DNA of 64,000 bases from Verrucomicrobiota bacterium (GTDB taxonomy: Bacteria > Verrucomicrobiota > Verrucomicrobiia > Chthoniobacterales > JACTMZ01). Positions 1 to 64,000 of the stretch are shown here, piece after piece; positions within the stretch are counted from its first letter, which is position 1, and the number at the start of each line of letters is the position of its first letter. The notes beneath the pieces are model-generated. The model ran no database searches. It was not told where the DNA came from and worked only from the letters and a program-made list of their open reading frames with translations. The stretch covers positions 90 to 64,089 of the forward strand of contig JACTMZ010000103.1 in the NCBI GenBank assembly GCA_014584375.1. The letters are read 5' to 3'. Both the position numbers and the translations under genes were made by a program.

Positions 1-2
1 TG

Positions 3-674
3 CCGATTACGGCGGAAGGCAAGCTGGCTCCCGGATGGGAGGGAGCCGTGAAAATTGAGGGTGTTTGGAATTACGATTGGGAGGACATTGCACTCGATTC
101 CAGAGGAAATCTGATCATTGCGGACACCGGAAATAATTCGGGGCGGCGCAAAGGCCTTCGGATTCATTTTGTCAACGAGCCCAAGCCGGGAATGGCTGCC
201 GTGCGTCCGACGCGGACACTGCGTGTTCATTTTGAGGATCAAAAGCAGGCTTCGCCGGATTATGATTGCGAGGCGGTTTTTGAGGTGGATGGAAAAATCT
301 TTTTTCTCACGAAGCATCGCAGTGACAGACGCACGCGGCTTTATCGCCTCGATGGGAAATCCGTCAAAAAATCCAATCCCCTTCGCTATGTGGATTCCTT
401 TGAAATCGGGGGAATGGTGACTGCCGCCGACACTTCGCCAAACGGCAGGCTTGTGGCGGTGCTCACATACACCGCGCTTTGGGTTTTTGAATATAATCCA
501 AAAACCGGAACAATTTTCGATCGCAGCGTCCGCAAGCTGCCGATTTTCGCCTGGCAGGCCGAGGCCGTGGCTTTCGATGGAAATGAATCCATCGTCATCG
601 GCAATGAGAACGGAGGTCTTTATCGCGTTCCGCTGTCCGATTTGAAGGATGTGGAAAAGCCGGGCGGCGCGTGA
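3..674 (+). CDS. hypothetical protein; N-terminus probably outside the window
   Basis: ORF-track 48..674 starts at GTG, but the same frame stays open back to base 3, so the gene likely begins upstream of the window. I recognised no diagnostic catalytic motif, only repeated strand-like segments (possibly beta-propeller-like). Confidence 0.45.
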   Translation, partial: PITAEGKLAPGWEGAVKIEGVWNYDWEDIALDSRGNLIIADTGNNSGRRKGLRIHFVNEPKPGMAAVRPTRTLRVHFEDQKQASPDYDCEAVFEVDGKIFFLTKHRSDRRTRLYRLDGKSVKKSNPLRYVDSFEIGGMVTAADTSPNGRLVAVLTYTALWVFEYNPKTGTIFDRSVRKLPIFAWQAEAVAFDGNESIVIGNENGGLYRVPLSDLKDVEKPGGA

Positions 675-677
675 AGT

Positions 678-1562
678 TCAGCGGGAGGACGCCGCGCGAT
701 GGAGATTTTTCCTTAAAAAATCGAGGGATTTTTTCCAGTCCGCCTCGGGCAGATGACTGACAATGTCATTATGCCCCGCGTCGCGCGCGACAATTGCCAG
801 CTTGGGGGCGAGGAATGAATCGTGGAGTTGTTGTCCGAATTTTGGAGGAACGATTTCATCGTTTTCCGCGATGAGAAAAACGGCGGGGCCCTTGTAATTT
901 TGCAACCATTCGGCGGCGGGAAATTTGTCGCGTAGAATCCATCGCACGGGCAGCAGCGGATAGTGGTGTTGGGCGACGGAGACAAGGCTGTCGAAGGGCG
1001 TCACCATGATGAGGCCCGCCGTGCGATCCGGATGTTGATGGGCCGCTCCTGCAGCGACTCCGGAACCGAGGGATTCGCCTAGAAGAATCAGCGGTTCGCC
1101 GACCGGCATGAGTGACAGTGCTTCGGAGGCTGCCGACAGCAGTGTTTTCTGTGAGGGGGATCCGGGACGCGCGCCGTATCCGGGATATTCGAGAATGTGG
1201 ATTGAGAGGGCGAGATTGGGTGCGGCGGCTTGAAGAATCGGAATATATGCGGCGCGATCAAGGGCGAATCCGGCGTTGCCGTGAAGAATGAGAATCGAAG
1301 TGCGGGGGCGGGGATCATTGGATGGAGCGACGTTGCGAAAACCGATGAGGGTGCCATCCGCATTCCGCCACGGCTCCAAATTTCGCAGGGCGGCTTCGCG
1401 AAGAAGATCGGATTCCTCGGCTTTGGCGGGAAAGTAAATCATGGAGCGTCCGGCGAATGAGAGAAAGACGACAAGCCCGAGCCATGCCAGCAAGGCTGTT
1501 GCCGCAATTTGCAGGATGCGTCGGAAAATCTGCGGCTGTTCGTCATGTCTCGACGCATCCAT
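678..1562 (-). CDS. membrane-anchored alpha/beta-fold hydrolase
   Basis: 294-aa ORF with an N-terminal hydrophobic helix. It carries an HGNAG motif, a GESLGSG nucleophile elbow (GxSxG) and a C-terminal DAGH histidine. Confidence 0.8.
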   Translation of the reverse strand: MDASRHDEQPQIFRRILQIAATALLAWLGLVVFLSFAGRSMIYFPAKAEESDLLREAALRNLEPWRNADGTLIGFRNVAPSNDPRPRTSILILHGNAGFALDRAAYIPILQAAAPNLALSIHILEYPGYGARPGSPSQKTLLSAASEALSLMPVGEPLILLGESLGSGVAAGAAHQHPDRTAGLIMVTPFDSLVSVAQHHYPLLPVRWILRDKFPAAEWLQNYKGPAVFLIAENDEIVPPKFGQQLHDSFLAPKLAIVARDAGHNDIVSHLPEADWKKSLDFLRKNLHRAASSR

Positions 1563-1568
1563 GACGTC

Positions 1569-2708
1569 TCAACTTCCGAAAAGCCGGATGTGCTCGCGGA
1601 GGAGGTAACGGTCCGTCATTCCCGCAATATAGTCACCGGCTGCACGGTGGAGTCCGCAGTTGGGGACGCGCCGGATTGCTTCCCGTCCGATTTGATCGGG
1701 ATCGTCAATGTAGCGGGCAAACACATCGGCGAGCATGTTGCAGGCGCGTTGGTTAGCTCCGGCGACCTTGGGATGAAAGTAAAGGTTGGCGTAGAGGAAG
1801 GAGCGGAGTTCGGATGTTTGACGTGCTCCGTCCTCGGTGTAGCCGATGAGCAGGGTGGGATGCCTGCGGACGTCGTCTGCCGATTGTACGCCACTGGAGA
1901 TGATGAGGGCGGCGCTGGCTTTGAGCACATCTTCGATAAGGTAATGTGACAGCACGCGAGCCAGGCTGAAACGGACTTCCCGGGCGTCAATTGCGGAGAG
2001 ATCAATTGCAGCGGATCGGGCGACACGTTCGCAAATTTCGATTTTCTTCAGGGCCGATGGCTCGATAAGTCCAGCCTCAATGCCATCCTGCAGGTCGTGT
2101 GTGTAATAGGAAATTTCGTCAGAGGCGTCGGCGATTTGCCCTTCGAGGCTGGCGCAGGCGTAGGTTCCCAGATCCGGCGCCGTTCGTAGCGTGGCGTGTT
2201 TTTGGACTCCCTCAAGAACTTCAAAGGTCAGATTAAGCCCGTCGCAATCAGGGTAAGGGCTTTCCAGCAGGGTCACCACGCGAAGGCTGTGTTCGTTGTG
2301 GTCAAAACCGCCGTGATCCTTCAGCAGACGATTGAGGGTTTCTTCGCCGGAGTGCCCGAAGGGCGAGTGTCCGAGATCGTGTGCGAGTGCGACGGCTTCG
2401 GCGAGATCCTCATTAAGTCCGAGCGAGCGCGCCAGGGTGCGGCTGATGGACGCCACTTCCATCGTGTGCGTCAGCCGGGTGCGGTAATGATCCCCTGCAT
2501 CGTTCAAAAAAACCTGGGTTTTGTATTCGAGGCGTCGAAAGGCGGCCGAGTGAATGATTCTTGCGGTGTCGCGTTGAAATTCCGTGCGGCGTGGATCGGG
2601 TTTGTGTGGATGAAGACGTCCGCGTGTTGCGGCAGAAAGCTGCGCAAAAGGCTCAAGGCGCAATTTCTCCCAATGCTCGGAGCGTTCGCGTGTGCAGGGA
2701 ATGGGCAT
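1569..2708 (-). CDS. dgt: dGTP triphosphohydrolase-like HD-domain protein
   Basis: Contains RTEFQRDxxRIxHSxAFRRLxxKTQVF and HxRLTHxxEV...AHDLGHxPFGH, the HD phosphohydrolase signature of the Dgt family. I moved the start to the internal ATG at 2708 (MPIPCT...) because the longer ORF (to 2873) would overlap the upstream ABC ATPase gene, which ends at 2713. Confidence 0.85.
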   Translation of the reverse strand: MPIPCTRERSEHWEKLRLEPFAQLSAATRGRLHPHKPDPRRTEFQRDTARIIHSAAFRRLEYKTQVFLNDAGDHYRTRLTHTMEVASISRTLARSLGLNEDLAEAVALAHDLGHSPFGHSGEETLNRLLKDHGGFDHNEHSLRVVTLLESPYPDCDGLNLTFEVLEGVQKHATLRTAPDLGTYACASLEGQIADASDEISYYTHDLQDGIEAGLIEPSALKKIEICERVARSAAIDLSAIDAREVRFSLARVLSHYLIEDVLKASAALIISSGVQSADDVRRHPTLLIGYTEDGARQTSELRSFLYANLYFHPKVAGANQRACNMLADVFARYIDDPDQIGREAIRRVPNCGLHRAAGDYIAGMTDRYLLREHIRLFGS

Positions 2709-2712
2709 GGAT

Positions 2713-3834
2713 TTAGTCCACCCGATTATTGGTGGCGGGGTCGAACAGGGTGATTTGCGCGGTTTCGGCGCGGAAGAGCATTCGGTGTCCGGCCTCCCGT
2801 GTGTTAATGGGGTGGCGGCTGCGGCAAATGAGCGTGTTGGCGCCGGTTTGCAGGTAGCAGATTGTCTCGGCACCGGTTGGTTCCACGATGTCTATGTGGG
2901 CGGGAAATGTGGCCGCGTCGGGAACATCGCCGGGCTGCAATGGCTGGATGTGTTCGGGGCGCAGACCGAGAAGAATCTGCTTGTTCACCAGCCGCCCGAT
3001 GTCCCGTGTCGGCGCCAGTTCGATTTCCGCAGATCCGCCGCCGGCCTCGCGGAAAACCAAACGGGACTCCTCCCGGGCGTGGAGCGTTCCCCGCAGAAAA
3101 TTCATGGAGGGACTGCCAAGAAAGCCCGCGACGTAGGTGTTGAGCGGTCTGTGATAAAGCTCCAGGGGCGCGCCGGATTGCTGGATTGCACCGTCTCGAA
3201 GCAGGACAATGCTCCCACCCATGGTCATGGCTTCGGACTGATCGTGCGTGACGTAGAGAATCGTGGTTTGGAGTCGCTGATGAAGTTTGATCAGCTCCGC
3301 CCGCATTTGTGCCCTCATTTTGGCATCGAGGTTTGAAAGGGGTTCGTCAAAAAGGAAAACCTTGGGTTGGCGGACGATGGCGCGCCCGAGTGCCACGCGT
3401 TGCTGCTGTCCGCCTGACATGTCGCGCGGCAGACGGTCGAGAATATCCTCAATGCCGAGGATTGCGGCGGCCTCCCGCACGCGACGGGAAACTTCGGCGG
3501 CTGGAAAGCGCCGCACACGGAGGCCGAAGGCAAGATTTTCACCTGCGGTCAGATGAGGGTAGAGCGAGTAATTTTGGAACACCATGGTGACGTCGCGGTC
3601 GCCGGGAGGGATGTGATTGACCACCGTTCCATTGATGAGAATTTTTCCATGGGTTGCGGATTCGAGTCCGGCCACCATGCGCAGCGTTGTGGTTTTACCG
3701 CAGCCCGAGGGGCCGAGCAGCACGACAAACGAACGATCCTCGACCTCCAGGGAGAGATCGAGTACGGCGGGAATCTCCTCTCCACGGCGACCGCGGTAGA
3801 TTTTGGTGACGTTTTGTAACGTGACGCTGGCCAT
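2713..3834 (-). CDS. sugar-type ABC transporter ATP-binding protein (MalK/UgpC/MsiK-like); no permease adjacent
   Basis: Walker A GPSGCGKTT, ABC signature LSGGQQQRVALGRA and Walker B VFLFDEPLSNLD, plus the C-terminal regulatory-domain length typical of MalK-type ATPases. Confidence 0.9.
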   Translation of the reverse strand: MASVTLQNVTKIYRGRRGEEIPAVLDLSLEVEDRSFVVLLGPSGCGKTTTLRMVAGLESATHGKILINGTVVNHIPPGDRDVTMVFQNYSLYPHLTAGENLAFGLRVRRFPAAEVSRRVREAAAILGIEDILDRLPRDMSGGQQQRVALGRAIVRQPKVFLFDEPLSNLDAKMRAQMRAELIKLHQRLQTTILYVTHDQSEAMTMGGSIVLLRDGAIQQSGAPLELYHRPLNTYVAGFLGSPSMNFLRGTLHAREESRLVFREAGGGSAEIELAPTRDIGRLVNKQILLGLRPEHIQPLQPGDVPDAATFPAHIDIVEPTGAETICYLQTGANTLICRSRHPINTREAGHRMLFRAETAQITLFDPATNNRVD

Positions 3835-3912
3835 GGGTGAACGGCGGCGAAGCGCGCAGCCGTTGGTGCATCATGCGGTGAGTTGGAGCCGGTGGCGAGG
3901 CGAAAGAAAGGA

Positions 3913-6354
3913 TCAACGAATTCGCACGGGCTTTAGTTTCCAAATGTCGCGCGCGTATTCGAGGATGGTGCGGTCGCTGGAGAATTTGCCGACACGCGCA
4001 GTGTTGAGCACCGCCATTTTTCCCCAGCGCGGCTTGTCGGTGAAAGCCTGTGAAACCGCTTCCTGGGCCTTGCGGTAGGATTCGAAGTCGGCGAGGCAAA
4101 GGAAGGGATCGTGATAGAGCAGATTGTCCCGAAGCGGAGCCAGCACATCGCGATTTTCCCCTTCGATGAAAAAGTCCGTTCCGAGTCCGTTGATGATTTC
4201 CGCCAGTTTGGGATTTTCGCGGCAGAACTGCTGCGGATTGTATCCGGCTGTCTGCAGGGCCCGCACTTGTTCGACGGTGTTGCCGAAGATGAAAATGTTG
4301 TCATCGCCGACTTCCTCGCGGATTTCGACATTGGCTCCGTCGAGGGTTCCGATGGTGATGGCGCCGTTGAGGGCGAGTTTCATATTGCCCGTGCCGGAGG
4401 CTTCCTTTCCCGCCGTGGAGATTTGCTCGGAGAGGTCGGCGGCGGGGACGATGCGCTGCGCGAGGGAGACGCGGTAATTGGGCATGAAGACGACCTTGAT
4501 TTTCCCCTTGATGCGGGTGTCGGCGTTGATTTTTGCGGCTGCGGAGTTGATTGCCTTGATGATGAGCTTTGCCATGTCGTATCCGGGGGCGGCCTTGGCG
4601 GCGAAGATGAACACGCGCGGCGGAATATCGAGATCAGGGTTTTCAATGAGTTGGCGATAGAGCCACAGAATGTGGAGCAAATTCAAATGCTGGCGCTTGT
4701 ATTCGTGCAGGCGCTTGATTTGCACATCGAACATTGCGGTGGGATCCACCTCGACGCCGCACTCCGCGTGGATGCGGGCGGCGAGCTTTTTCTTGTTGGC
4801 GAGTTTGACCGCCATGAACTCCTCGCGGAAAGAGGCGTCGTCCGCGAGAGGCTCCAGCTCGCGCAGTTTGGTGAGATTACGCTCCCAGCCGTCGCCGATG
4901 TGGCGGGTGATAAGGTCGGACAGGCGTGGATTGCAGGCCATCAGCCAACGTCGCGGCGTGATGCCATTGGTCTTGTTGTTGATTTTTTTCGGCCAGAGAG
5001 CGTGGAATTCGGGGAAGAGATCGGTCTTGATGAGCTGTGTGTGGATGGCCGCCACGCCGTTGACCGAATGGCTGCCGACGACGCTCAGATGGCCCATGCG
5101 GACCTTTTGATCGTGTCCTTCCTCAATGAGGGAGAGAACGCGTTTTTTTTCCACGTCCCCCGGCCACTTGGCCTCCACTTCATCGAGGAAGCGTTTGTTG
5201 ATTTCGAGGATAATTTGCAGGTGGCGCGGAAGAATTTTTCGGAAAAGTCCGACGCTCCATTGTTCGAGGGCTTCGGGCAGGAGGGTGTGATTGGTGTAGG
5301 CGAAGACGCGCGTGACAATATCCCACGCCTGTTCCCATGGCAGTCCCTGTTCATCGTGGAGCAGCCGCTGAAGTTCCGGAATTCCGATGGCTGGATGCGT
5401 GTCATTGAGCTGGATGGCGACCTTGTCAGGAAAGGTTTCCCAGCCCTTGTTGTCCTTCTCAAATCGGCGGATGATGTCGCGCAGCGAGCAGGCGGTGAAA
5501 AAGTATTGCTGGAGCAGACGGAGTTCCTTGCCCGCCTCGGTGGTGTCATTGGGATACAGAACCTTGCTGATGGTTTCCGCCATGTTTTTCTGTCGCACGG
5601 CCTCTTCGTAGCCGCCGCGATTGAAGGCTTCGAAATCGAACTCCTCCGGTGCTTCGGATTTCCACAGGCGCAGGAAATTGACCGTTTCGGTTCCATAGCC
5701 GGGGATGGGGATGTCGTAGGGGATTCCGATAAGCTTGCGAAAGCCGGTCCAGACCGGGCGCGGTTGTCCGGCGTCATCCGTCAGGGTTTCTACATGTCCG
5801 TAAACGGGGATTTCCTGCTGGTGTTGCGGGCGCACGATTTCCCACGGTGAGCCGAAGCGGACCCAGGCATCCGGCAGTTCGACTTGGAAACCGTTGCGGA
5901 ATTCCTGTTTGAAAAGTCCGTATTCGTAGTGGATACCGTAGCCGATGGCGGGGAGATCGAGGGTGGCGAGGGAGTCGAGAAAACAGGCGGCGAGGCGTCC
6001 GAGGCCGCCGTTGCCCAGCGCCATGTCATATTCCTCGTCACGCGTTTCCTCCAAGGGATGGCCGAGACTGTTGAGCGCGTCGGTGATTTGATCGAGAACA
6101 CCGGCGGCGATCATGTTGCTGACGAAGAGACGTCCCATGAGAAATTCCATGGAAAAATAATAGACGCGGCGCACGTTGCCCTCGTTGTGAACGGCGAGGG
6201 TTTTCATCATTCTCGCAATAATGATGCGCTGGATGGCCATGGATGTGGCAATCCACCATTCCCGCCGCGAGGCCGAAATGGAGTCGCGCGCCATGGAATA
6301 TTTCAGCTCGTCAATGATCTGCTGTTCAAACGTGATGGGCGAAGATTTCTTCAT
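3913..6354 (-). CDS. glgP: glycogen/alpha-glucan phosphorylase
   Basis: Contains the family motifs [16 protein letters not shown] and [15 protein letters not shown] (the PLP-lysine region). The ORF track extends to 6423. I prefer the ATG at 6354 ([11 protein letters not shown]...), but 6423 remains possible. Confidence 0.93.
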
Positions 6355-6492
6355 GGATTGAATAAGCGACGATATTGAAGCGACGGTTTGGCGCGAGGAA
6401 AAATTCCGGGTGAAATTTTGCAAGGCATCGGCATTCGCATGGATTTAGTCGCCGACTTTTCGGCGATCTGCTTAAAATCGCGCATTGTTTGC

Positions 6493-7518
6493 ATGAATAA
6501 AAAAAGCCTGCTCACCCTTCTGCAGATTTTGGTGACGCTTGTTTTGTTGTGGTGGGTTTTCCACGATCCGGACAAGCGCGCGCAGATGGGCGAAGCCTTG
6601 CGTGAGGCCGACTGGAAATGGCTGTGGCTGGGGGTGGTTGTGTTTTTTGTTTGTACTTATGTGGCGACGGTGCGCTGGAAGATATTGCTGTCGGTGCAGA
6701 ATATTCCGATGAGCTGGATGCGGGCATGGCAGCTGTTTATGATCGGCATGTTTTTTAATCTCTTCATGCTCGGCTCCACCGGCGGCGACGTGGTGAAAAT
6801 GTTTCTCACCATGCGCGAGACGCGAAACAACAAGGCGGCGGCATTGCTCACGGTGTTTATGGATCGCGTCATTGGCATGATGGCGCTGATTCTCATCAGC
6901 GTTGCGTTTTTATATTTTCGTTATGACGTTCTCAGTCACACGCCGGCGAGCGCCGCGTTGCTGCGGACTTTGCTGTGGCTTTTGGCGGCATCGATTGTGG
7001 TGATCGTGGGAATGTTTGCGATTTCCGGATTTGGATGGGCTCATTATTTGCCGTCGTGGACACCGATGCGCGGGCGCATTGTCGAACTTTCCGCCGCGTG
7101 CCATCTTTATGCGAAAACCTGGCGGCTTACCCTTTGGGCGTTTCTGATTTCCTTCCCGCTTTTTGCCCTGTTTTTCATCACGTTTTATTGCGCCGCACGG
7201 GCGTTCACCGATGATCTCGGGTTGGTGGATATTTTTTCGGTTCTGCCGATTGTTGCGGTCATTACGGCCATTCCCATCACCATTTCGGGAATCGGTCTGC
7301 GCGAAAGCTTGTTTGTCTCCCTGCTGGCCCCTTTTGGAATTTCCGCTGCGGTGGCGACGCTGATTTCCGTTGCCGGTTTTTTGATCAACACGATCGGCAG
7401 CCTTGCAGGCGGTCTTGTGTTTTTGCTTTATCGCTCCTCCACCCATGAGGCCGTCAACCTGCGGGACATGGCGCGGGAGGTTGAACGCGTGGAGAGTCAG
7501 ATGGAGCGCGATGAATGA
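6493..7518 (+). CDS. polytopic membrane protein, flippase-like / lysylphosphatidylglycerol-synthase TM-region family (UPF0104-type)
   Basis: About eight predicted TM helices, with the pattern MFFNLFxxGxxGGDVVK typical of this family. I moved the start to the ATG at 6493 (MNKKSLLTLLQ...); the 5' extension of the ORF has no coding look. Confidence 0.6.
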   Translation: MNKKSLLTLLQILVTLVLLWWVFHDPDKRAQMGEALREADWKWLWLGVVVFFVCTYVATVRWKILLSVQNIPMSWMRAWQLFMIGMFFNLFMLGSTGGDVVKMFLTMRETRNNKAAALLTVFMDRVIGMMALILISVAFLYFRYDVLSHTPASAALLRTLLWLLAASIVVIVGMFAISGFGWAHYLPSWTPMRGRIVELSAACHLYAKTWRLTLWAFLISFPLFALFFITFYCAARAFTDDLGLVDIFSVLPIVAVITAIPITISGIGLRESLFVSLLAPFGISAAVATLISVAGFLINTIGSLAGGLVFLLYRSSTHEAVNLRDMAREVERVESQMERDE

Positions 7519-8096
7519 AACTCCCGGAAATTACGTCCGCCTTTACCGTGTCATTTGACGGAAAAATCATTTGTCAAAAGCGGACGCCGGTGATGGGCCT
7601 GCTTGCGCGGCGGAAAAAGTCCGGGGGCGCACTGCGGGTGATTTTTTGCGGCGATGGAAGTCCGCTCCCGGAACTTTTTGACGCGCCTGCGGTGATATTT
7701 GCGACGAAAGACATGCCGGAATTTCGGCGGCGTGATTTAAAAAAAATCGCAAGTCTCCATGTGGAGCCGCGTGCAAAGAGGATCAATCTTCGACGCGCGT
7801 TGGAAATTTTGGCGCGGGATTACGGCGTGAGTTCGGTTCATTGCGATGGGGATGCAGCGTTGTTTCGCGAGATTGTCCTGCAGGATCTCGCGCAAACCCT
7901 GCGCGTCACTTTTGTTCCCCTGGTGCTTGGGGGCGCGAAGGCGTCCACCTTGCTGGGGCCAACGGTATCCGCTCTGCTTCCGCATTCGGTTCCGCTGCGA
8001 TTGAAAAGTTTTCGAAAATCAGGTGATCGGGCGATTGCTTCCTATGTGATTGGAGGAAAAAGTCAGGCGTCGGCCAATTCCCGGAGCAGGATCTGA
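7515..8096 (+). CDS. RibD C-terminal-domain-like reductase (dihydrofolate-reductase fold)
   Basis: 193 aa. The N-terminal TVSFDGKI motif and C-terminal VHCDGDAALFREIV...LRVTFVPLVLGG match the RibD_C pattern. The start overlaps the upstream stop by 4 nt. Confidence 0.5.
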   Translation: MKLPEITSAFTVSFDGKIICQKRTPVMGLLARRKKSGGALRVIFCGDGSPLPELFDAPAVIFATKDMPEFRRRDLKKIASLHVEPRAKRINLRRALEILARDYGVSSVHCDGDAALFREIVLQDLAQTLRVTFVPLVLGGAKASTLLGPTVSALLPHSVPLRLKSFRKSGDRAIASYVIGGKSQASANSRSRI

Positions 8097-9430
8097 TGCA
8101 GACGGATGCCCGCTTCGAAGTTTTCGAGCGGAAAGTTTTCATCCGGGGCATGGGCCCGGCAATCCGGCGCGGCGAGGCCGAGCAGAAGAGTTTCGCAGCC
8201 GAGGAGTTCGCGGAAGGTTTGGACGATGGGAATGCTTCCTCCTTCGCGCATAAGGGCGGGGGGGCGCCCGAATACTTGTTCGAGGGCGCGCAGGGCGGCG
8301 GCGCACCATGGACTGCGCGTATCCATGACATAAGGCATTCCGCTGTGGCCCCGCACAATTTCCATTTCGACGCTGGCGGGCTGATGATTGCGGAGGTGGA
8401 TGGCGACGAGATCGAGGATGCGGGAGGGTTTTTGACAGGGAACAAGCCGGAAGGTCAGTTTGGCTGAGGCTTGCGCGGGAAGGACGGTTTTTGTGCCTTC
8501 GCCCTGGTAGCCGCTGGTGAGACCGTTGATTTCCGCCGTCGGACGAATCCCGATGCGTTCGAGGGTGGTGAAACCGGGTTCGCCGGTGAGCAGAAGCGCG
8601 CCGGTTTCCCGTTGAAAATCCACTTCATCAAGCGGCAGTGCCGCCAGCGCCGCCCGTTCCGCAGGAGTGGGGGGCGTTACGTCGTCATAAAATCCCGGCA
8701 CGGCGACGCGGCCCTCATCATCGTGCAGCAGGGAGAGGAGGCGGACAAGGGCAGCGGCGGGATTTGCCACCGCACCGCCGAAAACGCCGGAATGCAGATC
8801 CATGGAGGGGCCCCGGACGATGACTTCCATGGCGGCGATGCCGCGCAGACTTTGGGTGAGGGTCGGCCAGCCTTGCGCCACCATGCCGGTGTCGGAAACC
8901 GCGATAATATCGCAGCGCAGTTCATTGCGGCGGGCGCGAATGAACTCGGCAAGATTGACGCTCCCAACTTCCTCCTCACCTTCGATGAGAAAAACAAGAT
9001 TCACTGGCAGGGAGCCTTCCGCCTGCAACAGGCGAATCGCGCCAAGAATGTGCGCAAGAATCTGCCCTTTGTTGTCGGTGGCTCCCCGCGCAAAAATGCG
9101 TTTGTTGCGAATGACGGGGTCAAAGGGGGGCGATGTCCAAAGATTCAGCGGGTCCGCCGGCTGTACATCGTAGTGCCCGTAAATAAGAACCGTTTTCCGC
9201 CCCGGAACATGCGGCCCTTTCGCCAGAACAGCCGGATGTCCTCCGGTTTCCGCCACTTCGGCGGTGAATCCGCCCTCGTTCAACAGCCGCCGAAGCCAGT
9301 CTGCACAGGAGTGCATTTCGGATGCTTTGTCGGGATTTGTGGAAATACTGCGAAAGCGAAGAAATTCAAAAAGAAGATCCAAATCGGACTTTGTATGCGG
9401 TGAAACGGTTGAAGAGGAGGGGGATGTCAT
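8063..9430 (-). CDS. M20-family metallopeptidase (dipeptidase/ArgE-DapE-CPG2 type)
   Basis: Contains HYDVQP, ARGATDNKGQ and LIEGEEEVGS metal-binding motifs typical of M20 peptidases. I moved the start to the ATG at 9430 (MTSPSSS...). Confidence 0.85.
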   Translation of the reverse strand: MTSPSSSTVSPHTKSDLDLLFEFLRFRSISTNPDKASEMHSCADWLRRLLNEGGFTAEVAETGGHPAVLAKGPHVPGRKTVLIYGHYDVQPADPLNLWTSPPFDPVIRNKRIFARGATDNKGQILAHILGAIRLLQAEGSLPVNLVFLIEGEEEVGSVNLAEFIRARRNELRCDIIAVSDTGMVAQGWPTLTQSLRGIAAMEVIVRGPSMDLHSGVFGGAVANPAAALVRLLSLLHDDEGRVAVPGFYDDVTPPTPAERAALAALPLDEVDFQRETGALLLTGEPGFTTLERIGIRPTAEINGLTSGYQGEGTKTVLPAQASAKLTFRLVPCQKPSRILDLVAIHLRNHQPASVEMEIVRGHSGMPYVMDTRSPWCAAALRALEQVFGRPPALMREGGSIPIVQTFRELLGCETLLLGLAAPDCRAHAPDENFPLENFEAGIRLHQILLRELADA

Positions 9431-9534
9431 GACACTATGTATTGTGTGGGGTGGGGGGATTGACCACCATTTGTTGTGCATAGGGTTGCAAATTCCGCCG
9501 GGAACCATATACATTAGGTTGGAATTTTTTCCCC

Positions 9535-12500
9535 ATGTTTCTCAAATCCCTTGATCTTTTAGGTTTTAAATCCTTCGTCAACAAGACGCATCTTGAATTT
9601 CACGAGGGAATCACTTCGGTTGTCGGCCCCAATGGTTGCGGCAAATCGAACATTCTCGATGCGATCCGATGGTGTCTGGGCGAGCAGTCCGCCAAGGCGC
9701 TGCGTGGCGGGGAAATGTCGGACGTGATTTTCAGCGGGACGGATTCCCGTTCGGCCGTGGGGATGGCGGAGGTTTCGCTGACATTTGGCGGGTGTGCGGA
9801 TCATTTGGGCACGGAGTGGGACGAGGTGTGTGTGACGCGGCGTATTTTTCGCGATGGAAAAGGCGAGTATCTTTTAAACAAGACGCCGTGTCGTTTGCGT
9901 GACATTCACGAGCTGTTTATGGACACGGGCATTGGCCGCAGCAGCTACTCGATTATGGAGCAGGGCAAGATTGACCTGATTTTGAGCAGCCGCCCCGAGG
10001 ATCGTCGCGCCGTGTTTGAGGAGGCTGCGGGCATCACGAAGTTCAAGGCTCAGAAAAAGGATGCCCTTCGCAAGCTGGAGTACACCGAGGCGAATCTTGT
10101 TCGTGTCAACGACATCATGCGCGAGGTGAAACGGCAGATTGGCTCGCTGCAACGTCAGGCGGGCAAGGCACGCCGGTATCAGGCTCTCTCGGCGGATCTG
10201 CGGGCTTTGGAGCTGAATTTTACCCGGCGCCAATATGATCAACTGACGGCGTCACGCGAAGAGTTTTCCCTGCAACTTGAAAAACTTGAAACCCGCCGCT
10301 CCGAGATTTCGGCGGAGCTGGAGGAGGGAGAGGGCGCGATTGCCGGGCGGCGTCAACGTCTGGAGGAGCTTGAGCGGCAGGTGGAGTCTTCGCGCGTTTC
10401 CATGCAGTCCCTGCGGGATCGCATGGTGCAGGCTCGGAGCCGCGCGTCGCACAATGGGGAAATTGACGCGCAGCTTCGCGAGTCAATCGCCCGCTGCGAG
10501 GGTGAAATCGCGGCGACGCGGGAACGGCAGCGTGTTCAACGTGAGGAAATGGCGCAAATTGAGGAACAGATTGTCCGCGTGGCCGCCGAACTCTCGGAGA
10601 AGTCGGCCGCATTGGATGCCTTGCAGGCAAATCTGCGCGAAAGCGCCGGACGTCGTGCGTCATCCGAAAAATCGCTTGCGGCATTAAGGAACGAAATCAG
10701 TGCGGCGGAAAACGAATCCTTGCGGATGCAGGGGGAACTGGCGGGTTTGGAAACGCGGCGCGAGGCCGCCCGCATTCGTCTTGAATCCCTGGAGGAGGAG
10801 GGACGGCAGATTCACGGCCAGCAGTCCTCCGTGCGCCGGAAGCTGGAGGAAACGTCGGCAGCAGTCAACGCCGGGATTGCGGCGCTTCGTGCGGCAGAGT
10901 CCGCCCTGGATTCAGCGGAGTCCGCACTTGAGCGCAATGAGCAGAAAAGACAGGGCGTCGAGGAGGAACTTTCAGCGGCCCGAAGGACTTCTGCGAAGGT
11001 TCAAACCCGGCTTGAGGTTTTGGAGCAGCTGAATTTGGAAGGCGAGGGAGCCGCACCGGGTGCGCAGGCTGTGTTGCGAGGACTGGATCGCCCGGATCAT
11101 TTCAAACCCGCTGTTCGCGGCATGCTCGGCGGCTTGCTGCGTGTGGAGCCGGGATTTTTGCCTGCCATTGAGGCGGCGCTCGCGGAGCGTGGTGATACGA
11201 TTGTGTTGAATGACGGGGCGCCCGCGCGCGAGATTCTCGAATCGCTGTATGAGGGCAAGCTCGGACGCGCAAGCCTTGCGGTTCCCAATGGCGGTCGGGA
11301 GCCGGCGGAGAGTGCGGCACCGGAGGGTTCGTTGGGATGGGCGGCGGATCGGGTGCGGTGTGAGGGGGATGACCTGCGTCGCCTGGTGCGGGGCGTTCTT
11401 CACGGTGTGGCCGTGGCGGCCAATTTGGATCATGCGGAGGAATTGCGCGCGCGGTATCCGGATATTGCCTTTGTCACGCAGCACGGGGAGATGATTGATG
11501 CTGCAGGGATTGTGACCGGCGGACGTGCGGGCGAGGGCATCACCTCGGCGCTTCAACGTCGGGATGAAATTGTGTCCTTAAACGCCAGATTTGCCGCAGT
11601 GCAGGGAGAGTTGACCCGGCGCGAGGCGGAGCGCACAGCGATTTTAGCCGAACGTGAGGAGCAAAAGGCGGCTGTTGATTCGACCCGGGCCGCACTGCGG
11701 CGGAGTCAGGAGGAACTGGCCGGCTTGCGGGCAGGACTGGCCTTGCTTGAAAAGGAGGCGCAGGAATCCGAGTCTCGTTTGACGGCTCTCAACCGGGAGC
11801 GCGAGCGGGTCGGGGCCGATCTGGAGGCCGCCCGTGCACGATCCGGGGAGCTGGAGGCGCGTGTGAATGTCTGCCGTCAAACTGCGGCGGAAGCCTCCGC
11901 AAAATCCGGGGAATTGATGGAGCAGGCGCGGCGTGAGGCCGACGAGGAAGAGGCCGCTTCCGCCCGGTTCAACGAACTGCGGGTGCAGTTCGCCACGGCG
12001 CGTCAGCAGGAGGAAAGCCTGCAGGCTCGACGGACTCCGATGCTGGGACGCATTGAGGAATTGGAGGAAAACGCGCGTCAGCGGGAGAAGGAAATCGAGG
12101 CCGCTGGACAAAAAATTCGGACGGTTGGGGATCAGACGGAGGCATTGACGAAAGAGGCGGATGAATTGCAGTCCGGCTTGGAGTCGCATCAGCAGGAATT
12201 GGATGCGTTGCAGAAGGAGCGTTTGTCATTGCAGAACGAGGTTCATGCGGTTGACGAGAAATTACGTCAGATGCGGCGTGAACATGGCGAGATGCAGGAT
12301 CAAAAGGGACGTCTGGAGGTGCGGGTGGCGGAGCTTCGGCTGAAGTCGGAAAATTTGTTGGAGGACATTCGGCGCCGTTATCACATCGAGTTGCACGAGA
12401 CATCCATGGATGTTTATGCGCTGCACTGTGCCATTCGCGATCATCGCAAGCGCCGCAAGGGCGGCAATGGCGCCTCCTCGTCGGCGGAGGATTCCGCAGA

Positions 12501-13314
12501 TGCCACCGAGAATTCCGAAGAGCGCGTTTCGAATGCGGCGCCGGACGAGGCACCCGCATCGGTGGATGCGCCGCTCGACTGGGCGGAGATCGAAATTTTT
12601 GTCGGCGAGCTGCGCGACAAAATGGATTCCATGGGGCCGGTCAATCTGGATGCGATCCAGGAATTTGACGACCTGCTCGACCGTCAGAAATTCCTCGATG
12701 ATCAGTTTAAGGATTTGACGAATTCCAAGGAGGAATTGTTGGAGGTCATCAAGAAGATCAATGCGACCACGACAACGCTGTTTGCCGACACCTTTGCCAA
12801 TATTCGAAATAACTTCCGCGAAACTTTTCGTGAGTTGTTCGGCGGTGGCAGGGCAGATCTCGCCCTGATGGATGATGGCGATCCTTTGGAAAGTGGCATT
12901 GAAATCACGGCCAAGCCGCCCGGCAAGCAGTTGCAAAGCGTTTCCCTGCTTTCCGGCGGAGAGCGCACCATGACGGCCGTTGCGCTTCTTTTTGCCATTT
13001 ACATGGTCAAGCCCAGTCCGTTTTGCATTCTCGATGAAATGGATGCTCCGCTGGATGAATCCAACATCAACCGCTTCCTTGCCATGCTTGATCGCTTCGT
13101 GAAGCAGAGTCAGTTTCTTGTCATCACCCACAACAAGCGCACCATCTCACGGGCCGACGTGCTGTATGGCGTGACGATGGAGGAGCAGGGTGTGAGCAAG
13201 CTGGTCGGAGTGCGCTTCGTGGATTCCACCGGGGCGTTTTCCGAGGCACGTGCGCCCGGGCGGCTTGAGGAGGCCGTGGAAACCGAGCAGCTGGTGCCGG
13301 CGGGAGAGAATTGA
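9535..13314 (+). CDS. smc: chromosome segregation protein SMC
   Basis: 1259 aa. N-terminal Walker A GPNGCGKSN, long coiled coils rich in E/R/A/L, a central hinge, then C-terminal LSGGERTMTAVALLFA and Walker B FCILDEMDAPLD. Confidence 0.95.
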   Translation: MFLKSLDLLGFKSFVNKTHLEFHEGITSVVGPNGCGKSNILDAIRWCLGEQSAKALRGGEMSDVIFSGTDSRSAVGMAEVSLTFGGCADHLGTEWDEVCVTRRIFRDGKGEYLLNKTPCRLRDIHELFMDTGIGRSSYSIMEQGKIDLILSSRPEDRRAVFEEAAGITKFKAQKKDALRKLEYTEANLVRVNDIMREVKRQIGSLQRQAGKARRYQALSADLRALELNFTRRQYDQLTASREEFSLQLEKLETRRSEISAELEEGEGAIAGRRQRLEELERQVESSRVSMQSLRDRMVQARSRASHNGEIDAQLRESIARCEGEIAATRERQRVQREEMAQIEEQIVRVAAELSEKSAALDALQANLRESAGRRASSEKSLAALRNEISAAENESLRMQGELAGLETRREAARIRLESLEEEGRQIHGQQSSVRRKLEETSAAVNAGIAALRAAESALDSAESALERNEQKRQGVEEELSAARRTSAKVQTRLEVLEQLNLEGEGAAPGAQAVLRGLDRPDHFKPAVRGMLGGLLRVEPGFLPAIEAALAERGDTIVLNDGAPAREILESLYEGKLGRASLAVPNGGREPAESAAPEGSLGWAADRVRCEGDDLRRLVRGVLHGVAVAANLDHAEELRARYPDIAFVTQHGEMIDAAGIVTGGRAGEGITSALQRRDEIVSLNARFAAVQGELTRREAERTAILAEREEQKAAVDSTRAALRRSQEELAGLRAGLALLEKEAQESESRLTALNRERERVGADLEAARARSGELEARVNVCRQTAAEASAKSGELMEQARREADEEEAASARFNELRVQFATARQQEESLQARRTPMLGRIEELEENARQREKEIEAAGQKIRTVGDQTEALTKEADELQSGLESHQQELDALQKERLSLQNEVHAVDEKLRQMRREHGEMQDQKGRLEVRVAELRLKSENLLEDIRRRYHIELHETSMDVYALHCAIRDHRKRRKGGNGASSSAEDSADATENSEERVSNAAPDEAPASVDAPLDWAEIEIFVGELRDKMDSMGPVNLDAIQEFDDLLDRQKFLDDQFKDLTNSKEELLEVIKKINATTTTLFADTFANIRNNFRETFRELFGGGRADLALMDDGDPLESGIEITAKPPGKQLQSVSLLSGGERTMTAVALLFAIYMVKPSPFCILDEMDAPLDESNINRFLAMLDRFVKQSQFLVITHNKRTISRADVLYGVTMEEQGVSKLVGVRFVDSTGAFSEARAPGRLEEAVETEQLVPAGEN

Positions 13315-13356
13315 GCCGGACTTTCTTTTTTCCGGCCCCTGTGGCATAGCCTTTCC

Positions 13357-14139
13357 GTGATTACGGCGATCGGTCAATGGGCGCTGGCTCGAATTTGCGG
13401 ACTGGGGGATTATGCCTTGTTCGTCGCCCGTTCCTTTGGCGCAATTTGGGTCACTCGCCGCTTGCCGGGACGTGTCGCAAGAGCCGTTTATGAACAGGGG
13501 TTTCGCTGTCTGCCGGTTATTTTGATTGTGGGCCTTTTTACGGGTTTGGTTTTGGGCTTGCAGGGATATTATGTGTTGAACCGCTTTGGATCGGAAGGGT
13601 TGCTGGGCGCATTGGTTTCCCTGAGTTTGGTTCGGGAAATGGCACCCGTCCTGGCTGCGCTGATGTTGGTCGGTCAGGCGGGGTCGGCTTTGGCGGCGGA
13701 GCTTGGCATTCAGCGTAATTCGGAACAAATCGTGGCTTTGGAAACCATGGGCATCAGCAGTCGCGGGTATTTGGTGACGCCGAGATTGCTGGCTGCCCTG
13801 CTTGTTTTTCCCATGCAGGCCGCGCTTTTTGTCGGCGTGGGCTTGTGGGGCGGCAGCCTTTCGGGATCGCTGCTCCTGGGGGTTGAACCCGGACTTTATT
13901 GGTCCGCCGTGGAGCGCGCCGTGGAGGCGAAGGACGTTCGCGAGTGCTTGTTTAAGGCGGTGGTGTTCGGAGTTCTGACGATCAGCATTTGCGCCTATTG
14001 CGGATTTTATGCGCATCGGGTCGGGCGTGCCACTGGAGCGCGGGCTGTGAGCGCGGCCACCACCAAGGCCGTGGTGATCAGCTGCATCATGGTTTTGGCT
14101 GCCGATTACGTCATTACCTCATTTTTGGTCAACCGATGA
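13357..14139 (+). CDS. mlaE: Mla-type ABC transporter permease
   Basis: 260 aa with 5-6 TM helices and the MlaE-family pattern (LVREMAPVLAALMLVGQAGSALAAELG). GTG start. First gene of a five-gene overlapping operon. Confidence 0.85.
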   Translation: MITAIGQWALARICGLGDYALFVARSFGAIWVTRRLPGRVARAVYEQGFRCLPVILIVGLFTGLVLGLQGYYVLNRFGSEGLLGALVSLSLVREMAPVLAALMLVGQAGSALAAELGIQRNSEQIVALETMGISSRGYLVTPRLLAALLVFPMQAALFVGVGLWGGSLSGSLLLGVEPGLYWSAVERAVEAKDVRECLFKAVVFGVLTISICAYCGFYAHRVGRATGARAVSAATTKAVVISCIMVLAADYVITSFLVNR

Positions 14140-14999
14140 ACCCGCTTGAAAAACAGAATCAGTCCGCAGCTTCAGACGCCGCGCTGTTGGAGGTTCGGAA
14201 TTTGGACAAGCGTTTTGGCGCTCATCAGATTCTTGCCGGAGTCAGCTTCACGGTGCGGCGCGGCAGCATATTCGCCGTGCTGGGACCCAGTGGCGCCGGG
14301 AAATCCGTATTGCTCAAATGTATTGCGAATATTGAGACGCCTGACGCGGGAACAATTCTTTTTGATGGAACGCCCTTGGATTTTCGTCATCGCGTGAGCC
14401 GCCTGGCCTTTCGTCGCCGCTGCGGGTTTTTATTTCAGGGCAACGCTCTTTTTGACTCGCTGACAGCATTGCAAAATACGGCGTTGCCGCTGGAGCAAAC
14501 GACATCATTGTCACGCCGGGAGATCAATCGTCGTGCGATGGAGGCTCTTGAACAGCTCGAACTGCATGAGCATGCGGGTCAATATCCGGCGATGCTTTCC
14601 GGGGGAATGCAGAAGCGCCTTGCGTTGGCGCGTGCCATTGTCACGCAGCCGGAGATGGTCTTTTTTGACGAGCCCACGGCTGGCTTGGATCCTTTGAGGC
14701 GCAACGCAGTTTTCGGAATGATCGCCAAATATCAGGCGCTTTTTGGATTCACCGCGCTCATTGTGACGCATGATATTGACGAGGCTCTGGCTGTGAGCAA
14801 TACCGTCGCCATGCTTTATCACCGGGAGATTTGCTTTTGCGGAACACCTGCTGAATTTGGTGCGTCCCGGCATCCGGTGGTTGATTCATTTCGCGACAGC
14901 GCCAGGACTTTGCGGAAATCCGTGGCTTTGCTTCGCCAGGGTGGAGATATTTCCATGGAGAACGAGGCGGTTGATGAAGATTTGAAGGAGCAATTATGA
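14136..14999 (+). CDS. mlaF: Mla-type ABC transporter ATP-binding protein
   Basis: Walker A GPSGAGKS, signature LSGGMQKRLALARA and Walker B VFFDEPTAGLD. The ATG at 14136 overlaps the mlaE stop (ATGA). The longer ORF-track start at 13989 lies inside mlaE. Confidence 0.85.
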   Translation: MNPLEKQNQSAASDAALLEVRNLDKRFGAHQILAGVSFTVRRGSIFAVLGPSGAGKSVLLKCIANIETPDAGTILFDGTPLDFRHRVSRLAFRRRCGFLFQGNALFDSLTALQNTALPLEQTTSLSRREINRRAMEALEQLELHEHAGQYPAMLSGGMQKRLALARAIVTQPEMVFFDEPTAGLDPLRRNAVFGMIAKYQALFGFTALIVTHDIDEALAVSNTVAMLYHREICFCGTPAEFGASRHPVVDSFRDSARTLRKSVALLRQGGDISMENEAVDEDLKEQL

Positions 15000-15487
15000 G
15001 AGACAAAAAATTGGAATTCGGCGTCGGACTTTTTGTGCTTTTGGGTTTGATTGCCGTAGCTTATCTGGCTGTGAAACTCGGAGCCGGCGCGTTTGTCGGC
15101 GGTGAGACTTATGAAATCGAGGCGCGCTTCAATAATACGGGCGGACTCCATGCGGGCGGCAATGTGATGATGTCCGGAGTCACCGTCGGTCGCATCGAGG
15201 GGGTTCGTCTTGATCCCGAGGATTACAGCGCCATCGTGGACATGAGGATTTCTTCCGCCGTCCGCCTGCCCGCCGACACCATGGCATCCATTCGCACTTC
15301 GGGGCTTATTGGGGACAAATTTATCGCTCTCGCGCCCGGTGCGGACGAAAAATTTTTGCAACCCTCGGAGAGAATCATCATGACAGAATCCGCCGTTGAG
15401 CTAGAGTCATTAATCAGCAAAATGGCCTTTGGAAGCGTCAAGGAAGAAGAATCTTCCGAAGAGCCTCCCGCTCCCCGTGATCCATGA
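14996..15487 (+). CDS. mlaD: MCE-domain substrate-binding protein
   Basis: An N-terminal TM helix followed by an MCE domain (VMMSGVTVGRIEGVRL...). 4-nt overlaps on both sides. Confidence 0.8.
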   Translation: MRDKKLEFGVGLFVLLGLIAVAYLAVKLGAGAFVGGETYEIEARFNNTGGLHAGGNVMMSGVTVGRIEGVRLDPEDYSAIVDMRISSAVRLPADTMASIRTSGLIGDKFIALAPGADEKFLQPSERIIMTESAVELESLISKMAFGSVKEEESSEEPPAPRDP

Positions 15488-16053
15488 AAAAATTTTGTCT
15501 GATATTATTTGTCATTGCCGCCGCCGCGCAGGCGGCTCCCGTTGATGATGCAGAGGCGGCTGTGCGCGAGGGTGTCGCCAAGGTGCTGGCCGTCACTCAA
15601 AATTCACGGGGGGGCCTGTCCATGGCCGATCAACTCCAACCCGTTCTTGAGCCGCGTATTTCCTTTGAAACCATGACACGGCGCGCCATTGGTCCGGGTT
15701 GGCGGCAGTTTTCATCGGCGGAGCAAAGTGAGGCGGTTCGCCTGTTCACCAAACTCGTCATTCGCAGTTACAGTAAAAAATTCACCCCTGGCGAACAGCC
15801 GGAAATCAAATACCTGAAACCGTCCGCTCCGGCGCCCGACAAGGCTGAGATTCCGACCACGATGCTCTACAAAGGAAATCGTTACAGCGTTCTGTATCGC
15901 CTGGAAAATCGCTCCGGCAAATGGCTGGTGACGGACATGCAGGTGGAAGGCGTCAGTTTTATTGCAAATTACCGGGCGCAGTTTGATGCACTTTACAAAA
16001 AGGGCGGAGTCGCCGCCGTGATGGATTCGCTGCGGCAATCATCGCTTCAATGA
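15484..16053 (+). CDS. mlaC: periplasmic phospholipid-binding protein (Ttg2D/MlaC family)
   Basis: Signal peptide, with the family pattern ...W..FS..EQ..F...F..L...Y...F... and C-terminal WLVTDMQVEGVSFIANYRAQF. Confidence 0.7.
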   Translation: MKKFCLILFVIAAAAQAAPVDDAEAAVREGVAKVLAVTQNSRGGLSMADQLQPVLEPRISFETMTRRAIGPGWRQFSSAEQSEAVRLFTKLVIRSYSKKFTPGEQPEIKYLKPSAPAPDKAEIPTTMLYKGNRYSVLYRLENRSGKWLVTDMQVEGVSFIANYRAQFDALYKKGGVAAVMDSLRQSSLQ

Positions 16054-16835
16054 AATACCTTTCATCGGTTGTCGCCTGTGCTGCAGCCCTTCTTATGATC
16101 GGTTGTGCGGGGAGAATTCACGAGACGCCTCCAAAAAAAAACATCGCCTCCACCGGGCATGGAGCTTCCGGCAAGGCGGTGGTTTCCGACGACACGTGGG
16201 ATGATGAGGCCGACATCGAGGTGTCCGATCCGTATGAGGGCTTTAATCGCGCCATTTTTTCATTCAATCACGCTCTTTACACCGTCCTTATCAAGCCGGT
16301 GTCCAAAACCTACGATTTTCTCGTTCCGGAACTTCTTCGTCGCGGCATTCACAATGCTTACGAAAACGTCCGCTTCCCCGTGCGCCTGGTCAATCACTCC
16401 CTGCAGGGGAAATTTGATCGCGCCGCGCGCGAAACGGGAAAGTTTATCGTGAATTCAACGCTTGGGGTGGGGGGATTGATGACCGCCTCGGATAAATTTC
16501 CCGCCCTTGCGGAAACGCCGGTCTCGGACACCGGGCAGACTTTTGCCAAATGGGGCATTCCCAGCGGTCCCTATCTCGTGCTGCCTCTTCTCGGCCCCTC
16601 CGGTGTTCGCGACGGCCTGGGAGCGGCGGGCGATGCAGCGCTTAATCCCGTGTCGTGGGTTGCCTTTATTTTCGGTGGCGCGGTGTGGACCGTCGCCGTC
16701 TCCGCGCCGGATAGTGCCCATCGTTGGCCCGGGCAGATGGATCAATACGACACTCTGACCAAGGATTCCCTCGACCGCTACATCGCCGCACGAACGGCTT
16801 ACATTCAGTATCGTCGCGGAGTTATGAAGCGCTGA
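16050..16835 (+). CDS. mlaA: VacJ/MlaA-family outer-membrane lipoprotein
   Basis: Lipobox-like LMIGC, then DPYEGFNRAIFxFN...VRFPVRLVNxxLQGK...NSTLGVGGL, the MlaA core motif. Confidence 0.8.
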   Translation: MKYLSSVVACAAALLMIGCAGRIHETPPKKNIASTGHGASGKAVVSDDTWDDEADIEVSDPYEGFNRAIFSFNHALYTVLIKPVSKTYDFLVPELLRRGIHNAYENVRFPVRLVNHSLQGKFDRAARETGKFIVNSTLGVGGLMTASDKFPALAETPVSDTGQTFAKWGIPSGPYLVLPLLGPSGVRDGLGAAGDAALNPVSWVAFIFGGAVWTVAVSAPDSAHRWPGQMDQYDTLTKDSLDRYIAARTAYIQYRRGVMKR

Positions 16836-17103
16836 CGGATGGCGAATTTTTTCCGTTTAGTTCCGCCAGCATGCGATCGGTCAACAACACGTCTTCGTGT
16901 GAAGCACGCCGCCGTTGGTATTTGCGAAAAAGAATGTCGCGCAGTGTTTCGAGCACCTCGCGTCCGACGGGGTCAATCGGTGTCCAATACTCGTCTCCGG
17001 CATTTTTAAGGCGCAGGTGCCAACGACCGTTTTCCTTGACGGCCACAATCTCGCGCTTCACGCCGTCTTCATTGCGCTCCGTCCATGCGTGACGATTTCT
17101 CAT
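16822..17103 (-). CDS. small hypothetical protein
   Basis: 93-aa ORF of plausible composition, convergent with mlaA (14-nt overlap). No motif recognised. Confidence 0.35.
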   Translation of the reverse strand: MRNRHAWTERNEDGVKREIVAVKENGRWHLRLKNAGDEYWTPIDPVGREVLETLRDILFRKYQRRRASHEDVLLTDRMLAELNGKNSPSVSAS

Positions 17104-17125
17104 GATGGAAAACGGGCGTCAAAGC

Positions 17126-17149
17126 GGCGAAACATCCGGGTGTTTCGCC
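17126..17149 (-). terminator. intergenic stem-loop downstream of the peroxiredoxin gene (possible terminator, no U-tract)
   Basis: GGCGAAACA-tccggg-TGTTTCGCC gives a perfect 9-bp stem with a 6-nt loop, between the peroxiredoxin stop (17169) and the next minus-strand start (17103). No T-run follows on either strand. Confidence 0.3.
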
Positions 17150-17168
17150 GCCAGCGCGCCGTTCCTTG

Positions 17169-17663
17169 TTATTTCAACTCGGCCAGTTTCGCCTTGATTG
17201 CGTCGAAATTGGGCAGGTTGTGCGGATCATCGTGGGATTCGGCGTATTGAATGACGCCGTTTTTGTCCACGATGAAGGCGGAGCGTTTGGGCACGCCGCC
17301 CATGGGGAGTCCGAGTTCTGGCAAAAAGGTTTCGTAGGCGATGCCGTAGGCTTTCGCGGTTTTGTGTTCGTAGTCGCTGAGAAGCGGAACGGTGATTCCC
17401 TCCTTTTGCGCCCAGGCTTCCTGCGCAAACGGATTGTCGCCGCTGATGCCGATGACGGTCGCATCCAGCGCCGCATAATCCTGCAATCCCTGCGAAACGG
17501 TGCAAAATTCATCCGTGCAGACGCCGGTGAAGGCCATGGGGAAAAAGAGCAGGACGACATTGGACTTGCCGGCGTGTTCCGAGAGCGTGGCCAGCTTGGG
17601 GCCCGAGGCGGTTTTGGTGGAGAGGGAGAAGTCGGGTGCTTTGGTTCCAATAGTGAGTGACAT
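17169..17663 (-). CDS. peroxiredoxin (AhpC/TSA-Bcp family)
   Basis: KAPDFSL...VVLLFFPMAFTGVCTDE contains the peroxidatic cysteine in the typical FTxVC context. Confidence 0.9.
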   Translation of the reverse strand: MSLTIGTKAPDFSLSTKTASGPKLATLSEHAGKSNVVLLFFPMAFTGVCTDEFCTVSQGLQDYAALDATVIGISGDNPFAQEAWAQKEGITVPLLSDYEHKTAKAYGIAYETFLPELGLPMGGVPKRSAFIVDKNGVIQYAESHDDPHNLPNFDAIKAKLAELK

Positions 17664-17711
17664 GATGTTTTGTTGTTGTGTTTTTAGGTTGAAAGAAAGA
17701 GTACTTTTGGA

Positions 17712-19100
17712 TCAGGGATGCGTCATTTCGACGGGATTGACCCACTTGTCAAATTGTTCGCCCGTGAGGTGCCCGGATGCAATCGCCGCATCGCGAAGAC
17801 TGGATTTTTCCTTGTGCGCCTTTTTCGCGATTTGCGCGGCTTTGTCATAGCCAATGTGCGGATTGAGCGCCGTGACGAGCATGAGCGAATCTTGCACGTA
17901 GTGATTGATGCGATCCATGTTTGGCTCGATGCCCGTCGCGCAATGATGCGTGAAGGAACGGCAGGAATCGGAGAGCAGGCGAACCGAGTGCAGGAAGTTG
18001 TGGATGATGACGGGTTTGAAAACGTTGAGTTCGAAGTTGCCTTGGGAGCCGGCAAAACCGATGGCGGCATCATTTCCCATGACCTGACAGCAAACCATGG
18101 TCACGGCCTCGCTTTGGGTCGGATTGACCTTGCCAGGCATGATGGATGATCCGGGTTCGTTTTCGGGGATGTTGATTTCCCCCAGTCCGCAGCGCGGTCC
18201 GCTGGCCAGCCAACGGATGTCGTTGGCGATTTTCATCAGGGTGCAGGCGAGGGTTTTGAGTGCGCCGGAGGCGAAGACAAATTCGTCATGGGCTGAGAGC
18301 GCGGCAAATTTGTTGGGATTGGATGTGAAGGGCAGATTTGTAAGTTCGGCAATTTTTGCGGCGGTTCGGTCGCCGAATTCCGGATGGGAATTGAGGCCGG
18401 TGCCGACGGCTGTTCCGCCGATGCCGAGAGCCATGAGCCCGTGCAGGGAGCATTCGATGCGTGTGATGTCAGCATCGAGGAGGGCGACATAGCCGGAAAA
18501 TTCCTGCCCAAGGGTGATCGGTGTTGCGTCCTGCAGATGGGTGCGTCCGATTTTGACGATGTCGGCAAAGGCTTTGGCCTTGGCGTCAAGGGCGTCGCGC
18601 AATTCGCGCACGGCGGGGATCAGTTGATGAACAACAACCTCGGCGGCGGCGATGGACATGGCCGTCGGGAAGGTGTCGTTCGACGACTGCGACATGTTGA
18701 CGTGGTCGTTGGGATGAATGGGAGTTTTTGAACCCATTTCGCCACCGGCCAATTCGATGGCGCGGTTGGAAATGACCTCGTTGGCATTCATGTTGCTCTG
18801 CGTTCCGGAGCCGGTTTGCCAGATGCGAAGCGGAAAATGATCGTCAAGTTTGCCGTTGATGACTTCGTCGGCTGCCGTCGCAATGAGCGTGGCTTTGTCG
18901 GCGGGAAGTTTGCCAAGATCCTGATTCACCAGGGCGCAGGCTTTTTTAAGGATGCCGAGGGCGCGGATGAGTTCGCGCGGCTTGGTGTCGTCACCAATGT
19001 CAAAGTGGATGAGCGAACGTGCGGTTTGGGCTCCGTAATAGCGGTCGGATGGAACCTCGATGGCTCCCATGCTGTCGGTTTCAGTGCGTGTTTTCATCAT
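17712..19100 (-). CDS. fumC: class II fumarate hydratase
   Basis: Contains the [16 protein letters not shown] signature and [14 protein letters not shown]; 462 aa. Confidence 0.95.
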
Positions 19101-19229
19101 GAAAAAATGCGGAAGCGTGACAAAGGCGATTCTCCGCGACTTTCGGATTTGAAATAAATTTACTCTTCAAAGCGGGCGATGCGCCCAGTCTATCCTCCGA
19201 ATGCGGGGGGCGTCAATCTCCCCTCCATT

Positions 19230-21371
19230 TTAGAAAACACCTGCGTTACGTCTGCGGCGCAGGAAGAGCCCGGCCACACCGAGGCCGACCAGCGCCATGA
19301 CGCCCGGTTCGGGGATCACTTCGAGCATCAGGCTTCCTTCGCGGAAATAGGCGGATTTGCCGCCACCGAGATCGTAGGCATTGTTGATGCCCCAATTCTG
19401 AATTCCCAGAGCCGCGAAGTCCGTGTGAGTGCCCTCCGGCAGCTCGCCAAAGATGGTGTAACTGCCGTTCGGTGTGTTTTGATCCAAACCGATCAGGCTT
19501 GCGACTCCGAAGGAACTGTCGAGTGTCACCGTGCCAAAGACATTGATGGATGAGGTGAGTGAAAACCGGACGCTTGCTGTAGCTTCCAAGGTGAGGTCGC
19601 TGCTCACGAAGCCGTCAAAAATTCCCGTGCTCCCAATGATGCCTCCGGAAAGAACGGTGACGCCTCCCGGAGTGATGAGAGAGCCTCCGTTGAGCTGAAT
19701 TTCTCCGGCACTTTCGATGTTGCTGGAATAAAGATTGCCGGAGCCGACGGACAGCTTTCCATTTGCCATTACAAATGTCGTGCCGGAAACATGTGCCACG
19801 GCGTTGTCATCAACAACCAGTTCGCCGGAGACGCTATTTGTGCTGCCGATTGTCAGGGAGCCCGTTGTTGCCCAATCCGATCCAGCGTCCCGGACTGTCA
19901 CAATTCCACTCCCGCCCGCAAGAGCGCCAATGGTCGCGTTGGCATTGGAAACACGGCCGCCGTCCAGGATGTCCAATTGTCCCACGCTCTGATAGCCCAC
20001 GTGCATGTCGCCGGAGGTCCCCCAGGTTGAATTGGTGCCAGTAACGAGGGCGGCACCATTGCCGCCGATGGCGCGTCCAATATAAGAGGCGCTGTTCGTG
20101 ACCAGTCCGCCATTGCTGATGTGCAGATCCCCAGTGCCCGAGAATCCAACACTCACCGCTTCCGCCGTCCATTGCGACCCCTGGCCGACAATTTCCATAA
20201 ATCCATCGGAGCCCGCCTCGGAGCCGATGTGGGCATTGATGCTGGTAACGACCGAGCCATCTATCACGGAAAGGGTCGCCGTGCCCTGTTTCCCGACAAT
20301 GAGATTTGATGCAATGCTCCATTCGGAATTGTTCGTGAGCGTCACATCTGCGTGGCCCGTGTCTCCAAGGGTCGCAAATTGGTTCCCCAAAAATCCGCTG
20401 CCCTCGATGCGCACCGTGCCGGTTCCGCCATTCACTCCCACGGTCAAATCCCCGGTAAGATCCCACCGCGACCCCGAATCGGCCACCAACACCGTGCCTT
20501 GGTTACTTATACCGCGACCGACGGTCGCATTACCGCCTGACACAATGCTGCGCTCCACCACCGTCAGATTCCCAGTGCCTGCTCCACCGACAACAATATC
20601 CGCAGTCTCCCATTGACTGCGGTTCGAGATCGTCACCGATCCGGATCCACCCTGCACCACTCCCAGTGTCGTCACACCACTCGAACCTCTGGCTCTCCCA
20701 TCGAGGAGCAGGGTGCCCGTCCCCGCAAATCCAATTCCAAGAAAGCCGGAATTGGTCCAATCCGAGCCCGATCCCGTGATCGTCACACTCCCTTGGCTGC
20801 CGGTATCAATTCCGATGTTGGCACTCTCGCTGACGATCAGCCCTTTGGATTGCACGGTTAAATCGCCCGTCCCTGCGTCGCCCACTTGAAGCGTGGTCAC
20901 CGTCCATGTCGCATTCACCCCTGAGACGAGCGCCTCTCCATGGGAACCGGCGTTCAGGCCAAGAATCCCATCGCCGTAATACACGGGGCGGGAGCCATAG
21001 AGGTGAATCAGCGATTTGTCTCCAGTGCTTGTCCCCGAGCTGTCCGCCAGAATTTGGAGCCGACCCGCTTCGCCGGAAAGGCCGCCAACAACTGTCGCCC
21101 CGGTGAAGGATGTTGTCGCGCCACTTTCAAGTGTCAGTGTCGGCATGGAACCGTTGGCCGTGATCAACAAAATGGGAGGATCCACCGCAAAGACCCCGCC
21201 CGTCTGAGTCGTGTCCACGGAAACGACCGTGTCCGCCCGCAGGGGGGACAACGCCAGTGTCGCCGTGCAGGAAACAACAAGAGAGAGCCTGCGGAATCTG
21301 CGTCCTCGTTGCGCGTTCCGTTGAGGGGAGGGCACCGTGGAATTGCATTGCAAAGGAATCATTCTTCGCAA
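19230..21371 (-). CDS. secreted beta-helix-like repeat protein with a C-terminal PEP-CTERM anchor
   Basis: Signal peptide, then roughly eight to ten degenerate ~44-aa G/T/S-rich modules (xGTGxLxV...GSxGxVxVxGxGSxW...). The C-terminus VIPEPGVMALVGLGVAGLFLRRRR is a PEP motif followed by a TM helix and a basic tail. Confidence 0.8.
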   Translation of the reverse strand: MRRMIPLQCNSTVPSPQRNAQRGRRFRRLSLVVSCTATLALSPLRADTVVSVDTTQTGGVFAVDPPILLITANGSMPTLTLESGATTSFTGATVVGGLSGEAGRLQILADSSGTSTGDKSLIHLYGSRPVYYGDGILGLNAGSHGEALVSGVNATWTVTTLQVGDAGTGDLTVQSKGLIVSESANIGIDTGSQGSVTITGSGSDWTNSGFLGIGFAGTGTLLLDGRARGSSGVTTLGVVQGGSGSVTISNRSQWETADIVVGGAGTGNLTVVERSIVSGGNATVGRGISNQGTVLVADSGSRWDLTGDLTVGVNGGTGTVRIEGSGFLGNQFATLGDTGHADVTLTNNSEWSIASNLIVGKQGTATLSVIDGSVVTSINAHIGSEAGSDGFMEIVGQGSQWTAEAVSVGFSGTGDLHISNGGLVTNSASYIGRAIGGNGAALVTGTNSTWGTSGDMHVGYQSVGQLDILDGGRVSNANATIGALAGGSGIVTVRDAGSDWATTGSLTIGSTNSVSGELVVDDNAVAHVSGTTFVMANGKLSVGSGNLYSSNIESAGEIQLNGGSLITPGGVTVLSGGIIGSTGIFDGFVSSDLTLEATASVRFSLTSSINVFGTVTLDSSFGVASLIGLDQNTPNGSYTIFGELPEGTHTDFAALGIQNWGINNAYDLGGGKSAYFREGSLMLEVIPEPGVMALVGLGVAGLFLRRRRNAGVF

Positions 21372-21416
21372 TTACAACTTTCCACGAATTCTTTACACTT
21401 CTTTCCACAATGAGCG

Positions 21417-21444
21417 CCCCCTACTTTGGTAGGGGGTGTTTTTA
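21417..21444 (+). terminator. strong GC hairpin with a T-tract on the plus strand, between two minus-strand genes
   Basis: CCCCCTAC-tttg-GTAGGGGG (8-bp stem) followed by tgttttta on the plus strand. On the minus strand the same hairpin is preceded by the A-tract and not followed by a U-tract. Orientation and role are ambiguous. Confidence 0.4.
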
Positions 21445-21512
21445 TCCATCTGACAACAAATGCGGCGGGATTTTTCGAGTTTTTTTACGGAGAAAACCGG
21501 TATTGGGGTTGT

Positions 21513-21986
21513 TTAATCGGGGAGGGGTTCCCAATCCGAAAACGTGGCGGCTTGTCCGACGTAAGATCCGGAATCGTCGAGGAGATTGAAGACGGTGGCG
21601 CGAAGAATTTTAAAGCGACGGCCTTTGCGGCTGATGCGGACGCCGGAATAATTTTCAATAAAGCCGTGCTTTTCCACCTCATCGAGCAGGCGGCGGCGTT
21701 CCGTTCGATGAACGGGTTCGGCGCTTTCGCTGGAAGGATGCCCCACAAGGTCACTCCAGCCGGCCTCGAAAATTTGCAATGCGGCGCGGTTGGCGTAGTT
21801 GAAAACGTTGTCCGTGCCGGGGGAGCCGAGGGCGCTGAGCATGACGAAGGGGGCGTCGAAAAGGGCGAGGGCTTCCTCGTGAATTCCACCCGGTGGAACA
21901 AGATCGCGGGAGAACAGGCGCTTGTAGTTCGAGAGAATGAGTCGTGTGGGTTCGACAAAGCTGAGGCAATTCGGACGTGTGGTCAT
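21513..21986 (-). CDS. MEKHLA-domain (PAS-like) protein
   Basis: The pattern FDAPFVMLSA...DNVFNYANRAALQIFEAGWSDLVG.PSS.SAEP..R.ERRRLL..V...GF...YSGVRISRKGRRF.I..ATVFNL.D..G...GQAA matches the MEKHLA family as I remember it. The ATG at 21986 lies 3 nt after the bioC-like stop. Confidence 0.65.
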   Translation of the reverse strand: MTTRPNCLSFVEPTRLILSNYKRLFSRDLVPPGGIHEEALALFDAPFVMLSALGSPGTDNVFNYANRAALQIFEAGWSDLVGHPSSESAEPVHRTERRRLLDEVEKHGFIENYSGVRISRKGRRFKILRATVFNLLDDSGSYVGQAATFSDWEPLPD

Positions 21987-21988
21987 GG

Positions 21989-22720
21989 TCAATGGTCAGT
22001 CTCCGCCTCCACGCGGAGAAAAGCAAAGGTTGAGCGAACGCCGTTCTTGTCGCCGTGCAGTTGATCAAAGGTTCGCAGCACTCGCCGCAAGTGGGCGATT
22101 CCGAGGCGGCGGGGAACGGTCGCTCCCAGATTGTGAACGGCTCGCAGCATGGCGGTGGCATCGGGATGGCGACGGATCAGGCGGCGCGTTTCCCATCGGG
22201 TGACGCGCCAGCCGGATTGTTCGAGGAGTTCCATCCAGTCCTTCGCATCCCTCCAGGCGAACGGCGTTGCTTCGGGGCAAATTTGGAAAAAATTTTCGAG
22301 TGTCCCCCGGATGAACCATCCGGCAACAAGACGTGCGCCCGGTGCGGCGGCCCGTCGCCATTCGCGGAAGGCGCGGTCGGGGGCGGGGAGCCATTGCGCC
22401 AGGCTGCAATTGAATATCCACCGATAGGGCCCTCCCGCCAGCGTCGTGGCGGCGTCGGCGATGCTCCATTGGACAGCGGGAAACGCCGCTGCGCCGATGC
22501 GGACCATTTCGGGTGCGGCGTCCGAGGCTTCAAGGCGTGCCGTGCGGGCTGCCAGATGACGGGTGAAAATTCCGGTGCCTGCACCGAGTTCGAGGGCGGC
22601 CCCGTCGAGTTTGGCAGGCAGCCATTCGGCCAACCACGCGGCGACCTCGCGCTGGACATCCGCGTGGATGTCGTATTGCGCGGCGTTTTGATTAAAGCCG
22701 GTCAAAACGGCGGACGTCAT
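21989..22720 (-). CDS. bioC: SAM-dependent methyltransferase, BioC-like (malonyl-ACP O-methyltransferase candidate)
   Basis: YDxHAxVQREVA...LELGAGTGxFTRHL (SAM motif I), of BioC-like length and layout. The ATG at 22720 overlaps the upstream stop (ATGA). Confidence 0.6.
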   Translation of the reverse strand: MTSAVLTGFNQNAAQYDIHADVQREVAAWLAEWLPAKLDGAALELGAGTGIFTRHLAARTARLEASDAAPEMVRIGAAAFPAVQWSIADAATTLAGGPYRWIFNCSLAQWLPAPDRAFREWRRAAAPGARLVAGWFIRGTLENFFQICPEATPFAWRDAKDWMELLEQSGWRVTRWETRRLIRRHPDATAMLRAVHNLGATVPRRLGIAHLRRVLRTFDQLHGDKNGVRSTFAFLRVEAETDH

Positions 22721-23349
22721 GCAGCGCCATTTTGCCGCAGGTTCAGCGCGGCGGCGAGCAAAGGCTGCAATTGGTGTCCGCAATCCGCCAGGTGCAGATC
22801 GGGAAGGGCGCGCAGGAGGGCGGCGGTGTCGAGCAGGGGATCGTTGCGTCCTGCCACAAGGATGCTTCCGGCGGGGCGGGGCACGGGCGTTTGTGCCGGA
22901 GCGAGCATTTGCTCAAGTCCCCAGATCAGCGCCTCCGTTTCACGAAGTTCGGCTGTGAGCGGTGTCGTGGATCCGATGCGGATATGAAAATCGGCGATGG
23001 CGGCGGCGGGATCGCGTTTGAGCCAGCGAAGCTGCTGACGAAGCTGCGTCGTGGCGACTGCTCCGCCCAGATCGGCCTCCTTTTTCAAATCCACAAACGG
23101 AGCGAGAAGAATTCGAGGGCGTGGATCGTCAACGGACAGCAACAAATGGGCGCCGAAGGAAAATCCCGCGAGAATGTCGGCGTCGGATGCGAGGGCGGTT
23201 TTGACGCATTTCGCATCCGGCTCAATCACCGTATGGCAGGCGTCGGGCCATGTCTCCCGGATTGCTTCCAGCATCAGGTTCGGAGGAACCGTCCAGCCGG
23301 AAATCCAAGCGACCCGCGTCGCCGTGAGTGCCGGTTTCAATATCCCCAA
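22717..23349 (-). CDS. small alpha/beta hydrolase, candidate pimeloyl-ACP methyl ester esterase (BioH/BioG-type)
   Basis: 210 aa with a GFSFGA nucleophile elbow and C-terminal DCGH. Translationally coupled to the bioC-like gene. The function is inferred from context only. Confidence 0.45.
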   Translation of the reverse strand: MGILKPALTATRVAWISGWTVPPNLMLEAIRETWPDACHTVIEPDAKCVKTALASDADILAGFSFGAHLLLSVDDPRPRILLAPFVDLKKEADLGGAVATTQLRQQLRWLKRDPAAAIADFHIRIGSTTPLTAELRETEALIWGLEQMLAPAQTPVPRPAGSILVAGRNDPLLDTAALLRALPDLHLADCGHQLQPLLAAALNLRQNGAA

Positions 23350-23714
23350 TATCCCCAGCCGCCCCAGACTCCGGGGATGGTCGCCATTTGCGCAGCCATC
23401 AGGTTGTTGTCCGAAATCTGCTGCTGCACGACGAGGTTTTGGTATTTTGAATAGGCCGTCTGATCGCCGATGTAGGCGAAGTTTCCATTGCTGTCGGGAT
23501 AAACGTAAAAGACCTGATTGCCGCGAATGGTGCGGTGAATCGTGTAGGGTTTGAGTGTTGCGAGGGATTGACGCCGCTGCGGTGTGTTGGCCGGAATGAC
23601 TTGGAATCCGGAAGCGGCGAGCAGTTGCTCATTGCTTTTGTGTTCGGCTTTTTGAATGGCGGCACATCCGGAAAGGAGTGCGGCGGCAAGGGCGATGGGA
23701 AGAAACGCTTTCAT
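23337..23714 (-). CDS. small lipoprotein, unknown function
   Basis: Signal peptide with lipobox LLSGC and an aromatic/glycine-rich C-terminus (GVWGGWGYWGY). First gene of the minus-strand four-gene operon. Confidence 0.6.
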   Translation of the reverse strand: MKAFLPIALAAALLSGCAAIQKAEHKSNEQLLAASGFQVIPANTPQRRQSLATLKPYTIHRTIRGNQVFYVYPDSNGNFAYIGDQTAYSKYQNLVVQQQISDNNLMAAQMATIPGVWGGWGYWGY

Positions 23715-23818
23715 GCCTTTCGATTAGACCCGCTTTCGCTGGAGCGCAAGTTTGATTTTCGTAAAATTAAAATTGCCCCTTCACCCAGAACAGCAACTCT
23801 GGTTTCTTGGAGGCGGTC

Positions 23819-25453
23819 ATGAGCAACAACACACCACTCGTTCAAAGTCCGGCGTGGAAGGCGCTGGAGGCGCATTATCCGTCCGTATCCGCAGCGCACT
23901 TGCGCGAACTTTTTGCGGATGATCCGGAGCGGGGGAGACGATTGACAGCGGAGGCGGCGGGAATTTTTTTGGATTATTCGAAGAACCGAGTGACGGATGA
24001 AACCTTGCGGCTTCTTTTGGCGTTGGCGGAGGAGCGTGGATTGCGCGCCCGCATGGAATCCATGTTTCGCGGTGACAGGATTAATGTCACCGAAGACCGT
24101 TCCGTTCTTCACACGGCGCTGCGCGCGCCACGCGGGAGCAAAATTATGGCGGACGGCAGGGATGTTGTTCCCGGCGTTCATGAAGTTCTCGACAAAATGG
24201 CGGCTTTTGCCCGCCACCTACGCTCCGGAGAGTGGGCCGGGCACACCGGCAAAAAAATTCGCAACATCATCAACATTGGCATCGGCGGCTCCGACCTCGG
24301 TCCGGTGATGGCCTTCGAGGCGCTGAAGTTTTACAGCGACCGCTCCTTGCATTTCGGTTTTGTGTCGAATGTGGACGGGGATGACTTTGCCGAAGCTGTT
24401 TACGGATTGAATCCGGCGGAGACGCTTTTCATCGTTTCCTCAAAAACCTTCACCACCTTGGAGACGATGACCAATGCACACACGGCGCGTGCGTGGCTTT
24501 TGTCCGGCTTGGGCGGGGATGAATCGGCGGTTGCGCGTCATTTTGTGGCGGTTTCGACCAATGCCGTCAAGGTGGCGGAATTTGGCATAGACACGGCCAA
24601 TATGTTTGGTTTTTGGGACTGGGTCGGAGGACGTTATTCGATGGATTCGGCCATCGGGCTGTCCACGATGGTGGCGGTCGGTCCGGAAAATTTTCATGCC
24701 ATGCTCGCGGGATTTCATGAAATGGATGAACATTTCCGCACCGCGCCGTTTGAAAAAAATCTGCCTGTGCTCATGGGTTTGCTGACCGTGTGGTATGCTG
24801 ATTTTTTCGGGGCGCAAACGGTCGCCGTTTTGCCTTACGAGCAATATTTGAAGCGCTTCCCAGCCTATTTGCAGCAGCTCACGATGGAGAGCAATGGCAA
24901 AAGCGTCACGCTTGACGGACGTCGTGTGGACTATGCCACCGGGCCGGTGTATTGGGGGGAGCCGGGGACAAACGGGCAGCATTCATTTTATCAATTGATC
25001 CATCAGGGAACGCATCTCATTCCCTGCGATTTCATTGGTTTTGTTCGGACGTTGAACCCGTTGGGGCGCCATCATGATATTCTCATGGCCAACATGTTTG
25101 CCCAGGCTGAAGCGCTGGCTTTTGGAAAAACGGCGGAGGAAGTGCGGGCCGGGGGAACTTCTGAAAAACTGATTCCGCACCGGGTTTTTGAGGGCAATCG
25201 TCCGTCAAACACCATCCTTGCCGATGTGTTGGATCCCGCCACGCTGGGGCGGCTGGTGGCTCTTTATGAACACAGCGTGTTTACCCAGGGGGTGATTTGG
25301 GACATCAATCCCTTTGACCAATGGGGCGTTGAGCTGGGCAAGGTTTTGGCATTGCAAATTCTTCCCGAATTGGAGGGCGGGGGCGCTCCGGTCTCGGGGC
25401 ATGACAGCTCGACGAATGCGCTGATTGAGCGCTATCGGCGGAATCGCGGCTGA
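23819..25453 (+). CDS. pgi: glucose-6-phosphate isomerase
   Basis: Full-length PGI pattern ([10 protein letters not shown], SKTFTTxET, ESNGK, [18 protein letters not shown]). The ATG at 23819 is preceded by GGAGG 6 nt upstream. The ORF-track start at 23807 is a TTG. Confidence 0.95.
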
Positions 25454-25454
25454 A

Positions 25455-28400
25455 TTATTTCGCTCCCAGGGCGGAGAGGCGCTCCTTGGCTTGAGAGGTG
25501 TATTTGGATTCCGGGAATTTTTCCACGAGATCCTTGTAGGCACGGATAAGCTGTTCCCGCTGTCTCTCCGCCTTTTTGGAATCGGTGGCCGACAATTCCT
25601 TGACCTGCTGTTCAAGGAGCTGACCACCCTCCCAAAGCCCCGTGGCGGCCGCCTCGGGAACGCCGTCGTAGAAGGCGGAAACCTTGATGAAATAATCTAT
25701 GGCGGCATCGCGCTGCCCCTTGTCCCTCTGGATGTATCCTCCGAGCAGCATGGAATCGGCCCGCAGTTGCGAGGGGGCGTTGGGAGCGCGAATAATTTGC
25801 GTGAGCAGGGCAATGGCTTCGTCGCCTTTCTTTTGCTGACGCAGGGATTGCGCAATGCCGTAGTTGGCCTCCAAAACCTTGGGTGACCAGGGATAGGTTG
25901 CTTTCAGTTTTTCAAAAAGTTTTCCGGCGGCGGCGGTGTCGCCCGCATTTTGCGCGACTTTGCCGAGGCCGAAGAGGGAAATAGCCTGGGCTTCCTGAAT
26001 GATGGGCGGTGCCTTGATCGGTTCGGCTCCGGCGGGATTTGGATAATCAACGGCGATTTTTTCAAAAACAGCCTTCGCCTTGTCCGACTCTTTGTTGTCG
26101 AGCAGTGCCAGTCCGAAAAGATCCAGATCGCTCGGTGCATAGCGCAGGGAGGCATCGTAGGCCTTTTTCATTTCTTCAAGCGCGCGCTTTGGATCCTTTG
26201 TGCTGATAAAGGACGCGCGGGCAAAGAGGGCCTTGCTTTTGGCGGAGCCGGGGAGGGATTCCGCAAGGGTGGCAAAATATTTTTCCACATCGGCATCGGT
26301 GGCGAGGTTTGAGTCAACCTCCAGCTTTTTCGCGTTGAGCAGGGCGCGGAGACCGAGGCTGAGCTCGGGGCTGTCGGGATAGGTTTTGGCCATCTTCTCC
26401 ACGGAGGCCAAGGAATCCGCGAGGGATTTTTTCCATTTTTCCTGCTCTTCCGCCGGCAGCGCACCGAAGCGTCCGAGCCGTTCGGCGGCGCCGCGATGAA
26501 GGTCGGCGATGTGAACCAGGGCTTCGGGCGACTTGGGCGAGTCGGGATATTTTTCAACAAAGTCGGCATAGGCGGCCACGGCTCCGTCTATGTCGCCGCT
26601 GTTAAGCCGGGTTTTTCCAATGCTGTCAAAGGCGAACCAAACTTTGTCGTCGGTGGGATACTTTTCGATGAATTCCTGCATCAGCCGCACAACCTCGGCA
26701 CTGTTTTTTGCAGCGCCCGCGATTTGTGCGCGTTGGAAGAAGGTGAAGGGAGCCGGCTGGCTCTTGGGGAATTTTTCCGCAATTTCCGCTAGGGTGGCGA
26801 CGCCCTGTTCCTGCTGCTTCAAGGCGAGCTGGGCGGCGGCCTTGGAATAAAGCGCGCTCGGGGCGAGCGTGGCGTTGTCGGAATATTTTTTCAGGAAGGC
26901 GTCAAGAAGCGGAATGGCGCCTTCGTTGTCGCCCTTTTGCTGAGTGCCGACCGCCACCCAGAATTCCGCTTCGGGGACCTGGGCCGCTTTCGGATATTTG
27001 GCTGTCAGTTCCTTGTAGGCGGCGATGGCTTCGTCCCATTTCTTTTGCTCCTTCAGTACATTGGCGATGCCGATCTGGGCGACGGAGGCCACTTCCGCAG
27101 GCGGATTTTTTGCAAGGAAATCCTTGTATGTTTTCAGCGCTCCGTCGAAGTCCCCCTGTTGGGCACGCGCCGTGGCTTCATTGACAATGGAGAGACCCAG
27201 CAGGGGGCTGTTGGGATAAAGTTCCGCCGCTTCCTGGAAATATTGTGCCGCCTTTTGCGGATCCCGTTGCGCGGGGTCGGGGTGGGTGAGGTACATGTTG
27301 CCGATGGCAACCGGAAGATTGGCGGCGAGAAGATCGCCTTTGTGGGCGCTTTGGAATTCCTTGTATCCGGCGGTGGCCTGCGCAATCGCGTTCTGCAAGG
27401 CATAGGTCATCGTCGTAAAATAGAGATTGCGCTTCTTGTCATCGTCGTCCGCCAGGAACGGTTTCACATAGCTGAGAATGACGCGGGCTTCGTCATATTT
27501 TCCCTGCTGATAATATGCTTCGCCGACTTTTTGCAGGGCGGTGGCGGTTTGTTCCGGGCGGCTTTGGAGTTCGGCCATCTGGCGGTGGTCGCGTTCGGCG
27601 CGGCGGTCGAGGCGTTTGAGCGCGGCGTTGTCACGCGCGGCCAGGGCGGCGCGACGCAGGGCCGGAATGTCGTCAATTTTTTGCTGTTGGAGTTTGATGA
27701 TTGTTTCCTTTGGCAGGACGCCCCGGTAGGCCTGACGCGCTTCATCGAGGAACGCGACTTTTCGATCGTCGGGAGCGAAGGTCGCCTCGTTGAGGAGAAT
27801 TTCCCCCAGTTGGAATTGCGCAGCGTTGACCAGCGCCAGATCCGAGCGTTTTTGAATTATGCCGCGAAGGAGATCGGTTGCCTTTTTAAAGAGCGCCGAG
27901 GCGCCCTCGCGATCGGGGGGATCTTTTGAAAGAAGCTTGCCGCCTTCGCTGGCGAGGGTGAGAGCCAGGAGATTCTGACTTTCCTGTATGGTGCCGCTGG
28001 AGGAGAATTTTTGGATGTTGGTTTCCAGGGCGGTTTTGGCGGCGTCTAGGTCGTCAATTTGAAATAAAGCGAGGGCGCTGCCGTAGTAAGCGGATTCAAT
28101 GTCTGCGGACTGGGGATATTTTTGAATGAATTCCGCAAATTTTTTCACCGCTTCCTGAAAGTTCTTTTTGCGTGCGGGGTCATCCTTTTTGAGCGAGGTG
28201 GCCAGGGCGGAGAGGGCCAGCGGTTGAAGGTAGGCGGCGAGTTCCTTGATTTCATCGCTCGCCGAGGGGCCCTTGGGATCGAGCAGCTTGGCTATCGTAT
28301 CGAGGCTCTTCTGACTTTGACCGGTGAGGAAGTAAGCGAAGGCCAGTTGTATCTGGGCGTTGGGAACGACGGGCGAGGTGGGGTAATCAGCAAGCAGTTT

Positions 28401-28562
28401 TTCATACGCGGTTACGGCGGATGCGTAATTGCCGCCCGTATAGATGTTGTTGGCGGCTTCGAGCGCCTGCTGCGGTGCGCTTTGCGCGAAAACGCGGGGC
28501 AGGGAAACGCCAAGAACAAGGACGAAAACGACGGGCAGGAGGAAACGGCTCGGGAAGGTCAT
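25455..28562 (-). CDS. large secreted TPR-repeat protein
   Basis: 1035 aa with a signal peptide ending VFAQ, then tandem TPR-like A/Y/L-rich helical repeats throughout. Confidence 0.85.
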   Translation of the reverse strand: MTFPSRFLLPVVFVLVLGVSLPRVFAQSAPQQALEAANNIYTGGNYASAVTAYEKLLADYPTSPVVPNAQIQLAFAYFLTGQSQKSLDTIAKLLDPKGPSASDEIKELAAYLQPLALSALATSLKKDDPARKKNFQEAVKKFAEFIQKYPQSADIESAYYGSALALFQIDDLDAAKTALETNIQKFSSSGTIQESQNLLALTLASEGGKLLSKDPPDREGASALFKKATDLLRGIIQKRSDLALVNAAQFQLGEILLNEATFAPDDRKVAFLDEARQAYRGVLPKETIIKLQQQKIDDIPALRRAALAARDNAALKRLDRRAERDHRQMAELQSRPEQTATALQKVGEAYYQQGKYDEARVILSYVKPFLADDDDKKRNLYFTTMTYALQNAIAQATAGYKEFQSAHKGDLLAANLPVAIGNMYLTHPDPAQRDPQKAAQYFQEAAELYPNSPLLGLSIVNEATARAQQGDFDGALKTYKDFLAKNPPAEVASVAQIGIANVLKEQKKWDEAIAAYKELTAKYPKAAQVPEAEFWVAVGTQQKGDNEGAIPLLDAFLKKYSDNATLAPSALYSKAAAQLALKQQEQGVATLAEIAEKFPKSQPAPFTFFQRAQIAGAAKNSAEVVRLMQEFIEKYPTDDKVWFAFDSIGKTRLNSGDIDGAVAAYADFVEKYPDSPKSPEALVHIADLHRGAAERLGRFGALPAEEQEKWKKSLADSLASVEKMAKTYPDSPELSLGLRALLNAKKLEVDSNLATDADVEKYFATLAESLPGSAKSKALFARASFISTKDPKRALEEMKKAYDASLRYAPSDLDLFGLALLDNKESDKAKAVFEKIAVDYPNPAGAEPIKAPPIIQEAQAISLFGLGKVAQNAGDTAAAGKLFEKLKATYPWSPKVLEANYGIAQSLRQQKKGDEAIALLTQIIRAPNAPSQLRADSMLLGGYIQRDKGQRDAAIDYFIKVSAFYDGVPEAAATGLWEGGQLLEQQVKELSATDSKKAERQREQLIRAYKDLVEKFPESKYTSQAKERLSALGAK

Positions 28563-28664
28563 TGCTCACTATTACCTTATTGTGAATTTAAGATAAAGCC
28601 TTCCGACGAAATTTTAAACGTTCTCCGCCGGGCTTTGCAGAGCCGGATTCAATCCGTATATTCC

Positions 28665-30632
28665 ATGTCCATGGACAAATTGTTTGCGGCTCTGGAAAAG
28701 GGCGAGCAGTGCGGGGGGCTTTTAAAGTCATCCCGTGAAAATATTGTGGCGCTCCTGGCTGCGCATCCGCGCGATTACGAGGTTGCCAGCGTGCAGGAAC
28801 TGACGGAGGCCGCAAATTTGGAGGAACTCAACAATCGCTTTTTCCGCACCCTGGCCTTCGGAACGGGCGGCTTGCGCGGCAAGACGATCAGTGGGGTCGT
28901 GACGAATGCCGAGCGCGGAACGCCGCAGGCGATGGAGCGTCCGGAGTTTCCCTGCACGGGCTCCAATGCGATGAATTATTTCAACATCAGCCGCGCCACG
29001 CAGGGGCTTGTCGCCTATGTGAAAAAATGGGCGCTCCGGGAAAATCTGCCCCATCGCCCACGGATTTGCGTCGGCTATGACACCCGGTTTTTCTCGCGTG
29101 AATTTGCGGATCTCGCAGCGCGGGTCATTACCGATCTCGGCTGCGACGCCCTTGTTTTCGATGAACCGCGTCCGACGCCGGAGATGAGTTTTGCCGTGCG
29201 TCAGCGTGCGGCCCAGGCCGGAATCAACATCACGGCCAGTCACAATCCGCCGGCTTACAATGGCTACAAGGCTTATTTCAACGATGGTGGGCAGGTCATT
29301 GAACCGCATGCCTCCGGCATTATTGCGGAGGTCAATGCGATCAAGAGCGCGCATTATGAGCCTCTGCCCGAGTCGGAACGCGGCGCACGCGAATCTCTCG
29401 GCACGGAAATGGACGAGGCCTATCTGAACCGCCTGGAAACCGTCGTGCTGGATCCTTCCGTCGCGGAGCGCGCGAAGGGACTCAAAATTGTCTATTCCCC
29501 ATTGCATGGCGTCGGCGCCTCCATTGTCATGCCACTGCTGACACGCCTCGGATTCGACGTGACACCCGTCGCCGCGCAGCTCGTGCCGGACAGTCGTTTT
29601 CCCACGGTTAAGTCGCCGAATCCCGAATATGCCGAGGCGCTGACCCTTGGCATGAAACTGGCGGACGAAATTGGCGCGGATCTCGTCATGGCCACCGATC
29701 CGGATGACGACCGCATGGGTGTCGCCGTGCGTGACAGGGCGGGGGGGATGAGTCTGCTCACGGGAAATCAAATCGGCTCGATGCTGGCGTTTTACCGGGC
29801 GCAGCGTTTGTTTGACTCGGGGATTTTGAACGAAGCCAACAAGTCCCGGGGGGTCATCATCAAGACCTATGTGACCACCGATTTGCAAAAGGCCGTCGCA
29901 GAGCATTTCGGTCTCCGCTGCGTGGAAACGCTCACTGGATTCAAATACAATGCGGAAAAGCTGCGCAAATACGAGGAAGCGGTTCCGGCGGATTTGCGCG
30001 CGAATTATCCGCATCTCCCCGAAGATGTGACGCGCCGCCTGCGCCTGGAGCATTCTTCGCTTCTCATCATGGGTGGGGAGGAAAGCTACGGTTACACGCT
30101 GGCGGATTTTGCGCACGACAAGGACGCCAATGCGGCCGTGGCCGGCTTCGCCGAAGTCGTGGCCGCCGCACGTCTGCGCGGGCTTACCCCCGTGGAATAC
30201 CTTGACGAAATTTTCTCAATCCTCGGTGTTTACCTCGAACGCGGTGAGTCGCTCGTGTTTGAAGGTGCTGAGGGCGCGGCGCTCATTGCCAGCCTGGCTG
30301 ATTCGTATGCAAAAAATCCGCCTGCCGAAATGGACGGCTCTCCGGTTGTCAAAATGGAAAATTTCGCAACCGATGCCATTTTTGATGTCGAAGGGGATCG
30401 CATTCCGCCCGAGGGGATGATTATTTTCAGCCTGGCGGACGGACGCCGTGCCGCCGTGCGTCCGAGCGGGACGGAGCCCAAGATCAAGTTTTACATGTTC
30501 GGCGTGGAAAAACCTCCGGGGCGTCCGTTTGTTCCCGGGGAACTCGCCGCCGCACGAGAGCGTGTGGGAGCCGGACTCGACAGCTTGTGGAATTGGCTGC
30601 GCTCCGACCTTGACCGGCGGATAAAATCCTGA
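28665..30632 (+). CDS. alpha-D-phosphohexomutase (phosphoglucomutase/phosphomannomutase family)
   Basis: Active-site TASHNPPAYNGYK, metal loop ATDPDDDR and sugar loop GGEESYG. I moved the start to the ATG at 28665 (MSMDKLF...). The ORF-track 5' extension (28122-) runs antisense through the TPR gene. Confidence 0.9.
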   Translation: MSMDKLFAALEKGEQCGGLLKSSRENIVALLAAHPRDYEVASVQELTEAANLEELNNRFFRTLAFGTGGLRGKTISGVVTNAERGTPQAMERPEFPCTGSNAMNYFNISRATQGLVAYVKKWALRENLPHRPRICVGYDTRFFSREFADLAARVITDLGCDALVFDEPRPTPEMSFAVRQRAAQAGINITASHNPPAYNGYKAYFNDGGQVIEPHASGIIAEVNAIKSAHYEPLPESERGARESLGTEMDEAYLNRLETVVLDPSVAERAKGLKIVYSPLHGVGASIVMPLLTRLGFDVTPVAAQLVPDSRFPTVKSPNPEYAEALTLGMKLADEIGADLVMATDPDDDRMGVAVRDRAGGMSLLTGNQIGSMLAFYRAQRLFDSGILNEANKSRGVIIKTYVTTDLQKAVAEHFGLRCVETLTGFKYNAEKLRKYEEAVPADLRANYPHLPEDVTRRLRLEHSSLLIMGGEESYGYTLADFAHDKDANAAVAGFAEVVAAARLRGLTPVEYLDEIFSILGVYLERGESLVFEGAEGAALIASLADSYAKNPPAEMDGSPVVKMENFATDAIFDVEGDRIPPEGMIIFSLADGRRAAVRPSGTEPKIKFYMFGVEKPPGRPFVPGELAAARERVGAGLDSLWNWLRSDLDRRIKS

Positions 30633-30641
30633 TCCAGAACG

Positions 30642-32267
30642 ATGAAAAGTTTTTTGCAGTTTCTGGTTTTCATCCTGGCGATCACGCTGGCTTTGGCCGG
30701 GTTGTATGCGTGGAAAAGCGGCTATTTCAACCGCGCCGCATCACCGCCTTCCCTGGAATCCCATGCCCCGCCGTCCGTGGCCAAGCCGGTGATCCCGCCG
30801 GGACGAATTCCGGGGCTTGCGGCTTTGGATGAGGAATTTGGACGCGTGGCTGGCGCGGTGGTTCCATCGGTCGTCAGCATCACTGCGCCGCGCGGGGACA
30901 GGATTGACCCGAGGGAGGAAATACTCCGCCAGTTTTTTGGCATGGGGCGTCCGCCGCAGCATGACGGGACAATGGCGCAGGGGTCGGGAGTGATTGTTTC
31001 GGAGCAGGGGCATATTGTGACCAATCTCCATGTGATTGAAGGTGCCTCGGAGGCGTCGGTGAGTCTTGCTGATGGACGTCGTTTTTCCGCAAAGCTGCTT
31101 GGAGCTGATCCCCGCACGGATTTGGCGATTTTGAAAATTGACGCAAACGGACTTCAACCGCTCGGATTTGCGGATTCGGAAAAGGTGCGTGTCGGGCAGC
31201 TTGTTTTCGCCGTGGGCAATCCCTTCGGCCTCCAGGAATCCGTCACCCAGGGCATTATTAGCGCACGCGAACGCCTTTTTTCCAGCGAGTCGGTGAATGA
31301 GTTTTTCCAGACGGATGCGCCGATCAACCCCGGGAATTCCGGTGGCCCCCTGGTCAACATCCGGGGGGAAATTGTGGGCATCAACAACTTCATTTTCTCG
31401 CAATCCGGCGGGAGCATGGGCATCGGCTTTGCAATTCCCGCCAACACCGTGCGCCGCGTGTTTGAACAAATTGTTCAGCATGGCCGCGTCCTGCGTCCGT
31501 ATTTCGGCGTTTTCTTGCAGCCGCTGACCGCAGAAACGGCGGTTCGGGTTGGGGCGGCCCCCGATGCGCGCGGTGCTTTGGTCGCGGGTGTCGAATCCGG
31601 TTCTCCGGCGGCAGCGGCGAATATTCAGCCGGGCGATGTTATTCAAAAATTTGACGGACGCGAAATTCGAGATTTCAACGATTTGCGCAAGCGGGTTGCG
31701 GAGGCGAGTCTGGGAACGGAGGTTCGCGTCTCGCTTTTGCGGGGCGGAAAAACCCTCGAAGTTCCCGTGCGGATCCGGGAAATGTCTGCGGATGGTGCAG
31801 CGTTTTCCGCGCCCGATCCCGGTGGAACGCCGAATAATCCCGCCGCGGGCAATGTGTTTGCCGGCGTGTCGGTGCGCGAGATCACTCCCGTCTTGGCTAC
31901 AAAATTTCGTCTGCCCTCAGCCATCGAGGGCGTGCTGATCCAAGCCGTGGAACCGGGGACATCCGCCGCCTCCGTCCTGCGCCCAGGTGACGTGATTGAG
32001 CAAATCAATGATACGCCGATTTCCTCGCCGGCGAATTTTTTGCAGACCGCCGCCGCGCTGCCTCCGGGCGAAAAAGCCGTCGTCCTGATCGCCCGCGGCC
32101 CCGTACGAACCTTCGAAGTCGTCGGCCCAAACACCGCAAAAGGGCACCGCATGGCCCCCGATGGCAAGGCGTCGCCGGTCATGATATCGCCGGAGTTTTC
32201 CCTATTTCCGCACGCCTTGTTTTTAGCTTGGCGAGGGGCTTGGTTTATCCTTGTCAGCTTCTTATAG
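30642..32267 (+). CDS. htrA: HtrA/DegP-family serine protease with two PDZ domains
   Basis: N-terminal TM helix. The catalytic triad contexts are TNLHV, DLAILKI and GNSGGPLVN, followed by two PDZ-like regions. The last ~45 aa look non-homologous and overlap the convergent methyltransferase gene. Confidence 0.9.
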   Translation: MKSFLQFLVFILAITLALAGLYAWKSGYFNRAASPPSLESHAPPSVAKPVIPPGRIPGLAALDEEFGRVAGAVVPSVVSITAPRGDRIDPREEILRQFFGMGRPPQHDGTMAQGSGVIVSEQGHIVTNLHVIEGASEASVSLADGRRFSAKLLGADPRTDLAILKIDANGLQPLGFADSEKVRVGQLVFAVGNPFGLQESVTQGIISARERLFSSESVNEFFQTDAPINPGNSGGPLVNIRGEIVGINNFIFSQSGGSMGIGFAIPANTVRRVFEQIVQHGRVLRPYFGVFLQPLTAETAVRVGAAPDARGALVAGVESGSPAAAANIQPGDVIQKFDGREIRDFNDLRKRVAEASLGTEVRVSLLRGGKTLEVPVRIREMSADGAAFSAPDPGGTPNNPAAGNVFAGVSVREITPVLATKFRLPSAIEGVLIQAVEPGTSAASVLRPGDVIEQINDTPISSPANFLQTAAALPPGEKAVVLIARGPVRTFEVVGPNTAKGHRMAPDGKASPVMISPEFSLFPHALFLAWRGAWFILVSFL

Positions 32268-35200
32268 GAGCGAGCTTGCCGGTGCGCAGCAGGGTGCGGA
32301 AGGTGTCCAGGGTTTCGGTCTTCATGGCTTCGTCCACGAGCGGGAAGGTGGCGAGGATGTGGGCGAATTCCTCCTCGGTCAGGTCGTAGAGCCGGGCGAC
32401 GAGGGCATCGAGTTCGGCGCGCAGGCGGCGGCGGGCGGCCTCGTCCCGAACGCCGTGGGTTTTGTGGGTGGCCTTCGGGCCGAAAATTTCCCGCAGCAGG
32501 TCGTCAAACTCCGCGCTCGTCCCCACCAGCCGCGCCGCACGCTCGACCAGCGGACGAAACGCCGCGTCGGCGGCGGTCAGGCGCGGGATGGGGAGCTGGT
32601 ATACCATAAACATGGAGATACTTGTCGTGACTCGTTTTCTAATGCACCAATCCACCGTAAAACTGTTCATCACCGCGCATAAGAACAAAGGTTCTGCCGC
32701 ACACGAAAAGCAATGCAGGTCGGACAGCATGAGTTTGTGGTTTGCAAACACGTTTCTCGGTAGGATCGTGGCAAGCATCGTTCGTTCATTCGTGTTGCTC
32801 GCGATTTCTCTGAATGCGAACCGATAGCGTGTCGAATGAAGTCGCTTGTCTTCAGATGTTGTCAGACCAAGGCGAGCATATCCATCATCCGAGGACACCC
32901 AATACTTGGCATTAGCGAAATCAGAACAGAACTGATGAATCATCTTTCCCTCGAATAACCTGAATGCACTTCGTTCCGAACTAGCTAAGAAAAGATCGCT
33001 GTCATTAGTCATATGCAGCTCATTCGTGAGCTTGAGTTTCCAGCGGCCATCGACGGTTCTTCCAAGCAGGGGATTCCGAAGTAGTTTGTCGAATATCTCT
33101 ATGTCAGCTTGGGAGTGAAATTCGAGAAGAGAAAGCGAGTCTGGTGATAGTTTCTCGATCAGGGCGCGGGAGAGGCGCAGCGGGGCGGCTTCCGGAAAGC
33201 TGGCGAGTTCCGGCGGGTCGTGCCGCATGAAGGCGACGGGAAACTCGGAGGTGACGCCGCCTTTTTCGAAGGAAAGGACGACGAATTTGAAACGCGAGTC
33301 CACGCCTTCGAAGATGGCTTTGCGATTTTCGAACCCGAAGAGTCCGGTGAGGCGGGTGCGGTCGAAGAGCATGAGCCGGAGCTGCTTGGTGCCGAGGTCG
33401 GTGTAGATGCCGCTGGGGATGACGATGCCGCAGCGTCCGCCCGCGCCGAGGAGGTTGACGCATTGTTCGGTGAAGAGCTTGTAGAGGTTGATGTCGCTGC
33501 CGGCCTTGCGCCCGTTTACGATGCTGATCTGATTCTCGAACTGCGGGGCGGCGCGGAACCATTCGCTGACATGCGGGAAGCCGGAGAGGTAGCCGAGCCA
33601 GGCCGTGTGGATTTCCGGGTCGCAGAGGAGGCTGGCTTTCTCGTCCTCGAAGTCCTCGATGCGCATGGTGTTCTTGGTGACCAGCTCGCTGTGCTGCTGG
33701 AAGAACTCCTTGCTGTTCGGCTTGAAGATTTCCCACGGCGGATTGGTGATGATGGCGTCGAAGCCGCCGCGGGTGATGAGGATGTCGTCGAATTCGTAGG
33801 CCCAGTGGAAGGGGTGGAGGGCGCGGATGTCGTCGAGGGTGAGGGCGCGCTTCTCGGGTTTGCCTTCCTTTTTTTTTGCGGCATCCCAAGTGGCTTGTTG
33901 AAACTTGATGCCGAGGCGGTGGAATTCATCGAGCAGGAGCTTGTCGAGCACGAGGCGGGCGGCGGCTTTTTGCTCCTCGATGCTGCGGCGGAGGGTGACG
34001 AGGGCGTCGCTCTCCTTTGCGCCGCTGCCGATGAGGCTGGGAGCCTCCTTGTAGAGGGTGATGAGGCGGTTTTTCACGGCGAGGAGTTCGGCGTATTTCG
34101 CGGCGCGGACGGTGGCGAGGTGGGCAGCGATGGTTTCGGCACGCTTCGGAGCGGTGGTGGACTCGATGGTGAAGCCGAGATCGCCCTCCGTGGGCTCGTG
34201 GACAAGGGTGAGGCGCTGTTGTTGGCGTCCGGATTTCGGATTGGATGCGTCAAAGGCGGTGGCATCCACGTGGAGGAGGCCGATGAGGGAATTGCCGGAG
34301 AGGATGTTGAACTCGATGTTCGGGAGGGGTTCGAGCTGGTCGCGGTGCTCGGCGGAGGCGACGAGGGAGAGGAAGAGGCGGAGTTTGGCGATCTCGGTGG
34401 CTTCCTCCATGAGGTCCACGCCGAAAAGGTTTTCGGTGACGATTTTCTTTTTCAGCCAGTAAGCGAGCGGGGCCTTGTGGGCTTTTTTCTCGCGCTGGAT
34501 CCAGTCGAGCACGGGCTTATGGGCGAGGGCTTCGCAGCGGCCGAGCAGGGCGGTGTAGAGATTGAGCAGGGTTTTCTGCGCGGCAACAAGGAAGGCACCG
34601 GAGCCGCAGGCGGGATCGAGCAGGGAGAGGCTCGGGAGGATGTCGTGGAGGAGGCGGGCGCAGAGCGGGCCGTCGGCGTGGAAGAGGAGGTCGTCGAGGC
34701 CGGTGAAGAGGCGGGGCGCGGGGAAGGATTTGGGATTCTGCCGGTGGAGTTTCTCTGCGGCGGCGTGGCCGGCATTGGCGCGGTCGAGCACGAGCTGGTG
34801 GATGGTCTGCTCACAGAGGTATTCGGTGATTTCGGGCCGGGTGTAGTAGGCGCCGAATTCCTTCTGGTTGATGTATTTTTCGAAGATGTAGCCGAGCACG
34901 TCGGGATTGATCTCGCGGTCATCGCCGCCGGGGGTGTCATTGAGGCTCCAGGTGTAGCGGCGGAAGAGGGTGAAGAGATCGGCAAAGGCGGCGTCGGGGA
35001 TTTCGATTTTCGCGTAGGCGGCGGTGAGGAGGCCATCGCCCTCGATGCGCTGCTCGATGCCGTGGGGCAGGAAGAGTCCGCCGTTGAGATACGGGATGTC
35101 GCCAAGCGGGACGGAGCCGACGGGCTGGCGCTTGGCGGCGGGCTTGGCGAAGCCTTCGAAGAAGAGGTCGCGCAGGGTGTGGGAGAAGAAGCGGTTTTCC

Positions 35201-35925
35201 CCGGACTTGCCGGAGGCTGCGAGCAGGGCGGGCAGGTAGTCGCGGTTGCCACCGTCGAGGAAGCCTTTTTCCTGCATGAACCAGACGAACATGAGGCGGT
35301 TGAGCAGGACGGAGGCATACCAGCGGCGCTCGCGGGGGTCGGGGATGCCGTGAATGAGGTCGAGCAGCTTGAGATGTTCGTTCTGAAAATCGCGGAAAAA
35401 CTGCTTGGTGACGGTCTCCACATCGAGGGCGCGCTGGACGCGAGTGGCGGTCTCGGTGAGCGAAAAGTGGCCGTCTTCGTCCAGCTCGGAAATGTCCACA
35501 AACAGGGCGGAGAGTTTGGAGAGAAACAGGTCGCCGGGCTGGCCACGCAGGTAGTGGTGGCGGCGGGGGATGCGCATTTTCCCGCCCTGCTCGCGGCGCA
35601 CCCAATACCAAAGGGAGCGGGTGCGCTGGGGATCGAGGAAGATGAGGATGTTTTCGTGACTGATGGCGGTGACCTGCTTCCATGCGGCGGCCTGCTGCGC
35701 GGCATCCGGGAGCTGGCCGTCGGCGGCCACCGCCTCAAACACCCGGCAGCCGGCAAGCTGGGCGATCTCGGTGAGGGTGAAGTCGGCGGACGGGTTGCCA
35801 GCGGTGAGGACGGCGGTTTTTTTCGACGCAGGCGGCTCCCAGCCGAGTTCTTCGATGAAGAGCTTGTGGAAGGCGAATGCTTGGAGGTGCTGGCGGGCAC
35901 GGGTGGTGTTGAGGCGGGTGGACAT
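32254..35925 (-). CDS. large gamma-class N6-adenine DNA methyltransferase with fused C-terminal TaqI_C-like target-recognition domain (Eco57I/type IIG-like, COG1002-type)
   Basis: 1223 aa. Motifs: GAYYTRPEI (aa ~358-366); motif I LLDPACGSGAF (DPACGSG = 34597-34617, verified by back-translation); CGNSL-like ILSGNSLIG; HPFHWAYEF...GGFDAIITNPPW with NPPW at 33733-33744 (verified). The helical region LLNRLMFVWFMQEKGFLD is typical of type IIG/ISP-like enzymes. C-terminal EGKMIHQF...RFAFREIASNTNERTMLATILP is the specificity-domain pattern. Confidence 0.9.
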   Translation of the reverse strand: MSTRLNTTRARQHLQAFAFHKLFIEELGWEPPASKKTAVLTAGNPSADFTLTEIAQLAGCRVFEAVAADGQLPDAAQQAAAWKQVTAISHENILIFLDPQRTRSLWYWVRREQGGKMRIPRRHHYLRGQPGDLFLSKLSALFVDISELDEDGHFSLTETATRVQRALDVETVTKQFFRDFQNEHLKLLDLIHGIPDPRERRWYASVLLNRLMFVWFMQEKGFLDGGNRDYLPALLAASGKSGENRFFSHTLRDLFFEGFAKPAAKRQPVGSVPLGDIPYLNGGLFLPHGIEQRIEGDGLLTAAYAKIEIPDAAFADLFTLFRRYTWSLNDTPGGDDREINPDVLGYIFEKYINQKEFGAYYTRPEITEYLCEQTIHQLVLDRANAGHAAAEKLHRQNPKSFPAPRLFTGLDDLLFHADGPLCARLLHDILPSLSLLDPACGSGAFLVAAQKTLLNLYTALLGRCEALAHKPVLDWIQREKKAHKAPLAYWLKKKIVTENLFGVDLMEEATEIAKLRLFLSLVASAEHRDQLEPLPNIEFNILSGNSLIGLLHVDATAFDASNPKSGRQQQRLTLVHEPTEGDLGFTIESTTAPKRAETIAAHLATVRAAKYAELLAVKNRLITLYKEAPSLIGSGAKESDALVTLRRSIEEQKAAARLVLDKLLLDEFHRLGIKFQQATWDAAKKKEGKPEKRALTLDDIRALHPFHWAYEFDDILITRGGFDAIITNPPWEIFKPNSKEFFQQHSELVTKNTMRIEDFEDEKASLLCDPEIHTAWLGYLSGFPHVSEWFRAAPQFENQISIVNGRKAGSDINLYKLFTEQCVNLLGAGGRCGIVIPSGIYTDLGTKQLRLMLFDRTRLTGLFGFENRKAIFEGVDSRFKFVVLSFEKGGVTSEFPVAFMRHDPPELASFPEAAPLRLSRALIEKLSPDSLSLLEFHSQADIEIFDKLLRNPLLGRTVDGRWKLKLTNELHMTNDSDLFLASSERSAFRLFEGKMIHQFCSDFANAKYWVSSDDGYARLGLTTSEDKRLHSTRYRFAFREIASNTNERTMLATILPRNVFANHKLMLSDLHCFSCAAEPLFLCAVMNSFTVDWCIRKRVTTSISMFMVYQLPIPRLTAADAAFRPLVERAARLVGTSAEFDDLLREIFGPKATHKTHGVRDEAARRRLRAELDALVARLYDLTEEEFAHILATFPLVDEAMKTETLDTFRTLLRTGKLAPIRS

Positions 35926-35930
35926 GAGGA

Positions 35931-35961
35931 AAGGGTGAAGGATGAATTATGAAGGGTGAAG
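35931..35961 (-). promoter_or_regulatory. two copies of a 10-nt direct repeat, 21 nt apart, in the 47-nt gap just upstream of the methyltransferase start
   Basis: The plus strand reads AAGGGTGAAG at 35931-35940 and again at 35952-35961 (CTTCACCCTT on the coding strand). The spacing is two helical turns. A regulatory role is speculative. Confidence 0.3.
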
Positions 35962-35972
35962 AGTGGCCGAGG

Positions 35973-37352
35973 TTAGACGCGGCCTTTGGGGGTGAGGCGG
36001 TATTTTTGCAGGCGGCTGTTGGGTTTATCGGGCCGTGTCGGCACGATGAGTCCGGCTTCCAAAGCCGGGAGCAAATAGGCTTTGCGGAAGTGTTCCCGAT
36101 CAGTCAGCCCGAGTTTATCCTGTAACTCCTGTCGGGTGTGTTCACCTGTGAAAGCACCCAAAAGCTGTTGGACTTGCGGGGTGACTTGCGGGGTAACTTG
36201 CGGGGTGACTGGTTCAGGCACTTTCACCGCCTTGAGGTATTCCGGCGCAAAGCGGAACTCGACGGTGAGGCCGGTGCCATCGAAGCTGAGCGCGGGTCTG
36301 GGGGTGCCAGCTTCCTTGCAGGCGGAAAAGATGCGTTCGATGCCACGGCCCCAGGTCTCGATCTCCCCGGAACGAAAGAAGACGTGAGCGATGGAGGGGT
36401 TGAACGGTGTCGAAGAGTGTGTCCCGAGAAGCGTTTTCACGGTCCAGCCATCTGGGAGGACGGCGGGATTCCAGATGCGGAGGCGGTCTTCATACACGCG
36501 GATCTGCACGGGCGCGCCGATGGCGTAGTCGCGATGGACGAGCGCATTGAGCACGGCCTCGCGCAGGGCGGCATCCGGCACGGGGTAGCGCTCGATGCGC
36601 TGGAGGCCCTGATAGGTGATGGCGGCTTTGAGATACTTGGTGCGGACAAGATCAATGGTCTTTGCGGCCTGAGTGAAGAGGTCGCCTTGGATCAGGTCAT
36701 GGTAGGCGAGGTCGGATTCGGAACGGAAGAAACCGATTTTTACGAAGGTTCCGGCGACGTAGCGCCCGGGATCTGCATGAAAAAGGAGCACGGCGGCGCG
36801 GCGGAGGTAAGTGCCCTCGGTGAGCTGGAGTCTTTCCACAAGGGAGATCTTCGATGAGCGCAGGTCCGCCGGATCGAGCCGTCCGCTGCTGCGGGCGAGA
36901 TTGCGAAACTGGCTGATGGCAGCGGTGGAGAGATCGGTAACTTTGACACCCGGCATGGGCACGGCATCCCAGGTGCGACCATGCTTGCGGAGGAGAAAGC
37001 GGTCCAGCGCGACCCCTTTCTGCTCCTGGAGCGTGCTGCCGCTGCGGGTGGAATAATGCCCGCGATAGCTGATGGGGTTTGGGTAGGGCGGGACGATGAT
37101 TTCGAGGAAGTCGCCGCCGTTTTCCTGACGGAGATTTACCTCGGCGACGATGCCGAGCACATCGCGGACTTTATTCGGCAGCTCTTCGAGAAGCTTGGCG
37201 GCATCCGGCAGACCGATGACGACGCCTTGATCATCCCTGCCGATGTGCAAGGCACCGCCCCCGGCATTGGCAAAGCCGCAGAGCCAGCGTAAATTCTCAT
37301 CCCGCCAGGTTTCCTTCCATTCAAGGTGCTGGTGTTCTTTCATGGGGAGCAT
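35973..37352 (-). CDS. AlbA_2 (Schlafen-like, formerly divergent AAA_4) + HATPase_c_4 (RecG-C-like) + C-terminal winged-helix protein
   Basis: N-terminal EHQHLEWKETW (the E..LEfK start of AlbA_2). Central REAVLNALVHRDYAIGAPVQIRVYEDRLRIWNPAVLP...TPFNPSIAHVFFRSGEIETWGRGIERI (HATPase_c_4 pattern). A (TPQV)3 linker, then ELQDKLGL.DREHFRKAYLLPALEAGLI...PDKPNSRLQKYRLTPKG (wHTH tail). An alternative start exists at 37343. Confidence 0.8.
   Translation of the reverse strand: MLPMKEHQHLEWKETWRDENLRWLCGFANAGGGALHIGRDDQGVVIGLPDAAKLLEELPNKVRDVLGIVAEVNLRQENGGDFLEIIVPPYPNPISYRGHYSTRSGSTLQEQKGVALDRFLLRKHGRTWDAVPMPGVKVTDLSTAAISQFRNLARSSGRLDPADLRSSKISLVERLQLTEGTYLRRAAVLLFHADPGRYVAGTFVKIGFFRSESDLAYHDLIQGDLFTQAAKTIDLVRTKYLKAAITYQGLQRIERYPVPDAALREAVLNALVHRDYAIGAPVQIRVYEDRLRIWNPAVLPDGWTVKTLLGTHSSTPFNPSIAHVFFRSGEIETWGRGIERIFSACKEAGTPRPALSFDGTGLTVEFRFAPEYLKAVKVPEPVTPQVTPQVTPQVQQLLGAFTGEHTRQELQDKLGLTDREHFRKAYLLPALEAGLIVPTRPDKPNSRLQKYRLTPKGRV
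36172..36211 (-). repeat. 12-bp tandem repeat, about 3.3 copies, encoding (TPQV)3
   Basis: The plus strand reads ACTTGCGGGGTG / ACTTGCGGGGTA / ACTTGCGGGGTG / ACTG. The reverse complement translates to PVTPQVTPQVTPQV, inside the AlbA_2-family gene. Confidence 0.9.
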
Positions 37353-37370
37353 CGGAGTGGATGGCGCGTT

Positions 37371-40300
37371 TCAAGGAATCATGATCCCGAGGGAGCAGAT
37401 GATGCGGGGTTCGCGGGCGTGGGCTTCCTCGATTGGGGTGCAGAGGCGGTCTTCCTCGTGGAGGGTGAGGACGAGTTCGGCGAGTTTTTCGTGGGAAACG
37501 TCGGCGCGCAGGTCACGGCTGAGCAGCTCGCGGGCGTGCTCACTAAGCGGGGCAGCGTAGATGGCATCGAGAGCCTGGTGGAGGGCTTTGATGTCGAAGA
37601 GCGTGCCTTGGACTGCGGCGGCGTGGTCTTTGAGCCGTTCATAGACGCGGCGGCGGGTGCTGCCGGGTTTTCCGAGCTGACCGCCGGTAGTGCTGTGTTC
37701 CTGCTGGATGCCGGTGACGGCCTGGCGGACGAGGTCGTGGTGATTGGCCAGGCGCGGCAGAGCGGGTGTGGAGGGCTCGCACTCGGCGGCGCGGAGGATT
37801 TCATGCTGGCTCTCGGTGACGGTGCGGCCCTGTTCGTCCACCCAGGCGAGGGCATCGTGGCCATCGGTCGTGCGGATATAGACCATGGCACCGGAAGCGG
37901 GCTGCACGCCGCCGGTGGCGGATGCCGGACGCGGCGGGACGGCGGAGAGTGCCTTGGTGCTAAAGACGACATTGGCGAGATTCGGGATCGTCTGGCGCAG
38001 GGCGGGATCGGCATCGCTGGCGTTTTTCCAAATCTGCCAGGCGAGCGAGGCAAGATCTACCTCGCCGTCCTCGGGGTCGTCGAGGGTGCCGCCTTTTTCG
38101 GTGAAGAGATCCTGGAGGAGGTGGTCGTGGCGCTCGTCCTCGAAGAAGGTTTCATCGGTGCCGACGACTTGCGCATTTTCATCAAGACGCTGGCGGATGC
38201 GCTCGCGCAGGCGAATGAGCCGATTGACGCCATCCGCCGGAAGGAAGGAATAGCATTGAATCTCCTCCGCCTTCTGCCCGATGCGGTCCACACGGCCCGC
38301 GCGCTGGATGAGGCGGATGATGGCCCAAGGCAGGTCGAAGTTCACCACCACGGCGGCGTCCTGGAGGTTCTGACCCTCGGAGAGCACGTCGGTGGCGATG
38401 AGGACGCGAAGTTCCTCGGTGGTGGAGACTTTGTCGCGCGCCTTGTTGCTCTCCGGGCTGAAGCGCCGCGTGAGGAGAGCAGGTTCCTCGGTGTTCCCGC
38501 AGACCGCGGCGAGACGGGTGACGCCGCGCGCCTTCAACTGCGCGGCAAGGTAATTTACCGTGTCGGAGAACTGCGAGAAAATGATCACCTTTTCATCGGT
38601 GTGGGTCTGGGTGAGCAGCTTGTGCAACTCGGCGAGCTTTTCGTCGCGCTCCGGCTCCCAGGCGCCGGACAGCTTGAGCGCGGAGAAGAGACGTTCGGCG
38701 TCCTGAAGTAGGTGTTCGCCAAGGCCGGGAACGAAGAGATCCGTCCGCAGCCAGTCAAAGTTTCGCACATGGGCATGACGCAGGAGGTCGTAGGCCTGCG
38801 CGGCGACGGCTCGGAAATCCTCCAGCGAGGTGGCCGTGATCTCCGTCAGTTCGGGCGGAACGTCCTCCGTCTCCTGGCCGAAGAGACTGCTCTCGCTGTC
38901 GGCGTCCTCATCGCGCGTGTCGAACAAGGCGGTGTCCTGCGTGCCAATGGGCAGCGGCAGGCCGTTTTCGATGGCGTGGAGGGCGATAAAGTTGCGCAGG
39001 ATGTGGCGGCGCAGCGAGAGGAGGAAGGAGTGGCCGCTGCTTTCGAGGCGTTTGAAGAGATTCGTGCGGCAAAAGCCAATGAGGCGCTTGCCGGCGCGGG
39101 AGAGATTGCGCATTACCTCCGCCTCATCCTGCGAGGGCGGCGTGTCGAGCGTGGGACGGATGTAGTTTGCCAGCCCGTAGCGCGGCAGGTGCAGGATGCG
39201 GATGGTGTCAACCACGGCGTCGGAGTAGAGCTTCGCAAACTGGTCGTTGGGACTTTTTTCGCGAATGCGAAACTCCAACTTCTTCGGTTTGCGTTTCGGG
39301 AAGTGGAAACGGGTGCCGTCCTCGAGCAGCAGGAAGCGGCGGGCTGTGCCATCCCTGGCCGTGCCGCATTTCGGGCAGGCCTCCTGCACGCCGGAGAGGA
39401 TACCGTCGCACTCCGGACACGGCGACCACGCGTAGTTGGCCTCCACAAAGCTGCGCGTGCGGCGCACCATGTAGAGGCGCATCATTTCCCGCCAGTCGTC
39501 GGCGTGGCCGCTTTTCTCAAACGCGGCGAGGCAGTTCACCGGGCACTGGTGGCGGCGGGTGAATTCGTCCACGCGGCTGTCGCAGTCGCGGCGTAGGTAT
39601 TCCTCCGGGCGAATCGGAAGGGTCGCATCGGCATCGAGAAAGAGGCGGAGCTGGCTGGCCAGATCGAGGTAGGACTTGTTGTAGGGCGTGGCGGACAGCA
39701 GGATGACCTTGCAGCCGTTGCGCGAGATGTAGTCGCGGATCGCCGACCACCGGCGGCCCGCACGGTTGCGTAGGTTGTGGCTTTCATCAATGATGACAAC
39801 GCGGTAGCGGCGCAGCTCGGGCAGGATATTTTGCACCTGGGTGGCGGAGACAACCTTCGCGATGAGCCGGTAGCGGTGCGCGTAGTCCTCCCACATGCCG
39901 CAGAGATTTTTCGGGCAGACAATGAGCGTCTCCAGCGAGCGCGGCGGATCCTGGAAAACCCGCGCCAACGCAGTCGCCATGAGCGTCTTGCCGAGACCAA
40001 CCACATCCCCCAGCACCACGCCGCCGCGCTTCTCCAGCTTGCCCGCGGCCATGCGCACGGCCGCAGCCTGGAAATCGAGGAGTGTGTTCCGCAGGTCGGC
40101 GGGAATCTGAAACTCGGAGAGCCCGGCGCGCGCCTCCTCGGCCAGGTGGTAGGCCATTTTGATGTAAATCCAGTAGGGCGGCAGTGTGTCCAGTCCGGCC
40201 CAGCTTTCCTCGATGACCTGGATCAACTCCTGCGTGATGTCCACACACCAGCGGTCGTTCCAGCGGTCCTCAAACCATTTCGCAAGCTTCTGTGTCGCGT

Positions 40301-40844
40301 CGTGATCGAGTACATCGACATTCAACTCGCCCTGATGCGAGAGGCCTGAGAGCGTGAGATTGCTGCTGCCGAGAAAGCCGGTGATCGGGTTGTTCGGGTC
40401 ATCGCGGAAACACAGGTAGAGCTTTGCGTGCAGCGTGTGACGGAGGAAAAGTTTCACAACCACCTTGCCCGCTTTGAGCTGGGCGGCCAAGCGGCGCAAT
40501 CCCTTTTCGTCGGCGTCTGTGGGAGTGCCCAGTGTGAGCTGCTCGCGGAATTCTTCCGCCAATTTGCGTTTCAGGCGGATGACGCGTTGATTGCTGATTT
40601 CTTCGTTGCCGGTCGAGAGGCTCAGCGCATCGCGTAATTCGTCCCGCTCCGATTTTTGCATCCCTACCAACAGGCGGCACTGATTTCCCTCACCGCCGGG
40701 CCATTGCTCAATTGCTGAATCAATCGCCTTCCATCCGCGCAAATTGAAATAGCCGACGCAGAAATCCGACCGATGCCCCAAAGTGAGTGTTTGCTCAAGG
40801 GCGGGGAGGAGATTCTGTTCGATGTTGTCGAAAATCCGGGGCAT
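37371..40844 (-). CDS. HKD (phospholipase-D superfamily) nuclease domain fused to an SNF2-family helicase/translocase
   Basis: 1157 aa.
- Single HKD motif [26 protein letters not shown]: HAK = 40422-40430 (verified), motif to 40359.
- SF2 motif [10 protein letters not shown] (39984-39998).
- Motif II DESH at 39777-39788 (verified).
- CPEC-x10-CPKC zinc-ribbon-like insert (39366-39419).
- Motifs IV-VI: [34 protein letters not shown].
- About 290 aa of C-terminal region with no motif I recognise. Confidence 0.9.
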
Positions 40845-40951
40845 CCGTAATCTTTGACTGCGTCAACATTGATTCTCAAGCCGACTTTCTGCGGGTGGAT
40901 TTGAAAATTCGCGTGCTTGCGGCGGCGGGGGAGCGGGGGCACAGTGCGGGG

Positions 40952-41743
40952 ATGCCGCTTCTTTCCGTTCGCAATCTCCGCACGTGTTTTCCCGTGTTTG
41001 GCGGCGTTTTTCGGCGGCCGGTCGGGGAAATCCGCGCAGTGGATGGAGTGAGTTTCGACATTGAGGCGGGGCGGACGGTCGGACTGGTTGGGGAAAGTGG
41101 CAGCGGAAAAACGACTGTGGGACGAACGATTCTCAAGCTGACCCCGTCCACCTCGGGAGAGGTTCTTTATGAGGGACGGAACATTCTGCCGCTGAGCGAA
41201 GGGGAGTTTCGTCCGCTGCGCAAGGAAATGCAGATGATTTTTCAGGATCCTTTCGGATCGCTGAATCCGAGAATGACTGTTTTTGCGATTCTTGCGGAGC
41301 CATTGGAAATTCATTTTCCGAAAATGACCCGGAACGAGCGTCGCGAGCGTGTTGCGGAACTGTTGCGGCTGGTCGGCCTCCCGGAGGATGCCATGGGACG
41401 GTATCCGCATGAATTTAGCGGAGGTCAGCGTCAACGCATTGGCATCGCCCGCGCCCTGGCTGTCAATCCGCGTTTCATCGTCTGCGATGAGCCGGTGAGC
41501 GCCCTGGATGTGAGTGTGCAGGCGCAGATTGTCAATCTGCTCCAGGATTTGCAGGAGCAGTTGGGCATCGCCTATTTGTTTATCGCGCATGATCTGGCCG
41601 TGGTGGAGCACGTGAGCGATCAGGTTGTGGTGATGCACCGGGGGCGGATTGTTGAATCGGCGCCGGCGGACGTTATTTACTCCGATCCGCAGCACGATTA
41701 TACGAAGAAGCTGCTGGCATCCGTTCCACGGCTTGCCGCCTGA
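40952..41743 (+). CDS. OppF/DppF-type ABC transporter ATP-binding protein; no cognate permease or binding-protein genes nearby
   Basis: Walker [10 protein letters not shown], signature [15 protein letters not shown], Walker [13 protein letters not shown], and the oligopeptide-type C-terminal tail ([15 protein letters not shown]). I moved the start to the ATG at 40952 (MPLLSVRNL...). Confidence 0.85.
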
Positions 41744-41753
41744 TTTGTCGCTC

Positions 41754-42923
41754 ATGATTTCCATCGCCCGAAAACTTCTTTCACTGCATTGGTTGCTGCT
41801 CGTCCTCGCCGTTTTGCTCGGAATTTTTGGCATTTACGCCATTTACAGCGCGACATGGATGCGCGAGCAGACGTTTTGGAATCGTCAGTTGGTGTGGCTG
41901 CTGGTGGGGTTTGTGCTGTTTTTGGGGGTGTCATTGACGGATTACCGTTGGATTCGCAAAGGGGCGCTGCCGCTCTACATCGCGGGTCTGGCTGGGCTGC
42001 TGGCCACGCATTTTTTTGGTCAGGAAGTTTATGGCGCCCGGAGTTGGCTGGATTTTGGCTTTTTTAATTTTCAGCCATCGCAGCTTGCCCTGATAGCCGC
42101 CGTGATGGTGATGGCCATTTTTTTGGCGGACTACGAAAACATGCCGCCGATTCTTCGCATTGCGCTTTGCGGCGTGATCGTGGCGGCTCCCTGGTTGCTT
42201 GTGCTCATACAGCCCGACCTGGGTTCCGCCATTGTGTGGATGCCCGTCGTGATGGCGATGCTTTACGCCGCACGTGTTCCCGGACGCTATTTGATCACCC
42301 TGTTGCTTTTGGCTGTGGCCGTTGTTCCGCTGATGGTCAATTTCGGGCTCAAACCCTACCAGCGTCTGCGCATTGTCACCTTTTTGGATCCCGATCTGGA
42401 TCCGCGCGGCGCGGGATGGACGATCAACCAATCATTGACCGCCATCGGCTCCGGTGGATGGGACGGGAAGGGGTTTAAGGCGCCGAACACCCTCAATGAG
42501 CTGGGTTTTTTGCCGAGCACGATTGTTCACAACGATTTTATTTTTTCGGTGATTGGCGAGCAGCACGGTTTTGTGGGGGGATCGTTGTTGTTGCTGGGCT
42601 ATCTGCTTTTGATTGCCGTCGGACTTTATATTGCGTTGAAGGCGGGGGATGATCTGGGCCGCTTGCTGGCCGTGGGATTGACGACCCTTTTATTCACGCA
42701 TGTCTTTATGAACATCGGCATGACAATCGGTGTCACTCCGATCACCGGACTGCCGCTGCCGCTGGTCAGCTATGGCGGATCCTTTTTATTGACGGTGCTT
42801 TTCAGTCTCGGTGTGTTGCAAAGCATTTGGATCCATCGTGGGACGGTGTCGGTGTCGCAGCGTTTGGAAAAAATAAAGCCGGCGCGTGGGGCGATATTTC
42901 CCGGCGCGACGGGCTTGCGTTGA
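41754..42923 (+). CDS. SEDS-family peptidoglycan glycosyltransferase (RodA/FtsW)
   Basis: 389 aa with about 10 TM helices and SEDS motifs (QPSQLA, DLGSAIV, GWTINQSLTAIGSGGWDGKG, DFIFSVIGEQHGF, TGLPLPLVSYGGS). The ATG at 41754 is 10 nt after the ATPase stop. Confidence 0.85.
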   Translation: MISIARKLLSLHWLLLVLAVLLGIFGIYAIYSATWMREQTFWNRQLVWLLVGFVLFLGVSLTDYRWIRKGALPLYIAGLAGLLATHFFGQEVYGARSWLDFGFFNFQPSQLALIAAVMVMAIFLADYENMPPILRIALCGVIVAAPWLLVLIQPDLGSAIVWMPVVMAMLYAARVPGRYLITLLLLAVAVVPLMVNFGLKPYQRLRIVTFLDPDLDPRGAGWTINQSLTAIGSGGWDGKGFKAPNTLNELGFLPSTIVHNDFIFSVIGEQHGFVGGSLLLLGYLLLIAVGLYIALKAGDDLGRLLAVGLTTLLFTHVFMNIGMTIGVTPITGLPLPLVSYGGSFLLTVLFSLGVLQSIWIHRGTVSVSQRLEKIKPARGAIFPGATGLR

Positions 42924-42952
42924 GGCGCAAGTCGGGCGATAATGGTCTGTTC

Positions 42953-43783
42953 ATGTCGCCCGCCCCAATCACAAGACTGCTTTCCCTGCTTGTTGCTGCA
43001 TTAATTTCTGCCGCAACCGTTGCACAGGGGGCGAGTTTTGAGGAGCAGGCCCTGCGGCTTCGGGAGAGCGTTCTTTTGCGCGTTGAACCCATGCTGCCGC
43101 GCACCCAGGCTCCCAGTCGTGCGGGAAACTCCCGCCGTTACCCCTGGAAAAACAACATTGTCACCACCGTTTTTTGGATTGGTGAGCTGCCGACAGTCAA
43201 TAATCCGGTGCCAAACACCAAAAGTTCGTGGGACAAGGAATGGGTGCGAAGCTACGGAGGGTTTGACGATCCAGATCCGCGCGGGCGCAGGGGGTATTTC
43301 CCGGCGCGTTTTATTCCGAGACAGAATCCCTTTTATGTGGCGCTTCCCTATAATGATGTCACTCAAGGTAAGACCAAGCCCGAGGCACCCCGGGTGATTC
43401 CGTGGTTTCGTGAGGCATTTGTGCGCGCAGGGGAGTCCGTGTGCAAAAGCCGCTGGGTGGTGGTGCGGGCACGCGGACGCGAGGCTTATGCTCAATGGGA
43501 GGATTGCGGTCCCTTCCGCACCGATCACTGGCAATATGTCTTTGGAAATCAGCGACCGCTTCCAAATCTCAATCAGGGGGCTGGGTTGGATATTTCGCCC
43601 GCCCTGCGCGATTATCTCGGCATGCGGGGCAAGGATGTGGCGAGCTGGCGTTTTGTGGAATTTCGGGACGTGCCGCGCGGACCCTGGGCGCAGTTCGGTG
43701 ACAACAACACTTTTGTCCAGCAGCGCCGCCGCGCCGACTCCCGTTTCGCCGGATCAGGCGGAATGACTTCGGGAAGCAATTGA
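42953..43783 (+). CDS. secreted hypothetical protein
   Basis: Signal peptide (LLSLLVAALISAATVAQG) when started at the ATG at 42953. The coding composition is good. No family confidently recognised. Confidence 0.55.
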   Translation: MSPAPITRLLSLLVAALISAATVAQGASFEEQALRLRESVLLRVEPMLPRTQAPSRAGNSRRYPWKNNIVTTVFWIGELPTVNNPVPNTKSSWDKEWVRSYGGFDDPDPRGRRGYFPARFIPRQNPFYVALPYNDVTQGKTKPEAPRVIPWFREAFVRAGESVCKSRWVVVRARGREAYAQWEDCGPFRTDHWQYVFGNQRPLPNLNQGAGLDISPALRDYLGMRGKDVASWRFVEFRDVPRGPWAQFGDNNTFVQQRRRADSRFAGSGGMTSGSN

Positions 43784-43810
43784 GGAAAAGGCGGGGGGCG
43801 GCTTTTGTCT

Positions 43811-43833
43811 GCTTCAAGAATACTTGAGGCTTT
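43811..43833 (+). terminator. candidate intrinsic terminator after the secreted-protein gene
   Basis: GCTTCAAG-aata-CTTGAGGC (8-bp stem with one G-U pair) followed by TTT, 28 nt after the stop at 43783. Confidence 0.35.
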
Positions 43834-43891
43834 GCGGAGGCGGTACTTGCGGAGAAAGCCTGAAAAGTGTTTGCTTTGACGTTTATTTCCT

Positions 43892-46674
43892 ATGGCACAA
43901 GCAAGCAATGAGGCGATGAAAGCCGAAGAACGAATTTATTCCCGGGCGGACAAGCTGACGGCGGCTGTGACGACTGTTGTGGCCGGGGCGGTTTATTTTT
44001 ACACGGCACAGCCCAATGTCGGATTGCTGGACTGTGGACAATTCTTGTCTGGCTCTTTCAGCTTTTACCCATTGGCAATGCCGCCTGGGAGGTGAATTTG
44101 TTCAGCGGTCTGTGCGGTGCGTTGGCTGTGGGAGTGACGACCCTGCTGGCTTCCAGCATGATCCGCTGGATGACGCCGTTTTGGAGTGTGCGGAATCAGG
44201 GGGTGTCATCCGTTGTCGCGGCTTTGATTTCGGGGAGTTTCGGGCTGTTGTTTGCCTTTAGTTTTTCATTTTGGACGCAGGCGGTCATTGCGGAGGTTTA
44301 CACTTTGCACGGATTGTTGGTGGGGCTGTATATTGCGTCGCTTTATTGGTGGGTGCGTCGCCCCTCCCGGGATTTGCCGATTTTGGCGGTGTTTTTCACG
44401 TTCGCGCTCTGCATGAGCAATCACCACCTGACGCTGGCTTTGGCGCCCCTGCCACTGTTGGTTCCGCTCTTAATCCGGCGCAGCGTGTTTTGGGAGGTGT
44501 TGGTTGCCTCCCTGCTTAGTGCGTCCATCATCTATCTCGGCTTTGGCTGGCTTTCCAAAGATCTCACCACATGGCATACGGCGATGCGGTTTTTCTATCT
44601 TGCCATGGCGGCCTTTGCTGTGCTGCTGGTTTTCAAATGGCAACGCGCCGACGTTCGCCTTGTTCTGCTTGTTCCCCTGGCTGTGATTCTCGGTCTTTTG
44701 CCCTATGCGTATATGCCGATCGCATCCTCAACCAATCCTCCGATGAATTGGGGCTATACACGGACACCCGAAGGCTTTTTCTACTCCATCAATCGCACGC
44801 AGTATGCCGGAAGTTTGTCAGATCTGGTCGTTCGCACCTTGGGCAAGGGCGTGGGGACGGCTCCGGAAAAACCGCCCGCGCGTCCTGATCCGACGCGCAT
44901 TTCGACGATGGAACTTGGACGTGAATTTGCGTCGTATTATTGGGGGAAACTTTTGGAAAACTTTACGCTTTGGTCCGCCATCGCGTTTTTCGCCGCCATT
45001 CTTGCGATTTTTCGCCTTCCGTTGTATCAGCGAACTTTTTTATATCTTCTGATTATCGGATTCATGCTGGCCGCCTTTTTGCAGCCGGTGATGGAGCGAA
45101 CGGAGGTTACGATAGACGTGTGGTCGTTGCAGTTTCCTTATCACGGCTATGCTTATTTGTTCTTTGCCTTGGTGTGCGTGGTGGGCACGGGATACGTTTT
45201 GACGCGCGCGGTGGATGCCAGGCCGTTTTTGCGTCATGCGGCTTGGATTCTGCCCTTTTTGCCGCTTTGGACACTGATTCAAAATGAGCCTCTGTGCAGT
45301 CAGCGCGGGCATTGGTTTGGCTGGGAGTATGGTCATGACATGTTGAAGGATTTGCCGCGTGGCGCCTTTGTGTTCGGCGGCACGGATCCCGGGCGTTTTG
45401 TCCCCACTTACATGATCCTCGGCGAAAGTTTTGTGGATCCGAAATATCGCCGTGATCCTGATTTTGACCGCCGGGATTTGGTGATTGTGACGCAAAATGC
45501 GTTGGCGGACGCCTTTTATCAGCGATATATCCGGGATCATTACGCTCCGGAGCGTCCGGAGGCGCGCGGATGGTTTGAAAAATGGCTGGAGCGGGGCAAA
45601 CAATATCCGACGGACACCACTGTTTTGCCCAAGGAACAGGATATTGTGAACATCGTCCGCGAGGCATCGCAGAATCTTCCGCCGGGAGTCAGTCCCCAGG
45701 ATCCAAGCGTTGGTGTCCTGTATCACAGCGCCATTGCGCGATGGATTTTTGATCACAACAAGAACAACCGGGAATTTTTCGTTGAGGAAAGTTTTCCGAT
45801 GGAGTGGACCTATGCTTATGCGGTTCCGCACGGCTTGATTTATCGTTTGAACAAGGAGCCGTTGGACAGCCTGCCACCCGAGGCGGTCGCGGAGGATTTT
45901 CGCTATTGGGACGCCTATGTGAAACGGCTGCTTTCGGATGAAAAATACCAGAGGGATTTTGACGCCAAGCGATCCTTTTCAAAACTGCGCAATTCCATCG
46001 CCAACATTTATCGGTGGCGAAAAATGTGGCCGGAGGCCGAGCGCGCCTACCGTCAGTCCCTCGCATTGCATCCGAACAATTTGGAGGCGCTTCTTGCCAT
46101 GAGCGACATTTTGCGAATGCAGAAGAGGTGGGGGGATCTGGAGGAAATTTGGGATCGCGCAGTGGCCGGCGATCCGACCAATCGTTCCATTAAAAGAGCG
46201 CGCGCGCGGATTCCGCGTTTGCGGGAGATTGATCGTGAAATTCAGACGCTCAAAGGCGAGCTGGCCGCAAATCCGCAGGATGGGGGGACGCTTTCCAATT
46301 TGTTGAGGCTTTATATGGAGGCGGGGCAGCCCGAGGAAGTGCGTGAGCTGTTGAGTGAATCCATGAAATCTTACGGTGACAACATTGATTTCCTGAGATT
46401 TGCCGTTGATTTTTCCAATACAAACGGTCAGTGGCAGGCGGGATTGGAACCGGCTCGCAAACTCGTGCAGTTGGTTCCCAACGATCCCTCGTTGTGGCTC
46501 GCCCTCGCACGATTCGAATTCGCCAATCGCCAGACAAATGCCTTCCTCGACGCCGCACGCAAGGCCGTTCAGCTCGGAGGTCAGCAGGCCAAGATGATCA
46601 TTGCCAAGGATCCGCTTTACGCACAGATACGGGGTTCCCAGGAATTCGCCCGCCTGCTCGGCGCCGGCTCCTGA
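43892..46674 (+). pseudogene. DUF2723-type membrane glycosyltransferase-like protein with C-terminal TPRs, disrupted near its 5' end by a frameshifting deletion
   Basis: ORF 43892-44095 encodes the family N-terminus (...AVYFYTAQPNVGLLDCGQF, compare the family pattern T.aPtv.fwDsGEF). The body is in another frame: open from 43912, conserved from ILVWLFQLLPIGNAAWEVNLFSGLCGALAV at about 44041, with ORF-track GTG start at 44092. The intervening conserved HPPGYP segment is missing. The remainder is intact: many TM helices (FWTQAVIAEVYTLHG) and TPRs. Confidence 0.6.
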
Positions 46675-46684
46675 GACGCCGGGA

Positions 46685-47488
46685 TTAAAAAAACGGATTG
46701 TTGGATTTTTCCCAGCCGACCGTGGTGAGCGGTCCATGGCCGGGACAAAGGATGGTGTCGTCCGGAAGTCCGAGAATTTCGCGCCGAATCGCCTTGAGTG
46801 CGCCGGAGTAGTCGCTTCGCACGCCGCCGATGGAGCCCGCGAAAAGTGCGTCGCCGACAATCGCAGCCCTCGCCGCCAGACCTTCTATGAGAAATGTGGT
46901 TCCGCCCGGAGTGTGTCCGGGGGTTGATCGCGTGCGGATAAAATGTTTTCCGACATTGAACAAATCGCCCGGGCGAAATGTGCCTGCGCCGCGAACAGGT
47001 TCTGCTTCCGCAACCCACGCTTCGGCATCAAGCTCGTGCAAAAGGGCATCGAGTGAGCCGGTGTGATCGGGGTGACTGTGGGTGAGAAAAATGGCCGCGA
47101 CATCGAGCGTTTCACGCCGCACCAGATCCAAAATCGGACGCGCATCAAGGCCGGTGTCAAAAATGGCGGCTGCGCGCGTCGCGGGATCCCAGACAACATA
47201 GGCGTTGACGGTTGTGTCACCAAATGTCTCGGTCACGGTCGCAAGCCACACGGGGGCGGGAATCTCCGGCGGGCGGTTTCCCTGGGCCAGGCGGACGAGG
47301 GCATCCGCCCGAAGCTTCAATGTCGGCGCCAGGGCCCGCAGGTCGTCTTGGTCAAACTCCCCGGCGATCAGTCGGCACACGGAATCCTCCGGAATTCCCG
47401 CGATTGCGGCGGCCTCGCCCGGCGCAAGTCCCAGCCCCTGCATCGCCTTGCCAAGCACATCGGAAAAATTGTCTTCCAGTGGAATCAT
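46685..47488 (-). CDS. metallo-beta-lactamase-fold hydrolase with an N-terminal HTH-like domain
   Basis: THSHPDHTG (HxHxDH) plus downstream His/Asp ligand contexts. The N-terminal ~70 aa resemble a short XRE-like HTH. The start overlaps the upstream ABC gene stop by 4 nt. Confidence 0.8.
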   Translation of the reverse strand: MIPLEDNFSDVLGKAMQGLGLAPGEAAAIAGIPEDSVCRLIAGEFDQDDLRALAPTLKLRADALVRLAQGNRPPEIPAPVWLATVTETFGDTTVNAYVVWDPATRAAAIFDTGLDARPILDLVRRETLDVAAIFLTHSHPDHTGSLDALLHELDAEAWVAEAEPVRGAGTFRPGDLFNVGKHFIRTRSTPGHTPGGTTFLIEGLAARAAIVGDALFAGSIGGVRSDYSGALKAIRREILGLPDDTILCPGHGPLTTVGWEKSNNPFF

Positions 47489-50400
47489 GCCGGTGTGCTT
47501 TTCAACTGCTTTCGCAGGACGAAGTAAAGGGCTTGAAATGTGACGAGGGAGGAAATGACAAGCACCCAGGTGTTGAATGTGAGCACGCTGGATTGAACCC
47601 CAAAGTACCGTTTTTCCGGCCCAAAGAAGACGTTGAGGAAACGGCTTTCGCGGTAATCGCTTTGTTCCATCTCCGCCTTGTTTACGAGATCGGTGATCTT
47701 TTGATTCACAAACAGGCGTTCGGCGCTGAGGTCGCCTTCGGAGGGCTCAAGCAGCTCCGGGGAAGGAGGAGCGCCGTGAATGGCTCTGTCAATCCACCGC
47801 AGCCGGGTGTTGATTTCCCCGGTGCTTTTTCCGTGCAGCCCGGAGAGGGCGGCGAGCAGTTCCTTGAGGTCGTCAAGTCGTTGCTGTTCGCCTTCGGTCA
47901 GATGCGTGGTGCGAGCGAGGCGGTTGATCTGCTTCTGAATGGCCTCCTGACGTCCGGTGAGGGGATTTAATTTTGCCTGTGCATAGACGAGCGCCTCGTA
48001 GGACCAGCGCATGGGCATGAACTCGCAGATCAGCGGCACCTGCAGATCGCTGCGCGGCTCCCCCGCATCGGGATTTTGCGAAAACCAACGGCTGATCGAA
48101 TAGACAAAGTCGAGGTTCTTGTTCATTTCCTCATACTTGATCAGCGCACCCCCGAGAATGATTTGCGGAATGAGGACGATGGGAATGATGTTCACCGCTG
48201 TTTTTCCTTCGTGTACGAGACTGGAAATAAGCAGGCCGATGGCGATGCCGCTCACGGCGGTGAGAACCATCGCCACCAGGAAAATCCAGAACATGCCCCG
48301 CACTTCGAGAATGTAATTGCCGATGAGAATGAAGAGTATGCTTTGAATTACGGCAAACAGGGAAAGTGTCAGTACTTTGGCCAAAATGTAGTAGCCCAGA
48401 CGTACGTTGAGATTGCGCTCGCGCTGTAAGACCGGGCGGTCGCGAATGATGTCGTCCACGCTGTTGGTCAGGCCCAGGAACATCGCCACGACGAGCGCGA
48501 GAAAGAGGTAGGTGGGAATGTGAAAGGACGAGGCAAAATCGTAGTGGCCGGATTCGGAATAGCGCAGCACGGCGCCGATGAGTGCGGCCAGCAGCGGCGC
48601 CTCCACCATGGTGGTGAGCAGGTTGCCCCGGTTGCGCAGCTTGCTGATGAAGGCGCGGGCCAGCAGGGTGCGAAACTGCAAAAATTCCCGCCGCAGAAAA
48701 CCGCGCAAGGACCAGCGGGATTCCGAGGGGGTGTCTTCGGCGAACGACGGCGAGGAGTCCGCCGCCGGCTGGCGTACGTCGCGCATGAGCCGCCAGGCCT
48801 CGTATTTGTCGCGCCAGTAATCCGGCGAATAGCGCCGCACAGGCACAAGCTGTCCGCGATCGTTTTCCTCGTAAATCACATCGCCCCCAAGATCTCGGAG
48901 CGGAGTTTCCAAAACATCGAAGACAAATTCGGGGCGCGTGGTGCCGCAGGCGGGACATCCGCCCAGCGGTGTGCCGAAATGCTGTTGATGCTCCGCCTCC
49001 GCAAAATAGGAAAGCATTTCGGACGGGGTTCCGAAAAACACCATGCGCCCACCGCGATCCAGCAGCATGGCCTTGTTGAACATTTGGAAAATTTTCGAAC
49101 TCGGCTGGTGGATCGTCACCACGACGATCTTGTTGTGGGACATGGCCCGGATGATTTCCATGACGTGCTCCGAATCCTTGGATGACAGCCCGGAGGTTGG
49201 TTCGTCGAAGAGGTAAATGTCGGCCGAGCTGATCATGTCGAGGCCGATGTTGAGGCGTTTGCGCTCGCCGCCGCTCAGCGTTTTGCGGTGCGTTGCGCCG
49301 ACCACGCTGTCGCGGCGTTCGTTGAGGCCGAGTTCGGCGAGCTTGCCGTCAATGCGCCGCCCGCGCTCCCGGCGCGACAGGTAGGGGGAGCGGATCGCCG
49401 CCGCAAAGTTCAGGTTTTCACGGATGGTCAGATGTTCGTCAAACGCATCGAACTGGGGGATGTAGGTGACGTATTGCTTGAGCGCGTCAAAATTACCGTA
49501 AAGGGGCGTTCCGTTGAAAAGAACTTCTCCGCGCACCGGTGGAAATTGTCCGGCCAAAGCACGAAGCAAACTGCTTTTCCCGGAGCCGCTGGCACCCATC
49601 ACGCAGATCATCTCCCCACGGGTCGCCGGGAAGCTGACGCCGTCCACCCCGAGGGCTCCGTTTTTAAAGCGGCAGATCAGGTCGCGGACTTCGAGGTGGT
49701 GAATCACATTGCGTTCCTCCACCAGCAGGCGTTCGGAAAAGTTGCAACGCAGGGACTGGGTGGCGTCAATTTGAATCAAATCCCCGTCGCGCAGCGGAGT
49801 TTCATTGCGAATCGGGAGTTCCCCGATGAGAACCGGATGATCGGCTTTGAGAACTTCGAGGCGTCCGACCAGAAGCTGAAAATCACAAAAGATGCGCAGC
49901 AGAATTTCTCCGCCCGCACCGGGAGCAAGCAGGATGTCGTCCTCATCGAGCAGTGACGGATTGTTGGAGACGAGATAGGTGGTTTTTGACTGCTTGAGAT
50001 GGAAGCGACCGCCGTAGGAACGGGCCTGGCGGCGCAGATCGCCGAGGGCCAGCTCGGTGTCGTTGTCGAAGATGATTTTGTCCTCCAGCGTCGCCTCAAC
50101 CTGCGTCCCCAGGGTCAGGCGCCGACCGTTGAGGGTGGCATCCACGGACTTCAGCGCCACCACGAGAATTTTGAGCCCGAAACGAACCTCCAACGAACTG
50201 TCACGTGTTCGGTTTTTCTCCAGCTGGATCTCGTTGCTGTCGGTGACTGTGACGAAAATGTGCGCGACCGACACATTTTTCTTGGCGTTGAAGTAGTAAA
50301 CGAGGTCCTGATACGTGAGCACGTTTTCGTCCACCACGATGCGCTGACCGGGATAGACCCGTGAAAATTCGCCGGGGCGCAGGGCGCGTCCCTGCACGGA

Positions 50401-51087
50401 CACCGGATGATCGCAGAGATTTTTGACGAGAAGGAGTTCCCCGTGGCGGTAGGAGGCGAGCCGGTTGTCGCCGGAAAGTTCGCGCATCTGCACGTCGGCA
50501 TCCTCGCCGGAGCCGAAGATGACGGACTCCAATGGACTTGAATTGGCGTCAAAAAATTCGCTGCGCGAGGGCATGGCGTCGCTGTTGAGCTGATAAACAA
50601 TGTCAATGGCCTGCGACGCGGTGCCGAGCTGCTCCATGAACGCGTAGTAGGCGGCCATGTTGTCTGTGTTCATTCCCGCGCGATGCACCAGATCGTAGAG
50701 CTGGATGCCGAGAAGAATTTTACGGTCTTCGCTCAGCCGTCCGCGCAGTTCATGCGCCATGGCGGTCAGATCGGGCTTTTCCTGGAGGGCCTGACGGAAG
50801 AGCGTGCGCAGTTCCGAATAAACCGCCTCGGGATAGTCGTAGCGCAGAAAGCCGAGGCTGGAATCAATCTCCTCTTCGAGCAGTCTTCCGTCCACCCGCG
50901 CAAAACCGGCCAGCACCTTGATAAGCAGTGGCAGCAGGTTCGGGGCTTCCGCCACGGTGCGGGGACGCCGCAGGATGCGTCGGAGAAGCGATTCGCCGGC
51001 ATGGCGCATGCGGTAAAATTTCCCCAATATTCCCTCCAGCCGCCGGGGTGGCGGGGAGGGGGTGGAGGAGGTTTCCTTGGCTGACAT
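47485..51087 (-). CDS. ABCG-type (ATPase + ABC-2 permease) transporter with an N-terminal TerB-like domain and FHA-like domains
   Basis: 1200 aa. N-terminal ...KVLAGFARVDGRLLEEEIDS... is a TerB/DjlA-N-like pattern. Two beta-rich FHA-like segments follow, then Walker A GASGSGKSSLL, signature LSGGERKRLNIG, Walker B YLFDEPTSGLS and a C-terminal six-helix ABC-2 domain. Confidence 0.8.
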   Translation of the reverse strand: MSAKETSSTPSPPPRRLEGILGKFYRMRHAGESLLRRILRRPRTVAEAPNLLPLLIKVLAGFARVDGRLLEEEIDSSLGFLRYDYPEAVYSELRTLFRQALQEKPDLTAMAHELRGRLSEDRKILLGIQLYDLVHRAGMNTDNMAAYYAFMEQLGTASQAIDIVYQLNSDAMPSRSEFFDANSSPLESVIFGSGEDADVQMRELSGDNRLASYRHGELLLVKNLCDHPVSVQGRALRPGEFSRVYPGQRIVVDENVLTYQDLVYYFNAKKNVSVAHIFVTVTDSNEIQLEKNRTRDSSLEVRFGLKILVVALKSVDATLNGRRLTLGTQVEATLEDKIIFDNDTELALGDLRRQARSYGGRFHLKQSKTTYLVSNNPSLLDEDDILLAPGAGGEILLRIFCDFQLLVGRLEVLKADHPVLIGELPIRNETPLRDGDLIQIDATQSLRCNFSERLLVEERNVIHHLEVRDLICRFKNGALGVDGVSFPATRGEMICVMGASGSGKSSLLRALAGQFPPVRGEVLFNGTPLYGNFDALKQYVTYIPQFDAFDEHLTIRENLNFAAAIRSPYLSRRERGRRIDGKLAELGLNERRDSVVGATHRKTLSGGERKRLNIGLDMISSADIYLFDEPTSGLSSKDSEHVMEIIRAMSHNKIVVVTIHQPSSKIFQMFNKAMLLDRGGRMVFFGTPSEMLSYFAEAEHQQHFGTPLGGCPACGTTRPEFVFDVLETPLRDLGGDVIYEENDRGQLVPVRRYSPDYWRDKYEAWRLMRDVRQPAADSSPSFAEDTPSESRWSLRGFLRREFLQFRTLLARAFISKLRNRGNLLTTMVEAPLLAALIGAVLRYSESGHYDFASSFHIPTYLFLALVVAMFLGLTNSVDDIIRDRPVLQRERNLNVRLGYYILAKVLTLSLFAVIQSILFILIGNYILEVRGMFWIFLVAMVLTAVSGIAIGLLISSLVHEGKTAVNIIPIVLIPQIILGGALIKYEEMNKNLDFVYSISRWFSQNPDAGEPRSDLQVPLICEFMPMRWSYEALVYAQAKLNPLTGRQEAIQKQINRLARTTHLTEGEQQRLDDLKELLAALSGLHGKSTGEINTRLRWIDRAIHGAPPSPELLEPSEGDLSAERLFVNQKITDLVNKAEMEQSDYRESRFLNVFFGPEKRYFGVQSSVLTFNTWVLVISSLVTFQALYFVLRKQLKSTPA

Positions 51088-51209
51088 TGATGGGAAATTA
51101 GCCCGCTGCGGCGCGCCCGCAAAGCCTTTGCATCGTAAATTTCACGCAGTCGTGAATTGCACCCCGCTCCCGGTTCAGGCTTAATCAGTCCCTTCATTTC
51201 GCAAAAATC

Positions 51210-52307
51210 ATGCCGTCAAAAAAAAATCCTGATCCGCTTCCGATGGAAAACGTGCGCATTCGCCGCTACACGCGATTGATCGCACCGGCGGTCGTCAAGG
51301 AATCCCTGCCCGTCCCCGATGCGGCGCGTGAAACCGTGGCTCTCGGACGATCCGAGGCGCAGGCGATTGTTCATGGAACGGATTCCCGCTTTCTCGCCAT
51401 CGTGGGCCCCTGTTCGATTCATGATCCTGCCGGAGCGCTCGATTACGCCCGCCGTCTTGCCGCGCTCCGCCGCGAACTCGGGGATGTCCTGTGCATTTTC
51501 ATGCGGGTTTATTTTGAAAAACCCCGCACGACTGTCGGCTGGAAGGGGCTGATCAATGATCCGCACATGGATCAAACCTTTGATCTGCGCGTCGGATTGC
51601 GTCAGGCGCGCAAGCTGCTTTTGGACATTGCCGCGCTGGGACTGCCGCCCGCAACCGAATTTCTGGATCCTATCATTCCGCAATACATCGCTGATGTGGT
51701 CGGATGGTCGGCCATCGGCGCGCGCACGACGGAATCCCAAACGCATCGCGAGTTGGCCAGCGGACTGTCCATGCCGGTGGGATTTAAAAACAGTACCGAC
51801 GGCAGCATTCAGACCGCCTTGGACGCCCTGCTCTCGGCAAAATCCGCGCACAGTTTCCTCGGCATTGACGAGGAGGGGTGTACCAGCATGGTGCGGACGT
51901 CGGGAAATCCCGATCTGCACATTGTGCTGCGCGGCGGGCGTGCGGGGGCAAATTACAGTTCGCGCCACACGGCGGAAACCGAGAGACGTTTGCGCGAGGC
52001 CGGTTTGGAGCCCCGCTTTATGGTGGATTGCAGTCATGCCAATTCGGCCAAAGATCCCCGCCGCCAAAGCGTGGTTTGGCGCAGCATCCTTTCACAGCGC
52101 CGTCGGGGTCGCGTTTCGATTATCGGCGGCATGTTGGAAAGTTATATTGAGGAGGGAAATCAACCGGTCAATGCCGACCGAGCCCGCCTGCGCTACGGCG
52201 TTTCGGTGACCGACGGGTGCATTGACTGGAAAACGACGGAGAAGCTTTTGCGGGCGGCGGCGGAGAGCGAGCGCAAGGCGCGCACGGCGACGGCGTCTGC
52301 AAAATGA
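51210..52307 (+). CDS. aroG: class I 3-deoxy-7-phosphoheptulonate (DAHP) synthase
   Basis: IVGPCSIHD, MRVYFEKPRTTVGWKGLINDP and GxKNxTDG match the AroF/G/H family. Confidence 0.93.
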   Translation: MPSKKNPDPLPMENVRIRRYTRLIAPAVVKESLPVPDAARETVALGRSEAQAIVHGTDSRFLAIVGPCSIHDPAGALDYARRLAALRRELGDVLCIFMRVYFEKPRTTVGWKGLINDPHMDQTFDLRVGLRQARKLLLDIAALGLPPATEFLDPIIPQYIADVVGWSAIGARTTESQTHRELASGLSMPVGFKNSTDGSIQTALDALLSAKSAHSFLGIDEEGCTSMVRTSGNPDLHIVLRGGRAGANYSSRHTAETERRLREAGLEPRFMVDCSHANSAKDPRRQSVVWRSILSQRRRGRVSIIGGMLESYIEEGNQPVNADRARLRYGVSVTDGCIDWKTTEKLLRAAAESERKARTATASAK

Positions 52308-52957
52308 CCGTGCTTGAAACATCCGTGCGCGACGCTGTGTGGGCGGCGCTGGATTTCGAGAGCTCGGGAGCGTCGCCCGGTCAGCCCGATGAGCCGGTGC
52401 AGGTGGGGATGGCGGTGTGGAATCCGAAAGCGGGTGCGCCGGGAAATTTTTTCCGCTCCTACGTACGTTCTTCCGCCCCCATCGCGCCTGCGGCGGAAAA
52501 GGTGCATCGTATCAGCGACGGCGACATTGCGAACGCTCCGACCATGTCCGCCTTGTGGCCGGAATTTAAAAAACGTCTGACCGGCGCCGTCGTGGTGGCT
52601 CATGGAGCGGGAACGGAAAAACGTTTTTTGCGGGTCTTTCCTTTTCATGGATTTGGCCCGTGGGTGGACACCCTTTCCATCAGCCGGGCGGTTCTTCCGG
52701 ATTTGTCGGAGCATTCCCTCGGCGGCGTGATTGCCGCGCTCAAATTGGAGGATGAGGTGCGCGGACTGTGCCCGGAATTGGGATGGCATGATGCGCTCTT
52801 TGACGCCGCAGCCTGTCTCGTGCTGCTGAGGCATTTGGTGAATCGCTTGGATCTGGGCGGGCTGACCGTCGGGCAAATGCGCGGCCTTGATGCTGCTGCT
52901 TATCACCGCCGCCGCGCCTTGCGGCGATCCGCCGACGAAGCCGGTTGGCAAAATTGA
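52304..52957 (+). CDS. DEDDh 3'-5' exonuclease (DnaQ/epsilon-like)
   Basis: Exo I ALDFESSG, Exo II-like VVAHGAGTEKRFL and Exo III HDALFDA. 4-nt overlap with the aroG stop. Confidence 0.7.
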   Translation: MTVLETSVRDAVWAALDFESSGASPGQPDEPVQVGMAVWNPKAGAPGNFFRSYVRSSAPIAPAAEKVHRISDGDIANAPTMSALWPEFKKRLTGAVVVAHGAGTEKRFLRVFPFHGFGPWVDTLSISRAVLPDLSEHSLGGVIAALKLEDEVRGLCPELGWHDALFDAAACLVLLRHLVNRLDLGGLTVGQMRGLDAAAYHRRRALRRSADEAGWQN

Positions 52958-52973
52958 AAACAATCCGATTCAA

Positions 52974-52996
52974 GCCTTCCCAAAAAAGGCTTTTTG
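52974..52996 (+). terminator. candidate intrinsic terminator after the exonuclease gene
   Basis: GCCTT-cccaaaa-AAGGC followed by TTTTTG. The stem is short (5 bp) but the T-tract is clean, 17 nt after the stop. Confidence 0.35.
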
Positions 52997-53045
52997 TTGG
53001 CCTTGTCCTTCGTCGAAGTTGCCGGTAATTTCCCCGGCAACTCGC

Positions 53046-53231
53046 ATGAGTGTACTTTATCTGACCATTTTTATCAGCTTTGTATTGGCCCTGTTTTTCG
53101 CGGCTGGATTTTTATATCACCATGATTTTTCCGGCGGGGATCCGCTGCGGGACAGCCTGTTGCCATTCAACAGGGGGGAACGGGAAAAGCCGGTGTCCGG
53201 AGAAATTGAAGAGGGACGCAAATTGTCATGA
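53046..53231 (+). CDS. ccoS: cbb3 oxidase maturation protein CcoS/FixS
   Basis: 61 aa. MSVLYLTIFISFVLALFF... is a single TM helix of the size and start typical of CcoS. It overlaps the ccoN start by 4 nt. The ORF-track 5' extension from 52887 is unlikely to be real. Confidence 0.65.
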   Translation: MSVLYLTIFISFVLALFFAAGFLYHHDFSGGDPLRDSLLPFNRGEREKPVSGEIEEGRKLS

Positions 53232-55543
53232 GCGCTGCAGGAAACGTTACGGTGGAGTACAACGACAAAATCGTTCGCTGGTTTATGCTGGCTGCGATTT
53301 TTTGGGGCATCGTTGGAATGCTGGTGGGGGTTCTCATCGCGTCACAGCTCGCATTTTGGCAGCTTAATTTCGGAATTTCCTGGCTTACCTTCGGGCGGCT
53401 GCGTCCGCTGCATACCAATGCGGCCATTTTTGCCTTTGTGGGCAACATGATGTTCACCGGGATTTATCATTCGACCCAGAGGCTGACGCGTACACGTCTG
53501 GCTTCGGATTTTCTCTCGTGGGTGCATTTTTGGGGCTGGCAGCTGATTATTGTTGGCGCGGCGATCACGCTGCCGCTGGGGTTGACGAGGAGTAAGGAGT
53601 ACGCCGAGCTAATCTGGCCTCTGGACATTGCGGTCGTGGTGATCTGGGTTGTCTTCGCCATCAACTTTTTCTGGACGCTGGCGGTGCGCAATGAGAAGTC
53701 GCTCTATGTCGCCATCTGGTTTTACATCGCGACCATCATTACGGTGGCGATGCTGTACATCGTCAATCACCTGCAGATTCCCACAAGCTGGCTGCACGGG
53801 TATCCGATATTTGGCGGGGTGCAGGATGCGCTGGTGCAGTGGTGGTATGGGCACAACGCCGTCGCATTTTTCCTGACCACGCCGATTCTCGGCATCATGT
53901 ACTACTATTTGCCGAAGGCCGCGGAGCGTCCGGTTTACAGCTACCGCTTGTCCATCGTTCACTTTTGGTCGCTGGTGTTCATTTACATTTGGGCGGGTCC
54001 GCACCATCTGCTCAACACCGCGCTGCCCGAGTGGCTGCAGACCCTTGGCATGATTTTCAGCCTGATGCTCTGGGCTCCTTCGTGGGGCGGCATGCTCAAT
54101 GGCCTGCTCACCCTGCGCGGCGCGTGGGACAAGGTGCGCACCGATCCCATTCTCAAGTTTTTTGCGGCGGGAGTGACGTTTTACGGCATGGCCACGTTTG
54201 AAGGGCCGCTGCTGGCCATTCGTTCGGTCAATTCCCTGTCGCATTACACCGATTGGACGATTGGGCATGTTCACGCCGGGACGCTCGGGTGGAACAGTTT
54301 TATGGCGGCGGGCATGTTTTACTGGCTGACTCCGAGGCTGTGGGGCACGAAGTTGTATTCAACGCGACTGGCCGACATTCATTTTTGGATCGGCATGGTT
54401 GGCATTCTTCTCTACGTCGCTGCAATGTGGGTTTCCGGAATCACCACCGGACTCATGCTCAACTCGGTGACGCCCGAGGGTGTTCTGGCCTATCCCAACT
54501 TCCTTGAAGCGGTCAATTCCGTGCGTCCGATGCAGCACATGCGCGCCTTGGGCGGAGGACTCTTCCTGGCGGGATTTGTCCTGATGGCCTACAACCTTGG
54601 TCGCACGATTTTGGCCGGGCGTCCGGTCACGACGGTGATTGAAGTGCCGGGCGGGGAGCGGCGGATGCGTGAGGGATTGACGCTGGCGCAGAGCATCTTT
54701 AATCCGCCCGTTATTTATTCGGTTTTAATCGTTGTCTTCGCCTCCCTGTGGGGATTCACCGGCGCGATTTCCTCGACCGTGGCGTTTGTGCTCATGATTG
54801 AAACGGCATTGGTGGCAATGATTCACATGAGCATCGCCGGTGCGAGGTGGAGCGATTGGTATGAGCGTCTGCTGGAGAGCTGGCTGCCATTTTCCATTCT
54901 AACCCTTGTCGCGGTGGCGGCGGGAGGAATGATCCAAATTTTGCCGCTGGTTTATTCCAAGGCTGCGGTGGATTACGAAAAGGCGGCGCAGCATGTTTAT
55001 ACACCGTTGGAGCTTTACGGGCGGGATATTTACGTGCGCGAGGGCTGCTATACCTGCCACAGCCAAATGATCCGCTCGTTGGTTGGAGACGTGCTGCGCT
55101 ATGGTCCGAGCGGAAGGCTTGGGGAGTCCGTCTATGATTTCCCATATCAATGGGGATCCAAGCGAACCGGCCCGGATTTGTCCCGCGTGGGGGCGAAATA
55201 TCCGAACATCTGGCATTTTCAGCATTTCGAAAATCCGCGCTCAACCTCCGTCGGCAGCAACATGCCGGCTTATCCCTGGCTCTTTCGACAGACGGCGGAT
55301 TTCGATGTTTTGCCATCGAGAATTCGCGTGCTGCGGACGCTTGGTGTTCCGTTCCCGGAGCGTTCGGTCGCGCAGTTGAGGGAGGATTTTGACGCACAGG
55401 GCCGGGAAATCGCGGCGGATTTGGCCAAGGCCGGAATTGAGATCAGTCCGGATCGCGAAGTCATTGCCCTGATTGCCTACATTCAGCAGCTCGGAAAATC
55501 CGCCGCCGGGCAGCCACCACAAACGGCAAAGAACCAGCCATGA
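53228..55543 (+). CDS. ccoNO: cbb3-type cytochrome c oxidase, fused subunits I and II (CcoN-CcoO)
   Basis: 771 aa. The N-terminal ~480 aa is a 12+ TM haem-copper oxidase (HWxxGHNAV, HHL, GHVHxGxLGW contexts). The C-terminal part has a TM anchor plus CYTCHSQMIR (CxxCH) and the FixO-like tail GPDLSRVGAKY. Confidence 0.9.
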   Translation: MSAAGNVTVEYNDKIVRWFMLAAIFWGIVGMLVGVLIASQLAFWQLNFGISWLTFGRLRPLHTNAAIFAFVGNMMFTGIYHSTQRLTRTRLASDFLSWVHFWGWQLIIVGAAITLPLGLTRSKEYAELIWPLDIAVVVIWVVFAINFFWTLAVRNEKSLYVAIWFYIATIITVAMLYIVNHLQIPTSWLHGYPIFGGVQDALVQWWYGHNAVAFFLTTPILGIMYYYLPKAAERPVYSYRLSIVHFWSLVFIYIWAGPHHLLNTALPEWLQTLGMIFSLMLWAPSWGGMLNGLLTLRGAWDKVRTDPILKFFAAGVTFYGMATFEGPLLAIRSVNSLSHYTDWTIGHVHAGTLGWNSFMAAGMFYWLTPRLWGTKLYSTRLADIHFWIGMVGILLYVAAMWVSGITTGLMLNSVTPEGVLAYPNFLEAVNSVRPMQHMRALGGGLFLAGFVLMAYNLGRTILAGRPVTTVIEVPGGERRMREGLTLAQSIFNPPVIYSVLIVVFASLWGFTGAISSTVAFVLMIETALVAMIHMSIAGARWSDWYERLLESWLPFSILTLVAVAAGGMIQILPLVYSKAAVDYEKAAQHVYTPLELYGRDIYVREGCYTCHSQMIRSLVGDVLRYGPSGRLGESVYDFPYQWGSKRTGPDLSRVGAKYPNIWHFQHFENPRSTSVGSNMPAYPWLFRQTADFDVLPSRIRVLRTLGVPFPERSVAQLREDFDAQGREIAADLAKAGIEISPDREVIALIAYIQQLGKSAAGQPPQTAKNQP

Positions 55544-55707
55544 TACGGCAACTGCAAATTCCGGATTGGGGCATGGCCGTGGGGGCACTTGCTTTTTTTG
55601 TAACTTTTGCCGTGTTTGCAGCGGTGGTGTTGCAAACGCTGCGGATGCCGGGGAAAAAACTGGAGAAACTCGAAAATCTGCCGTGGGCGGATGATCCAAA
55701 GTCATGA
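55540..55707 (+). CDS. small single-TM protein at the CcoQ position (not in the ORF track, 55 aa)
   Basis: My own translation is MIRQLQIPDWGMAVGALAFFVTFAVFAAVVLQTLRMPGKKLEKLENLPWADDPKS. ATGA overlaps link it to both ccoNO (55540-55543) and ccoP (55704-55707). Confidence 0.5.
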   Translation: MIRQLQIPDWGMAVGALAFFVTFAVFAAVVLQTLRMPGKKLEKLENLPWADDPKS

Positions 55708-56249
55708 AGGACGCGCAACAGCACGACACCGATGAGCTGCGCCATCACATTTACGATGGCATTCAGGAGTACGACAAACGCATGCCCAACTGGTGGCTCT
55801 TCACGCTCTATGGCGCGATGGTGTTTGCCGTGATTTACTGGGCCTATTACCATTGGGCCGCGCACATGACCCCCGGTTATGTACGAGTGGAGAAGCAGAT
55901 CGAGGAATTTCAGAAATCAGCCCTTGCGGGTGGTGCGGCACCGACTGACGCACAGCTGTGGAAAATGAGTCGCGATCCGGCTGTCGTGGAGAGCGGTCAG
56001 AAAATCTACATGGCCAACTGCGTGGCTTGCCATGGACAAAATCTCGAGGGCGGCATCGGTCAGAACCTCACGGACACCACATGGGTTCACGGAGGGACGC
56101 CCACGGATATTTACAACACCATCACCAAAGGCGTACTCGACAAGGGCATGCCCGTGTGGGGCCCCGTCCTCGGCGCCGGCCGCATCAGCGATGTCGTGGC
56201 CTTCGTCATCAGCAAAAATCCGACGATCCAGCAACCGCCGGAGATGTGA
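55704..56249 (+). CDS. ccoP: cbb3 oxidase subunit III, short mono-haem form (CcoP)
   Basis: N-terminal YDGIQEYDKRMPNWWLF (the FixP N-terminal motif) and a TM helix, then a single CVACHG haem-c site. Canonical CcoP is di-haem. Confidence 0.8.
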   Translation: MKDAQQHDTDELRHHIYDGIQEYDKRMPNWWLFTLYGAMVFAVIYWAYYHWAAHMTPGYVRVEKQIEEFQKSALAGGAAPTDAQLWKMSRDPAVVESGQKIYMANCVACHGQNLEGGIGQNLTDTTWVHGGTPTDIYNTITKGVLDKGMPVWGPVLGAGRISDVVAFVISKNPTIQQPPEM

Positions 56250-56261
56250 CCCGGCAGCGGC

Positions 56262-57650
56262 ATGAAGCTCAAAGCGCCAAGCATTGACTCCGTCACCACA
56301 ATCAATGACGACGGATCACGCTACATCGTGCATCCGGCGGATGTGCGGGGAACTTTCACCACGCTGCGGCGGGTTGTCGCGGTTCTGCTGATCGCCGTTT
56401 ACATTCTTCTGCCCATCGTCCGCATCAAGGGGGAGCCGCTGCTCTTTCTCGATATTTTTCACCGCAAGCTGCATCTCTTCGGACTCACCCTGATGTTTCA
56501 GGACATGTGGCTGCTGTTTTTTACGGTCAGCGGAATGGCCTTCGGCCTGTTTGTGATCACGTCGGTCGCCGGGCGCCTCTGGTGCGGCTGGGTGTGTCCG
56601 CAAACGGTGTTTTTGGATCATGTGTTCCGTCGGGTGGAACGGTGGATTGATGGCGATGCGCCCGCCCGTCGGCGGCTGGAAAGCGCGCCATGGAGTGGCG
56701 GAAAAATTTTCAAACGGATTCTCAAGCACGGAATTTTTTTTCTGATTGCCGCGCTCATCGCCCACATTTTTTTGGCTTACTTTGTTTCCATTCCCTCGCT
56801 TTACACGATGGTTCGCACTGCGCCGGCGCAAAATTGGGGGGCGTTTGTTTTCGCCACCGTTCTCACCGGCATTCTCTATTTCAACTTCGCGTGGTTCCGG
56901 GAGCAGTTCTGCATCATCATGTGTCCTTACGGACGACTGCAATCCGCGTTGATTGACGACGACACGATTGTTGTCGGCTATGACACGGTGCGCGGGGAGC
57001 CGAGGGGAAAAGCCGGCACCACACGAGGTGATTGCGTGGACTGCCGACGCTGCGTGCAGGTTTGCCCCACGGGCATAGACATTCGTCAGGGACTGCAGCT
57101 TGAGTGCATCGCCTGCACGGCGTGCATTGACGCATGCGACGACATCATGGTGAAACTGAATCGCCCCAAGGGATTGATTCGTCATGATTCAATGAACGCA
57201 CTCACGGGGCGCGCTGCGAAATTCTGGCGTCCGCGTCTTTTCATTTACATTGCCCTGGGGATCATCGGTGCCGTGGCGTTTGTGTTCGCCGTTCAACAGG
57301 TGCGACCGGTGATTTTGTCCGTCCTTCGCATGCAGGGCGCGCCGTATTTTCGCGACGGGGGCTCCATTCGGAATAATTTTATGGTTCATTTGGCCAACAA
57401 GCGTGCCGAGGCGCATGAATACCGCGTCACCGTGGAATCGGAATTTGATTCCCTGACGGCGGTTGGTGCATCGGAGCACGGCTTGAAGCTTGGGCCGGGC
57501 GAGGAGGTGCAGGAGCCGCTGATCATGAGCGTGCCGGATGAGAAGTTTCGTGGGAATTTTGACGTGAAGGTTCAGGTGCGCGGAGAGGGTGGGGCGGTGG
57601 AGGGCGAACGGGCGGTTCCGTTTCTTGGCCCGTTCCGGGAAAAGCGATGA
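56262..57650 (+). CDS. ccoG: cbb3 oxidase accessory 4Fe-4S protein CcoG/FixG
   Basis: TM helices and CGWVCPQ, with two ferredoxin-type clusters CVDCRRCVQVCP and CIACTACIDACD. Confidence 0.9.
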   Translation: MKLKAPSIDSVTTINDDGSRYIVHPADVRGTFTTLRRVVAVLLIAVYILLPIVRIKGEPLLFLDIFHRKLHLFGLTLMFQDMWLLFFTVSGMAFGLFVITSVAGRLWCGWVCPQTVFLDHVFRRVERWIDGDAPARRRLESAPWSGGKIFKRILKHGIFFLIAALIAHIFLAYFVSIPSLYTMVRTAPAQNWGAFVFATVLTGILYFNFAWFREQFCIIMCPYGRLQSALIDDDTIVVGYDTVRGEPRGKAGTTRGDCVDCRRCVQVCPTGIDIRQGLQLECIACTACIDACDDIMVKLNRPKGLIRHDSMNALTGRAAKFWRPRLFIYIALGIIGAVAFVFAVQQVRPVILSVLRMQGAPYFRDGGSIRNNFMVHLANKRAEAHEYRVTVESEFDSLTAVGASEHGLKLGPGEEVQEPLIMSVPDEKFRGNFDVKVQVRGEGGAVEGERAVPFLGPFREKR

Positions 57651-57814
57651 GCGCACCATCTTTCCGGCGTCGTCCGTGGCTCTTGGTTTGGGCCGCTTTT
57701 CTTTTGTTGATTGCCGTTTGGCTGACGGCGTATGCGGCAAGTCGTCGCATTCCGACCGGCGCTTTGACTCCCGGGCAGGAGGAGGCGCTTTTGCGTGGAG
57801 GGCGTGCTCCATGA
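57647..57814 (+). CDS. small single-TM protein at the FixH position (not in the ORF track, 55 aa)
   Basis: My own translation is MSAPSFRRRPWLLVWAAFLLLIAVWLTAYAASRRIPTGALTPGQEEALLRGGRAP. ATGA overlaps at both ends (57647-57650 and 57811-57814). Confidence 0.4.
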   Translation: MSAPSFRRRPWLLVWAAFLLLIAVWLTAYAASRRIPTGALTPGQEEALLRGGRAP

Positions 57815-58488
57815 TTGCGGTGCCTGATGTTGCTGGGCCGTTGGCGGCTTTGTTGGCGGGACTTGTCACCAGCCTGCACTGTGCGGGCATGTGCGGCCCG
57901 CTTGCGTGTTCCGTTTGCACCCGGCGGGAGGGCGGGGGAAGCCTGGCGGCGGCGTGTGTTTATCACGGATCAAGAATGTTCTCCTATGCTTTGGTCGGCA
58001 TGGCGGCCGGATTGGCCGGACGGCGTTTGGCTGATGCACTAAGCGGCGGGGCGACGCGCTGGATGACGTGGGTGTTCATTGCCTTTTTTCTCGCGGTGGC
58101 TCTTGGTTTGGACAGGCGTTTGCGCGTGCCGATGCCTGCGGGTGTCCGTGTGTGGCTCGGGCAACGGGCGGCGGGAAAGAGCGTGTTTGGACGCGCGGGG
58201 TTTCTTGGTTTTTTCACGCCGCTTTTGCCATGTGCTCCGCTTTATCTCGTGGTGACGGCGGCAGCCTTGTCCGGTTCCGCCCTGGACGGCGCAGGCATCA
58301 TGCTGGCGTTTGCCCTGGGAACAATTCCGCTTTTGTTTTTATTGCAGTCGCAATTTTTTCGGTTCGGCGCGCTTTGGTCTCCGCGCGTCATGGATTATCT
58401 GCGACGCGGACTGGCTTTGGTCAGCGTTGCGCTTCTGCTTGTGCGGGGAACATACGGAGCGGCGACGGGATGTCCGATGTGCCATTGA
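57811..58488 (+). CDS. DsbD_2 / TauE-SafE-like membrane protein common in cco clusters
   Basis: 225 aa from the ATG at 57811 (MIAVPDVAG...). Contains the SLHCAGMCGPL motif and a later LLPCAPLY motif, with about 6 TM helices. The ORF-track start at 57589 lies inside ccoG. Confidence 0.6.
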   Translation: MIAVPDVAGPLAALLAGLVTSLHCAGMCGPLACSVCTRREGGGSLAAACVYHGSRMFSYALVGMAAGLAGRRLADALSGGATRWMTWVFIAFFLAVALGLDRRLRVPMPAGVRVWLGQRAAGKSVFGRAGFLGFFTPLLPCAPLYLVVTAAALSGSALDGAGIMLAFALGTIPLLFLLQSQFFRFGALWSPRVMDYLRRGLALVSVALLLVRGTYGAATGCPMCH

Positions 58489-60839
58489 TGACCGCTGTGC
58501 CCGAAATGCGCGCGCATGAATGTCGCCATTGTCGAACGCGATTTCGTCCGACGGATGGCGAGGCGGAGTTTTGTTGTTCGGGATGTCGTTTTGTTTTCGA
58601 TTTGTTGCACAAGCGCGGATTGAGCGACTTTTATCATTACGGTGAATCGCTTTCGCCGGCGGGCGGTTTTGTTTTTCACGAACGCGATTACGGCTGGCTG
58701 GCGGCGTTGCAGAAAGCGGCGGAGGTGGCGGAGGTGGCGGAGGTGGATGTCGAGGTGCAGGGGATTTCCTGCGCCGCCTGCGTCTGGCTTCTTGAGGCGG
58801 TTTTTATGGAAAAACCCGGAGCCGTGTCGTGCCGGATTGATTCTTCGGCGGGGGTGGTGCGTCTGCGCTGGCGGACGGGAGAGGCGGATTTGTGTGATTA
58901 CGCCCGTGATGTGCAGCGATTTGGCTACCTGCTGGGACCGCCGCGCGAACGCGGTATGTCCGCCCTGCGTCCCCTGACGCGCAAGCTTGGGCTGTGCGGA
59001 TTTTTCGCAATGAACGCAATGCTTTTTGCATCGCCCCGGTATTTTGGGATGGACCCGGGTGACGCGATGCAGGCGTTGTTTGACCTGATTTCGTTTGCTC
59101 TGGCCACGGCGAGCATTGTTGTCGGCGGCACTTATTTTTTTCGCCGCGCATTGACGGCGCTGCGTTACGGACAGCTTCACATTGACCTGCCGATTTCCCT
59201 CGGGCTTCTTCTTGGCTACGGAGGCTCCGTTGCGGCGTGGTTGGGGGATCAGCACAGCCTCAACTATTTTGATTTTGTTTCGGTTTTTTCCTTTCTCATG
59301 CTGCTTGGTCGTTGGCTGCAGGAGCGGGCGATGGAGGCGAATCGCCGGAGGCTGCTGGGATTGAGGATTTCGCCGGGGCGGGTTCGCCTGCTTGATGCGC
59401 CCGGAGGTGAAGCGGAGGCTTCCGCTTTGCGAAAGGGACGGCGGTATGAGGTTGCTCGAAACCGGGTGGTTCCCGTCCGCTCGCTTTTATTGCATCGCGG
59501 AGCGGCGTTCGCCCTCAATTGGATCAACGGCGAGCCGGCTCCGCGCATTTTTTCCGCCGGCGACATCGTGCCCTCGGGGGCGCGCAGCTTGGATGATGAG
59601 AGTCTGCAATTGCAGGCGCTTGAAGATTGGGAAACATCGCGCCTTCGCATTTTGCTGCACATTGATTCCGAGCGCGGATGGCGCAATCTCGGATTGGAAA
59701 AATTGATGAAAATTTATCTCGCAGCGGTGTTTGCCGTTGCGGCGGCGGGTTTTTTGGCATGGGGCGTGGGCATGAACAACTGGCTGCAGGCTTTTCAGGT
59801 AATGATTTCCGTGTTGGTTGTGTCCTGCCCCTGTTCCCTTGGTGTCGCCCTGCCGTTGCTTGACGACATGGCGTCCGTCGGCATGCAACAGCACGGCGTT
59901 TACATTCGCGAAGGCTCCCTGTGGGCGCGTTTAAAACACGTCAAAGTTTTGCTTTTTGACAAAACGGGCACTGTCACCCTTGAAACATTGCGTCCGTCAA
60001 ATCCGGAAGCGATTGACGCTCTTTCATCACACGAGCAGTCCGTCTTGCTGCGGATGGTCGGGCGCAGTCTGCATCCGGCGGCGGCGTGTTTGCGCGAGAT
60101 GTTGCTGTCGCGCGGTGTGGAGTCTGCACCAGGCGGCGCGGATGTTCGTGAGATTCCCGGCATGGGACTTGTGTGGGAAACAGAGGGGGGGGAATGGCGG
60201 CTGGGGCGGGCGTCGTGGGCCGTCTCCGGTGACACGGAGGGTGGAAGCATTTTTGCGTTCAACGGCATGATGCAGACGCGTTTTAATTTTCGCGAAGCAT
60301 TCCGTCCGGATGCGGCGCGCCAGGTTCAATTGTTTCAAACGGCGGGCTTGCCGGTGTACCTGCTCAGCGGTGACGATCCTCCGCGTGTGACGGCGGCGGG
60401 GCACACTCTCGGTCTTCCGGCCAATCACGCCCTTGGGGGACTTTCTCCGGATGACAAGGCTGCGTTGATTCGGCGGCGTTGGAAGGATTGTGCACTGATG
60501 CTTGGCGACGGGGCCAATGACAGTCTTGCTTTTGATGCCGTGCTTTGTCGGGGGACGCCTGCGGTGGATGCGGGCTTGTTGGAGCACAAGGCGGATTTCT
60601 ATATGCCGGGGAGCGGACTTGGGGGGCTTGGTGCGCTGTTTGCTTCAGCGCGATCCCGTCGTCGGGCGGCGCAGGCGGTCTTTGCATTTGCGCTGGCTTA
60701 CAACACGGCAGCGGTTTCCGTCGCGCTTGCCGGGTGGATGAATCCTCTGGTGGCCGCCGTGATCATGCCGGCGAGCTCTCTCATTTCCATCAGCTTGGCG
60801 CTTGCCGTTTTTCGAATTTCATCATCAACTAGACCTTAG
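58470..60839 (+). CDS. ccoI: P1B-type heavy-metal (copper) translocating ATPase, CcoI/FixI-like
   Basis: N-terminal Cys-rich CRHC...CCSGC domain, CPC motif VVSCPCSLG, phosphorylation site FDKTGTVT and hinge MLGDGANDS. I chose the start at the ATG at 58470 (an alternative is 58488). The ORF-track start at 58068 lies inside the previous gene. Confidence 0.9.
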   Translation: MSDVPLMTAVPEMRAHECRHCRTRFRPTDGEAEFCCSGCRFVFDLLHKRGLSDFYHYGESLSPAGGFVFHERDYGWLAALQKAAEVAEVAEVDVEVQGISCAACVWLLEAVFMEKPGAVSCRIDSSAGVVRLRWRTGEADLCDYARDVQRFGYLLGPPRERGMSALRPLTRKLGLCGFFAMNAMLFASPRYFGMDPGDAMQALFDLISFALATASIVVGGTYFFRRALTALRYGQLHIDLPISLGLLLGYGGSVAAWLGDQHSLNYFDFVSVFSFLMLLGRWLQERAMEANRRRLLGLRISPGRVRLLDAPGGEAEASALRKGRRYEVARNRVVPVRSLLLHRGAAFALNWINGEPAPRIFSAGDIVPSGARSLDDESLQLQALEDWETSRLRILLHIDSERGWRNLGLEKLMKIYLAAVFAVAAAGFLAWGVGMNNWLQAFQVMISVLVVSCPCSLGVALPLLDDMASVGMQQHGVYIREGSLWARLKHVKVLLFDKTGTVTLETLRPSNPEAIDALSSHEQSVLLRMVGRSLHPAAACLREMLLSRGVESAPGGADVREIPGMGLVWETEGGEWRLGRASWAVSGDTEGGSIFAFNGMMQTRFNFREAFRPDAARQVQLFQTAGLPVYLLSGDDPPRVTAAGHTLGLPANHALGGLSPDDKAALIRRRWKDCALMLGDGANDSLAFDAVLCRGTPAVDAGLLEHKADFYMPGSGLGGLGALFASARSRRRAAQAVFAFALAYNTAAVSVALAGWMNPLVAAVIMPASSLISISLALAVFRISSSTRP

Positions 60840-60855
60840 TTTTTTGAGCAAAATT

Positions 60856-62160
60856 ATGAGCATTGATTCATCTTCTTCATCCCGTTCACCCGGTGCCGGA
60901 GCCCTTGTATTTGTGGTGACCGCGCTGTTTTCGCTTGTGTTGAGCAGCTTCATGCTGGCTGGACGTTCCGATTTTTTGCTTGGGGAAATTATCAGCGGAC
61001 ATGGTCAGGCATGGATAAAACTTCTTCTTCTTGGCTTTGGATTGTCGGCTGTGTTCGGGATTGTTTATTGGGCGCTGCCATGTGTTTTTGGGATGCGGCT
61101 TGTCAGCGGTGCCGCAGTCTTTGTGCATTTTGCCTTGCACCTTGGCGGAGTGCTCACCGCGCTGGCGGCGACTTTTGTGCCCGCGCTGTCCGATGCAAAA
61201 ATTGCGGGGGTTTTATTGCTGTGTGGCGGTCTTCTTTTCATTGTCAATGCGGGGATTGCCCTGCGGCGGTATCCTTCGCCCGATATATCGGTGGCATTTT
61301 TGGCCGTGATCATGGTTTTCCTGGCGGGAGCGCTCGCCTTGGGCGTTCCTTTTGCCTCCAAATCGTTGCTGCCGATGTTTTCCGGTGAAAATTGGAGTAC
61401 CGGATGGATGGTTCTCGTGACCGCCGGGATTCTTTTTAATGTTCCGCTTGGCTTGTCCTTTCGTCTGGTGCCGCTTCTCGCAGGAACGGAACCGGAGCGA
61501 ATTCCAAGTGCATGGTATGCACTTTTAATTGTCAATTTGGGTGCTGCATGGGCGTTTGCGTCCACCACTTTCGGGCCGCTGCTGTTCATGTTTTTGTGCG
61601 GAGGAATTTTCCTTGTCGGCGTCTTGTTTTGCCTCGGCTGCCTTTGGGGAGTGTTGCAGCGGCGCGGTGGCGGACGACTTGCGTGGGAAACAAAGGTTTT
61701 TATCGGTTCCTTATGGATGATTGCGGGTGCCGCCGTGGTGTTTTTGTGGGCTGTATGGAATCGTCTGGGGACACCGGCGACGCCGGAAACGGCGGATGCG
61801 GCGGCGGATGCCATTGCTCCGGCGGCGGCTGCGGTTTTGTCCTTGGATTGGACGGCTGGATTGGTGGCCTTGCTTGCATCTGCTGCACCGGCGTTGGTGG
61901 CAGTGATTTTTCAATTGCAGAGGCTTCGTCAACGCACGGAGGGCGCATCCTCCCGCATGGCCGACTATGTGTTTCTTGCCTCATTTTTTAATTACGCCGT
62001 CGGCGCCGCACTGTTGATTGTCGGCGTCTGGGGAGGGGAGAAACAAATGCTCTCGCTGGGCTCCATATTTCTTGTTGTCGGAACCTCGGGACTTCTCGGC
62101 GGGTTTTTTTACCGCCTGGCGCGATGCGGTGAAAAGTCAATCACAGCGGACGCAGCCTGA
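60856..62160 (+). CDS. polytopic membrane protein of unknown function, last gene of the cco-linked string
   Basis: 434 aa from the ATG at 60856 with about 12 hydrophobic helices. No motif recognised. It starts 17 nt after the ccoI stop. Confidence 0.55.
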   Translation: MSIDSSSSSRSPGAGALVFVVTALFSLVLSSFMLAGRSDFLLGEIISGHGQAWIKLLLLGFGLSAVFGIVYWALPCVFGMRLVSGAAVFVHFALHLGGVLTALAATFVPALSDAKIAGVLLLCGGLLFIVNAGIALRRYPSPDISVAFLAVIMVFLAGALALGVPFASKSLLPMFSGENWSTGWMVLVTAGILFNVPLGLSFRLVPLLAGTEPERIPSAWYALLIVNLGAAWAFASTTFGPLLFMFLCGGIFLVGVLFCLGCLWGVLQRRGGGRLAWETKVFIGSLWMIAGAAVVFLWAVWNRLGTPATPETADAAADAIAPAAAAVLSLDWTAGLVALLASAAPALVAVIFQLQRLRQRTEGASSRMADYVFLASFFNYAVGAALLIVGVWGGEKQMLSLGSIFLVVGTSGLLGGFFYRLARCGEKSITADAA

Positions 62161-62195
62161 CATCCCTCAAGGACGCAGCCTGACATCCCTCAAGG
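62148..62195 (+). repeat. perfect 23-bp tandem duplication (2 copies plus 2 nt) spanning the stop codon of the preceding gene
   Basis: GGACGCAGCCTGACATCCCTCAA occurs at 62148-62170 and again at 62171-62193, followed by GG. The TGA stop (62158-62160) lies inside copy 1. Confidence 0.9.
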
Positions 62196-62247
62196 CAAGC
62201 GCTTCCCAGTATGAATTTATCTGGCGACGTCATAACGTCCCTATTTT

Positions 62248-63645
62248 TTAGACCGGCGCGACGTAGTCGTGGGGGCCACCGCGCTGCATGAACTGCCGGA
62301 AGGTGACCACGTAGGCCGTAAGGGCGAGCACACAGAGGCACAGCCCGAAGAAGTAGGCATTGCTGTAGCGATTGTCAGTGAGATCCAACATCCATCCAAC
62401 ACCGGGAGCAACCGCCATGTTCACCAGCGAGGAAATGATGCCGCAGGCGGACTGAAACTGGGCAAATTTTTCCTTGGGAAAAAGTCTCTGCGTCATGGAA
62501 GCCGTGCAGGTATAGAACATTCCCGAAATCACGCTGTGGGCGATGAAGGCTATGGCAAATCCGGTGTGGGTTGTGGCCGCAAATCCTCCCCAAAAGGAAA
62601 GGATCGCGTACAGACCCAGGGTGATAAGCGCCATGCGCGTGGGATGAAAGCGATCCGCCAAGGAACCGAGCGGGTAGGCCAGCACGATGGAAATCACAAA
62701 TGTGAAGGCCACATATTGTCCGTAGTGACCCAGGTCCACGCCCAGGCTCCGCGCATGAAGAATGCTAAACAAATTGACCGGGAGAAAAACCGCTGACCCG
62801 AGCGTGATTGCTGAAAAAACCCACCAATAATACGGAAGGCGAAAGCATTCCTGCAGGTACATTTTGACGGCCCCCACCACGCCCGGGCGTTTCGCAGGCG
62901 CATCTGGCGGCGGGTACGTTCCTTCCTTCACCTTTAGGCACATCAGCAGAAAGCCCATGCCATAAACAACCCCGATGACAACAAAGGAAAAGACATAGTA
63001 TTTCTCGGATTTCTCGAGCAGAAACAAATTGAAGAGAATCCCGGCCACCAAACTGATGGCGCGAAAGAGCGCGAAAAAGCGGCCCAGCAACGGACTGGGT
63101 ACGACATCATTAATCAGCGCGTAAAAGAGCGAGTTGGTCACTATGGTGCCGATTTCAAATAATAGCCACCAGAGGGTAAAGCATAGCAGGCTGGAGACAT
63201 TTCGCCCGGGCGAGCTGTCCCCAAGAATTTCATGCAGCCATCCCCCCATATGGGCGCTGAATGCGCACCCAATGATCCCGGCGGCGGCCATAGGCGTGGT
63301 GGCCAGCAAAAAGGGAATGCGGCGTCCGAGGCGGCTGCGGGTGCGATCGGAAAGCACGCTCACCACCGGGCCCAGAACAAGCTCCAACAACCCGGGCAGC
63401 GTCACGATCAACAGCCCGGTGATCATGTCCGAGGTGTCGAACTTTTTTAAGATCAGCGGAACGAGCGGACTAAGCGCCCGTTCCTTGATCATCCAGGCGA
63501 AGTCTCCCCACAACAGCCAGGAGAACACGGAGATCAGCCCGACGCGCGTGTACGTGAGGGTTCCGACCCGCCAGATCGGCCGGTTGTGATGATCCCGTTC
63601 CGGCCCGGTATGTGGCGGCGTTTGAGCGGTGAGGGAAGCAGACAT
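62248..63645 (-). CDS. MFS-type transporter
   Basis: 465 aa with 12 predicted TM helices and an MFS-like loop motif (SDRTRSRLGRRIPF) between TM2 and TM3. Confidence 0.8.
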   Translation of the reverse strand: MSASLTAQTPPHTGPERDHHNRPIWRVGTLTYTRVGLISVFSWLLWGDFAWMIKERALSPLVPLILKKFDTSDMITGLLIVTLPGLLELVLGPVVSVLSDRTRSRLGRRIPFLLATTPMAAAGIIGCAFSAHMGGWLHEILGDSSPGRNVSSLLCFTLWWLLFEIGTIVTNSLFYALINDVVPSPLLGRFFALFRAISLVAGILFNLFLLEKSEKYYVFSFVVIGVVYGMGFLLMCLKVKEGTYPPPDAPAKRPGVVGAVKMYLQECFRLPYYWWVFSAITLGSAVFLPVNLFSILHARSLGVDLGHYGQYVAFTFVISIVLAYPLGSLADRFHPTRMALITLGLYAILSFWGGFAATTHTGFAIAFIAHSVISGMFYTCTASMTQRLFPKEKFAQFQSACGIISSLVNMAVAPGVGWMLDLTDNRYSNAYFFGLCLCVLALTAYVVTFRQFMQRGGPHDYVAPV

Positions 63646-63692
63646 GGGCGATTCCTGGCGGTGAGGGTCAGGCCGTTTGAAGTTGCCCTTGG

Positions 63693-63908
63693 TTACCGGA
63701 GTGTGTGTTCGGCATCAGGCGCGCCATTATTGATTTTTCCCGGCTGAAGCCAATCAAAAGTATCCCCTTTTTTGGTAATTTCCTCGGCGCGTACCAGGAT
63801 GTCGCAGGCGATTGCGCGGGGCACCACCAGCACGCCGTCTATGTCCCCACAGAACACATCCCACATCCCCCGGCGAAAAAGAACGAGATCTCTCGTCACA
63901 GCGCTCAA
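63693..63908 (-). pseudogene. C-terminal remnant of an RraA / HMG-aldolase-family gene
   Basis: FRRGMWDVFCGDIDGVLVVPRAIACDILVRAEEI matches the C-terminal v.PGD.v.GD.DGVvvvP...a..vl..Ae pattern of the RraA family. Only ~70 aa are present, the ORF begins with TTG, and the ~100-aa N-terminal part is absent. Confidence 0.4.
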
Positions 63909-64000
63909 CCGCGATGATAAGGATGGCCTACCAAAATGGTGTGGGCACGGTAGATTTGTTCGAGGGCAACGACGAGAGCGAGTTCGTGCTGGAGTGTCGC
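63905..64000 (-). CDS. 3' end of an unidentified gene running off the window
   Basis: The minus-strand frame reads ...[31 protein letters not shown]-stop (TGA = 63905-63907) and is open to the window edge. No family recognised. Confidence 0.3.

What the first reader, a model, noticed from the sequence alone, without database searches (positions are those of the whole stretch)
32600..33170. Sharp low-GC patch coinciding with the methyltransferase specificity domain: a likely swapped TRD module
My counts of 60-nt blocks gave 48% (32641-32700), 43% (32881-32940) and 43% (32941-33000) GC inside this stretch. Just upstream in the same gene they gave 63% (33361-33420) and 75% (34621-34680). The 910-aa stop-free antisense shadow ORF that covers the rest of the gene (33220-35952) ends where the patch begins. 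The patch encodes aa ~920-1110 (…LFEGKMIHQFCSDF…RYRFAFREIASNTNERTMLATILPRNVF…), the TaqI_C-like target-recognition region. GC climbs again in the last ~110 codons. The simplest reading is a mosaic gene whose DNA-recognition module came from a lower-GC donor. That would mean recent specificity switching by domain shuffling, as known for type I HsdS and type IIG enzymes.
Basis: seen in the sequence. Interest (0 to 1): 0.6.

Follow-up and report, generated by a model that had tools for sequence, protein, structure and literature searches.

The report
Swapped DNA-recognition module in a methyltransferase
A sharp AT-rich stretch inside a large defence-type DNA methyltransferase gene is its DNA-reading domain, which has a different ancestry from the rest of the gene; this is a known way for such enzymes to change targets, and the same dip occurs across the whole gene family.

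Summary
The gene is at 32254-35925 (- strand, 1223 aa). Its GC3 drops from 0.85 to 0.51 over codons 925-1108 (window 32602-33153). This is the lowest-GC 500-nt stretch of the window, and amino-acid composition does not explain it (z = -15).

The tract lies just after the catalytic domain of an Eco57I/MmeI-like N6-adenine methyltransferase. Folded alone, it matches the DNA-recognition domains of CamA, M.TaqI, BrxX and MmeI.

The tract has its own ancestry. The nearest homologue is about 83% identical on both sides but 40% identical inside, with synonymous sites saturated. The identity breakpoints (codons 937-1108) coincide with the GC3 breakpoints. Across 120 family members, identity in the patch does not correlate with identity in the backbone (rho 0.02, against 0.72 for backbone versus C-terminal tail).

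"Lower-GC donor" and "recent" are not shown. Nothing in about 7.6 billion proteins exceeds 52% identity to the patch. The only close strain carries the same allele. The dip is family-wide: 59 of 63 loci show it, including low-GC hosts.

Verdict: a real mosaic target-recognition domain and a new member of a known kind.

The parts
32254..35925 (-). Gene for a 1223-aa Eco57I/MmeI-like gamma-class N6-adenine DNA methyltransferase with a C-terminal recognition domain
   Evidence: ORF list and translation. Pfam Eco57I scores 72 bits against a cut-off of 25.3, and MmeI_Mtase scores 37 bits against 27. PADLOC REase_MTase_IIG gives 2e-102. More than 7900 homologues were found.
32602..33153 (-). Low-GC3 tract, codons 925-1108: the TaqI-type target-recognition domain (TRD), with ancestry separate from the rest of the gene
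   Evidence: GC3 segmentation. Identity to the nearest homologue is 0.40 inside and 0.83 outside, with breakpoints at codons 937-1108. The patch-only model matches the recognition domains of CamA, M.TaqI, BrxX and MmeI.
33136..33150 (-). Conserved LSPDS motif (aa 926-930) at the 5' breakpoint of the tract; a possible homology anchor
   Evidence: Motif position. These columns are near-invariant in the family alignment. That it anchors recombination is an inference.
32578..32601 (-). Conserved YQLPIPRL motif (aa 1109-1116) immediately 3' of the tract; the 3' breakpoint shared by nearly all lineages
   Evidence: Motif position. The right edge of the low-GC3 tract falls at query codons 1081-1111 in 13 of 16 other loci segmented.
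32257..32601 (-). Conserved, high-GC C-terminal helical tail (aa 1109-1223), which co-evolves with the N-terminal backbone
   Evidence: GC is 0.684. Pairwise identity of this tail tracks N-terminal identity, rho 0.72. The model shows helices with pLDDT around 90.
34591..34617 (-). AdoMet-binding motif I, DPACGSGAF (aa 437-445)
   Evidence: Read directly from the sequence. The residues are invariant or nearly invariant in the family.
33733..33744 (-). Catalytic motif IV, NPPW (aa 728-731)
   Evidence: Read directly from the sequence. The residues are invariant in 60 homologues.
37371..40844 (-). Partner gene: 1157-aa PLD (HKD) nuclease fused to an SNF2 helicase, the conserved upstream neighbour of the methyltransferase
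   Evidence: Pfam PLDc_2, SNF2-rel_dom and Helicase_C. PADLOC candidate C3a139 'HKD+Snf2', 3e-46. It is found directly upstream of the methyltransferase in essentially every locus with enough flank, at 49-84% identity.
35973..37352 (-). Variable accessory gene between the two core genes (AlbA_2 + HATPase_c_4 + Fic-like_C, 459 aa)
   Evidence: Pfam. It is absent from this slot in the other loci. L001 has a YhcG/DUF1016 nuclease there instead.
33220..35952 (+). 910-aa antisense shadow ORF; not a gene, but a by-product of the high GC3 of the sense strand
   Evidence: ORF list. It stops where sense-strand GC3 falls.

Best explanation
The patch encodes the target-recognition domain (TRD) of a large gamma-class N6-adenine DNA methyltransferase. 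That enzyme works with a conserved PLD-nuclease/SNF2-helicase partner in a restriction-modification-like defence locus. The TRD tract (codons 925-1108) does not share the history of the rest of the gene. It was replaced as a cassette by homologous recombination. In this gene the breakpoints abut two family-conserved motifs, LSPDS and YQLPIPRL. The incoming tract kept an AT-richer codon composition than the high-GC3 backbone. Because one TRD sets the sequence that is methylated, and presumably also the sequence the partner nuclease spares, swapping it changes specificity in one step, as in type I HsdS, type IIG/IIL enzymes and BREX PglX.

This is not a peculiarity of this gene. TRD replacement is rampant across the family, and the TRD tract is systematically AT-shifted relative to its backbone in nearly all hosts. 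The dip therefore marks a high-turnover module, not a particular low-GC donor or a datable recent event.

What is shown: the composition step, the fold, the coincident breakpoints, the decoupled phylogeny and the conserved gene pair. What is inferred: the recombination mechanism, the role of the helicase-nuclease, and that specificity actually changed.
For: The composition step is real and is not explained by amino-acid composition.

The tract is the TRD. It follows the Eco57I catalytic domain. The 524-aa and 221-aa models match CamA, BrxX/PglX, M.BseCI, M.TaqI and MmeI.

The tract has separate ancestry in this gene. Against L001, nucleotide identity is 0.85-0.90 on both sides and 0.45-0.55 inside. 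Third-position identity at conserved residues falls from about 0.75 to about 0.3. The ML identity breakpoints (937-1108) match the GC3 breakpoints (925-1108).

Shuffling is family-wide. Over 7021 pairs, N-terminal versus patch identity gives rho 0.017, while N-terminal versus C-tail gives rho 0.72. Examples are N 0.94 with patch 0.42, and N 0.57 with patch 0.73. The best backbone partner differs from the best patch partner in most loci.

The dip is tract-wide rather than tied to fast-evolving codons. Conserved scaffold codons in the patch have GC3 0.52 and variable ones 0.50, while variable backbone codons stay at 0.68; the direction holds in 22 of 22 genes, p = 5e-7.

The left breakpoint varies from codon 668 to 1050 between lineages while the right one is nearly fixed, as expected for independent tracts.

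The helicase-nuclease pairing is conserved. TRD substitution in type IIG genes is documented in PMC2853133.
Against: No donor or closely related TRD allele was found; the best matches are 48-52% identical. The replacement event is therefore inferred, not observed.

The only close strain has the same allele, so nothing shows switching within the population.

The dip occurs in 59 of 63 loci, including low-GC hosts. Part of it could be an intrinsic property of TRD-coding DNA rather than a mark of import.

Methyltransferase activity, the recognition sequence and the role of the PLD-SNF2 partner are all untested. No nuclease domain was recognised in the methyltransferase protein itself.
Confidence: 0.72

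Rival explanations
1. The low GC3 is an intrinsic, family-wide property of TRD-coding DNA. The tract could be long resident in this gene and kept near the AT-rich mutational equilibrium, because GC-favouring forces (selection on codons, or biased gene conversion during homologous recombination) act weakly on a segment too divergent to recombine internally. On this view the dip says nothing about transfer into this gene.
For: The patch is lower than its backbone in 59 of 63 loci across backbone GC3 of 0.16-0.90. The shift is proportional to host GC3 (slope 0.66, r 0.85). There is no regression to a common pool value: low-GC hosts show 0.26 against 0.30. The right boundary is nearly fixed. Q's residual from the family regression, -0.12, lies within the family scatter.
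Against: The left boundary of the low-GC3 tract varies by more than 350 codons between lineages and often runs into well-conserved methyltransferase sequence. The size of the dip ranges from 0.00 to -0.38 among hosts of similar backbone GC3. The pair with a co-inherited TRD, L004 and L008, has small dips. Patch and backbone phylogenies are decoupled, and some pairs have patch identity above backbone identity. This rival explains composition but not ancestry, and it may well act together with the best explanation.
Confidence: 0.2
2. The TRD diverged in place under strong diversifying selection, without any recombinational replacement.
For: TRDs are known to evolve fast. The patch retains a conserved scaffold, including W962, E969, G993, W1009, R1035 and R1039, so it is homologous throughout the family. 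Identity to all homologues sits at a floor of about 0.35-0.48.
Against: Synonymous sites at conserved residues are saturated inside the patch but not outside. Conserved scaffold codons share the low GC3. Positive selection on amino acids does not lower GC3 by 0.34. Some pairs of distant backbones share similar patches, for example N 0.57 with patch 0.73.
Confidence: 0.04
3. The patch is a metagenome assembly chimera, in which a homologous gene from another organism was joined through the conserved flanks.
For: The window appears to come from a metagenome-assembled genome. Conserved flanks around a variable core are a classic trap for assemblers.
Against: The identical patch was assembled independently in at least two other samples, DRR438465 and DRR438461, with the same synteny. 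The reading frame is intact. Comparable dips occur in isolate genomes: Pseudoxanthomonas yeongjuensis DSM 18204 at -0.17, and Deinococcus marmoris and D. saxicola at -0.14 and -0.17.
Confidence: 0.02

Closest known systems
Type IIG / IIL restriction-modification enzymes (Eco57I and MmeI families) with exchangeable C-terminal TRDs
   Same: The order of the methyltransferase motifs and TRD is the same (motif I, then NPPW, then TRD). Pfam Eco57I and MmeI_Mtase both match, and there is a weak MmeI helical-spacer hit. MmeI appears among the fold matches of the TRD. Allelic TRD substitution is documented for type IIG genes (PMC2853133).
   Different: No nuclease domain was recognised in this polypeptide. 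A separate PLD-SNF2 protein is strictly co-conserved with it, which suggests that cleavage is delegated to that partner. Pfam MmeI_TRD and TaqI_C do not match, and there is no significant sequence similarity to any solved structure.
BREX PglX/BrxX methyltransferase
   Same: It is a large (about 1200 aa) gamma-class N6-adenine methyltransferase with a C-terminal TRD that sets the system's specificity. It is a top fold match (9ewz, 8q56, 8c45). Its TRD has been engineered to change the target motif (bioRxiv 10.1101/2024.04.12.589231 / PMC11341690; listed by title and abstract, not read).
   Different: No PglZ, BrxC, BrxA, BrxB or BrxL is in the neighbourhood. The PADLOC PglX score is only 1e-7, far below the type IIG models.
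Type I HsdS and type ISP enzymes (LlaGI/LlaBIII): one TRD serving both an ATP-dependent translocase-nuclease and a methyltransferase
   Same: The logic is the same: the TRD is the only specificity determinant, an SF2 translocase plus nuclease is the presumed effector, and specificity changes by TRD reassortment (background knowledge; the review PMC3874165 was listed but not read).
   Different: In this locus the helicase is of the SNF2 type with an N-terminal PLD nuclease and is a separate protein. The single TRD is fused to the methyltransferase. There are no hsdS-like tandem TRDs, spare cassettes or inverted repeats.
M.TaqI and CamA: solitary or type II gamma-class N6-adenine methyltransferases with a TaqI-type C-terminal recognition domain
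   Same: These are the best fold matches for the patch alone: CamA at E 8e-7, and M.TaqI at TMq 0.52 with rmsd 4.2-4.8 A over about 180 columns.
   Different: Sequence identity is only 10-14%, and Pfam TaqI_C gives no hit. The protein here is three times larger and sits in a defence locus.

Membership tests
Gamma-class N6-adenine DNA methyltransferase (Eco57I/MmeI-like) | AdoMet-binding motif I (xxDPxxGxGxF) | tested here: met
   DPACGSGAF at aa 437-445, invariant or nearly invariant in the family
Gamma-class N6-adenine DNA methyltransferase (Eco57I/MmeI-like) | Catalytic motif IV (NPPY/F/W) downstream of motif I, with the TRD C-terminal to both | tested here: met
   NPPW at aa 728-731, invariant in 60 sequences. 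The TRD fold spans aa ~925-1108
Gamma-class N6-adenine DNA methyltransferase (Eco57I/MmeI-like) | Profile match above the curated threshold | tested here: met
   Pfam Eco57I 72.2 bits (cut-off 25.3); MmeI_Mtase 37 bits (cut-off 27)
Gamma-class N6-adenine DNA methyltransferase (Eco57I/MmeI-like) | Methyltransferase activity on a defined DNA motif | not testable with these tools
   Needs methylome sequencing or an enzyme assay
Type IIG restriction-modification enzyme (nuclease and methyltransferase in one polypeptide) | An endonuclease domain in the same protein | tested here: inconclusive
   aa 4-383 match a PADLOC type IIG model at 2e-102, but Pfam recognises no nuclease domain there, only weak DUF7814 and MmeI_hel hits. 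No PD-(D/E)XK motif was established.
TaqI_C-type target-recognition domain | Sequence-profile match to Pfam TaqI_C (PF12950) | tested here: not met
   No hit even at E <= 10 for aa 700-1223
TaqI_C-type target-recognition domain | Fold similarity to the DNA-recognition domains of M.TaqI, CamA, BrxX and MmeI | tested here: met
   Patch-only model (pLDDT 85.8, pTM 0.77). Foldseek probability is 1.00 to CamA, M.TaqI, BrxX, M.BseCI and MmeI. That the aligned part of M.TaqI is its C-terminal domain is an inference, because the patch has no Rossmann fold.
Mosaic / exchanged TRD module | Discordant ancestry of the module and the backbone, with coincident breakpoints | tested here: met
Mosaic / exchanged TRD module | An identifiable donor, or a sister allele with the same backbone and a different TRD in a close strain (evidence of recency) | tested here: not met
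   The best patch relative is 48-52% identical. The close strain has an identical patch. No closer backbone was found.
Phase-variable shufflon-type specificity switching (as in inverting hsdS loci) | Spare TRD cassettes with inverted or direct repeats nearby | tested here: not met
   tblastn and blastn of the gene against the whole window find no second copy or repeat
Diversity-generating retroelement target | A template repeat matching the variable region, plus a reverse transcriptase | tested here: not met
   No repeat of the patch anywhere in the window. No reverse transcriptase among the 12 neighbouring ORFs scanned with Pfam; the rest of the window was not scanned for one.
Hma defence system | HmaB is an m5C methyltransferase | tested here: not met
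   This methyltransferase is the N6-adenine type with NPPW. The definition of Hma comes from PMC8565338. The HmaA hit on the helicase is weaker than the C3a139 hit.
DISARM class 1 | Core DrmA helicase and DrmB (DUF1998) | tested here: not met
   Neither is among the neighbouring ORFs scanned with Pfam. The locus is flanked by housekeeping genes.
BREX | PglZ and BrxC/PglY | tested here: not met
   Absent from the neighbourhood

The most novel reading that the evidence does not exclude
The TRD tract of this family, and perhaps exchangeable specificity modules in general, carries a systematic AT shift at synonymous sites that scales with host GC. The shift is seen in 59 of 63 loci from more than ten phyla, with a nearly fixed 3' edge and a lineage-specific 5' edge. 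This would be an intragenic counterpart of the rule that mobile DNA is AT-richer than its host. It could serve as a sequence-only detector of swappable recognition modules. It sits in a widespread two-gene pair, a PLD-SNF2 nuclease-helicase plus a methyltransferase-TRD, for which I found no experimental characterisation in the few papers I searched.
Probability: 0.3. Interest if true: 0.55.

Novelty: new member of a known kind. Interest (0 to 1): 0.36.

Why it matters
The finding gives a clean, quantified example of a specificity module that can be delimited from raw sequence alone. The GC3 step and the ancestry step fall at the same codons, next to conserved motifs that could guide recombination.

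It also corrects a tempting inference. A low-GC patch in a recognition domain should not be read as a recent import from a low-GC donor, because here the whole family shows the dip in nearly every host. Practically, the breakpoints (LSPDS and YQLPIPRL) mark natural junctions for TRD-swap engineering in this family. The conserved PLD-SNF2 partner also points to a common restriction-like system that I did not find described experimentally and that is worth testing.

Tried and rejected
1. Donor search. A patch-only word-indexed search returned only short fragments; the tool appears to favour candidates of similar length, since the query's own protein was not returned. I therefore repeated it with an index-free scan of 1.84 billion representatives. 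Neither found anything above 52% identity.

2. Close-strain alleles. A search with aa 780-1223 found nothing above 59%. The query's 90% cluster has only one other member, which carries the same patch.

3. Solved structures by sequence or profile. Nothing was significant, so fold search was used instead.

5. Spare cassettes, shufflon or DGR template: none in the window.

6. Internal promoter or terminator as the reason for AT-richness: no excess over shuffled sequence.

7. Amino-acid composition as the cause of the dip: rejected.

8. Fast-evolving codons as the cause: rejected, because conserved scaffold codons are equally GC3-poor.

9. A common TRD pool with a GC3 near 0.5: rejected, because low-GC hosts do not have patches above their backbone.

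10. Hma, DISARM and BREX membership: rejected.

11. Polarised substitution analysis to separate amelioration from equilibrium: not attempted, because the co-inherited TRD pairs with DNA in hand are too divergent (at least 24% at the amino-acid level).
Full report
**Observation.** The gene spans 32254..35925 on the minus strand and encodes 1223 aa. The 500-nt window starting at 32601 has the lowest GC of the 64-kb window, 0.464 against a mean of 0.581 and sd of 0.034. In codon terms, GC3 is about 0.85 over aa 1-900, falls to 0.42-0.55 over aa ~920-1090, and returns to about 0.85.

A maximum-likelihood two-breakpoint segmentation places the low tract at codons 925-1108, which is window 32602-33153. 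GC3 is 0.505 inside and 0.848 outside. The statistic is 92, against a maximum of 21 in 200 permutations. From the backbone's codon usage and the patch's own amino-acid composition one expects GC3 of 0.858 +/- 0.023, so z = -15. Composition of the encoded protein is therefore not the cause. GC1 also drops (0.47 against 0.66), while GC2 does not.

Among the window's 12 long high-GC3 ORFs, no other has an internal dip beyond -0.15. The 910-aa antisense ORF 33220..35952 exists and is a shadow of the high sense-strand GC3.

**What the gene and the patch are.** Pfam gives Eco57I (72 bits, aa 498-873 in two stretches) and MmeI_Mtase. PADLOC gives type IIG models, the best at 2e-102. Motif I, DPACGSGAF, is at aa 437-445 and motif IV, NPPW, at aa 728-731; both are invariant in the family. 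The patch begins about 50 codons after the catalytic domain ends.

Pfam TaqI_C does not match even at E <= 10. Sequence and profile searches of the PDB are empty. An AlphaFold model of aa 700-1223 (pLDDT 79) matches CamA, BrxX/PglX, M.BseCI, M.TaqI and MmeI at E of 1e-11 to 1e-8. A model of aa 905-1125 alone (pLDDT 85.8, pTM 0.77) matches the same proteins: CamA at 8e-7, and M.TaqI with TMq 0.52 and rmsd 4.2-4.8 A over about 180 columns. The patch has no Rossmann fold, so the matched parts must be their DNA-recognition domains; this step is an inference.

**Mosaicism in this gene.** The nearest homologue is P0002, which is L001, a Verrucomicrobiaceae MAG. It is 0.83 identical over aa 1-900, 0.43 over aa 920-1100 and 0.78 over aa 1110-1223. 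All 119 listed homologues sit at 0.35-0.48 in the patch, whether they are 0.53 or 0.83 identical elsewhere.

At the DNA level, identity to L001 is 0.85-0.90 on both sides and 0.45-0.55 inside. Third-position identity at conserved residues falls from about 0.75 to about 0.3, which indicates synonymous saturation. Independent segmentation of the identity series gives codons 937-1108. That is the same right breakpoint as the GC3 step, and a left one 12 codons away. In this gene the breakpoints abut the conserved motifs LSPDS (aa 926-930) and YQLPIPRL (aa 1109-1116).

**Mosaicism across the family.** Over 7021 pairs among 120 proteins, identity in the N-terminal region does not correlate with identity in the patch (Spearman 0.017, p = 0.16). 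It correlates well with identity in the C-terminal tail (0.72). Some pairs are 0.94 identical in the N-terminal region and 0.42 in the patch; others are 0.57 and 0.73. In the genome loci, the best backbone partner and the best patch partner usually differ. For L001 the best backbone partner is this window at 0.86, and the best patch partner is L007 at 0.70. This is the signature of cassette exchange, which is already documented for type IIG TRDs (PMC2853133).

**Why "lower-GC donor" and "recent" are not established.**
- *No donor.* The patch-only search of 5.8 billion clusters returns at best 52% identity. An index-free scan of 1.84 billion representatives returns at best 48%.
- *The dip is family-wide.* With exact ORFs, 21 homologues show it. 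In 12 high-GC hosts, mean GC3 goes from 0.75 to 0.43-0.53 and back to 0.80. With tblastn-mapped codons in 63 loci whose backbone GC3 ranges from 0.16 to 0.90, the patch is lower than its own backbone in 59. The fit is patch = 0.07 + 0.66 x backbone, r = 0.85. By backbone bin the patch values run 0.30 to 0.26, 0.51 to 0.42, 0.68 to 0.50 and 0.82 to 0.62. Low-GC hosts do not carry patches richer in GC than their backbones. So the tracts do not regress to a shared pool value, and "a lower-GC donor" cannot be the general cause.
- *The shift belongs to the whole tract.* Family-conserved scaffold codons in the patch have GC3 of 0.52 and variable ones 0.50. Variable backbone codons stay at 0.68. The direction holds in 22 of 22 genes, p = 5e-7.
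- *The edges behave differently.* The right edge of the low-GC3 tract is almost fixed at query codons 1081-1111. The left edge ranges from 668 to 1050 between lineages. This fits independent recombination tracts of different lengths that end at the first strongly conserved stretch after the TRD.
- *No population-level switching is seen.* The only close strain (L067/L068; 99.3% nt identity over 21.8 kb, same synteny) has an identical patch.

**Mechanism.** A PLD-nuclease/SNF2-helicase gene (37371..40844) lies directly upstream of the methyltransferase in essentially every homologous locus with enough flank, at 49-84% identity. The locus here is a three-gene insertion between housekeeping genes. 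I infer a restriction-modification-like pair in which the single TRD on the methyltransferase sets the modified sequence and the partner acts on unmodified DNA. Replacing the TRD tract then changes both activities together, as in type I, IIG/IIL, ISP and BREX systems. Activity, motif and partner function are untested. Whether the N-terminal 380 aa of the methyltransferase is a nuclease remains inconclusive.

**Rivals.**
- An intrinsic AT-ward process on TRD-coding DNA may contribute to the composition. It does not explain the discordant ancestry or the variable left edges.
- In-place diversifying selection is contradicted by synonymous saturation, by GC3-poor conserved codons and by shared patches on distant backbones.
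- Assembly chimerism is contradicted by independent assemblies with the identical patch and by dips in isolate genomes.
- Shufflon and DGR mechanisms are excluded by the absence of any repeat or spare cassette. Hma, DISARM and BREX memberships fail on defining components.

**Verdict.** The feature is real and correctly located, and it is the recognition domain. The gene is a mosaic of a kind already known for type IIG-like enzymes. The specific claims of a lower-GC donor and of recency are not supported. The low GC is a family-wide attribute of this high-turnover module.

Noticed in passing
window 29676-35862: SNP desert relative to the close strain L067/L068. This 6.2-kb tract holds 1 SNP and one 15-nt indel where 54 substitutions are expected from the 0.88% divergence of the surrounding 15.6 kb (P ~1e-22). 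It covers the 3' end of the PGM gene, the HtrA gene and nearly the whole methyltransferase gene including the patch. The helicase gene has normal SNP density. It is either a recent recombination tract carrying the whole methyltransferase allele, or assembler haplotype switching in strain-mixed metagenomes.
   Followed up: partly
window 35863-35907 (methyltransferase codons 7-21) and 29528-29675: Dense SNP clusters mark both edges of the desert: 12 SNPs in 45 nt, causing 5 amino-acid changes, at the 5' end of the methyltransferase gene, and 11 SNPs in 148 nt inside the PGM gene.
   Followed up: partly
window 35973-37352; L001 8717-9940; L067 8574-9953: The slot between the conserved helicase and methyltransferase genes holds variable accessory genes. 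In the window it is an AlbA_2 + HATPase_c_4 + Fic-like_C protein (459 aa). In L001 it is a YhcG/DUF1016 PDDEXK nuclease. Most other loci have nothing there. Some family members (P0032, P0034, P0048 and others, about 1370-1390 aa) have an AlbA_2 domain fused to the methyltransferase. In the close strain L067 the gene is called as 338 + 84 aa, which may be a frameshift.
   Followed up: partly
window 32254-40844; loci L001-L047: A PLD(HKD)-SNF2 protein paired with an Eco57I-like methyltransferase-TRD is conserved as a gene pair in Verrucomicrobiota, Cyanobacteria, Deinococcota, Proteobacteria, Acidobacteriota, Chloroflexota, Planctomycetota, Fibrobacterota and others. PADLOC lists the helicase only as candidate C3a139 'HKD+Snf2'. 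I found no experimental description in the papers searched.
   Followed up: partly
window 32254-40844 versus the rest of the window: The backbone of the defence genes has higher GC3 (methyltransferase 0.84, helicase 0.81) than the window's other long genes (about 0.72-0.74). The whole locus may itself be compositionally atypical for the host.
   Followed up: no
L001 codons ~757-1098; L003 704-1107; L031 721-1110; L008 668-1110 (query coordinates): In several relatives the low-GC3 tract is much longer than in this window. It extends upstream into the well-conserved C-terminal half of the catalytic domain, where protein identity stays high but synonymous identity drops.
   Followed up: partly
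window 47485-51087 (-): A 1200-aa protein combines a weak N-terminal TerB hit with ABC_tran and ABC-2 membrane domains, which is an unusual architecture.
   Followed up: no
window 6001-6451, 9101-9351, 52951-53051, 60751-60801: These are other, milder low-GC stretches (about 0.50 in 500-nt windows). They were not examined.
   Followed up: no

Follow-up and report, generated by a model that had tools for sequence, protein, structure and literature searches.

The 'Schlatpase' supradomain, in which a Schlafen (SLFN) nuclease domain is combined with a PF13749 ATPase module, undergoes ATP-driven tetramerisation, and a tRNase activity of its SLFN domain has been described (Kuzmenko et al. 2026, bioRxiv 10.64898/2026.05.29.728809). 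Most of the 60,692 Schlatpase proteins counted in that work are small and either lack further domains or carry an HTH; the module is exchanged among loci of pAgo, NACHT and type I restriction-modification systems. The gene analyzed here, the middle one of a three-gene island, encodes a protein of this kind: it has the SLFN_AlbA_2 and GHKL PF13749 core and the C-terminal HTH, its acidic nuclease residues are conserved, and the ATPase glutamate is kept (E314 in RzAgo, E265 in the middle protein). Unlike the pAgo Schlatpase, however, the middle protein has no Argonaute sensor, and the known Schlatpase biochemistry (ATP-driven tetramers, tRNA cleavage, guide-RNA filaments) comes from a pAgo fusion of 1,100 residues and not from the 459-residue HTH form. 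To our knowledge, neither an activity nor a trigger has been demonstrated for any stand-alone Schlatpase-HTH protein.

The same domain composition defines the pSlfn-HisKinase-HTH class, which makes up 19.2% of 5,930 pSlfns (Taboada et al., Nat Microbiol 2026, PMC13056530). In that study, 69.6% of pSlfn genes lay at most 10 kb from a defence gene. The HisKinase-type genes assayed in E. coli did not protect against the phage panel; protection was seen only with DUF262 and Ig-like pSlfn fusions, whose sensors differ from that of the middle protein. A protein composed of Schlafen, minimal HisK and wHTH has also been reported within BREX and BR loci, in 1017 taxa or more, where it is interpreted as a back-up suicidal effector (NAR 2026, PMC12839542), and the middle gene places the same protein type inside a methylase/helicase-nuclease operon. 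The Type-2 BR effector is an N-terminal HKD domain fused to a SNF2 helicase, an arrangement also present in the host system described here, together with an N6-methyltransferase. DUF499 ATPase and DUF3780 genes occur in 98% of Type-2 BR taxa (PMC12839542), whereas our host is a bare two-gene unit of HKD-SNF2 and Eco57I-type methylase. Type-2 BR was thus ruled out because these defining genes are absent, as was DISARM, for which the DrmA/DrmB genes are absent.

ATPase-type Schlafens and restriction-modification are tightly linked (PMC13462974), and PrrC in the EcoprrI type Ic locus provides the precedent for a restriction-linked tRNase (PMC1484252). In the PrrC/RloC logic, a latent, NTPase-regulated tRNase is encoded in a restriction-modification operon and is released upon phage attack on the restriction enzyme. 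The middle gene, like that of PrrC, lies inside such an operon, but the folds are unrelated: PrrC joins an ABC-type NTPase to the PrrC nuclease, neither of which was identified by Pfam or NCBIfam in the middle protein, which has Schlafen and GHKL folds instead. It has been proven that the restriction enzyme silences PrrC; for the middle protein, silencing of this kind would follow by analogy.

Restriction loci also offer a precedent for repeats, since HsdS of EcoR124I and EcoR124II carries (TAEL)2 and (TAEL)3, respectively (PMC3874165). Here too a 12-bp unit encodes a tetrapeptide in a restriction-locus gene, and its in-frame gain or loss changes the spacing of two functional modules. TAEL, however, belongs to a rigid helical coiled coil and alters the gap in the recognition site, whereas the VTPQ tract of the middle protein contains proline, is predicted to be disordered, and joins the enzyme body to a winged helix. 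DIP2311 (3lmm) is the only solved full-length relative of the middle protein. The Fic protein Dde_2494 (4rgl) has the repeat (including VGDQVTDQV) and the Fic-like_C module in common with it, while a Fic domain replaces the Schlafen-GHKL body; both structures are structural-genomics entries. The gene architecture and its linkage to restriction and BREX were already published in 2026 and the locus is otherwise ordinary; the repeat is the more original part.

The three-gene island and the middle protein

The middle gene lies on the same strand as its two neighbors (Table 1), in agreement with the first-pass annotation, which had described it as the middle cistron between a nuclease-helicase and a methylase. 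The upstream protein matches PLDc_2, SNF2-rel_dom and Helicase_C in Pfam and 'HKD+Snf2' C3a139 in PADLOC (3e-46), and its translation shows the HAKLYL...GSSN, GLGKT and DESH motifs. It belongs to a very large family, with many relatives at 73-84% identity, and is the presumed restriction subunit of the two-gene host system. The downstream protein, presumed to be the modification and specificity subunit, matches Eco57I, MmeI_Mtase and N6_Mtase in Pfam and REase_MTase_IIG in PADLOC (2e-102), and carries DPACGSGAF and NPPW motifs. Sequence searches of the PDB gave generic SNF2/DEAD matches only for the helicase and no match for the methylase.

Table 1. Features of the island, by position in the window (the whole 64-kb stretch of DNA analyzed)
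Feature	Position	Strand	Remarks
HKD (PLD-type) nuclease + SNF2 helicase fusion, upstream cistron	37371..40844	(-)	1157 aa
Gap, HKD-SNF2 stop codon to middle-gene start codon	37353..37370	(-)	18 nt
Middle gene	35973..37352	(-)	459 aa, ATG start; ORF as in the first-pass annotation
Schlafen/AlbA_2 nuclease domain	37029..37337	(-)	aa 6-108; Pfam and Foldseek
GHKL (Bergerat-fold) ATPase domain	36249..36587	(-)	aa about 256-368
Codon E339	36336..36338	(-)	GAA; TAA in sister contigs (alignment of L001 and window with L002, L003)
12-bp tandem repeat, linker from GHKL to winged helix	36171..36210	(-)	encodes VTPQVTPQVTPQV; TRF
Hypervariable winged-helix helices	36051..36170	(-)	aa 395-434
Conserved wing and C-terminal box (P-D-K-P-N-S-R-L-Q-K-Y-R-L-T)	35976..36050	(-)	3' edge of the swapped cassette
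Gap, middle gene to methylase gene	35926..35972	(-)	47 nt
Eco57I/MmeI-type gamma-class N6-adenine methyltransferase, downstream cistron	32254..35925	(-)	1223 aa

The same three genes were called independently on a Logan contig of identical sequence, where they are flanked by housekeeping genes on the opposite strand; the island is located between ABC_tran/FtsW and HtrA/PGM genes. From the same-strand arrangement and the gaps of 18 and 47 nt we infer that the middle gene is probably co-transcribed with the restriction and methylase genes. A promoter and terminator scan of positions 32000-41200 gave no minus-strand match, with counts at the level of shuffled sequence. The longer gap contains a pyrimidine-rich leader, TTCACCCTTCATAATTCATCCTTCACCCTTTCC, and a near-identical leader precedes the methylase start in a related locus (L038) where an ORF6N gene occupies the slot. 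We also considered a 389-aa ORF (40664-41833, minus strand) that overlaps the HKD-SNF2 start as a fourth cistron; it has no Pfam or PADLOC match and, being antisense to the called ABC_tran gene, was rejected.

Sequence and predicted structure place the middle protein in the Schlatpase-HTH, or pSlfn-HisKinase-HTH, class, with the order Schlafen (AlbA_2), GHKL ATPase, repeat linker and winged helix. Pfam and Foldseek agree in this with the first-pass annotation, which had proposed AlbA_2, GHKL-like and wHTH domains and had rightly noted that sources name such proteins 'ATP-binding protein' or RecG. The Pfam matches are to HATPase_c_4 (PF13749; core aa 279-366, E 2.9e-21), to the Fic-like_C winged helix (aa 392-454, E 1.5e-24) and to SLFN_AlbA_2 (E 3.9e-7, 31 bits against a cut-off of 25.3); the latter is weak at the sequence level, and the domain call is backed by structure comparison. 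The AF2 model, a check that the first-pass annotation had suggested, has a mean pLDDT of 90.8 and supports all three domains. When submitted to Foldseek, it aligned over its whole length with DIP2311 (E 6e-25), a match that also extends across the GHKL region. The nuclease domain resembled those of SLFN12, 11, 14, 13 and 5 as well as 2kyy (probability about 1.0), the GHKL part the histidine-kinase CA domains and BCKDK, and the C-terminus that of the Fic protein 4rgl. PADLOC returned partial matches to pAgo-associated models only, because the Schlatpase module is common to both; no NCBIfam family matched the protein, and a scan of viral contigs gave no relatives of the gene.

The nuclease domain carries an E6-x4-E11-W-K motif, a 'SAFAN-like' FAN motif (residues 27-29) and D41. 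Among 94 family members, E11 and F27-A28 are invariant, as are E265, N269 (motif I) and G335-x-G337 of the ATPase, while E6, N29 and D41 are each at least 90% conserved; the window copy is full length and keeps all of the family-invariant residues. By analogy with RorSlfn5 (E15/D20) and RzAgo (D32), E6, E11 and D41 are the putative catalytic acids, a mapping which is based on fold similarity and on weak profile matches (E 0.008-0.9) that align the FAN...G-x-D stretch with SLFN12 and SLFN5.

The repeat linker and the winged helix

The linker between the ATPase and the winged helix is encoded by a tandem repeat of period 12 (TRF, 3.3 copies, 92% matches), which gives (VTPQ)3 in the protein. The first-pass annotation had reported a 12-bp unit in 3.3 copies, and this holds, although its coordinates (36172-36211) are shifted by one base. 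With a lag-12 self-match score of 20, as compared to 8.1 +/- 1.1 (maximum 14) in 1000 codon shuffles, the repeat is above chance; it is also the only period-12 tract of such strength in the window. AF2 predicts the linker to be disordered, with pLDDT values below 50 at aa 381-388.

A period-4 repeat is present at the linker position in about 118 of 120 homologues, and its length ranges from 1 to about 7 units across the family. Unit number varies within clusters of 90% identity (2/3/6, 2/3/4 and 3/4/7); a survey of copy number in homologues had been proposed in the first-pass annotation. Its suggestion of a slippage-prone, in-frame linker is borne out at one homologous locus, for which three sequences (L063, L074 and L092), compared over 1452 nt, differ only in carrying 3, 5 or 6 units and are otherwise 100% identical. 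Both alleles of the population to which the window belongs have 3 units. Since the unit is 12 bp, every change in copy number is in frame, and these comparisons show that slippage alters the length of the tether while preserving the reading frame. Variable copy number among otherwise identical alleles is a feature in common with simple-sequence contingency (phase-variable) loci; a unit length not divisible by three, which gives ON/OFF switching, is not. A literature search on the repeat peptides found no papers.

The helices of the winged helix that follow the repeat are the least conserved part of the protein, with a mean pairwise column identity of 0.31 versus 0.66-0.68 in the enzyme body; the value for the wing and C-terminal box is 0.62. 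This helix segment has been exchanged between proteins that share 90-100% identity over their first 360-390 residues. The breakpoints fall within the repeat tract, and DNA identity resumes at the wing and C-terminal box when L136 is compared with L137. These alignments show the repeat to be the 5' recombination joint for the exchange of winged-helix helices. We tentatively go one step further and suggest, as an idea that we hold to be possible and a little short of probable, that the repeat and the PDKPNSRLQKYRLT box are the joints of a diversity-generating module in which slippage would retune the tether and homologous recombination would swap the DNA-reading helices. We found no description of such a module in the searchable literature. 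Changes in tether length and helix exchange may have functional effects.

The same repeat and winged-helix module occurs on two toxin bodies that are unrelated to each other, Schlafen-GHKL and Fic, and the C-terminal box is common to the middle protein and to the C-terminus of 4rgl. The modules linked to Fic also carry 1-5 xDQV units. When a protein database was searched with the 4rgl C-terminus as the seed, all entries returned were short (57-137 aa) and consisted of Fic-like_C alone; many of them look like C-terminal fragments of Fic genes, and some start with a methionine just before the repeat.

Relatives of the gene and occupancy of the slot

Most relatives of the middle gene are found in type I loci. 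Relatives sit between hsdS and hsdR, with an annotated example on a Synechococcus plasmid (hsdS, the gene, hsdR and SprT, in that order), and close relatives recur beside type I and Eco57I-type restriction genes. The neighbors of 67 metagenomic relatives are mainly Methylase_S and HsdM upstream, and HSDR_N/ResIII (10-11 cases), Eco57I (7), TaqI_C (5) and YgjP (4) downstream; the gene also occurs in front of an M14 peptidase gene. In a distant HKD-SNF2/methylase system, whose two proteins are only 25-31% identical to those of the window, the same slot holds a middle gene of 70% identity. The closest homologue (80% identity), on the other hand, has dnaA and a Gabija-like OLD/UvrD pair as its neighbors, and an HKD-SNF2 gene is absent there. 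The recurrence of relatives beside restriction genes and the occupation of the same slot in a distant system indicate that the gene is not a chance neighbor, which the first-pass annotation had entertained as the alternative. It is best described as a mobile accessory effector repeatedly captured by restriction operons.

We also surveyed 46 informative genome loci with related HKD-SNF2/methylase pairs, and in none of them did the middle gene lie between the two. In 32 loci the HKD-SNF2 and methylase genes abut, and in the other 14 the slot holds different cargo (YhcG, Bro-N, ORF6N, ParE, AbiEii, DUF3800). In the closest relative of the pair (L007; 84% and 77% identity), this position is taken by a YhcG/DUF1016 nuclease gene; two further close HKD-SNF2 relatives also abut the methylase, one of them on a conjugative element. 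In addition, a nonsense allele, E339*, which stops the protein before the GHKL domain is complete, so that linker and winged helix are lost as well, was identified on 11 sister contigs, all of which encode full-length partners of 1157 and 1223 aa. The middle gene is therefore dispensable in at least one population. Between the two populations it shows 9 synonymous, 4 missense and 1 stop difference, and the partner genes are 0.35-0.43% divergent as compared to about 1% for the flanks; these counts are too small to speak for or against relaxed selection.

The first-pass annotation had taken the gene for a likely functional subunit of the restriction-like system, and had named its general absence from homologous pairs as evidence to the contrary; this absence is what the survey found, and together with the E339* allele it argues against that claim. 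At the level of gene content, the middle gene does not behave as a core subunit of the HKD-SNF2/methylase system; it is optional cargo between two restriction-system genes.

Possible roles and implications

The reading that we favor, and consider on balance probable, is that of a mobile Schlatpase-HTH cassette captured in a two-gene restriction slot, which encodes an ATP-gated tRNase acting as a back-up abortive-infection effector. Its product is a probable ATP-switched, RNA-cutting "suicide" enzyme. Co-transcription would ensure that the protein is present whenever the restriction system is, presumably in a latent form. The winged helix on its flexible (VTPQ)n tether might then act as a variable sensing or tethering module that sets when and where the nuclease fires; one can speculate that the signal consists of DNA ends or structures arising from restriction, or of a phage factor that disables restriction. 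Once active, the nuclease would cut tRNA or other RNA and translation would stop, providing a back-up layer of abortive infection analogous to that of PrrC with EcoprrI.

The gene could instead be a selfish, autonomous toxin-like cassette that settles in restriction operons because these are permissive, horizontally mobile and well expressed, with no functional coupling to its neighbors and perhaps no defence role. Its occurrence in many unrelated contexts, its knock-out in sister strains, the other genes that collect in the same slot (ParE, AbiEii, YhcG, Bro-N, DUF3800) and the presence of the same module in Fic toxins all agree with this. We nevertheless regard it as unlikely, given the strong enrichment beside restriction, BREX and CRISPR genes in published surveys, the occupation of the same slot in two distant HKD-SNF2 systems, and a hypervariable, sensor-like tail that fits arms-race selection.

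The winged helix might just as well be the domain of a transcription factor, which counts against an effector role. A regulator of the restriction operon or of its own gene, analogous to a controller protein and with the Schlafen and GHKL domains sensing a ligand or nucleic acid, would suit the C-terminal winged helix, the names given to relatives in the sources ('transcriptional regulator', 'putative DNA binding domain-containing protein') and the absence of phage protection by stand-alone HisKinase-type pSlfn genes. A pure regulator, however, would not need nuclease acids and ATPase residues that are invariant or nearly so, and the gene precedes partners as unrelated as hsdR, an Eco57I-type methylase and an M14 peptidase. 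Moreover, the DNA-reading helices are swapped among near-identical proteins, which would be unusual with a single operator. With 459 aa, three domains and conserved enzyme residues, the protein also departs from the small (about 80-100 aa), single-domain HTH format of C-proteins, and we consider a regulatory role quite improbable.

That the HKD-SNF2/methylase enzyme needs the middle protein as a subunit for sensing, specificity or activation is compatible with the tight spacing of the middle cistron and with its counterpart in the distantly related system. This reading is largely refuted by the locus survey, with its abutting two-gene units and unrelated cargo, and is further contradicted by the E339* allele beside intact partners, by a closest homologue that lacks HKD-SNF2, and by the type I loci that house most relatives; we give it very little weight. 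Hardly any weight goes to an inert window copy on its way to becoming a pseudogene, as the nonsense allele of the sister population might suggest, since the window copy is intact at every family-invariant residue, the differences between populations are mainly synonymous and the AF2 model is confident.

The captured back-up effector thus remains our preferred reading. It concerns one of the most frequent classes of unexplained passenger gene in restriction, BREX and CRISPR loci, with published counts of tens of thousands of proteins. The loci described here amount to a natural experiment, in which the slot of the same two-gene unit holds an intact copy of the gene, a nonsense allele, other cargo or nothing at all. 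From the repeat and mosaic data, the part that would be under diversifying pressure is the winged helix with its tether, and the question of what restriction-linked Schlafens sense narrows to a module of 80 residues that can be swapped or lengthened experimentally. If the diversity-generating idea is true, this module would be a portable sensor or tether, open to rapid re-programming, that sets the triggers of restriction-embedded toxins, a protein-level analogue of HsdS domain shuffling and of the EcoR124 TAEL switch.

The middle protein and its island

Pfam, AlphaFold2 and Foldseek bore out the first-pass annotation in that the open reading frame lying between the HKD-SNF2 and Eco57I-type methylase genes (hereafter the middle gene) combines Schlafen, GHKL and winged-helix domains. 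The AlphaFold2 model, calculated from an alignment of 94 homologues, had a mean pLDDT of 90.8 and a pTM of 0.70, with pLDDT values below 50 confined to residues 1–3 and 381–388. In a Foldseek comparison to the PDB, DIP2311 (3lmm) matched across the whole chain (E 6e-25), and further matches were obtained for the nuclease domains of SLFN12, 11, 14, 13 and 5, for histidine-kinase CA and BCKDK domains, and for the C-terminus of Fic protein 4rgl. We could show the domain folds of the protein, as well as conserved catalytic-type residues. The middle gene belongs to a known, recently described kind: the term 'Schlatpase' was coined by Kuzmenko et al. for the SLFN and PF13749 pair, found in 60,692 mostly small proteins with or without HTH (bioRxiv 10.64898/2026.05.29.728809), and the pSlfn-HisKinase-HTH class represents 19.2% of prokaryotic Schlafens (Taboada et al., PMC13056530).

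Features of the island and repeats in the window
Feature	Position	Strand	Details
HKD-SNF2 gene	37371-40844	-	1157 aa; 18 nt upstream of middle gene; one HKD motif, SNF2 motifs GLGKT and DESH, Helicase_C
Junction, HKD-SNF2 side	37353-37370
Middle gene	35973-37352	-	459 aa, ATG start
SLFN_AlbA_2	aa 6-108		Pfam, E 3.9e-7
HATPase_c_4	aa 279-366		Pfam, E 2.9e-21
Fic-like_C winged helix	aa 392-454		Pfam, E 1.5e-24
12-bp repeat	36171-36210		3.3 copies, 92% matches
Junction, methylase side	35926-35972
Pyrimidine-rich leader	35931-35961	-	TTCACCCTTCATAATTCATCCTTCACCCTTTCC; intergenic; TRF period 7 x 4.4
Eco57I/MmeI-type N6-adenine methyltransferase gene	32254-35925	-	1223 aa; 47 nt downstream of middle gene; motifs DPACGSGAF, NPPW
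Spurious ORF	40664-41833	-	389 aa
9-bp repeat	58718-58746	+	GCGGAGGTG x 3, perfect

The top PADLOC match of the upstream protein was 'HKD+Snf2'. The same three genes were called on an identical Logan contig, where ABC_tran and FtsW genes on one side and HtrA and PGM genes on the other lie on the opposite strand; these housekeeping flanks indicate that the three genes form a compact island. Its G+C content, 0.62–0.64 over most of its length and approximately 0.59 at the methylase gene's 3' end, is higher than that of the flanks (approximately 0.57; window 32000-41000), which is consistent with horizontal acquisition. Type-2 BR, as defined in PMC12839542, was rejected as the identity of the host system because the island carries neither a DUF499 ATPase nor a DUF3780 gene. 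We also discarded as spurious a reading frame that overlaps the HKD-SNF2 start by 181 nt, which has no family matches and runs antisense to the called gene of an ABC-transporter ATPase (+, 40787-41743).

Cargo at the restriction-modification junction

The host system, a bare HKD-SNF2 and Eco57I-type methylase pair, is very widespread and strongly conserved, with thousands of relatives, many of them 73–84% identical across phyla; we found no characterised example. Scanning genomes with HKD-SNF2 as the query protein identified 53 loci, 46 of which displayed a methylase homologue as well as the helicase-nuclease. In 32 of the 46, the methylase gene abuts the stop codon of HKD-SNF2 or overlaps it, and the other 14 carry an insert of 0.3–1.5 kb, encoding a YhcG/DUF1016 PD-(D/E)xK nuclease (L007, L048), Bro-N (five Bacteroidales loci), ORF6N (L038), a ParE toxin pair (L013), AbiEii (L047), DUF3800 (L050) or an IS200-like fragment (L024). 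In the closest relative, L007 (84% identity for HKD-SNF2, 77% for the methylase), YhcG lies exactly in the place of the middle gene; two more close HKD-SNF2 protein clusters (78% and 75% identity) likewise abut the methylase, and one of these two (L143) adjoins TrwC/TrwB conjugation genes. This survey indicates that the canonical system is a mobile two-gene unit whose junction is a cargo hot-spot (loci L007-L059). The pyrimidine-rich leader recurs, near-identical, before the methylase start in L038, and is missing where the two genes abut. In a Fimbriiglobus locus (L019), the methylase is followed, 1.5 kb downstream, by a distant 596-aa Schlafen-GHKL-DIP2311_C gene (11666-13453); here the class has independently become associated with the same type of system.

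The middle-gene family itself yielded more than 2,900 matches at E <1e-10 among scored candidates, and a scan of viral contigs found no relatives. The closest full-length homologue (80% identity) adjoins dnaA, a methylase fragment, KilA-N and an OLD-TOPRIM/UvrD (Gabija-like) pair; a 76% relative is surrounded by RhuM fragments, and a 66% relative follows an AEP-TOTE helicase gene. A 70% relative occupies the equivalent slot between a PLD-SNF2 (1113 aa) and an Eco57I/TaqI_C methylase gene, the partners sharing only 25–31% and 25% identity with their counterparts in the window, indicating that the gene moved between two distant systems of like build or was captured by each of them independently. 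In a set of 67 loci from metagenomes, the gene precedes a close HKD-SNF2 relative on its upstream side in two (L089, L127) and adjoins distant HKD-SNF2 or methylase homologues in approximately 10 more; Pfam families of the nearest neighbours were Methylase_S (8), HsdM (3), YhcG (3) and GmrSD (2) upstream, and ResIII (11), HSDR_N (10), Eco57I (7), TaqI_C (5) and YgjP (4) downstream. In the annotated plasmid pIITB7_2 of Synechococcus the order is hsdS-[gene]-hsdR-SprT, where stop and start codons overlap, and in an annotated Deinococcus plasmid it is hsdM-hsdS-DUF262-RelE/HigA-[gene]. Exchange of the Schlatpase module with type I restriction loci has been described (bioRxiv 10.64898/2026.05.29.728809).

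The repeat tract and the winged-helix cassette

The first-pass annotation had correctly recognised the 12-bp unit and its copy number, with coordinates (36172-36211) that were one base off. The tract encodes VTPQVTPQVTPQV; its self-match score is 20, as compared to 8.1 ± 1.1 (maximum 14) in 1000 codon shuffles, and no other period-12 tract in the window is so strong. A window-wide lag scan gave only one other coding-period repeat of this strength, the 9-bp repeat inside a long + strand ORF (58068-60839), which would encode Ala-Glu-Val if in frame.

A period-4 peptide repeat of 1.5 to 7.5 units separates the GHKL end from the winged helix in approximately 118 of 120 homologues. Units read VTPE, VTPQ, VTDP, VTEQ or VAGQ; with a C-terminal HTH of a different type, they read SVKT, KWGE, LDEK or PESR. 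The expectation that units are gained and lost in frame held in a homologous locus: over 1452 nt of the gene, three contigs (L063, L074, L092), each from a different sample, differ only in having 3, 5 and 6 copies of the 12-bp unit and are otherwise 100% identical, and unit numbers vary within 90%-identity protein clusters (2/3/6, 2/3, 2/3/4, 3/4/7). In these same clusters, proteins that are 90–100% identical over the first 360–390 residues fall to 10–50% after the repeat. A DNA comparison of L136 with L137 shows approximately 99.6% identity that begins upstream of the start codon and extends to the repeat; identity is lost inside the repeat and regained at a conserved P-x-K-P-N-S-R-L-Q-K-Y-R-L-T box and beyond. 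Mean pairwise column identity across the family is 0.68, 0.66 and 0.68 for the Schlafen domain, bridge and GHKL domain, 0.37 for the repeat, 0.31 for the winged-helix helices and 0.62 for the wing box. As judged from these alignments, the tract is shown to be a hot-spot of in-frame length change and also to bound, on the 5' side, a hypervariable cassette that recombines.

Behind the near-identical Schlafen-GHKL genes of L136 (2323-3972) and L137 (5635-8202), with their unlike cassettes, the cargo differs: AbiEi/AbiEii follow at one locus, and Bro-N, YhcG and RhuM at the second. At other loci, these gene families occupy the slot between HKD-SNF2 and methylase. A Fic-like_C winged helix directly preceded by 1–5 xDQV units is also present in Fic protein 4rgl and in many entries resembling Fic C-terminal fragments (P0343-P0462), indicating that repeat and winged helix form a portable module common to two unrelated toxin-type bodies. 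For restriction loci, the classical case of an in-frame 12-bp switch is the TAEL repeat of EcoR124 (PMC3874165). Our literature search found no papers mentioning the repeat peptides, and the repeat and the mosaic behaviour of the winged-helix module appear to be the one element without earlier description.

Role of the middle protein

On balance, we favour the middle protein being an accessory, co-transcribed, ATP-gated Schlafen RNase. It would act as an abortive effector in a second line of defence, and its winged helix, borne on the variable tether, would be a sensing or tethering module. By homology, ATP would drive its oligomerisation and tRNA would be its substrate; in a pAgo fusion, ATP binding leads to tetramerisation and the SLFN domain cuts tRNA (bioRxiv 10.64898/2026.05.29.728809). 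Speculatively, restriction-generated DNA structures or lost restriction activity may be the trigger. Schlafens with ATPase and DNA-binding domains are 'tightly associated' with BREX, restriction-modification and type I CRISPR (PMC13462974), and a protein combining Schlafen, minimal HisK and wHTH, which lies inside BREX and BR loci of at least 1017 taxa, was interpreted as a back-up suicidal effector (PMC12839542). PrrC/EcoprrI is the classical restriction-embedded tRNase (PMC1484252). HisKinase-type pSlfn genes gave no protection when tested alone (Taboada et al., PMC13056530).

The presence of the gene was shown to be optional and its linkage to restriction systems recurrent. A selfish hitch-hiker without coupling to its neighbours is conceivable, if rather improbable. 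Relatives are named 'RecG', 'ATP-binding protein', 'Fic family protein' or 'transcriptional regulator' in their sources; that the middle protein is indeed a transcriptional regulator seems unlikely. Still less probable is a core subunit of the HKD-SNF2/methylase system. The first-pass annotation, whose observations were confirmed and whose interpretation held in part only, had proposed a functional subunit; none of the 46 related pairs carries a Schlafen-GHKL gene in the slot, which argues against it. Furthermore, in 11 contigs from other runs (DRR4384xx), with the island at the same site in a strain population diverging by 0.4–1% overall, codon 339 reads TAA in place of GAA, and this single change splits the middle gene into 338-aa and 84-aa ORFs. 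Both partners remain full-length (1157 and 1223 aa), and the middle gene is thus dispensable for their upkeep in that population. The nonsense allele retains three repeat units. We give very little credence to a decaying gene. The repeat and mosaic behaviour provide a concrete handle on what proteins of this kind sense.

Follow-up and report, generated by a model that had tools for sequence, protein, structure and literature searches.

The window, a 64,000-nucleotide stretch of a Verrucomicrobiota contig, contains an island of three genes set between housekeeping flanks, with a G+C content of 0.63 in the island versus 0.57 in the flanks. The three genes encode an HKD-SNF2 protein, an N6-adenine methyltransferase, and, between them, an AlbA_2 protein (Table 1). 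The open reading frame of the HKD-SNF2 protein is a real gene, because it matches more than 8000 database clusters and because at least 587 species genomes, including those of Synechocystis PCC 6803, Mycobacteroides abscessus, and Rhodococcus, encode a relative. In public annotation, such relatives appear only as "helicase-related protein" or "NgoFVII family restriction endonuclease." We do not count as a gene the 389-aa open reading frame just upstream of the HKD-SNF2 gene (40664-41833, reverse strand), which runs antisense to the gene of an ABC-transporter ATPase.

Table 1. Positions of the genes, domains, and motifs of the island, numbered from the first nucleotide of the window
Feature	Residues (aa)	Position	Strand	Basis
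HKD-SNF2 gene, proposed restriction subunit	1-1157	37371..40844	-	Open reading frame with ATG start, Pfam, AF2 model
Single HKD (PLD-fold) nuclease domain, N-terminal	1-225	40170..40844	-	Pfam, alignment, profile search
H139-A-K141 (HAK)	139-141	40422-40430	-	Motif mapping
G159-S-S-N162 (GSSN)	159-162	40359-40370	-	Motif mapping
SNF2 ATPase lobe 1 (motif I GLGKT at 39984-39998, plus DESH and SATP)	240-400	39645..40127	-	Pfam, alignment, Foldseek
Inter-lobe region: helical protrusions and beta module	401-735	38640..39644	-	Model secondary structure
CxxC-x10-CxxC zinc-ribbon-like element	CPEC 476-479, CPKC 490-493	39366..39419	-	Motif mapping
Disordered acidic loop	641-672	38829..38924	-	11 D/E in 30 residues; AF2
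SNF2 ATPase lobe 2 and brace helix	736-900	38145..38639	-	Pfam, AF2 model
Motif VI QRAGRVDR ([10 protein letters not shown])	847-854	38283-38306	-	Motif mapping
Family-specific C-terminal domain	930-1157	37374..38057	-	AF2 model, cluster search, alignment
AlbA_2 (Schlafen-like) + HATPase_c_4 + winged-helix gene	1-459	35973..37352	-	Pfam
Eco57I/MmeI-like gamma-class N6-adenine methyltransferase gene, proposed modification/specificity subunit	1-1223	32254..35925	-	Pfam, PADLOC, NCBIfam
DPACGSGAF, methyltransferase		34591-34617	-	Motif mapping
NPPW, methyltransferase		33733-33744	-	Motif mapping

Nuclease and motor domains of the HKD-SNF2 protein

The HKD-SNF2 protein has Pfam matches to PLDc_2, RE_NgoFVII, SNF2-rel_dom, and Helicase_C, and its AF2 model has a pLDDT of 84 and a pTM of 0.81. 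A sequence-only reading had described a single HKD motif, an SNF2 ATPase, a CxxC-x10-CxxC element, and an acidic insert within this gene, all of which are confirmed. An alignment of 146 homologs from three clades shows no variation in the residues of the nuclease site (H139, K141, G159, S160, S161, N162, E173, and N175) or in ATPase motifs I, II, and VI, and the HKD and SNF2 assignments are based on these invariant catalytic residues together with the family models.

The PLDc_2 match spans residues 27 to 195 (38.6 bits; cutoff, 27) and the RE_NgoFVII match residues 120 to 193, and the full conservation of the site, in 146 of 146 sequences, places the domain in the PLD/HKD superfamily. When a profile of the domain was compared with solved structures, the best match was SauUSI (7clg_A, E = 7e-5), followed by PLD3/PLD4, with a weak match to BfiI and an additional match to the vaccinia nicking-joining enzyme. 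The profile was needed to find SauUSI, since the domain used as a single-sequence query against the PDB returned no match. The single HKD site of the domain is intact.

Each chain carries one HKD motif, as judged from Pfam and the AF2 model, and the earlier argument that a dimer is required to form one active site therefore stands, with SauUSI as the closest solved sequence. By analogy to SauUSI and to MtsD of the MANTIS system, HKD-SNF2 would form a homodimer with one composite active site. What does not follow is the accompanying proposal that two translocating motors must meet, since SauUSI (PMC7913695) and MtsD (preprint 10.64898/2026.09.23.753747) exist as constitutive dimers whose protomers are in contact at the nuclease domains. 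Under that proposal, monomeric motors would set out from separate sites, and their half-site HKD domains would become active only on pairing (compare the Type ISP enzymes). The single HKD per chain is compatible with such collisions, as are the requirement of Type ISP enzymes for a pair of molecules acting at two sites arranged head to head (PMC3874165) and the finding that restriction by MANTIS is strongest on inverted site pairs. But both of the solved HKD-helicase fusions are stable dimers held by their nuclease domains, the solved sequence nearest to the HKD domain described here is one of the two (SauUSI), and the orientation preference of MANTIS is explained by a preformed dimer colliding with a site-bound complex, so that we consider activation by collision of monomers rather unlikely.

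The motor is, by its sequence motifs and predicted structure, a true member of the SNF2 ATPase family, with two RecA-like lobes, the helicase motifs, protrusions, and a brace. As previously proposed, both motor domains are recognized, SNF2-rel_dom at 47.8 bits (cutoff, 24.9) and Helicase_C, at residues 735 to 856, at 63.1 bits, and the GLGKT, DESH, SATP, and QRAGRVDR motifs are kept among the aligned homologs. The best Foldseek matches to the full-length model are all SNF2 translocases (CSB, SRCAP, SWR1, INO80, Chd1, and Rad54; E = 6e-14 to 1e-10).

Inter-lobe and C-terminal regions

The region between the two lobes, in which P516 and R518 are invariant, contains the zinc-ribbon-like element, located between motif III (residue 384) and motif IV (about residue 754). 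The element, which is modeled with confidence (pLDDT, 92 to 95) and predicted to form strands, is part of a 24-residue lineage-specific insertion. Every one of the 43 clade-1 sequences aligned has its four cysteines (C476, C479, C490, and C493), as do, by pattern, 120 of 120 close relatives, while the spacer residues vary. With two CxxC knuckles, a predicted beta-hairpin, and conserved cysteines, the element fits the description of a zinc ribbon, and metal binding is putative. The element lies exactly where it had been noted, but alignments indicate that it is a lineage-specific addition and not a core feature of the HKD-SNF2 family: it was absent from all 120 proteins of the Synechocystis clade, from all 69 aligned sequences of the actinobacterial clade, and from all 6 plasmid homologs. 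The element is present in 6 of 73 species-level genomes, all of which belong to the Verrucomicrobiota, Kiritimatiellia, or Planctomycetota (the last with one relative). The long acidic insert between the lobes is also borne out, and its residues 645 to 660 have a pLDDT below 50 in the AF2 model.

Beyond motif VI lie 303 residues for which no Pfam match was found, and a Pfam search of 22 family members returned nothing recurrent. The sequence-only reading had left about 290 residues here unassigned, and the region indeed has no match in Pfam, the PDB, or BFVD, but the actual domain is confined to residues 930 to 1157: residues 857 to 900 complete lobe 2 and the SNF2 brace helix, and residues 891 to 929 form an acidic linker modeled with low confidence. 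The domain is predicted to adopt an alpha-beta-beta-beta-alpha core followed by a five-helix bundle and a closing strand (pLDDT, 89.6). It matches 704 representative clusters, and among the 150 matches listed, full-length proteins (about 1050 to 1250 aa) have it at their C terminus. D930, S933, W939, R991, D997, G1055, and R1070 are invariant in the three-clade alignment, and H1035 is nearly so.

The sequence profile of the C-terminal domain had no match among PDB chains, and the best Foldseek values were 0.08 against the PDB and 0.06 against BFVD, none of which we counted as a match. A RapA-like C terminus, in which an inactive restriction-endonuclease fold is joined to an alpha+beta domain, has been suggested for the BREX-related helicase (PMC12839542), and when the C-terminal profile was aligned to Escherichia coli RapA with hhalign, motif VI alone aligned. 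The domain is modeled as a module that folds with high confidence, and the searches of Pfam, the PDB, and BFVD detected no relative. A universal C/H/H/C zinc site was considered within it and rejected: C1022 and C1150 are both cysteine in two clades and are replaced by alanine and serine in the third, and H1036 is replaced by aspartate or glutamate. In the alignment, C1022 and C1150 look like a covarying contact pair.

The C-terminal region had also been put forward as a docking surface for the methyltransferase or the AlbA_2 protein. Because the domain is family-wide and the AlbA_2 gene is sporadic, it cannot be a general dock for AlbA_2. Docking to the methyltransferase is possible, and in mirror-tree and partial-correlation analyses of 56 gene pairs, in which distances for the HKD, motor, and C-terminal domains were compared with those of the methyltransferase N terminus, no domain-specific signal was detected (Spearman values, 0.24 to 0.45; partial correlations, ≤0.23).

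A conserved two-gene unit

In 74 of 76 informative species genomes, the gene directly downstream of HKD-SNF2, read in the same direction, encodes a large Eco57I/MmeI-like N6-adenine methyltransferase, and the gap between the two genes is often 0 to 60 nucleotides. All-against-all clustering of the open reading frames at 80 loci revealed no further gene conserved everywhere and no AAA+ loader; 30 of the 80 relatives have a DprA-like gene after that of the methyltransferase, but the locus analyzed here has none. The conserved unit therefore consists of two genes, those for HKD-SNF2 and the methyltransferase. It recurs across the many listed phyla and lineages of metagenome-assembled genomes, where its relatives are located on conjugative elements, on plasmids, and in defense islands, alongside GmrSD, toxin-antitoxin, and Schlafen cargo.

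The AlbA_2 protein, which the sequence-only reading had considered a possible partner, does not belong to this unit. According to the neighborhood census, its gene is sporadic: the locus here and that of one relative, which is 84% identical, are the only ones in which it separates the two core genes; elsewhere, the same junction holds other small genes. Proteins of its domain architecture have been described as auxiliary effectors at BREX loci and at loci related to BREX (PMC12839542). We rejected the protein as a core partner, and its gene is inserted accessory cargo.

The methyltransferase is homologous to Synechocystis slr6050, the partner of a helicase gene 48% identical to the HKD-SNF2 gene, and its sequence had no match in the PDB. 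Comparison of homologs shows that its most variable segment comprises residues 1001 to 1120, and we infer from sequence that it recognizes its target through a variable region of its own and probably modifies a single adenine within a short asymmetric site. Helicases 68 to 75% identical to the HKD-SNF2 protein pair with two different methyltransferase subtypes, and the actinobacterial helicase clade pairs with MmeI-type enzymes that have no N-terminal nuclease domain. These pairings indicate that specificity resides in the methyltransferase and not in the helicase.

The best PADLOC match of the methyltransferase, at residues 4 to 383, is REase_MTase_IIG (2e-102), the class of bifunctional Type IIG enzymes. 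This match would suit a methyltransferase that is itself a self-sufficient Type IIG/IIL enzyme, accompanied by HKD-SNF2 as an independent or auxiliary effector, and the same could be said of the HSDR_N-like similarity noted in the literature for slr6050 and of E91, an acidic residue kept in at least 80% of homologs. However, no conserved D...(D/E)xK nuclease triad was found at the N terminus among homologs, in which position 93 is hydrophobic, and slr6050 has serine at position 91. The near-obligate, tight linkage of the two genes points to one functional unit, and the actinobacterial partners dispense with the N-terminal nuclease domain altogether, making self-sufficiency improbable. The PADLOC assignment does leave room for an atypical nuclease in this part of the methyltransferase.

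The literature tentatively assigns slr6050 to a hemimethylated GA(m6A)GGC site, and its knockout never segregated. In MANTIS, deletion of the methyltransferase is harmless, since the methyltransferase also targets the nuclease, and the behavior of slr6050 fits this logic poorly; the helicase-nuclease may act without its partner, or the cause may be unrelated. Addiction-like behavior of this kind, along with the many nondefense roles of SNF2 proteins, could also denote a pair that does not restrict invading DNA but forms a module for addiction or epigenetic control, or takes part in repairing or remodeling DNA. We regard such a role as highly improbable, given that an intact HKD nuclease site is kept without variation, that the loci occur in defense islands and on mobile elements, and that addiction and defense are compatible in restriction-modification systems.

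Comparison with known systems

HKD-Snf2 fusions had been described as biochemically uncharacterized, which holds for the HKD-SNF2 family described here but not for the class as a whole, in which SauUSI and MtsD have been characterized. SauUSI, a Type IV enzyme of Staphylococcus aureus (PDB 7CLG), resembles HKD-SNF2 in having a single N-terminal HKD and an SF2 helicase-like ATPase with ATP-driven translocation. Unlike HKD-SNF2, it attacks methylated DNA, carries the target-recognition domain itself, and lacks a methyltransferase partner; nor is it among the top 50 Foldseek matches of the HKD-SNF2 model, all 50 of which are SNF2 remodelers.

MtsD of MANTIS (Gao_RL, or the Type-2 BREX-related helicase-nuclease) has the same domain order, with the HKD nuclease ahead of a Swi2/Snf2-type ATPase, and serves as the effector in a defense based on methylation. 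It acts on unmethylated asymmetric sites, which are hemimethylated in the host. MANTIS differs in requiring a DUF499 AAA+ ATPase (MtsA) and a DUF3780 protein (MtsB, standalone in 98% of taxa [PMC12839542]), and no AAA+, DUF499, or DUF3780 gene was found in the island or among the recurrent neighbors at the 80 loci. Against NF042964, the NCBIfam model of the MANTIS helicase-nuclease, HKD-SNF2 scores 150.2 bits versus a cutoff of 1100, with only lobe 2 aligning well, and it exceeds the 895 positions of this model by about 260 residues and ends in a C-terminal domain that is unique to it. The partner methyltransferase matches Eco57I/MmeI-type models in Pfam, PADLOC, and NCBIfam, with no MANTIS methyltransferase model among them.

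The Type ISP enzymes LlaGI and LlaBIII, likened here by their activities, combine a nuclease, a double-stranded DNA translocase, a gamma-class N6-adenine methyltransferase, and target recognition, and act at asymmetric sites (PMC3874165). They do so in one polypeptide with an Mrr-like PD-QxK nuclease, whereas the present locus has two genes and an HKD nuclease and falls outside the definition. Type ISP sites are methylated on one strand, to which the tentative GA(m6A)GGC assignment of slr6050 offers an indirect parallel. The ATP-dependent Type II enzymes CglI and NgoAVII are likewise described as pairing a nuclease of the PLD family with a helicase-like SF2 motor. Class 1 DISARM brings together an SNF2 helicase (DrmD), a PLD nuclease (DrmC), and an N6-adenine methyltransferase (DrmMI). 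DISARM has its PLD and SNF2 functions in separate genes and requires DrmA and DrmB (DUF1998); neither was found in the three-gene island or among the recurrent neighbors at the 80 loci, so the locus is not a Class 1 DISARM system. PADLOC matches reach 3e-32 for DrmD and 8e-23 for DrmMI, and the NCBIfam DISARM_DrmD model scores HKD-SNF2 at 129 bits versus a cutoff of 610.

Such similarities, which in PADLOC and NCBIfam extend to PLD_Helicase, phospholipD_antiphage, and BrxH, raise the question of whether a MANTIS, BREX-related, or DISARM system is present here in incomplete or degenerate form, served by factors encoded elsewhere (an AAA+ loader, DUF3780, or DrmA/B). The MANTIS methyltransferase cannot bind DNA without MtsA, and the DprA-like gene of 30 relatives is missing here, both of which are in line with this possibility. 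We nonetheless think it quite unlikely: the NF042964 score is far under its cutoff, the additional factors fail to recur at the 80 loci, the methyltransferase is from another family, which is larger and has N-terminal and variable regions peculiar to it, and the two-gene unit recurs across the many listed phyla and lineages, on plasmids and conjugative elements. Our search of the literature found no named two-gene system composed of HKD-SNF2 and an Eco57I-type methyltransferase, and the locus is best read as an unnamed, minimal ATP-dependent restriction-modification family of a split-Type-ISP-like or MANTIS-like kind.

Proposed mechanism

We consider it probable, though well short of certain, that HKD-SNF2 and the methyltransferase together make up an ATP-dependent restriction-modification system of two components, with HKD-SNF2 as its restriction (motor-nuclease) subunit. 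Two HKD-SNF2 protomers would be paired at their HKD domains in a standing dimer and share one composite H-K active site, as in SauUSI, MtsD, BfiI, and Nuc. The methyltransferase, when bound to an unmethylated site, would recruit or license this dimer, whose SNF2 motor would then track along double-stranded DNA using ATP. With a single HKD site, the strands would be cut sequentially, in a metal-free reaction, at a distance from the recognition site, and cleavage would probably be strongest at inverted sites. The C-terminal domain would be the best candidate for the surface that couples the motor-nuclease to the methyltransferase.

We propose more tentatively, and with less than even confidence, that the locus represents a distinct, unnamed class of ATP-dependent restriction-modification, in which an SNF2-HKD motor nuclease is coupled directly, without an AAA+ loader and via an undescribed C-terminal fold, to a Type IIG/IIL-like methyltransferase whose nuclease domain is dead. 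Were this so, the class would stand beside Type ISP and MANTIS as their minimal counterpart, split by nature, and would extend over the many bacterial phyla and metagenome-assembled lineages listed. Methylation-based defenses that employ motor-nucleases (Type I, Type III, Type ISP, BREX, DISARM, and MANTIS) are under active study, and a loader-free system of two proteins would offer a simpler experimental handle than MANTIS, in which the nuclease activity of MtsD has so far not been reconstituted (preprint 10.64898/2026.09.23.753747) and the methyltransferase needs an AAA+ loader. Such a system could reveal how an HKD-SNF2 dimer receives unmethylated DNA from a site-bound methyltransferase and how self is told from nonself by means of asymmetric sites that are hemimethylated. 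The family may also account for asymmetric m6A motifs that lack an assignment and for "orphan" methyltransferases that appear to be essential, slr6050 among them.

An intact HKD nuclease site and a translocase-type motor

The region singled out by the sequence-only reading is exactly one ORF, and translation and Pfam searches found each of the features listed for it, including the acidic insert between the lobes, in its proposed place. Pfam matched PLDc_2 at aa 27 to 195 (with a weaker RE_NgoFVII match), SNF2-rel_dom, and Helicase_C, all exceeding curated cut-offs. Full-length matches in more than 8,000 clusters at 90% identity, and relatives encoded in at least 587 species-representative genomes, indicate that this is no chance ORF; such proteins are publicly annotated as "helicase-related protein" or "NgoFVII family restriction endonuclease."

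The HKD site, whose intactness had been a point on which the reading could fail, is intact: all 146 aligned sequences keep H139, K141, GSSN, E173, and N175. When the first 225 residues were searched as a profile, the best solved sequence match was SauUSI (7clg_A; E = 7e-5); PLD3/PLD4, the vaccinia nicking-joining enzyme, and, weakly, BfiI came next. No ATPase motif varies in the alignment of homologs. An AlphaFold2 model built from 146 homologs of three clades (the window's close relatives, a Synechocystis clade, and an actinobacterial clade) reached a pLDDT of 84 and a pTM of 0.81, and its top PDB matches were CSB/Rad26, SRCAP/SWR1, INO80, Chd1, and Rad54 (E = 6e-14 to 1e-10). Because these closest structures are SNF2 translocases, the motor is predicted to be of the double-strand DNA translocase type.

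The zinc-ribbon-like element lies between the lobes as had been proposed and is modeled with confidence, its four cysteines being kept and the residues between them varying, but it is not a core feature. It is a 24-residue insertion present in 120 of 120 close relatives (73 to 100% identity) and in 0 of 120 Synechocystis-clade proteins, 0 of 69 aligned actinobacterial-clade sequences, and 0 of 6 plasmid homologs. Among 73 species-level helicases, 6 have it (five Verrucomicrobiota or Kiritimatiellia and one Pirellula), making it a real, lineage-specific decoration of an inter-lobe loop that stands outside the core mechanism. In the model, the acidic loop is disordered (pLDDT < 50), and its sequence varies.

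Coordinates of features in the window and in related loci (L numbers)
Feature	Locus	Position	Strand	Remarks
HKD-SNF2 ORF	Window	37371-40844	-	1157 aa, ATG start
HKD residues H139-A-K141	Window	40422-40430	-	Mapped from translation
G159-S-S-N162	Window	40359-40370	-	Mapped from translation
CPEC and CPKC	Window	39366-39419	-	aa 476-479 and 490-493, ten residues between
Acidic stretch	Window			aa 641-672
Motif [10 protein letters not shown]	Window			aa 847-854
C-terminal domain proper	Window	37374-38057	-	aa 930-1157
AlbA_2 (Schlafen-like) + HATPase_c_4 + winged-helix protein	Window	37352-35973	-	459 aa
Eco57I/MmeI-like N6-adenine methyltransferase	Window	35925-32254	-	1223 aa; DPACGSGAF and NPPW motifs
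Helicase-methyltransferase junction	Window	35926-37370		Insert or gap
Helicase-methyltransferase junction	L010	11487-12120		Insert or gap
Helicase-methyltransferase junction	L019, L029, L037, L043, L047, L051, L066, L070, L084, others			Insert or gap
DprA/Smf-like gene	L030	14714-15346		
DprA/Smf-like gene	L016	14934-15488		
DprA/Smf-like gene	L002	16801-17355		
Methyltransferase with C-terminal AlbA_2	L015	11078-15103		Nostoc punctiforme pNPUN01
slr6050 locus	L010	pSYSX 43696-51129		slr6050 downstream of a 48%-identical HKD-SNF2 gene

A conserved two-gene unit

In the window, the HKD-SNF2 gene belongs to a compact island of three co-directional genes separated by 18 and 47 nt. The G+C fraction of the island is 0.62 to 0.64, versus about 0.57 to 0.58 in most flanking windows, and its neighbors are housekeeping genes, encoding an HtrA-like protease at one end and an ABC ATPase and FtsW at the other. 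The methyltransferase ORF and the convergent protease ORF (30642-32267, +) overlap by 14 nt at their 3' ends (32254-32267), so that the island adjoins a housekeeping gene without a spacer or obvious terminator region. A 389-aa minus-strand ORF just upstream of the HKD-SNF2 gene was rejected as a gene, being antisense to the ABC ATPase gene. Elsewhere in the window, 47485-51087 (-) encodes a 1200-aa protein with an N-terminal TerB-like domain, an ABC ATPase, and an ABC-2 membrane domain, an unusual fusion with no relation to the island.

We surveyed the neighborhoods of homologs on homolog-bearing contigs, annotated plasmids, and 80 species-level genome loci. A methyltransferase homolog lies 3' of the helicase gene on the same strand in 74 of the 76 loci with enough downstream sequence, often after a gap of 0 to 60 nt. 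When all ORFs of the 80 loci were clustered all against all, only the helicase and methyltransferase families were recovered everywhere, and no AAA+ ATPase recurred; the conserved unit is two genes, HKD-SNF2 and methyltransferase. The next real family, a DprA-like protein of ~200 aa (PF02481; E = 2e-14), is encoded 3' of the methyltransferase gene, in the same orientation, in 30 of 80 loci, directly abutting it in some and 1 to 3 kb off in others, and may be a frequent third component; tblastn found no such gene in the window (best E = 0.27).

In about 21 of 74 loci, 0.45 to 2.9 kb is inserted between the two genes, and the inserts include PIN/VapC toxins, DUF3800, PDDEXK_3, KilA-N, HSDR_N-like, 23S-rRNA-IVP, and AAA_15/AAA_21 ATPase genes. 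The junction is an insertion hotspot for unrelated small genes. The AlbA_2 gene occurs there only in the window and in one 84%-identical relative (L003), and its combination of Schlafen domain, minimal histidine-kinase-like ATPase, and winged helix is reported as a widespread auxiliary effector within BREX and BREX-related loci (PMC12839542). For both reasons, the AlbA_2 protein, initially suggested as a possible docking partner, is cargo and not a core subunit. Its linker before the winged-helix domain contains a tandem VTPQ-VTPQ-VTPQ-V repeat (36171-36209, -), where the L003 homolog has TPEV-TPEV. The 1341-aa methyltransferase of plasmid pNPUN01 carries AlbA_2 at aa 1180 to 1322, so the Schlafen-like module, which is a separate inserted gene in the window, is joined in this lineage to the modification subunit itself, making a functional tie to that subunit possible in some lineages.

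The C-terminal domain

The 303 residues after the motif ending at aa 854, where the sequence-only reading had placed no motif, are without a Pfam family match, but not all of them form a separate domain. Residues 857 to 900 are the rest of lobe 2 and a brace helix, and residues 891 to 929 are a poorly ordered acidic linker. Modeled alone, aa 930 to 1157 reached a pLDDT of 89.6, with an alpha-beta-beta-beta-alpha core, a five-helix bundle, and a last strand that rejoins the sheet. The domain is kept in all three clades, with D930, S933, W939, R991, D997, G1055, and R1070 invariant and H1035 nearly so.

HMMER, run exhaustively against 1.84 billion representatives, matched the domain in 704 clusters. 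Among the 150 matches listed, it sits at the C terminus of full-length proteins (about 1050 to 1250 aa), and most of the others are short fragments. Three proteins, P0365 (937 aa), P0370 (543 aa), and P0393 (436 aa), continue for 140 to 280 residues beyond it, perhaps as read-through fusions to the next gene downstream, perhaps as truly extended architectures. C1022 and C1150 covary, being C/C in two clades and A/S in the actinobacterial clade, in which H1036 is also replaced by D/E; this pattern points away from a universal metal site and toward a pair of residues in contact, a disulfide, or a metal site restricted to certain clades.

Specificity and the partner methyltransferase

Two methyltransferase subtypes occur as partners of helicases that have 68 to 75% identity to the window protein; the subtypes are alike over their first ~420 residues and in the catalytic core and differ downstream. 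In the actinobacterial helicase clade (about 40% identity), the partner on a Rhodococcus plasmid is an MmeI-family enzyme without the N-terminal nuclease domain. Within the window's subtype, aa 1001 to 1120 (31 to 49% identity) and aa 561 to 700 are the most variable segments, compared with 55 to 65% elsewhere, as expected for a target-recognition region, and specificity is thus probably carried by the methyltransferase. PADLOC places its N terminus with bifunctional Type IIG enzymes (2e-102). The homolog alignment contained no conserved D...(D/E)xK triad in the first 130 residues: E91 alone is kept in 80% or more of sequences, and the would-be ExK has a hydrophobic third position. We read this N terminus as degenerate and nuclease-like, with cleavage left to the HKD-SNF2 protein.

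The Synechocystis PCC 6803 partner is slr6050 (M.Ssp6803IV), which has 37% identity to the window enzyme across its N-terminal 419 residues; a VapC toxin gene and a small upstream ORF occupy its junction. It has a tentative asymmetric motif, GA(m6A)GGC, and is reported to be essential, its knockout never having fully segregated; the upstream helicase-related gene goes unmentioned in that methylome paper (PMC6105098). An active cognate nuclease would be expected to make the knockout lethal, and the apparent essentiality may be autorestriction by the upstream HKD-SNF2 gene. It fits imperfectly with a methyltransferase that also targets the nuclease, since in MANTIS, a methylation-based defense, deleting the methyltransferase does no harm, toxicity arising only with a catalytically dead enzyme (preprint 10.64898/2026.09.23.753747).

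Proposed mechanism and relation to known systems

HKD-helicase fusions had been described as biochemically uncharacterized, which does not hold for the class, two members being solved, but stands for the two-gene family, for which literature searches found no paper naming or testing it. SauUSI dimerizes stably via its nuclease domains, translocates with ATP, and shreds the DNA between sites (PMC7913695). The other, MANTIS MtsD (previously Gao_RL; also Type-2 BREX-related), was solved by cryo-EM at 2.2 Å as a dimer that has a single composite PLD site. A methyltransferase hemimethylates asymmetric 6-bp sites, and MtsD acts downstream of that enzyme; restriction favors inverted site pairs, and reconstitution of MtsD nuclease activity has not yet been achieved (preprint 10.64898/2026.09.23.753747).

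By analogy with both, HKD-SNF2 protomers would form a standing dimer through their HKD domains, the methyltransferase at unmethylated sites would recruit it, the SNF2 motor would track DNA, and one metal-independent site would cut both strands in sequence. The sequence-only reading had the active site built only when two translocating motors meet; this is the less likely variant, given that both solved fusions are dimers and that of SauUSI is stable. For the proposed standing dimer, orientation dependence may well apply.

Since different methyltransferase subtypes can share the same kind of helicase, the two proteins must meet at a conserved interface. The natural candidates are the C-terminal domain, earlier suggested as a docking surface, and the methyltransferase region common to the two Eco57I-type subtypes; because a mirror-tree test singled out neither, this role for the two regions is one that we infer.

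MANTIS and Type-2 BREX-related systems are defined by DUF499 and DUF3780, both missing from the window locus, and the HKD-SNF2 protein scores 150 bits against the 1100-bit cut-off of NF042964. Class 1 DISARM requires DrmA/DrmB, likewise missing, and Type ISP enzymes combine one gene with an Mrr nuclease, in contrast to the two genes and HKD nuclease found here. By analogy, the closest functional parallels to the window locus would be a split Type ISP enzyme and a MANTIS without its loader. The two-gene family is not a new principle; it is real and widespread, and its C-terminal domain is structurally unplaced.
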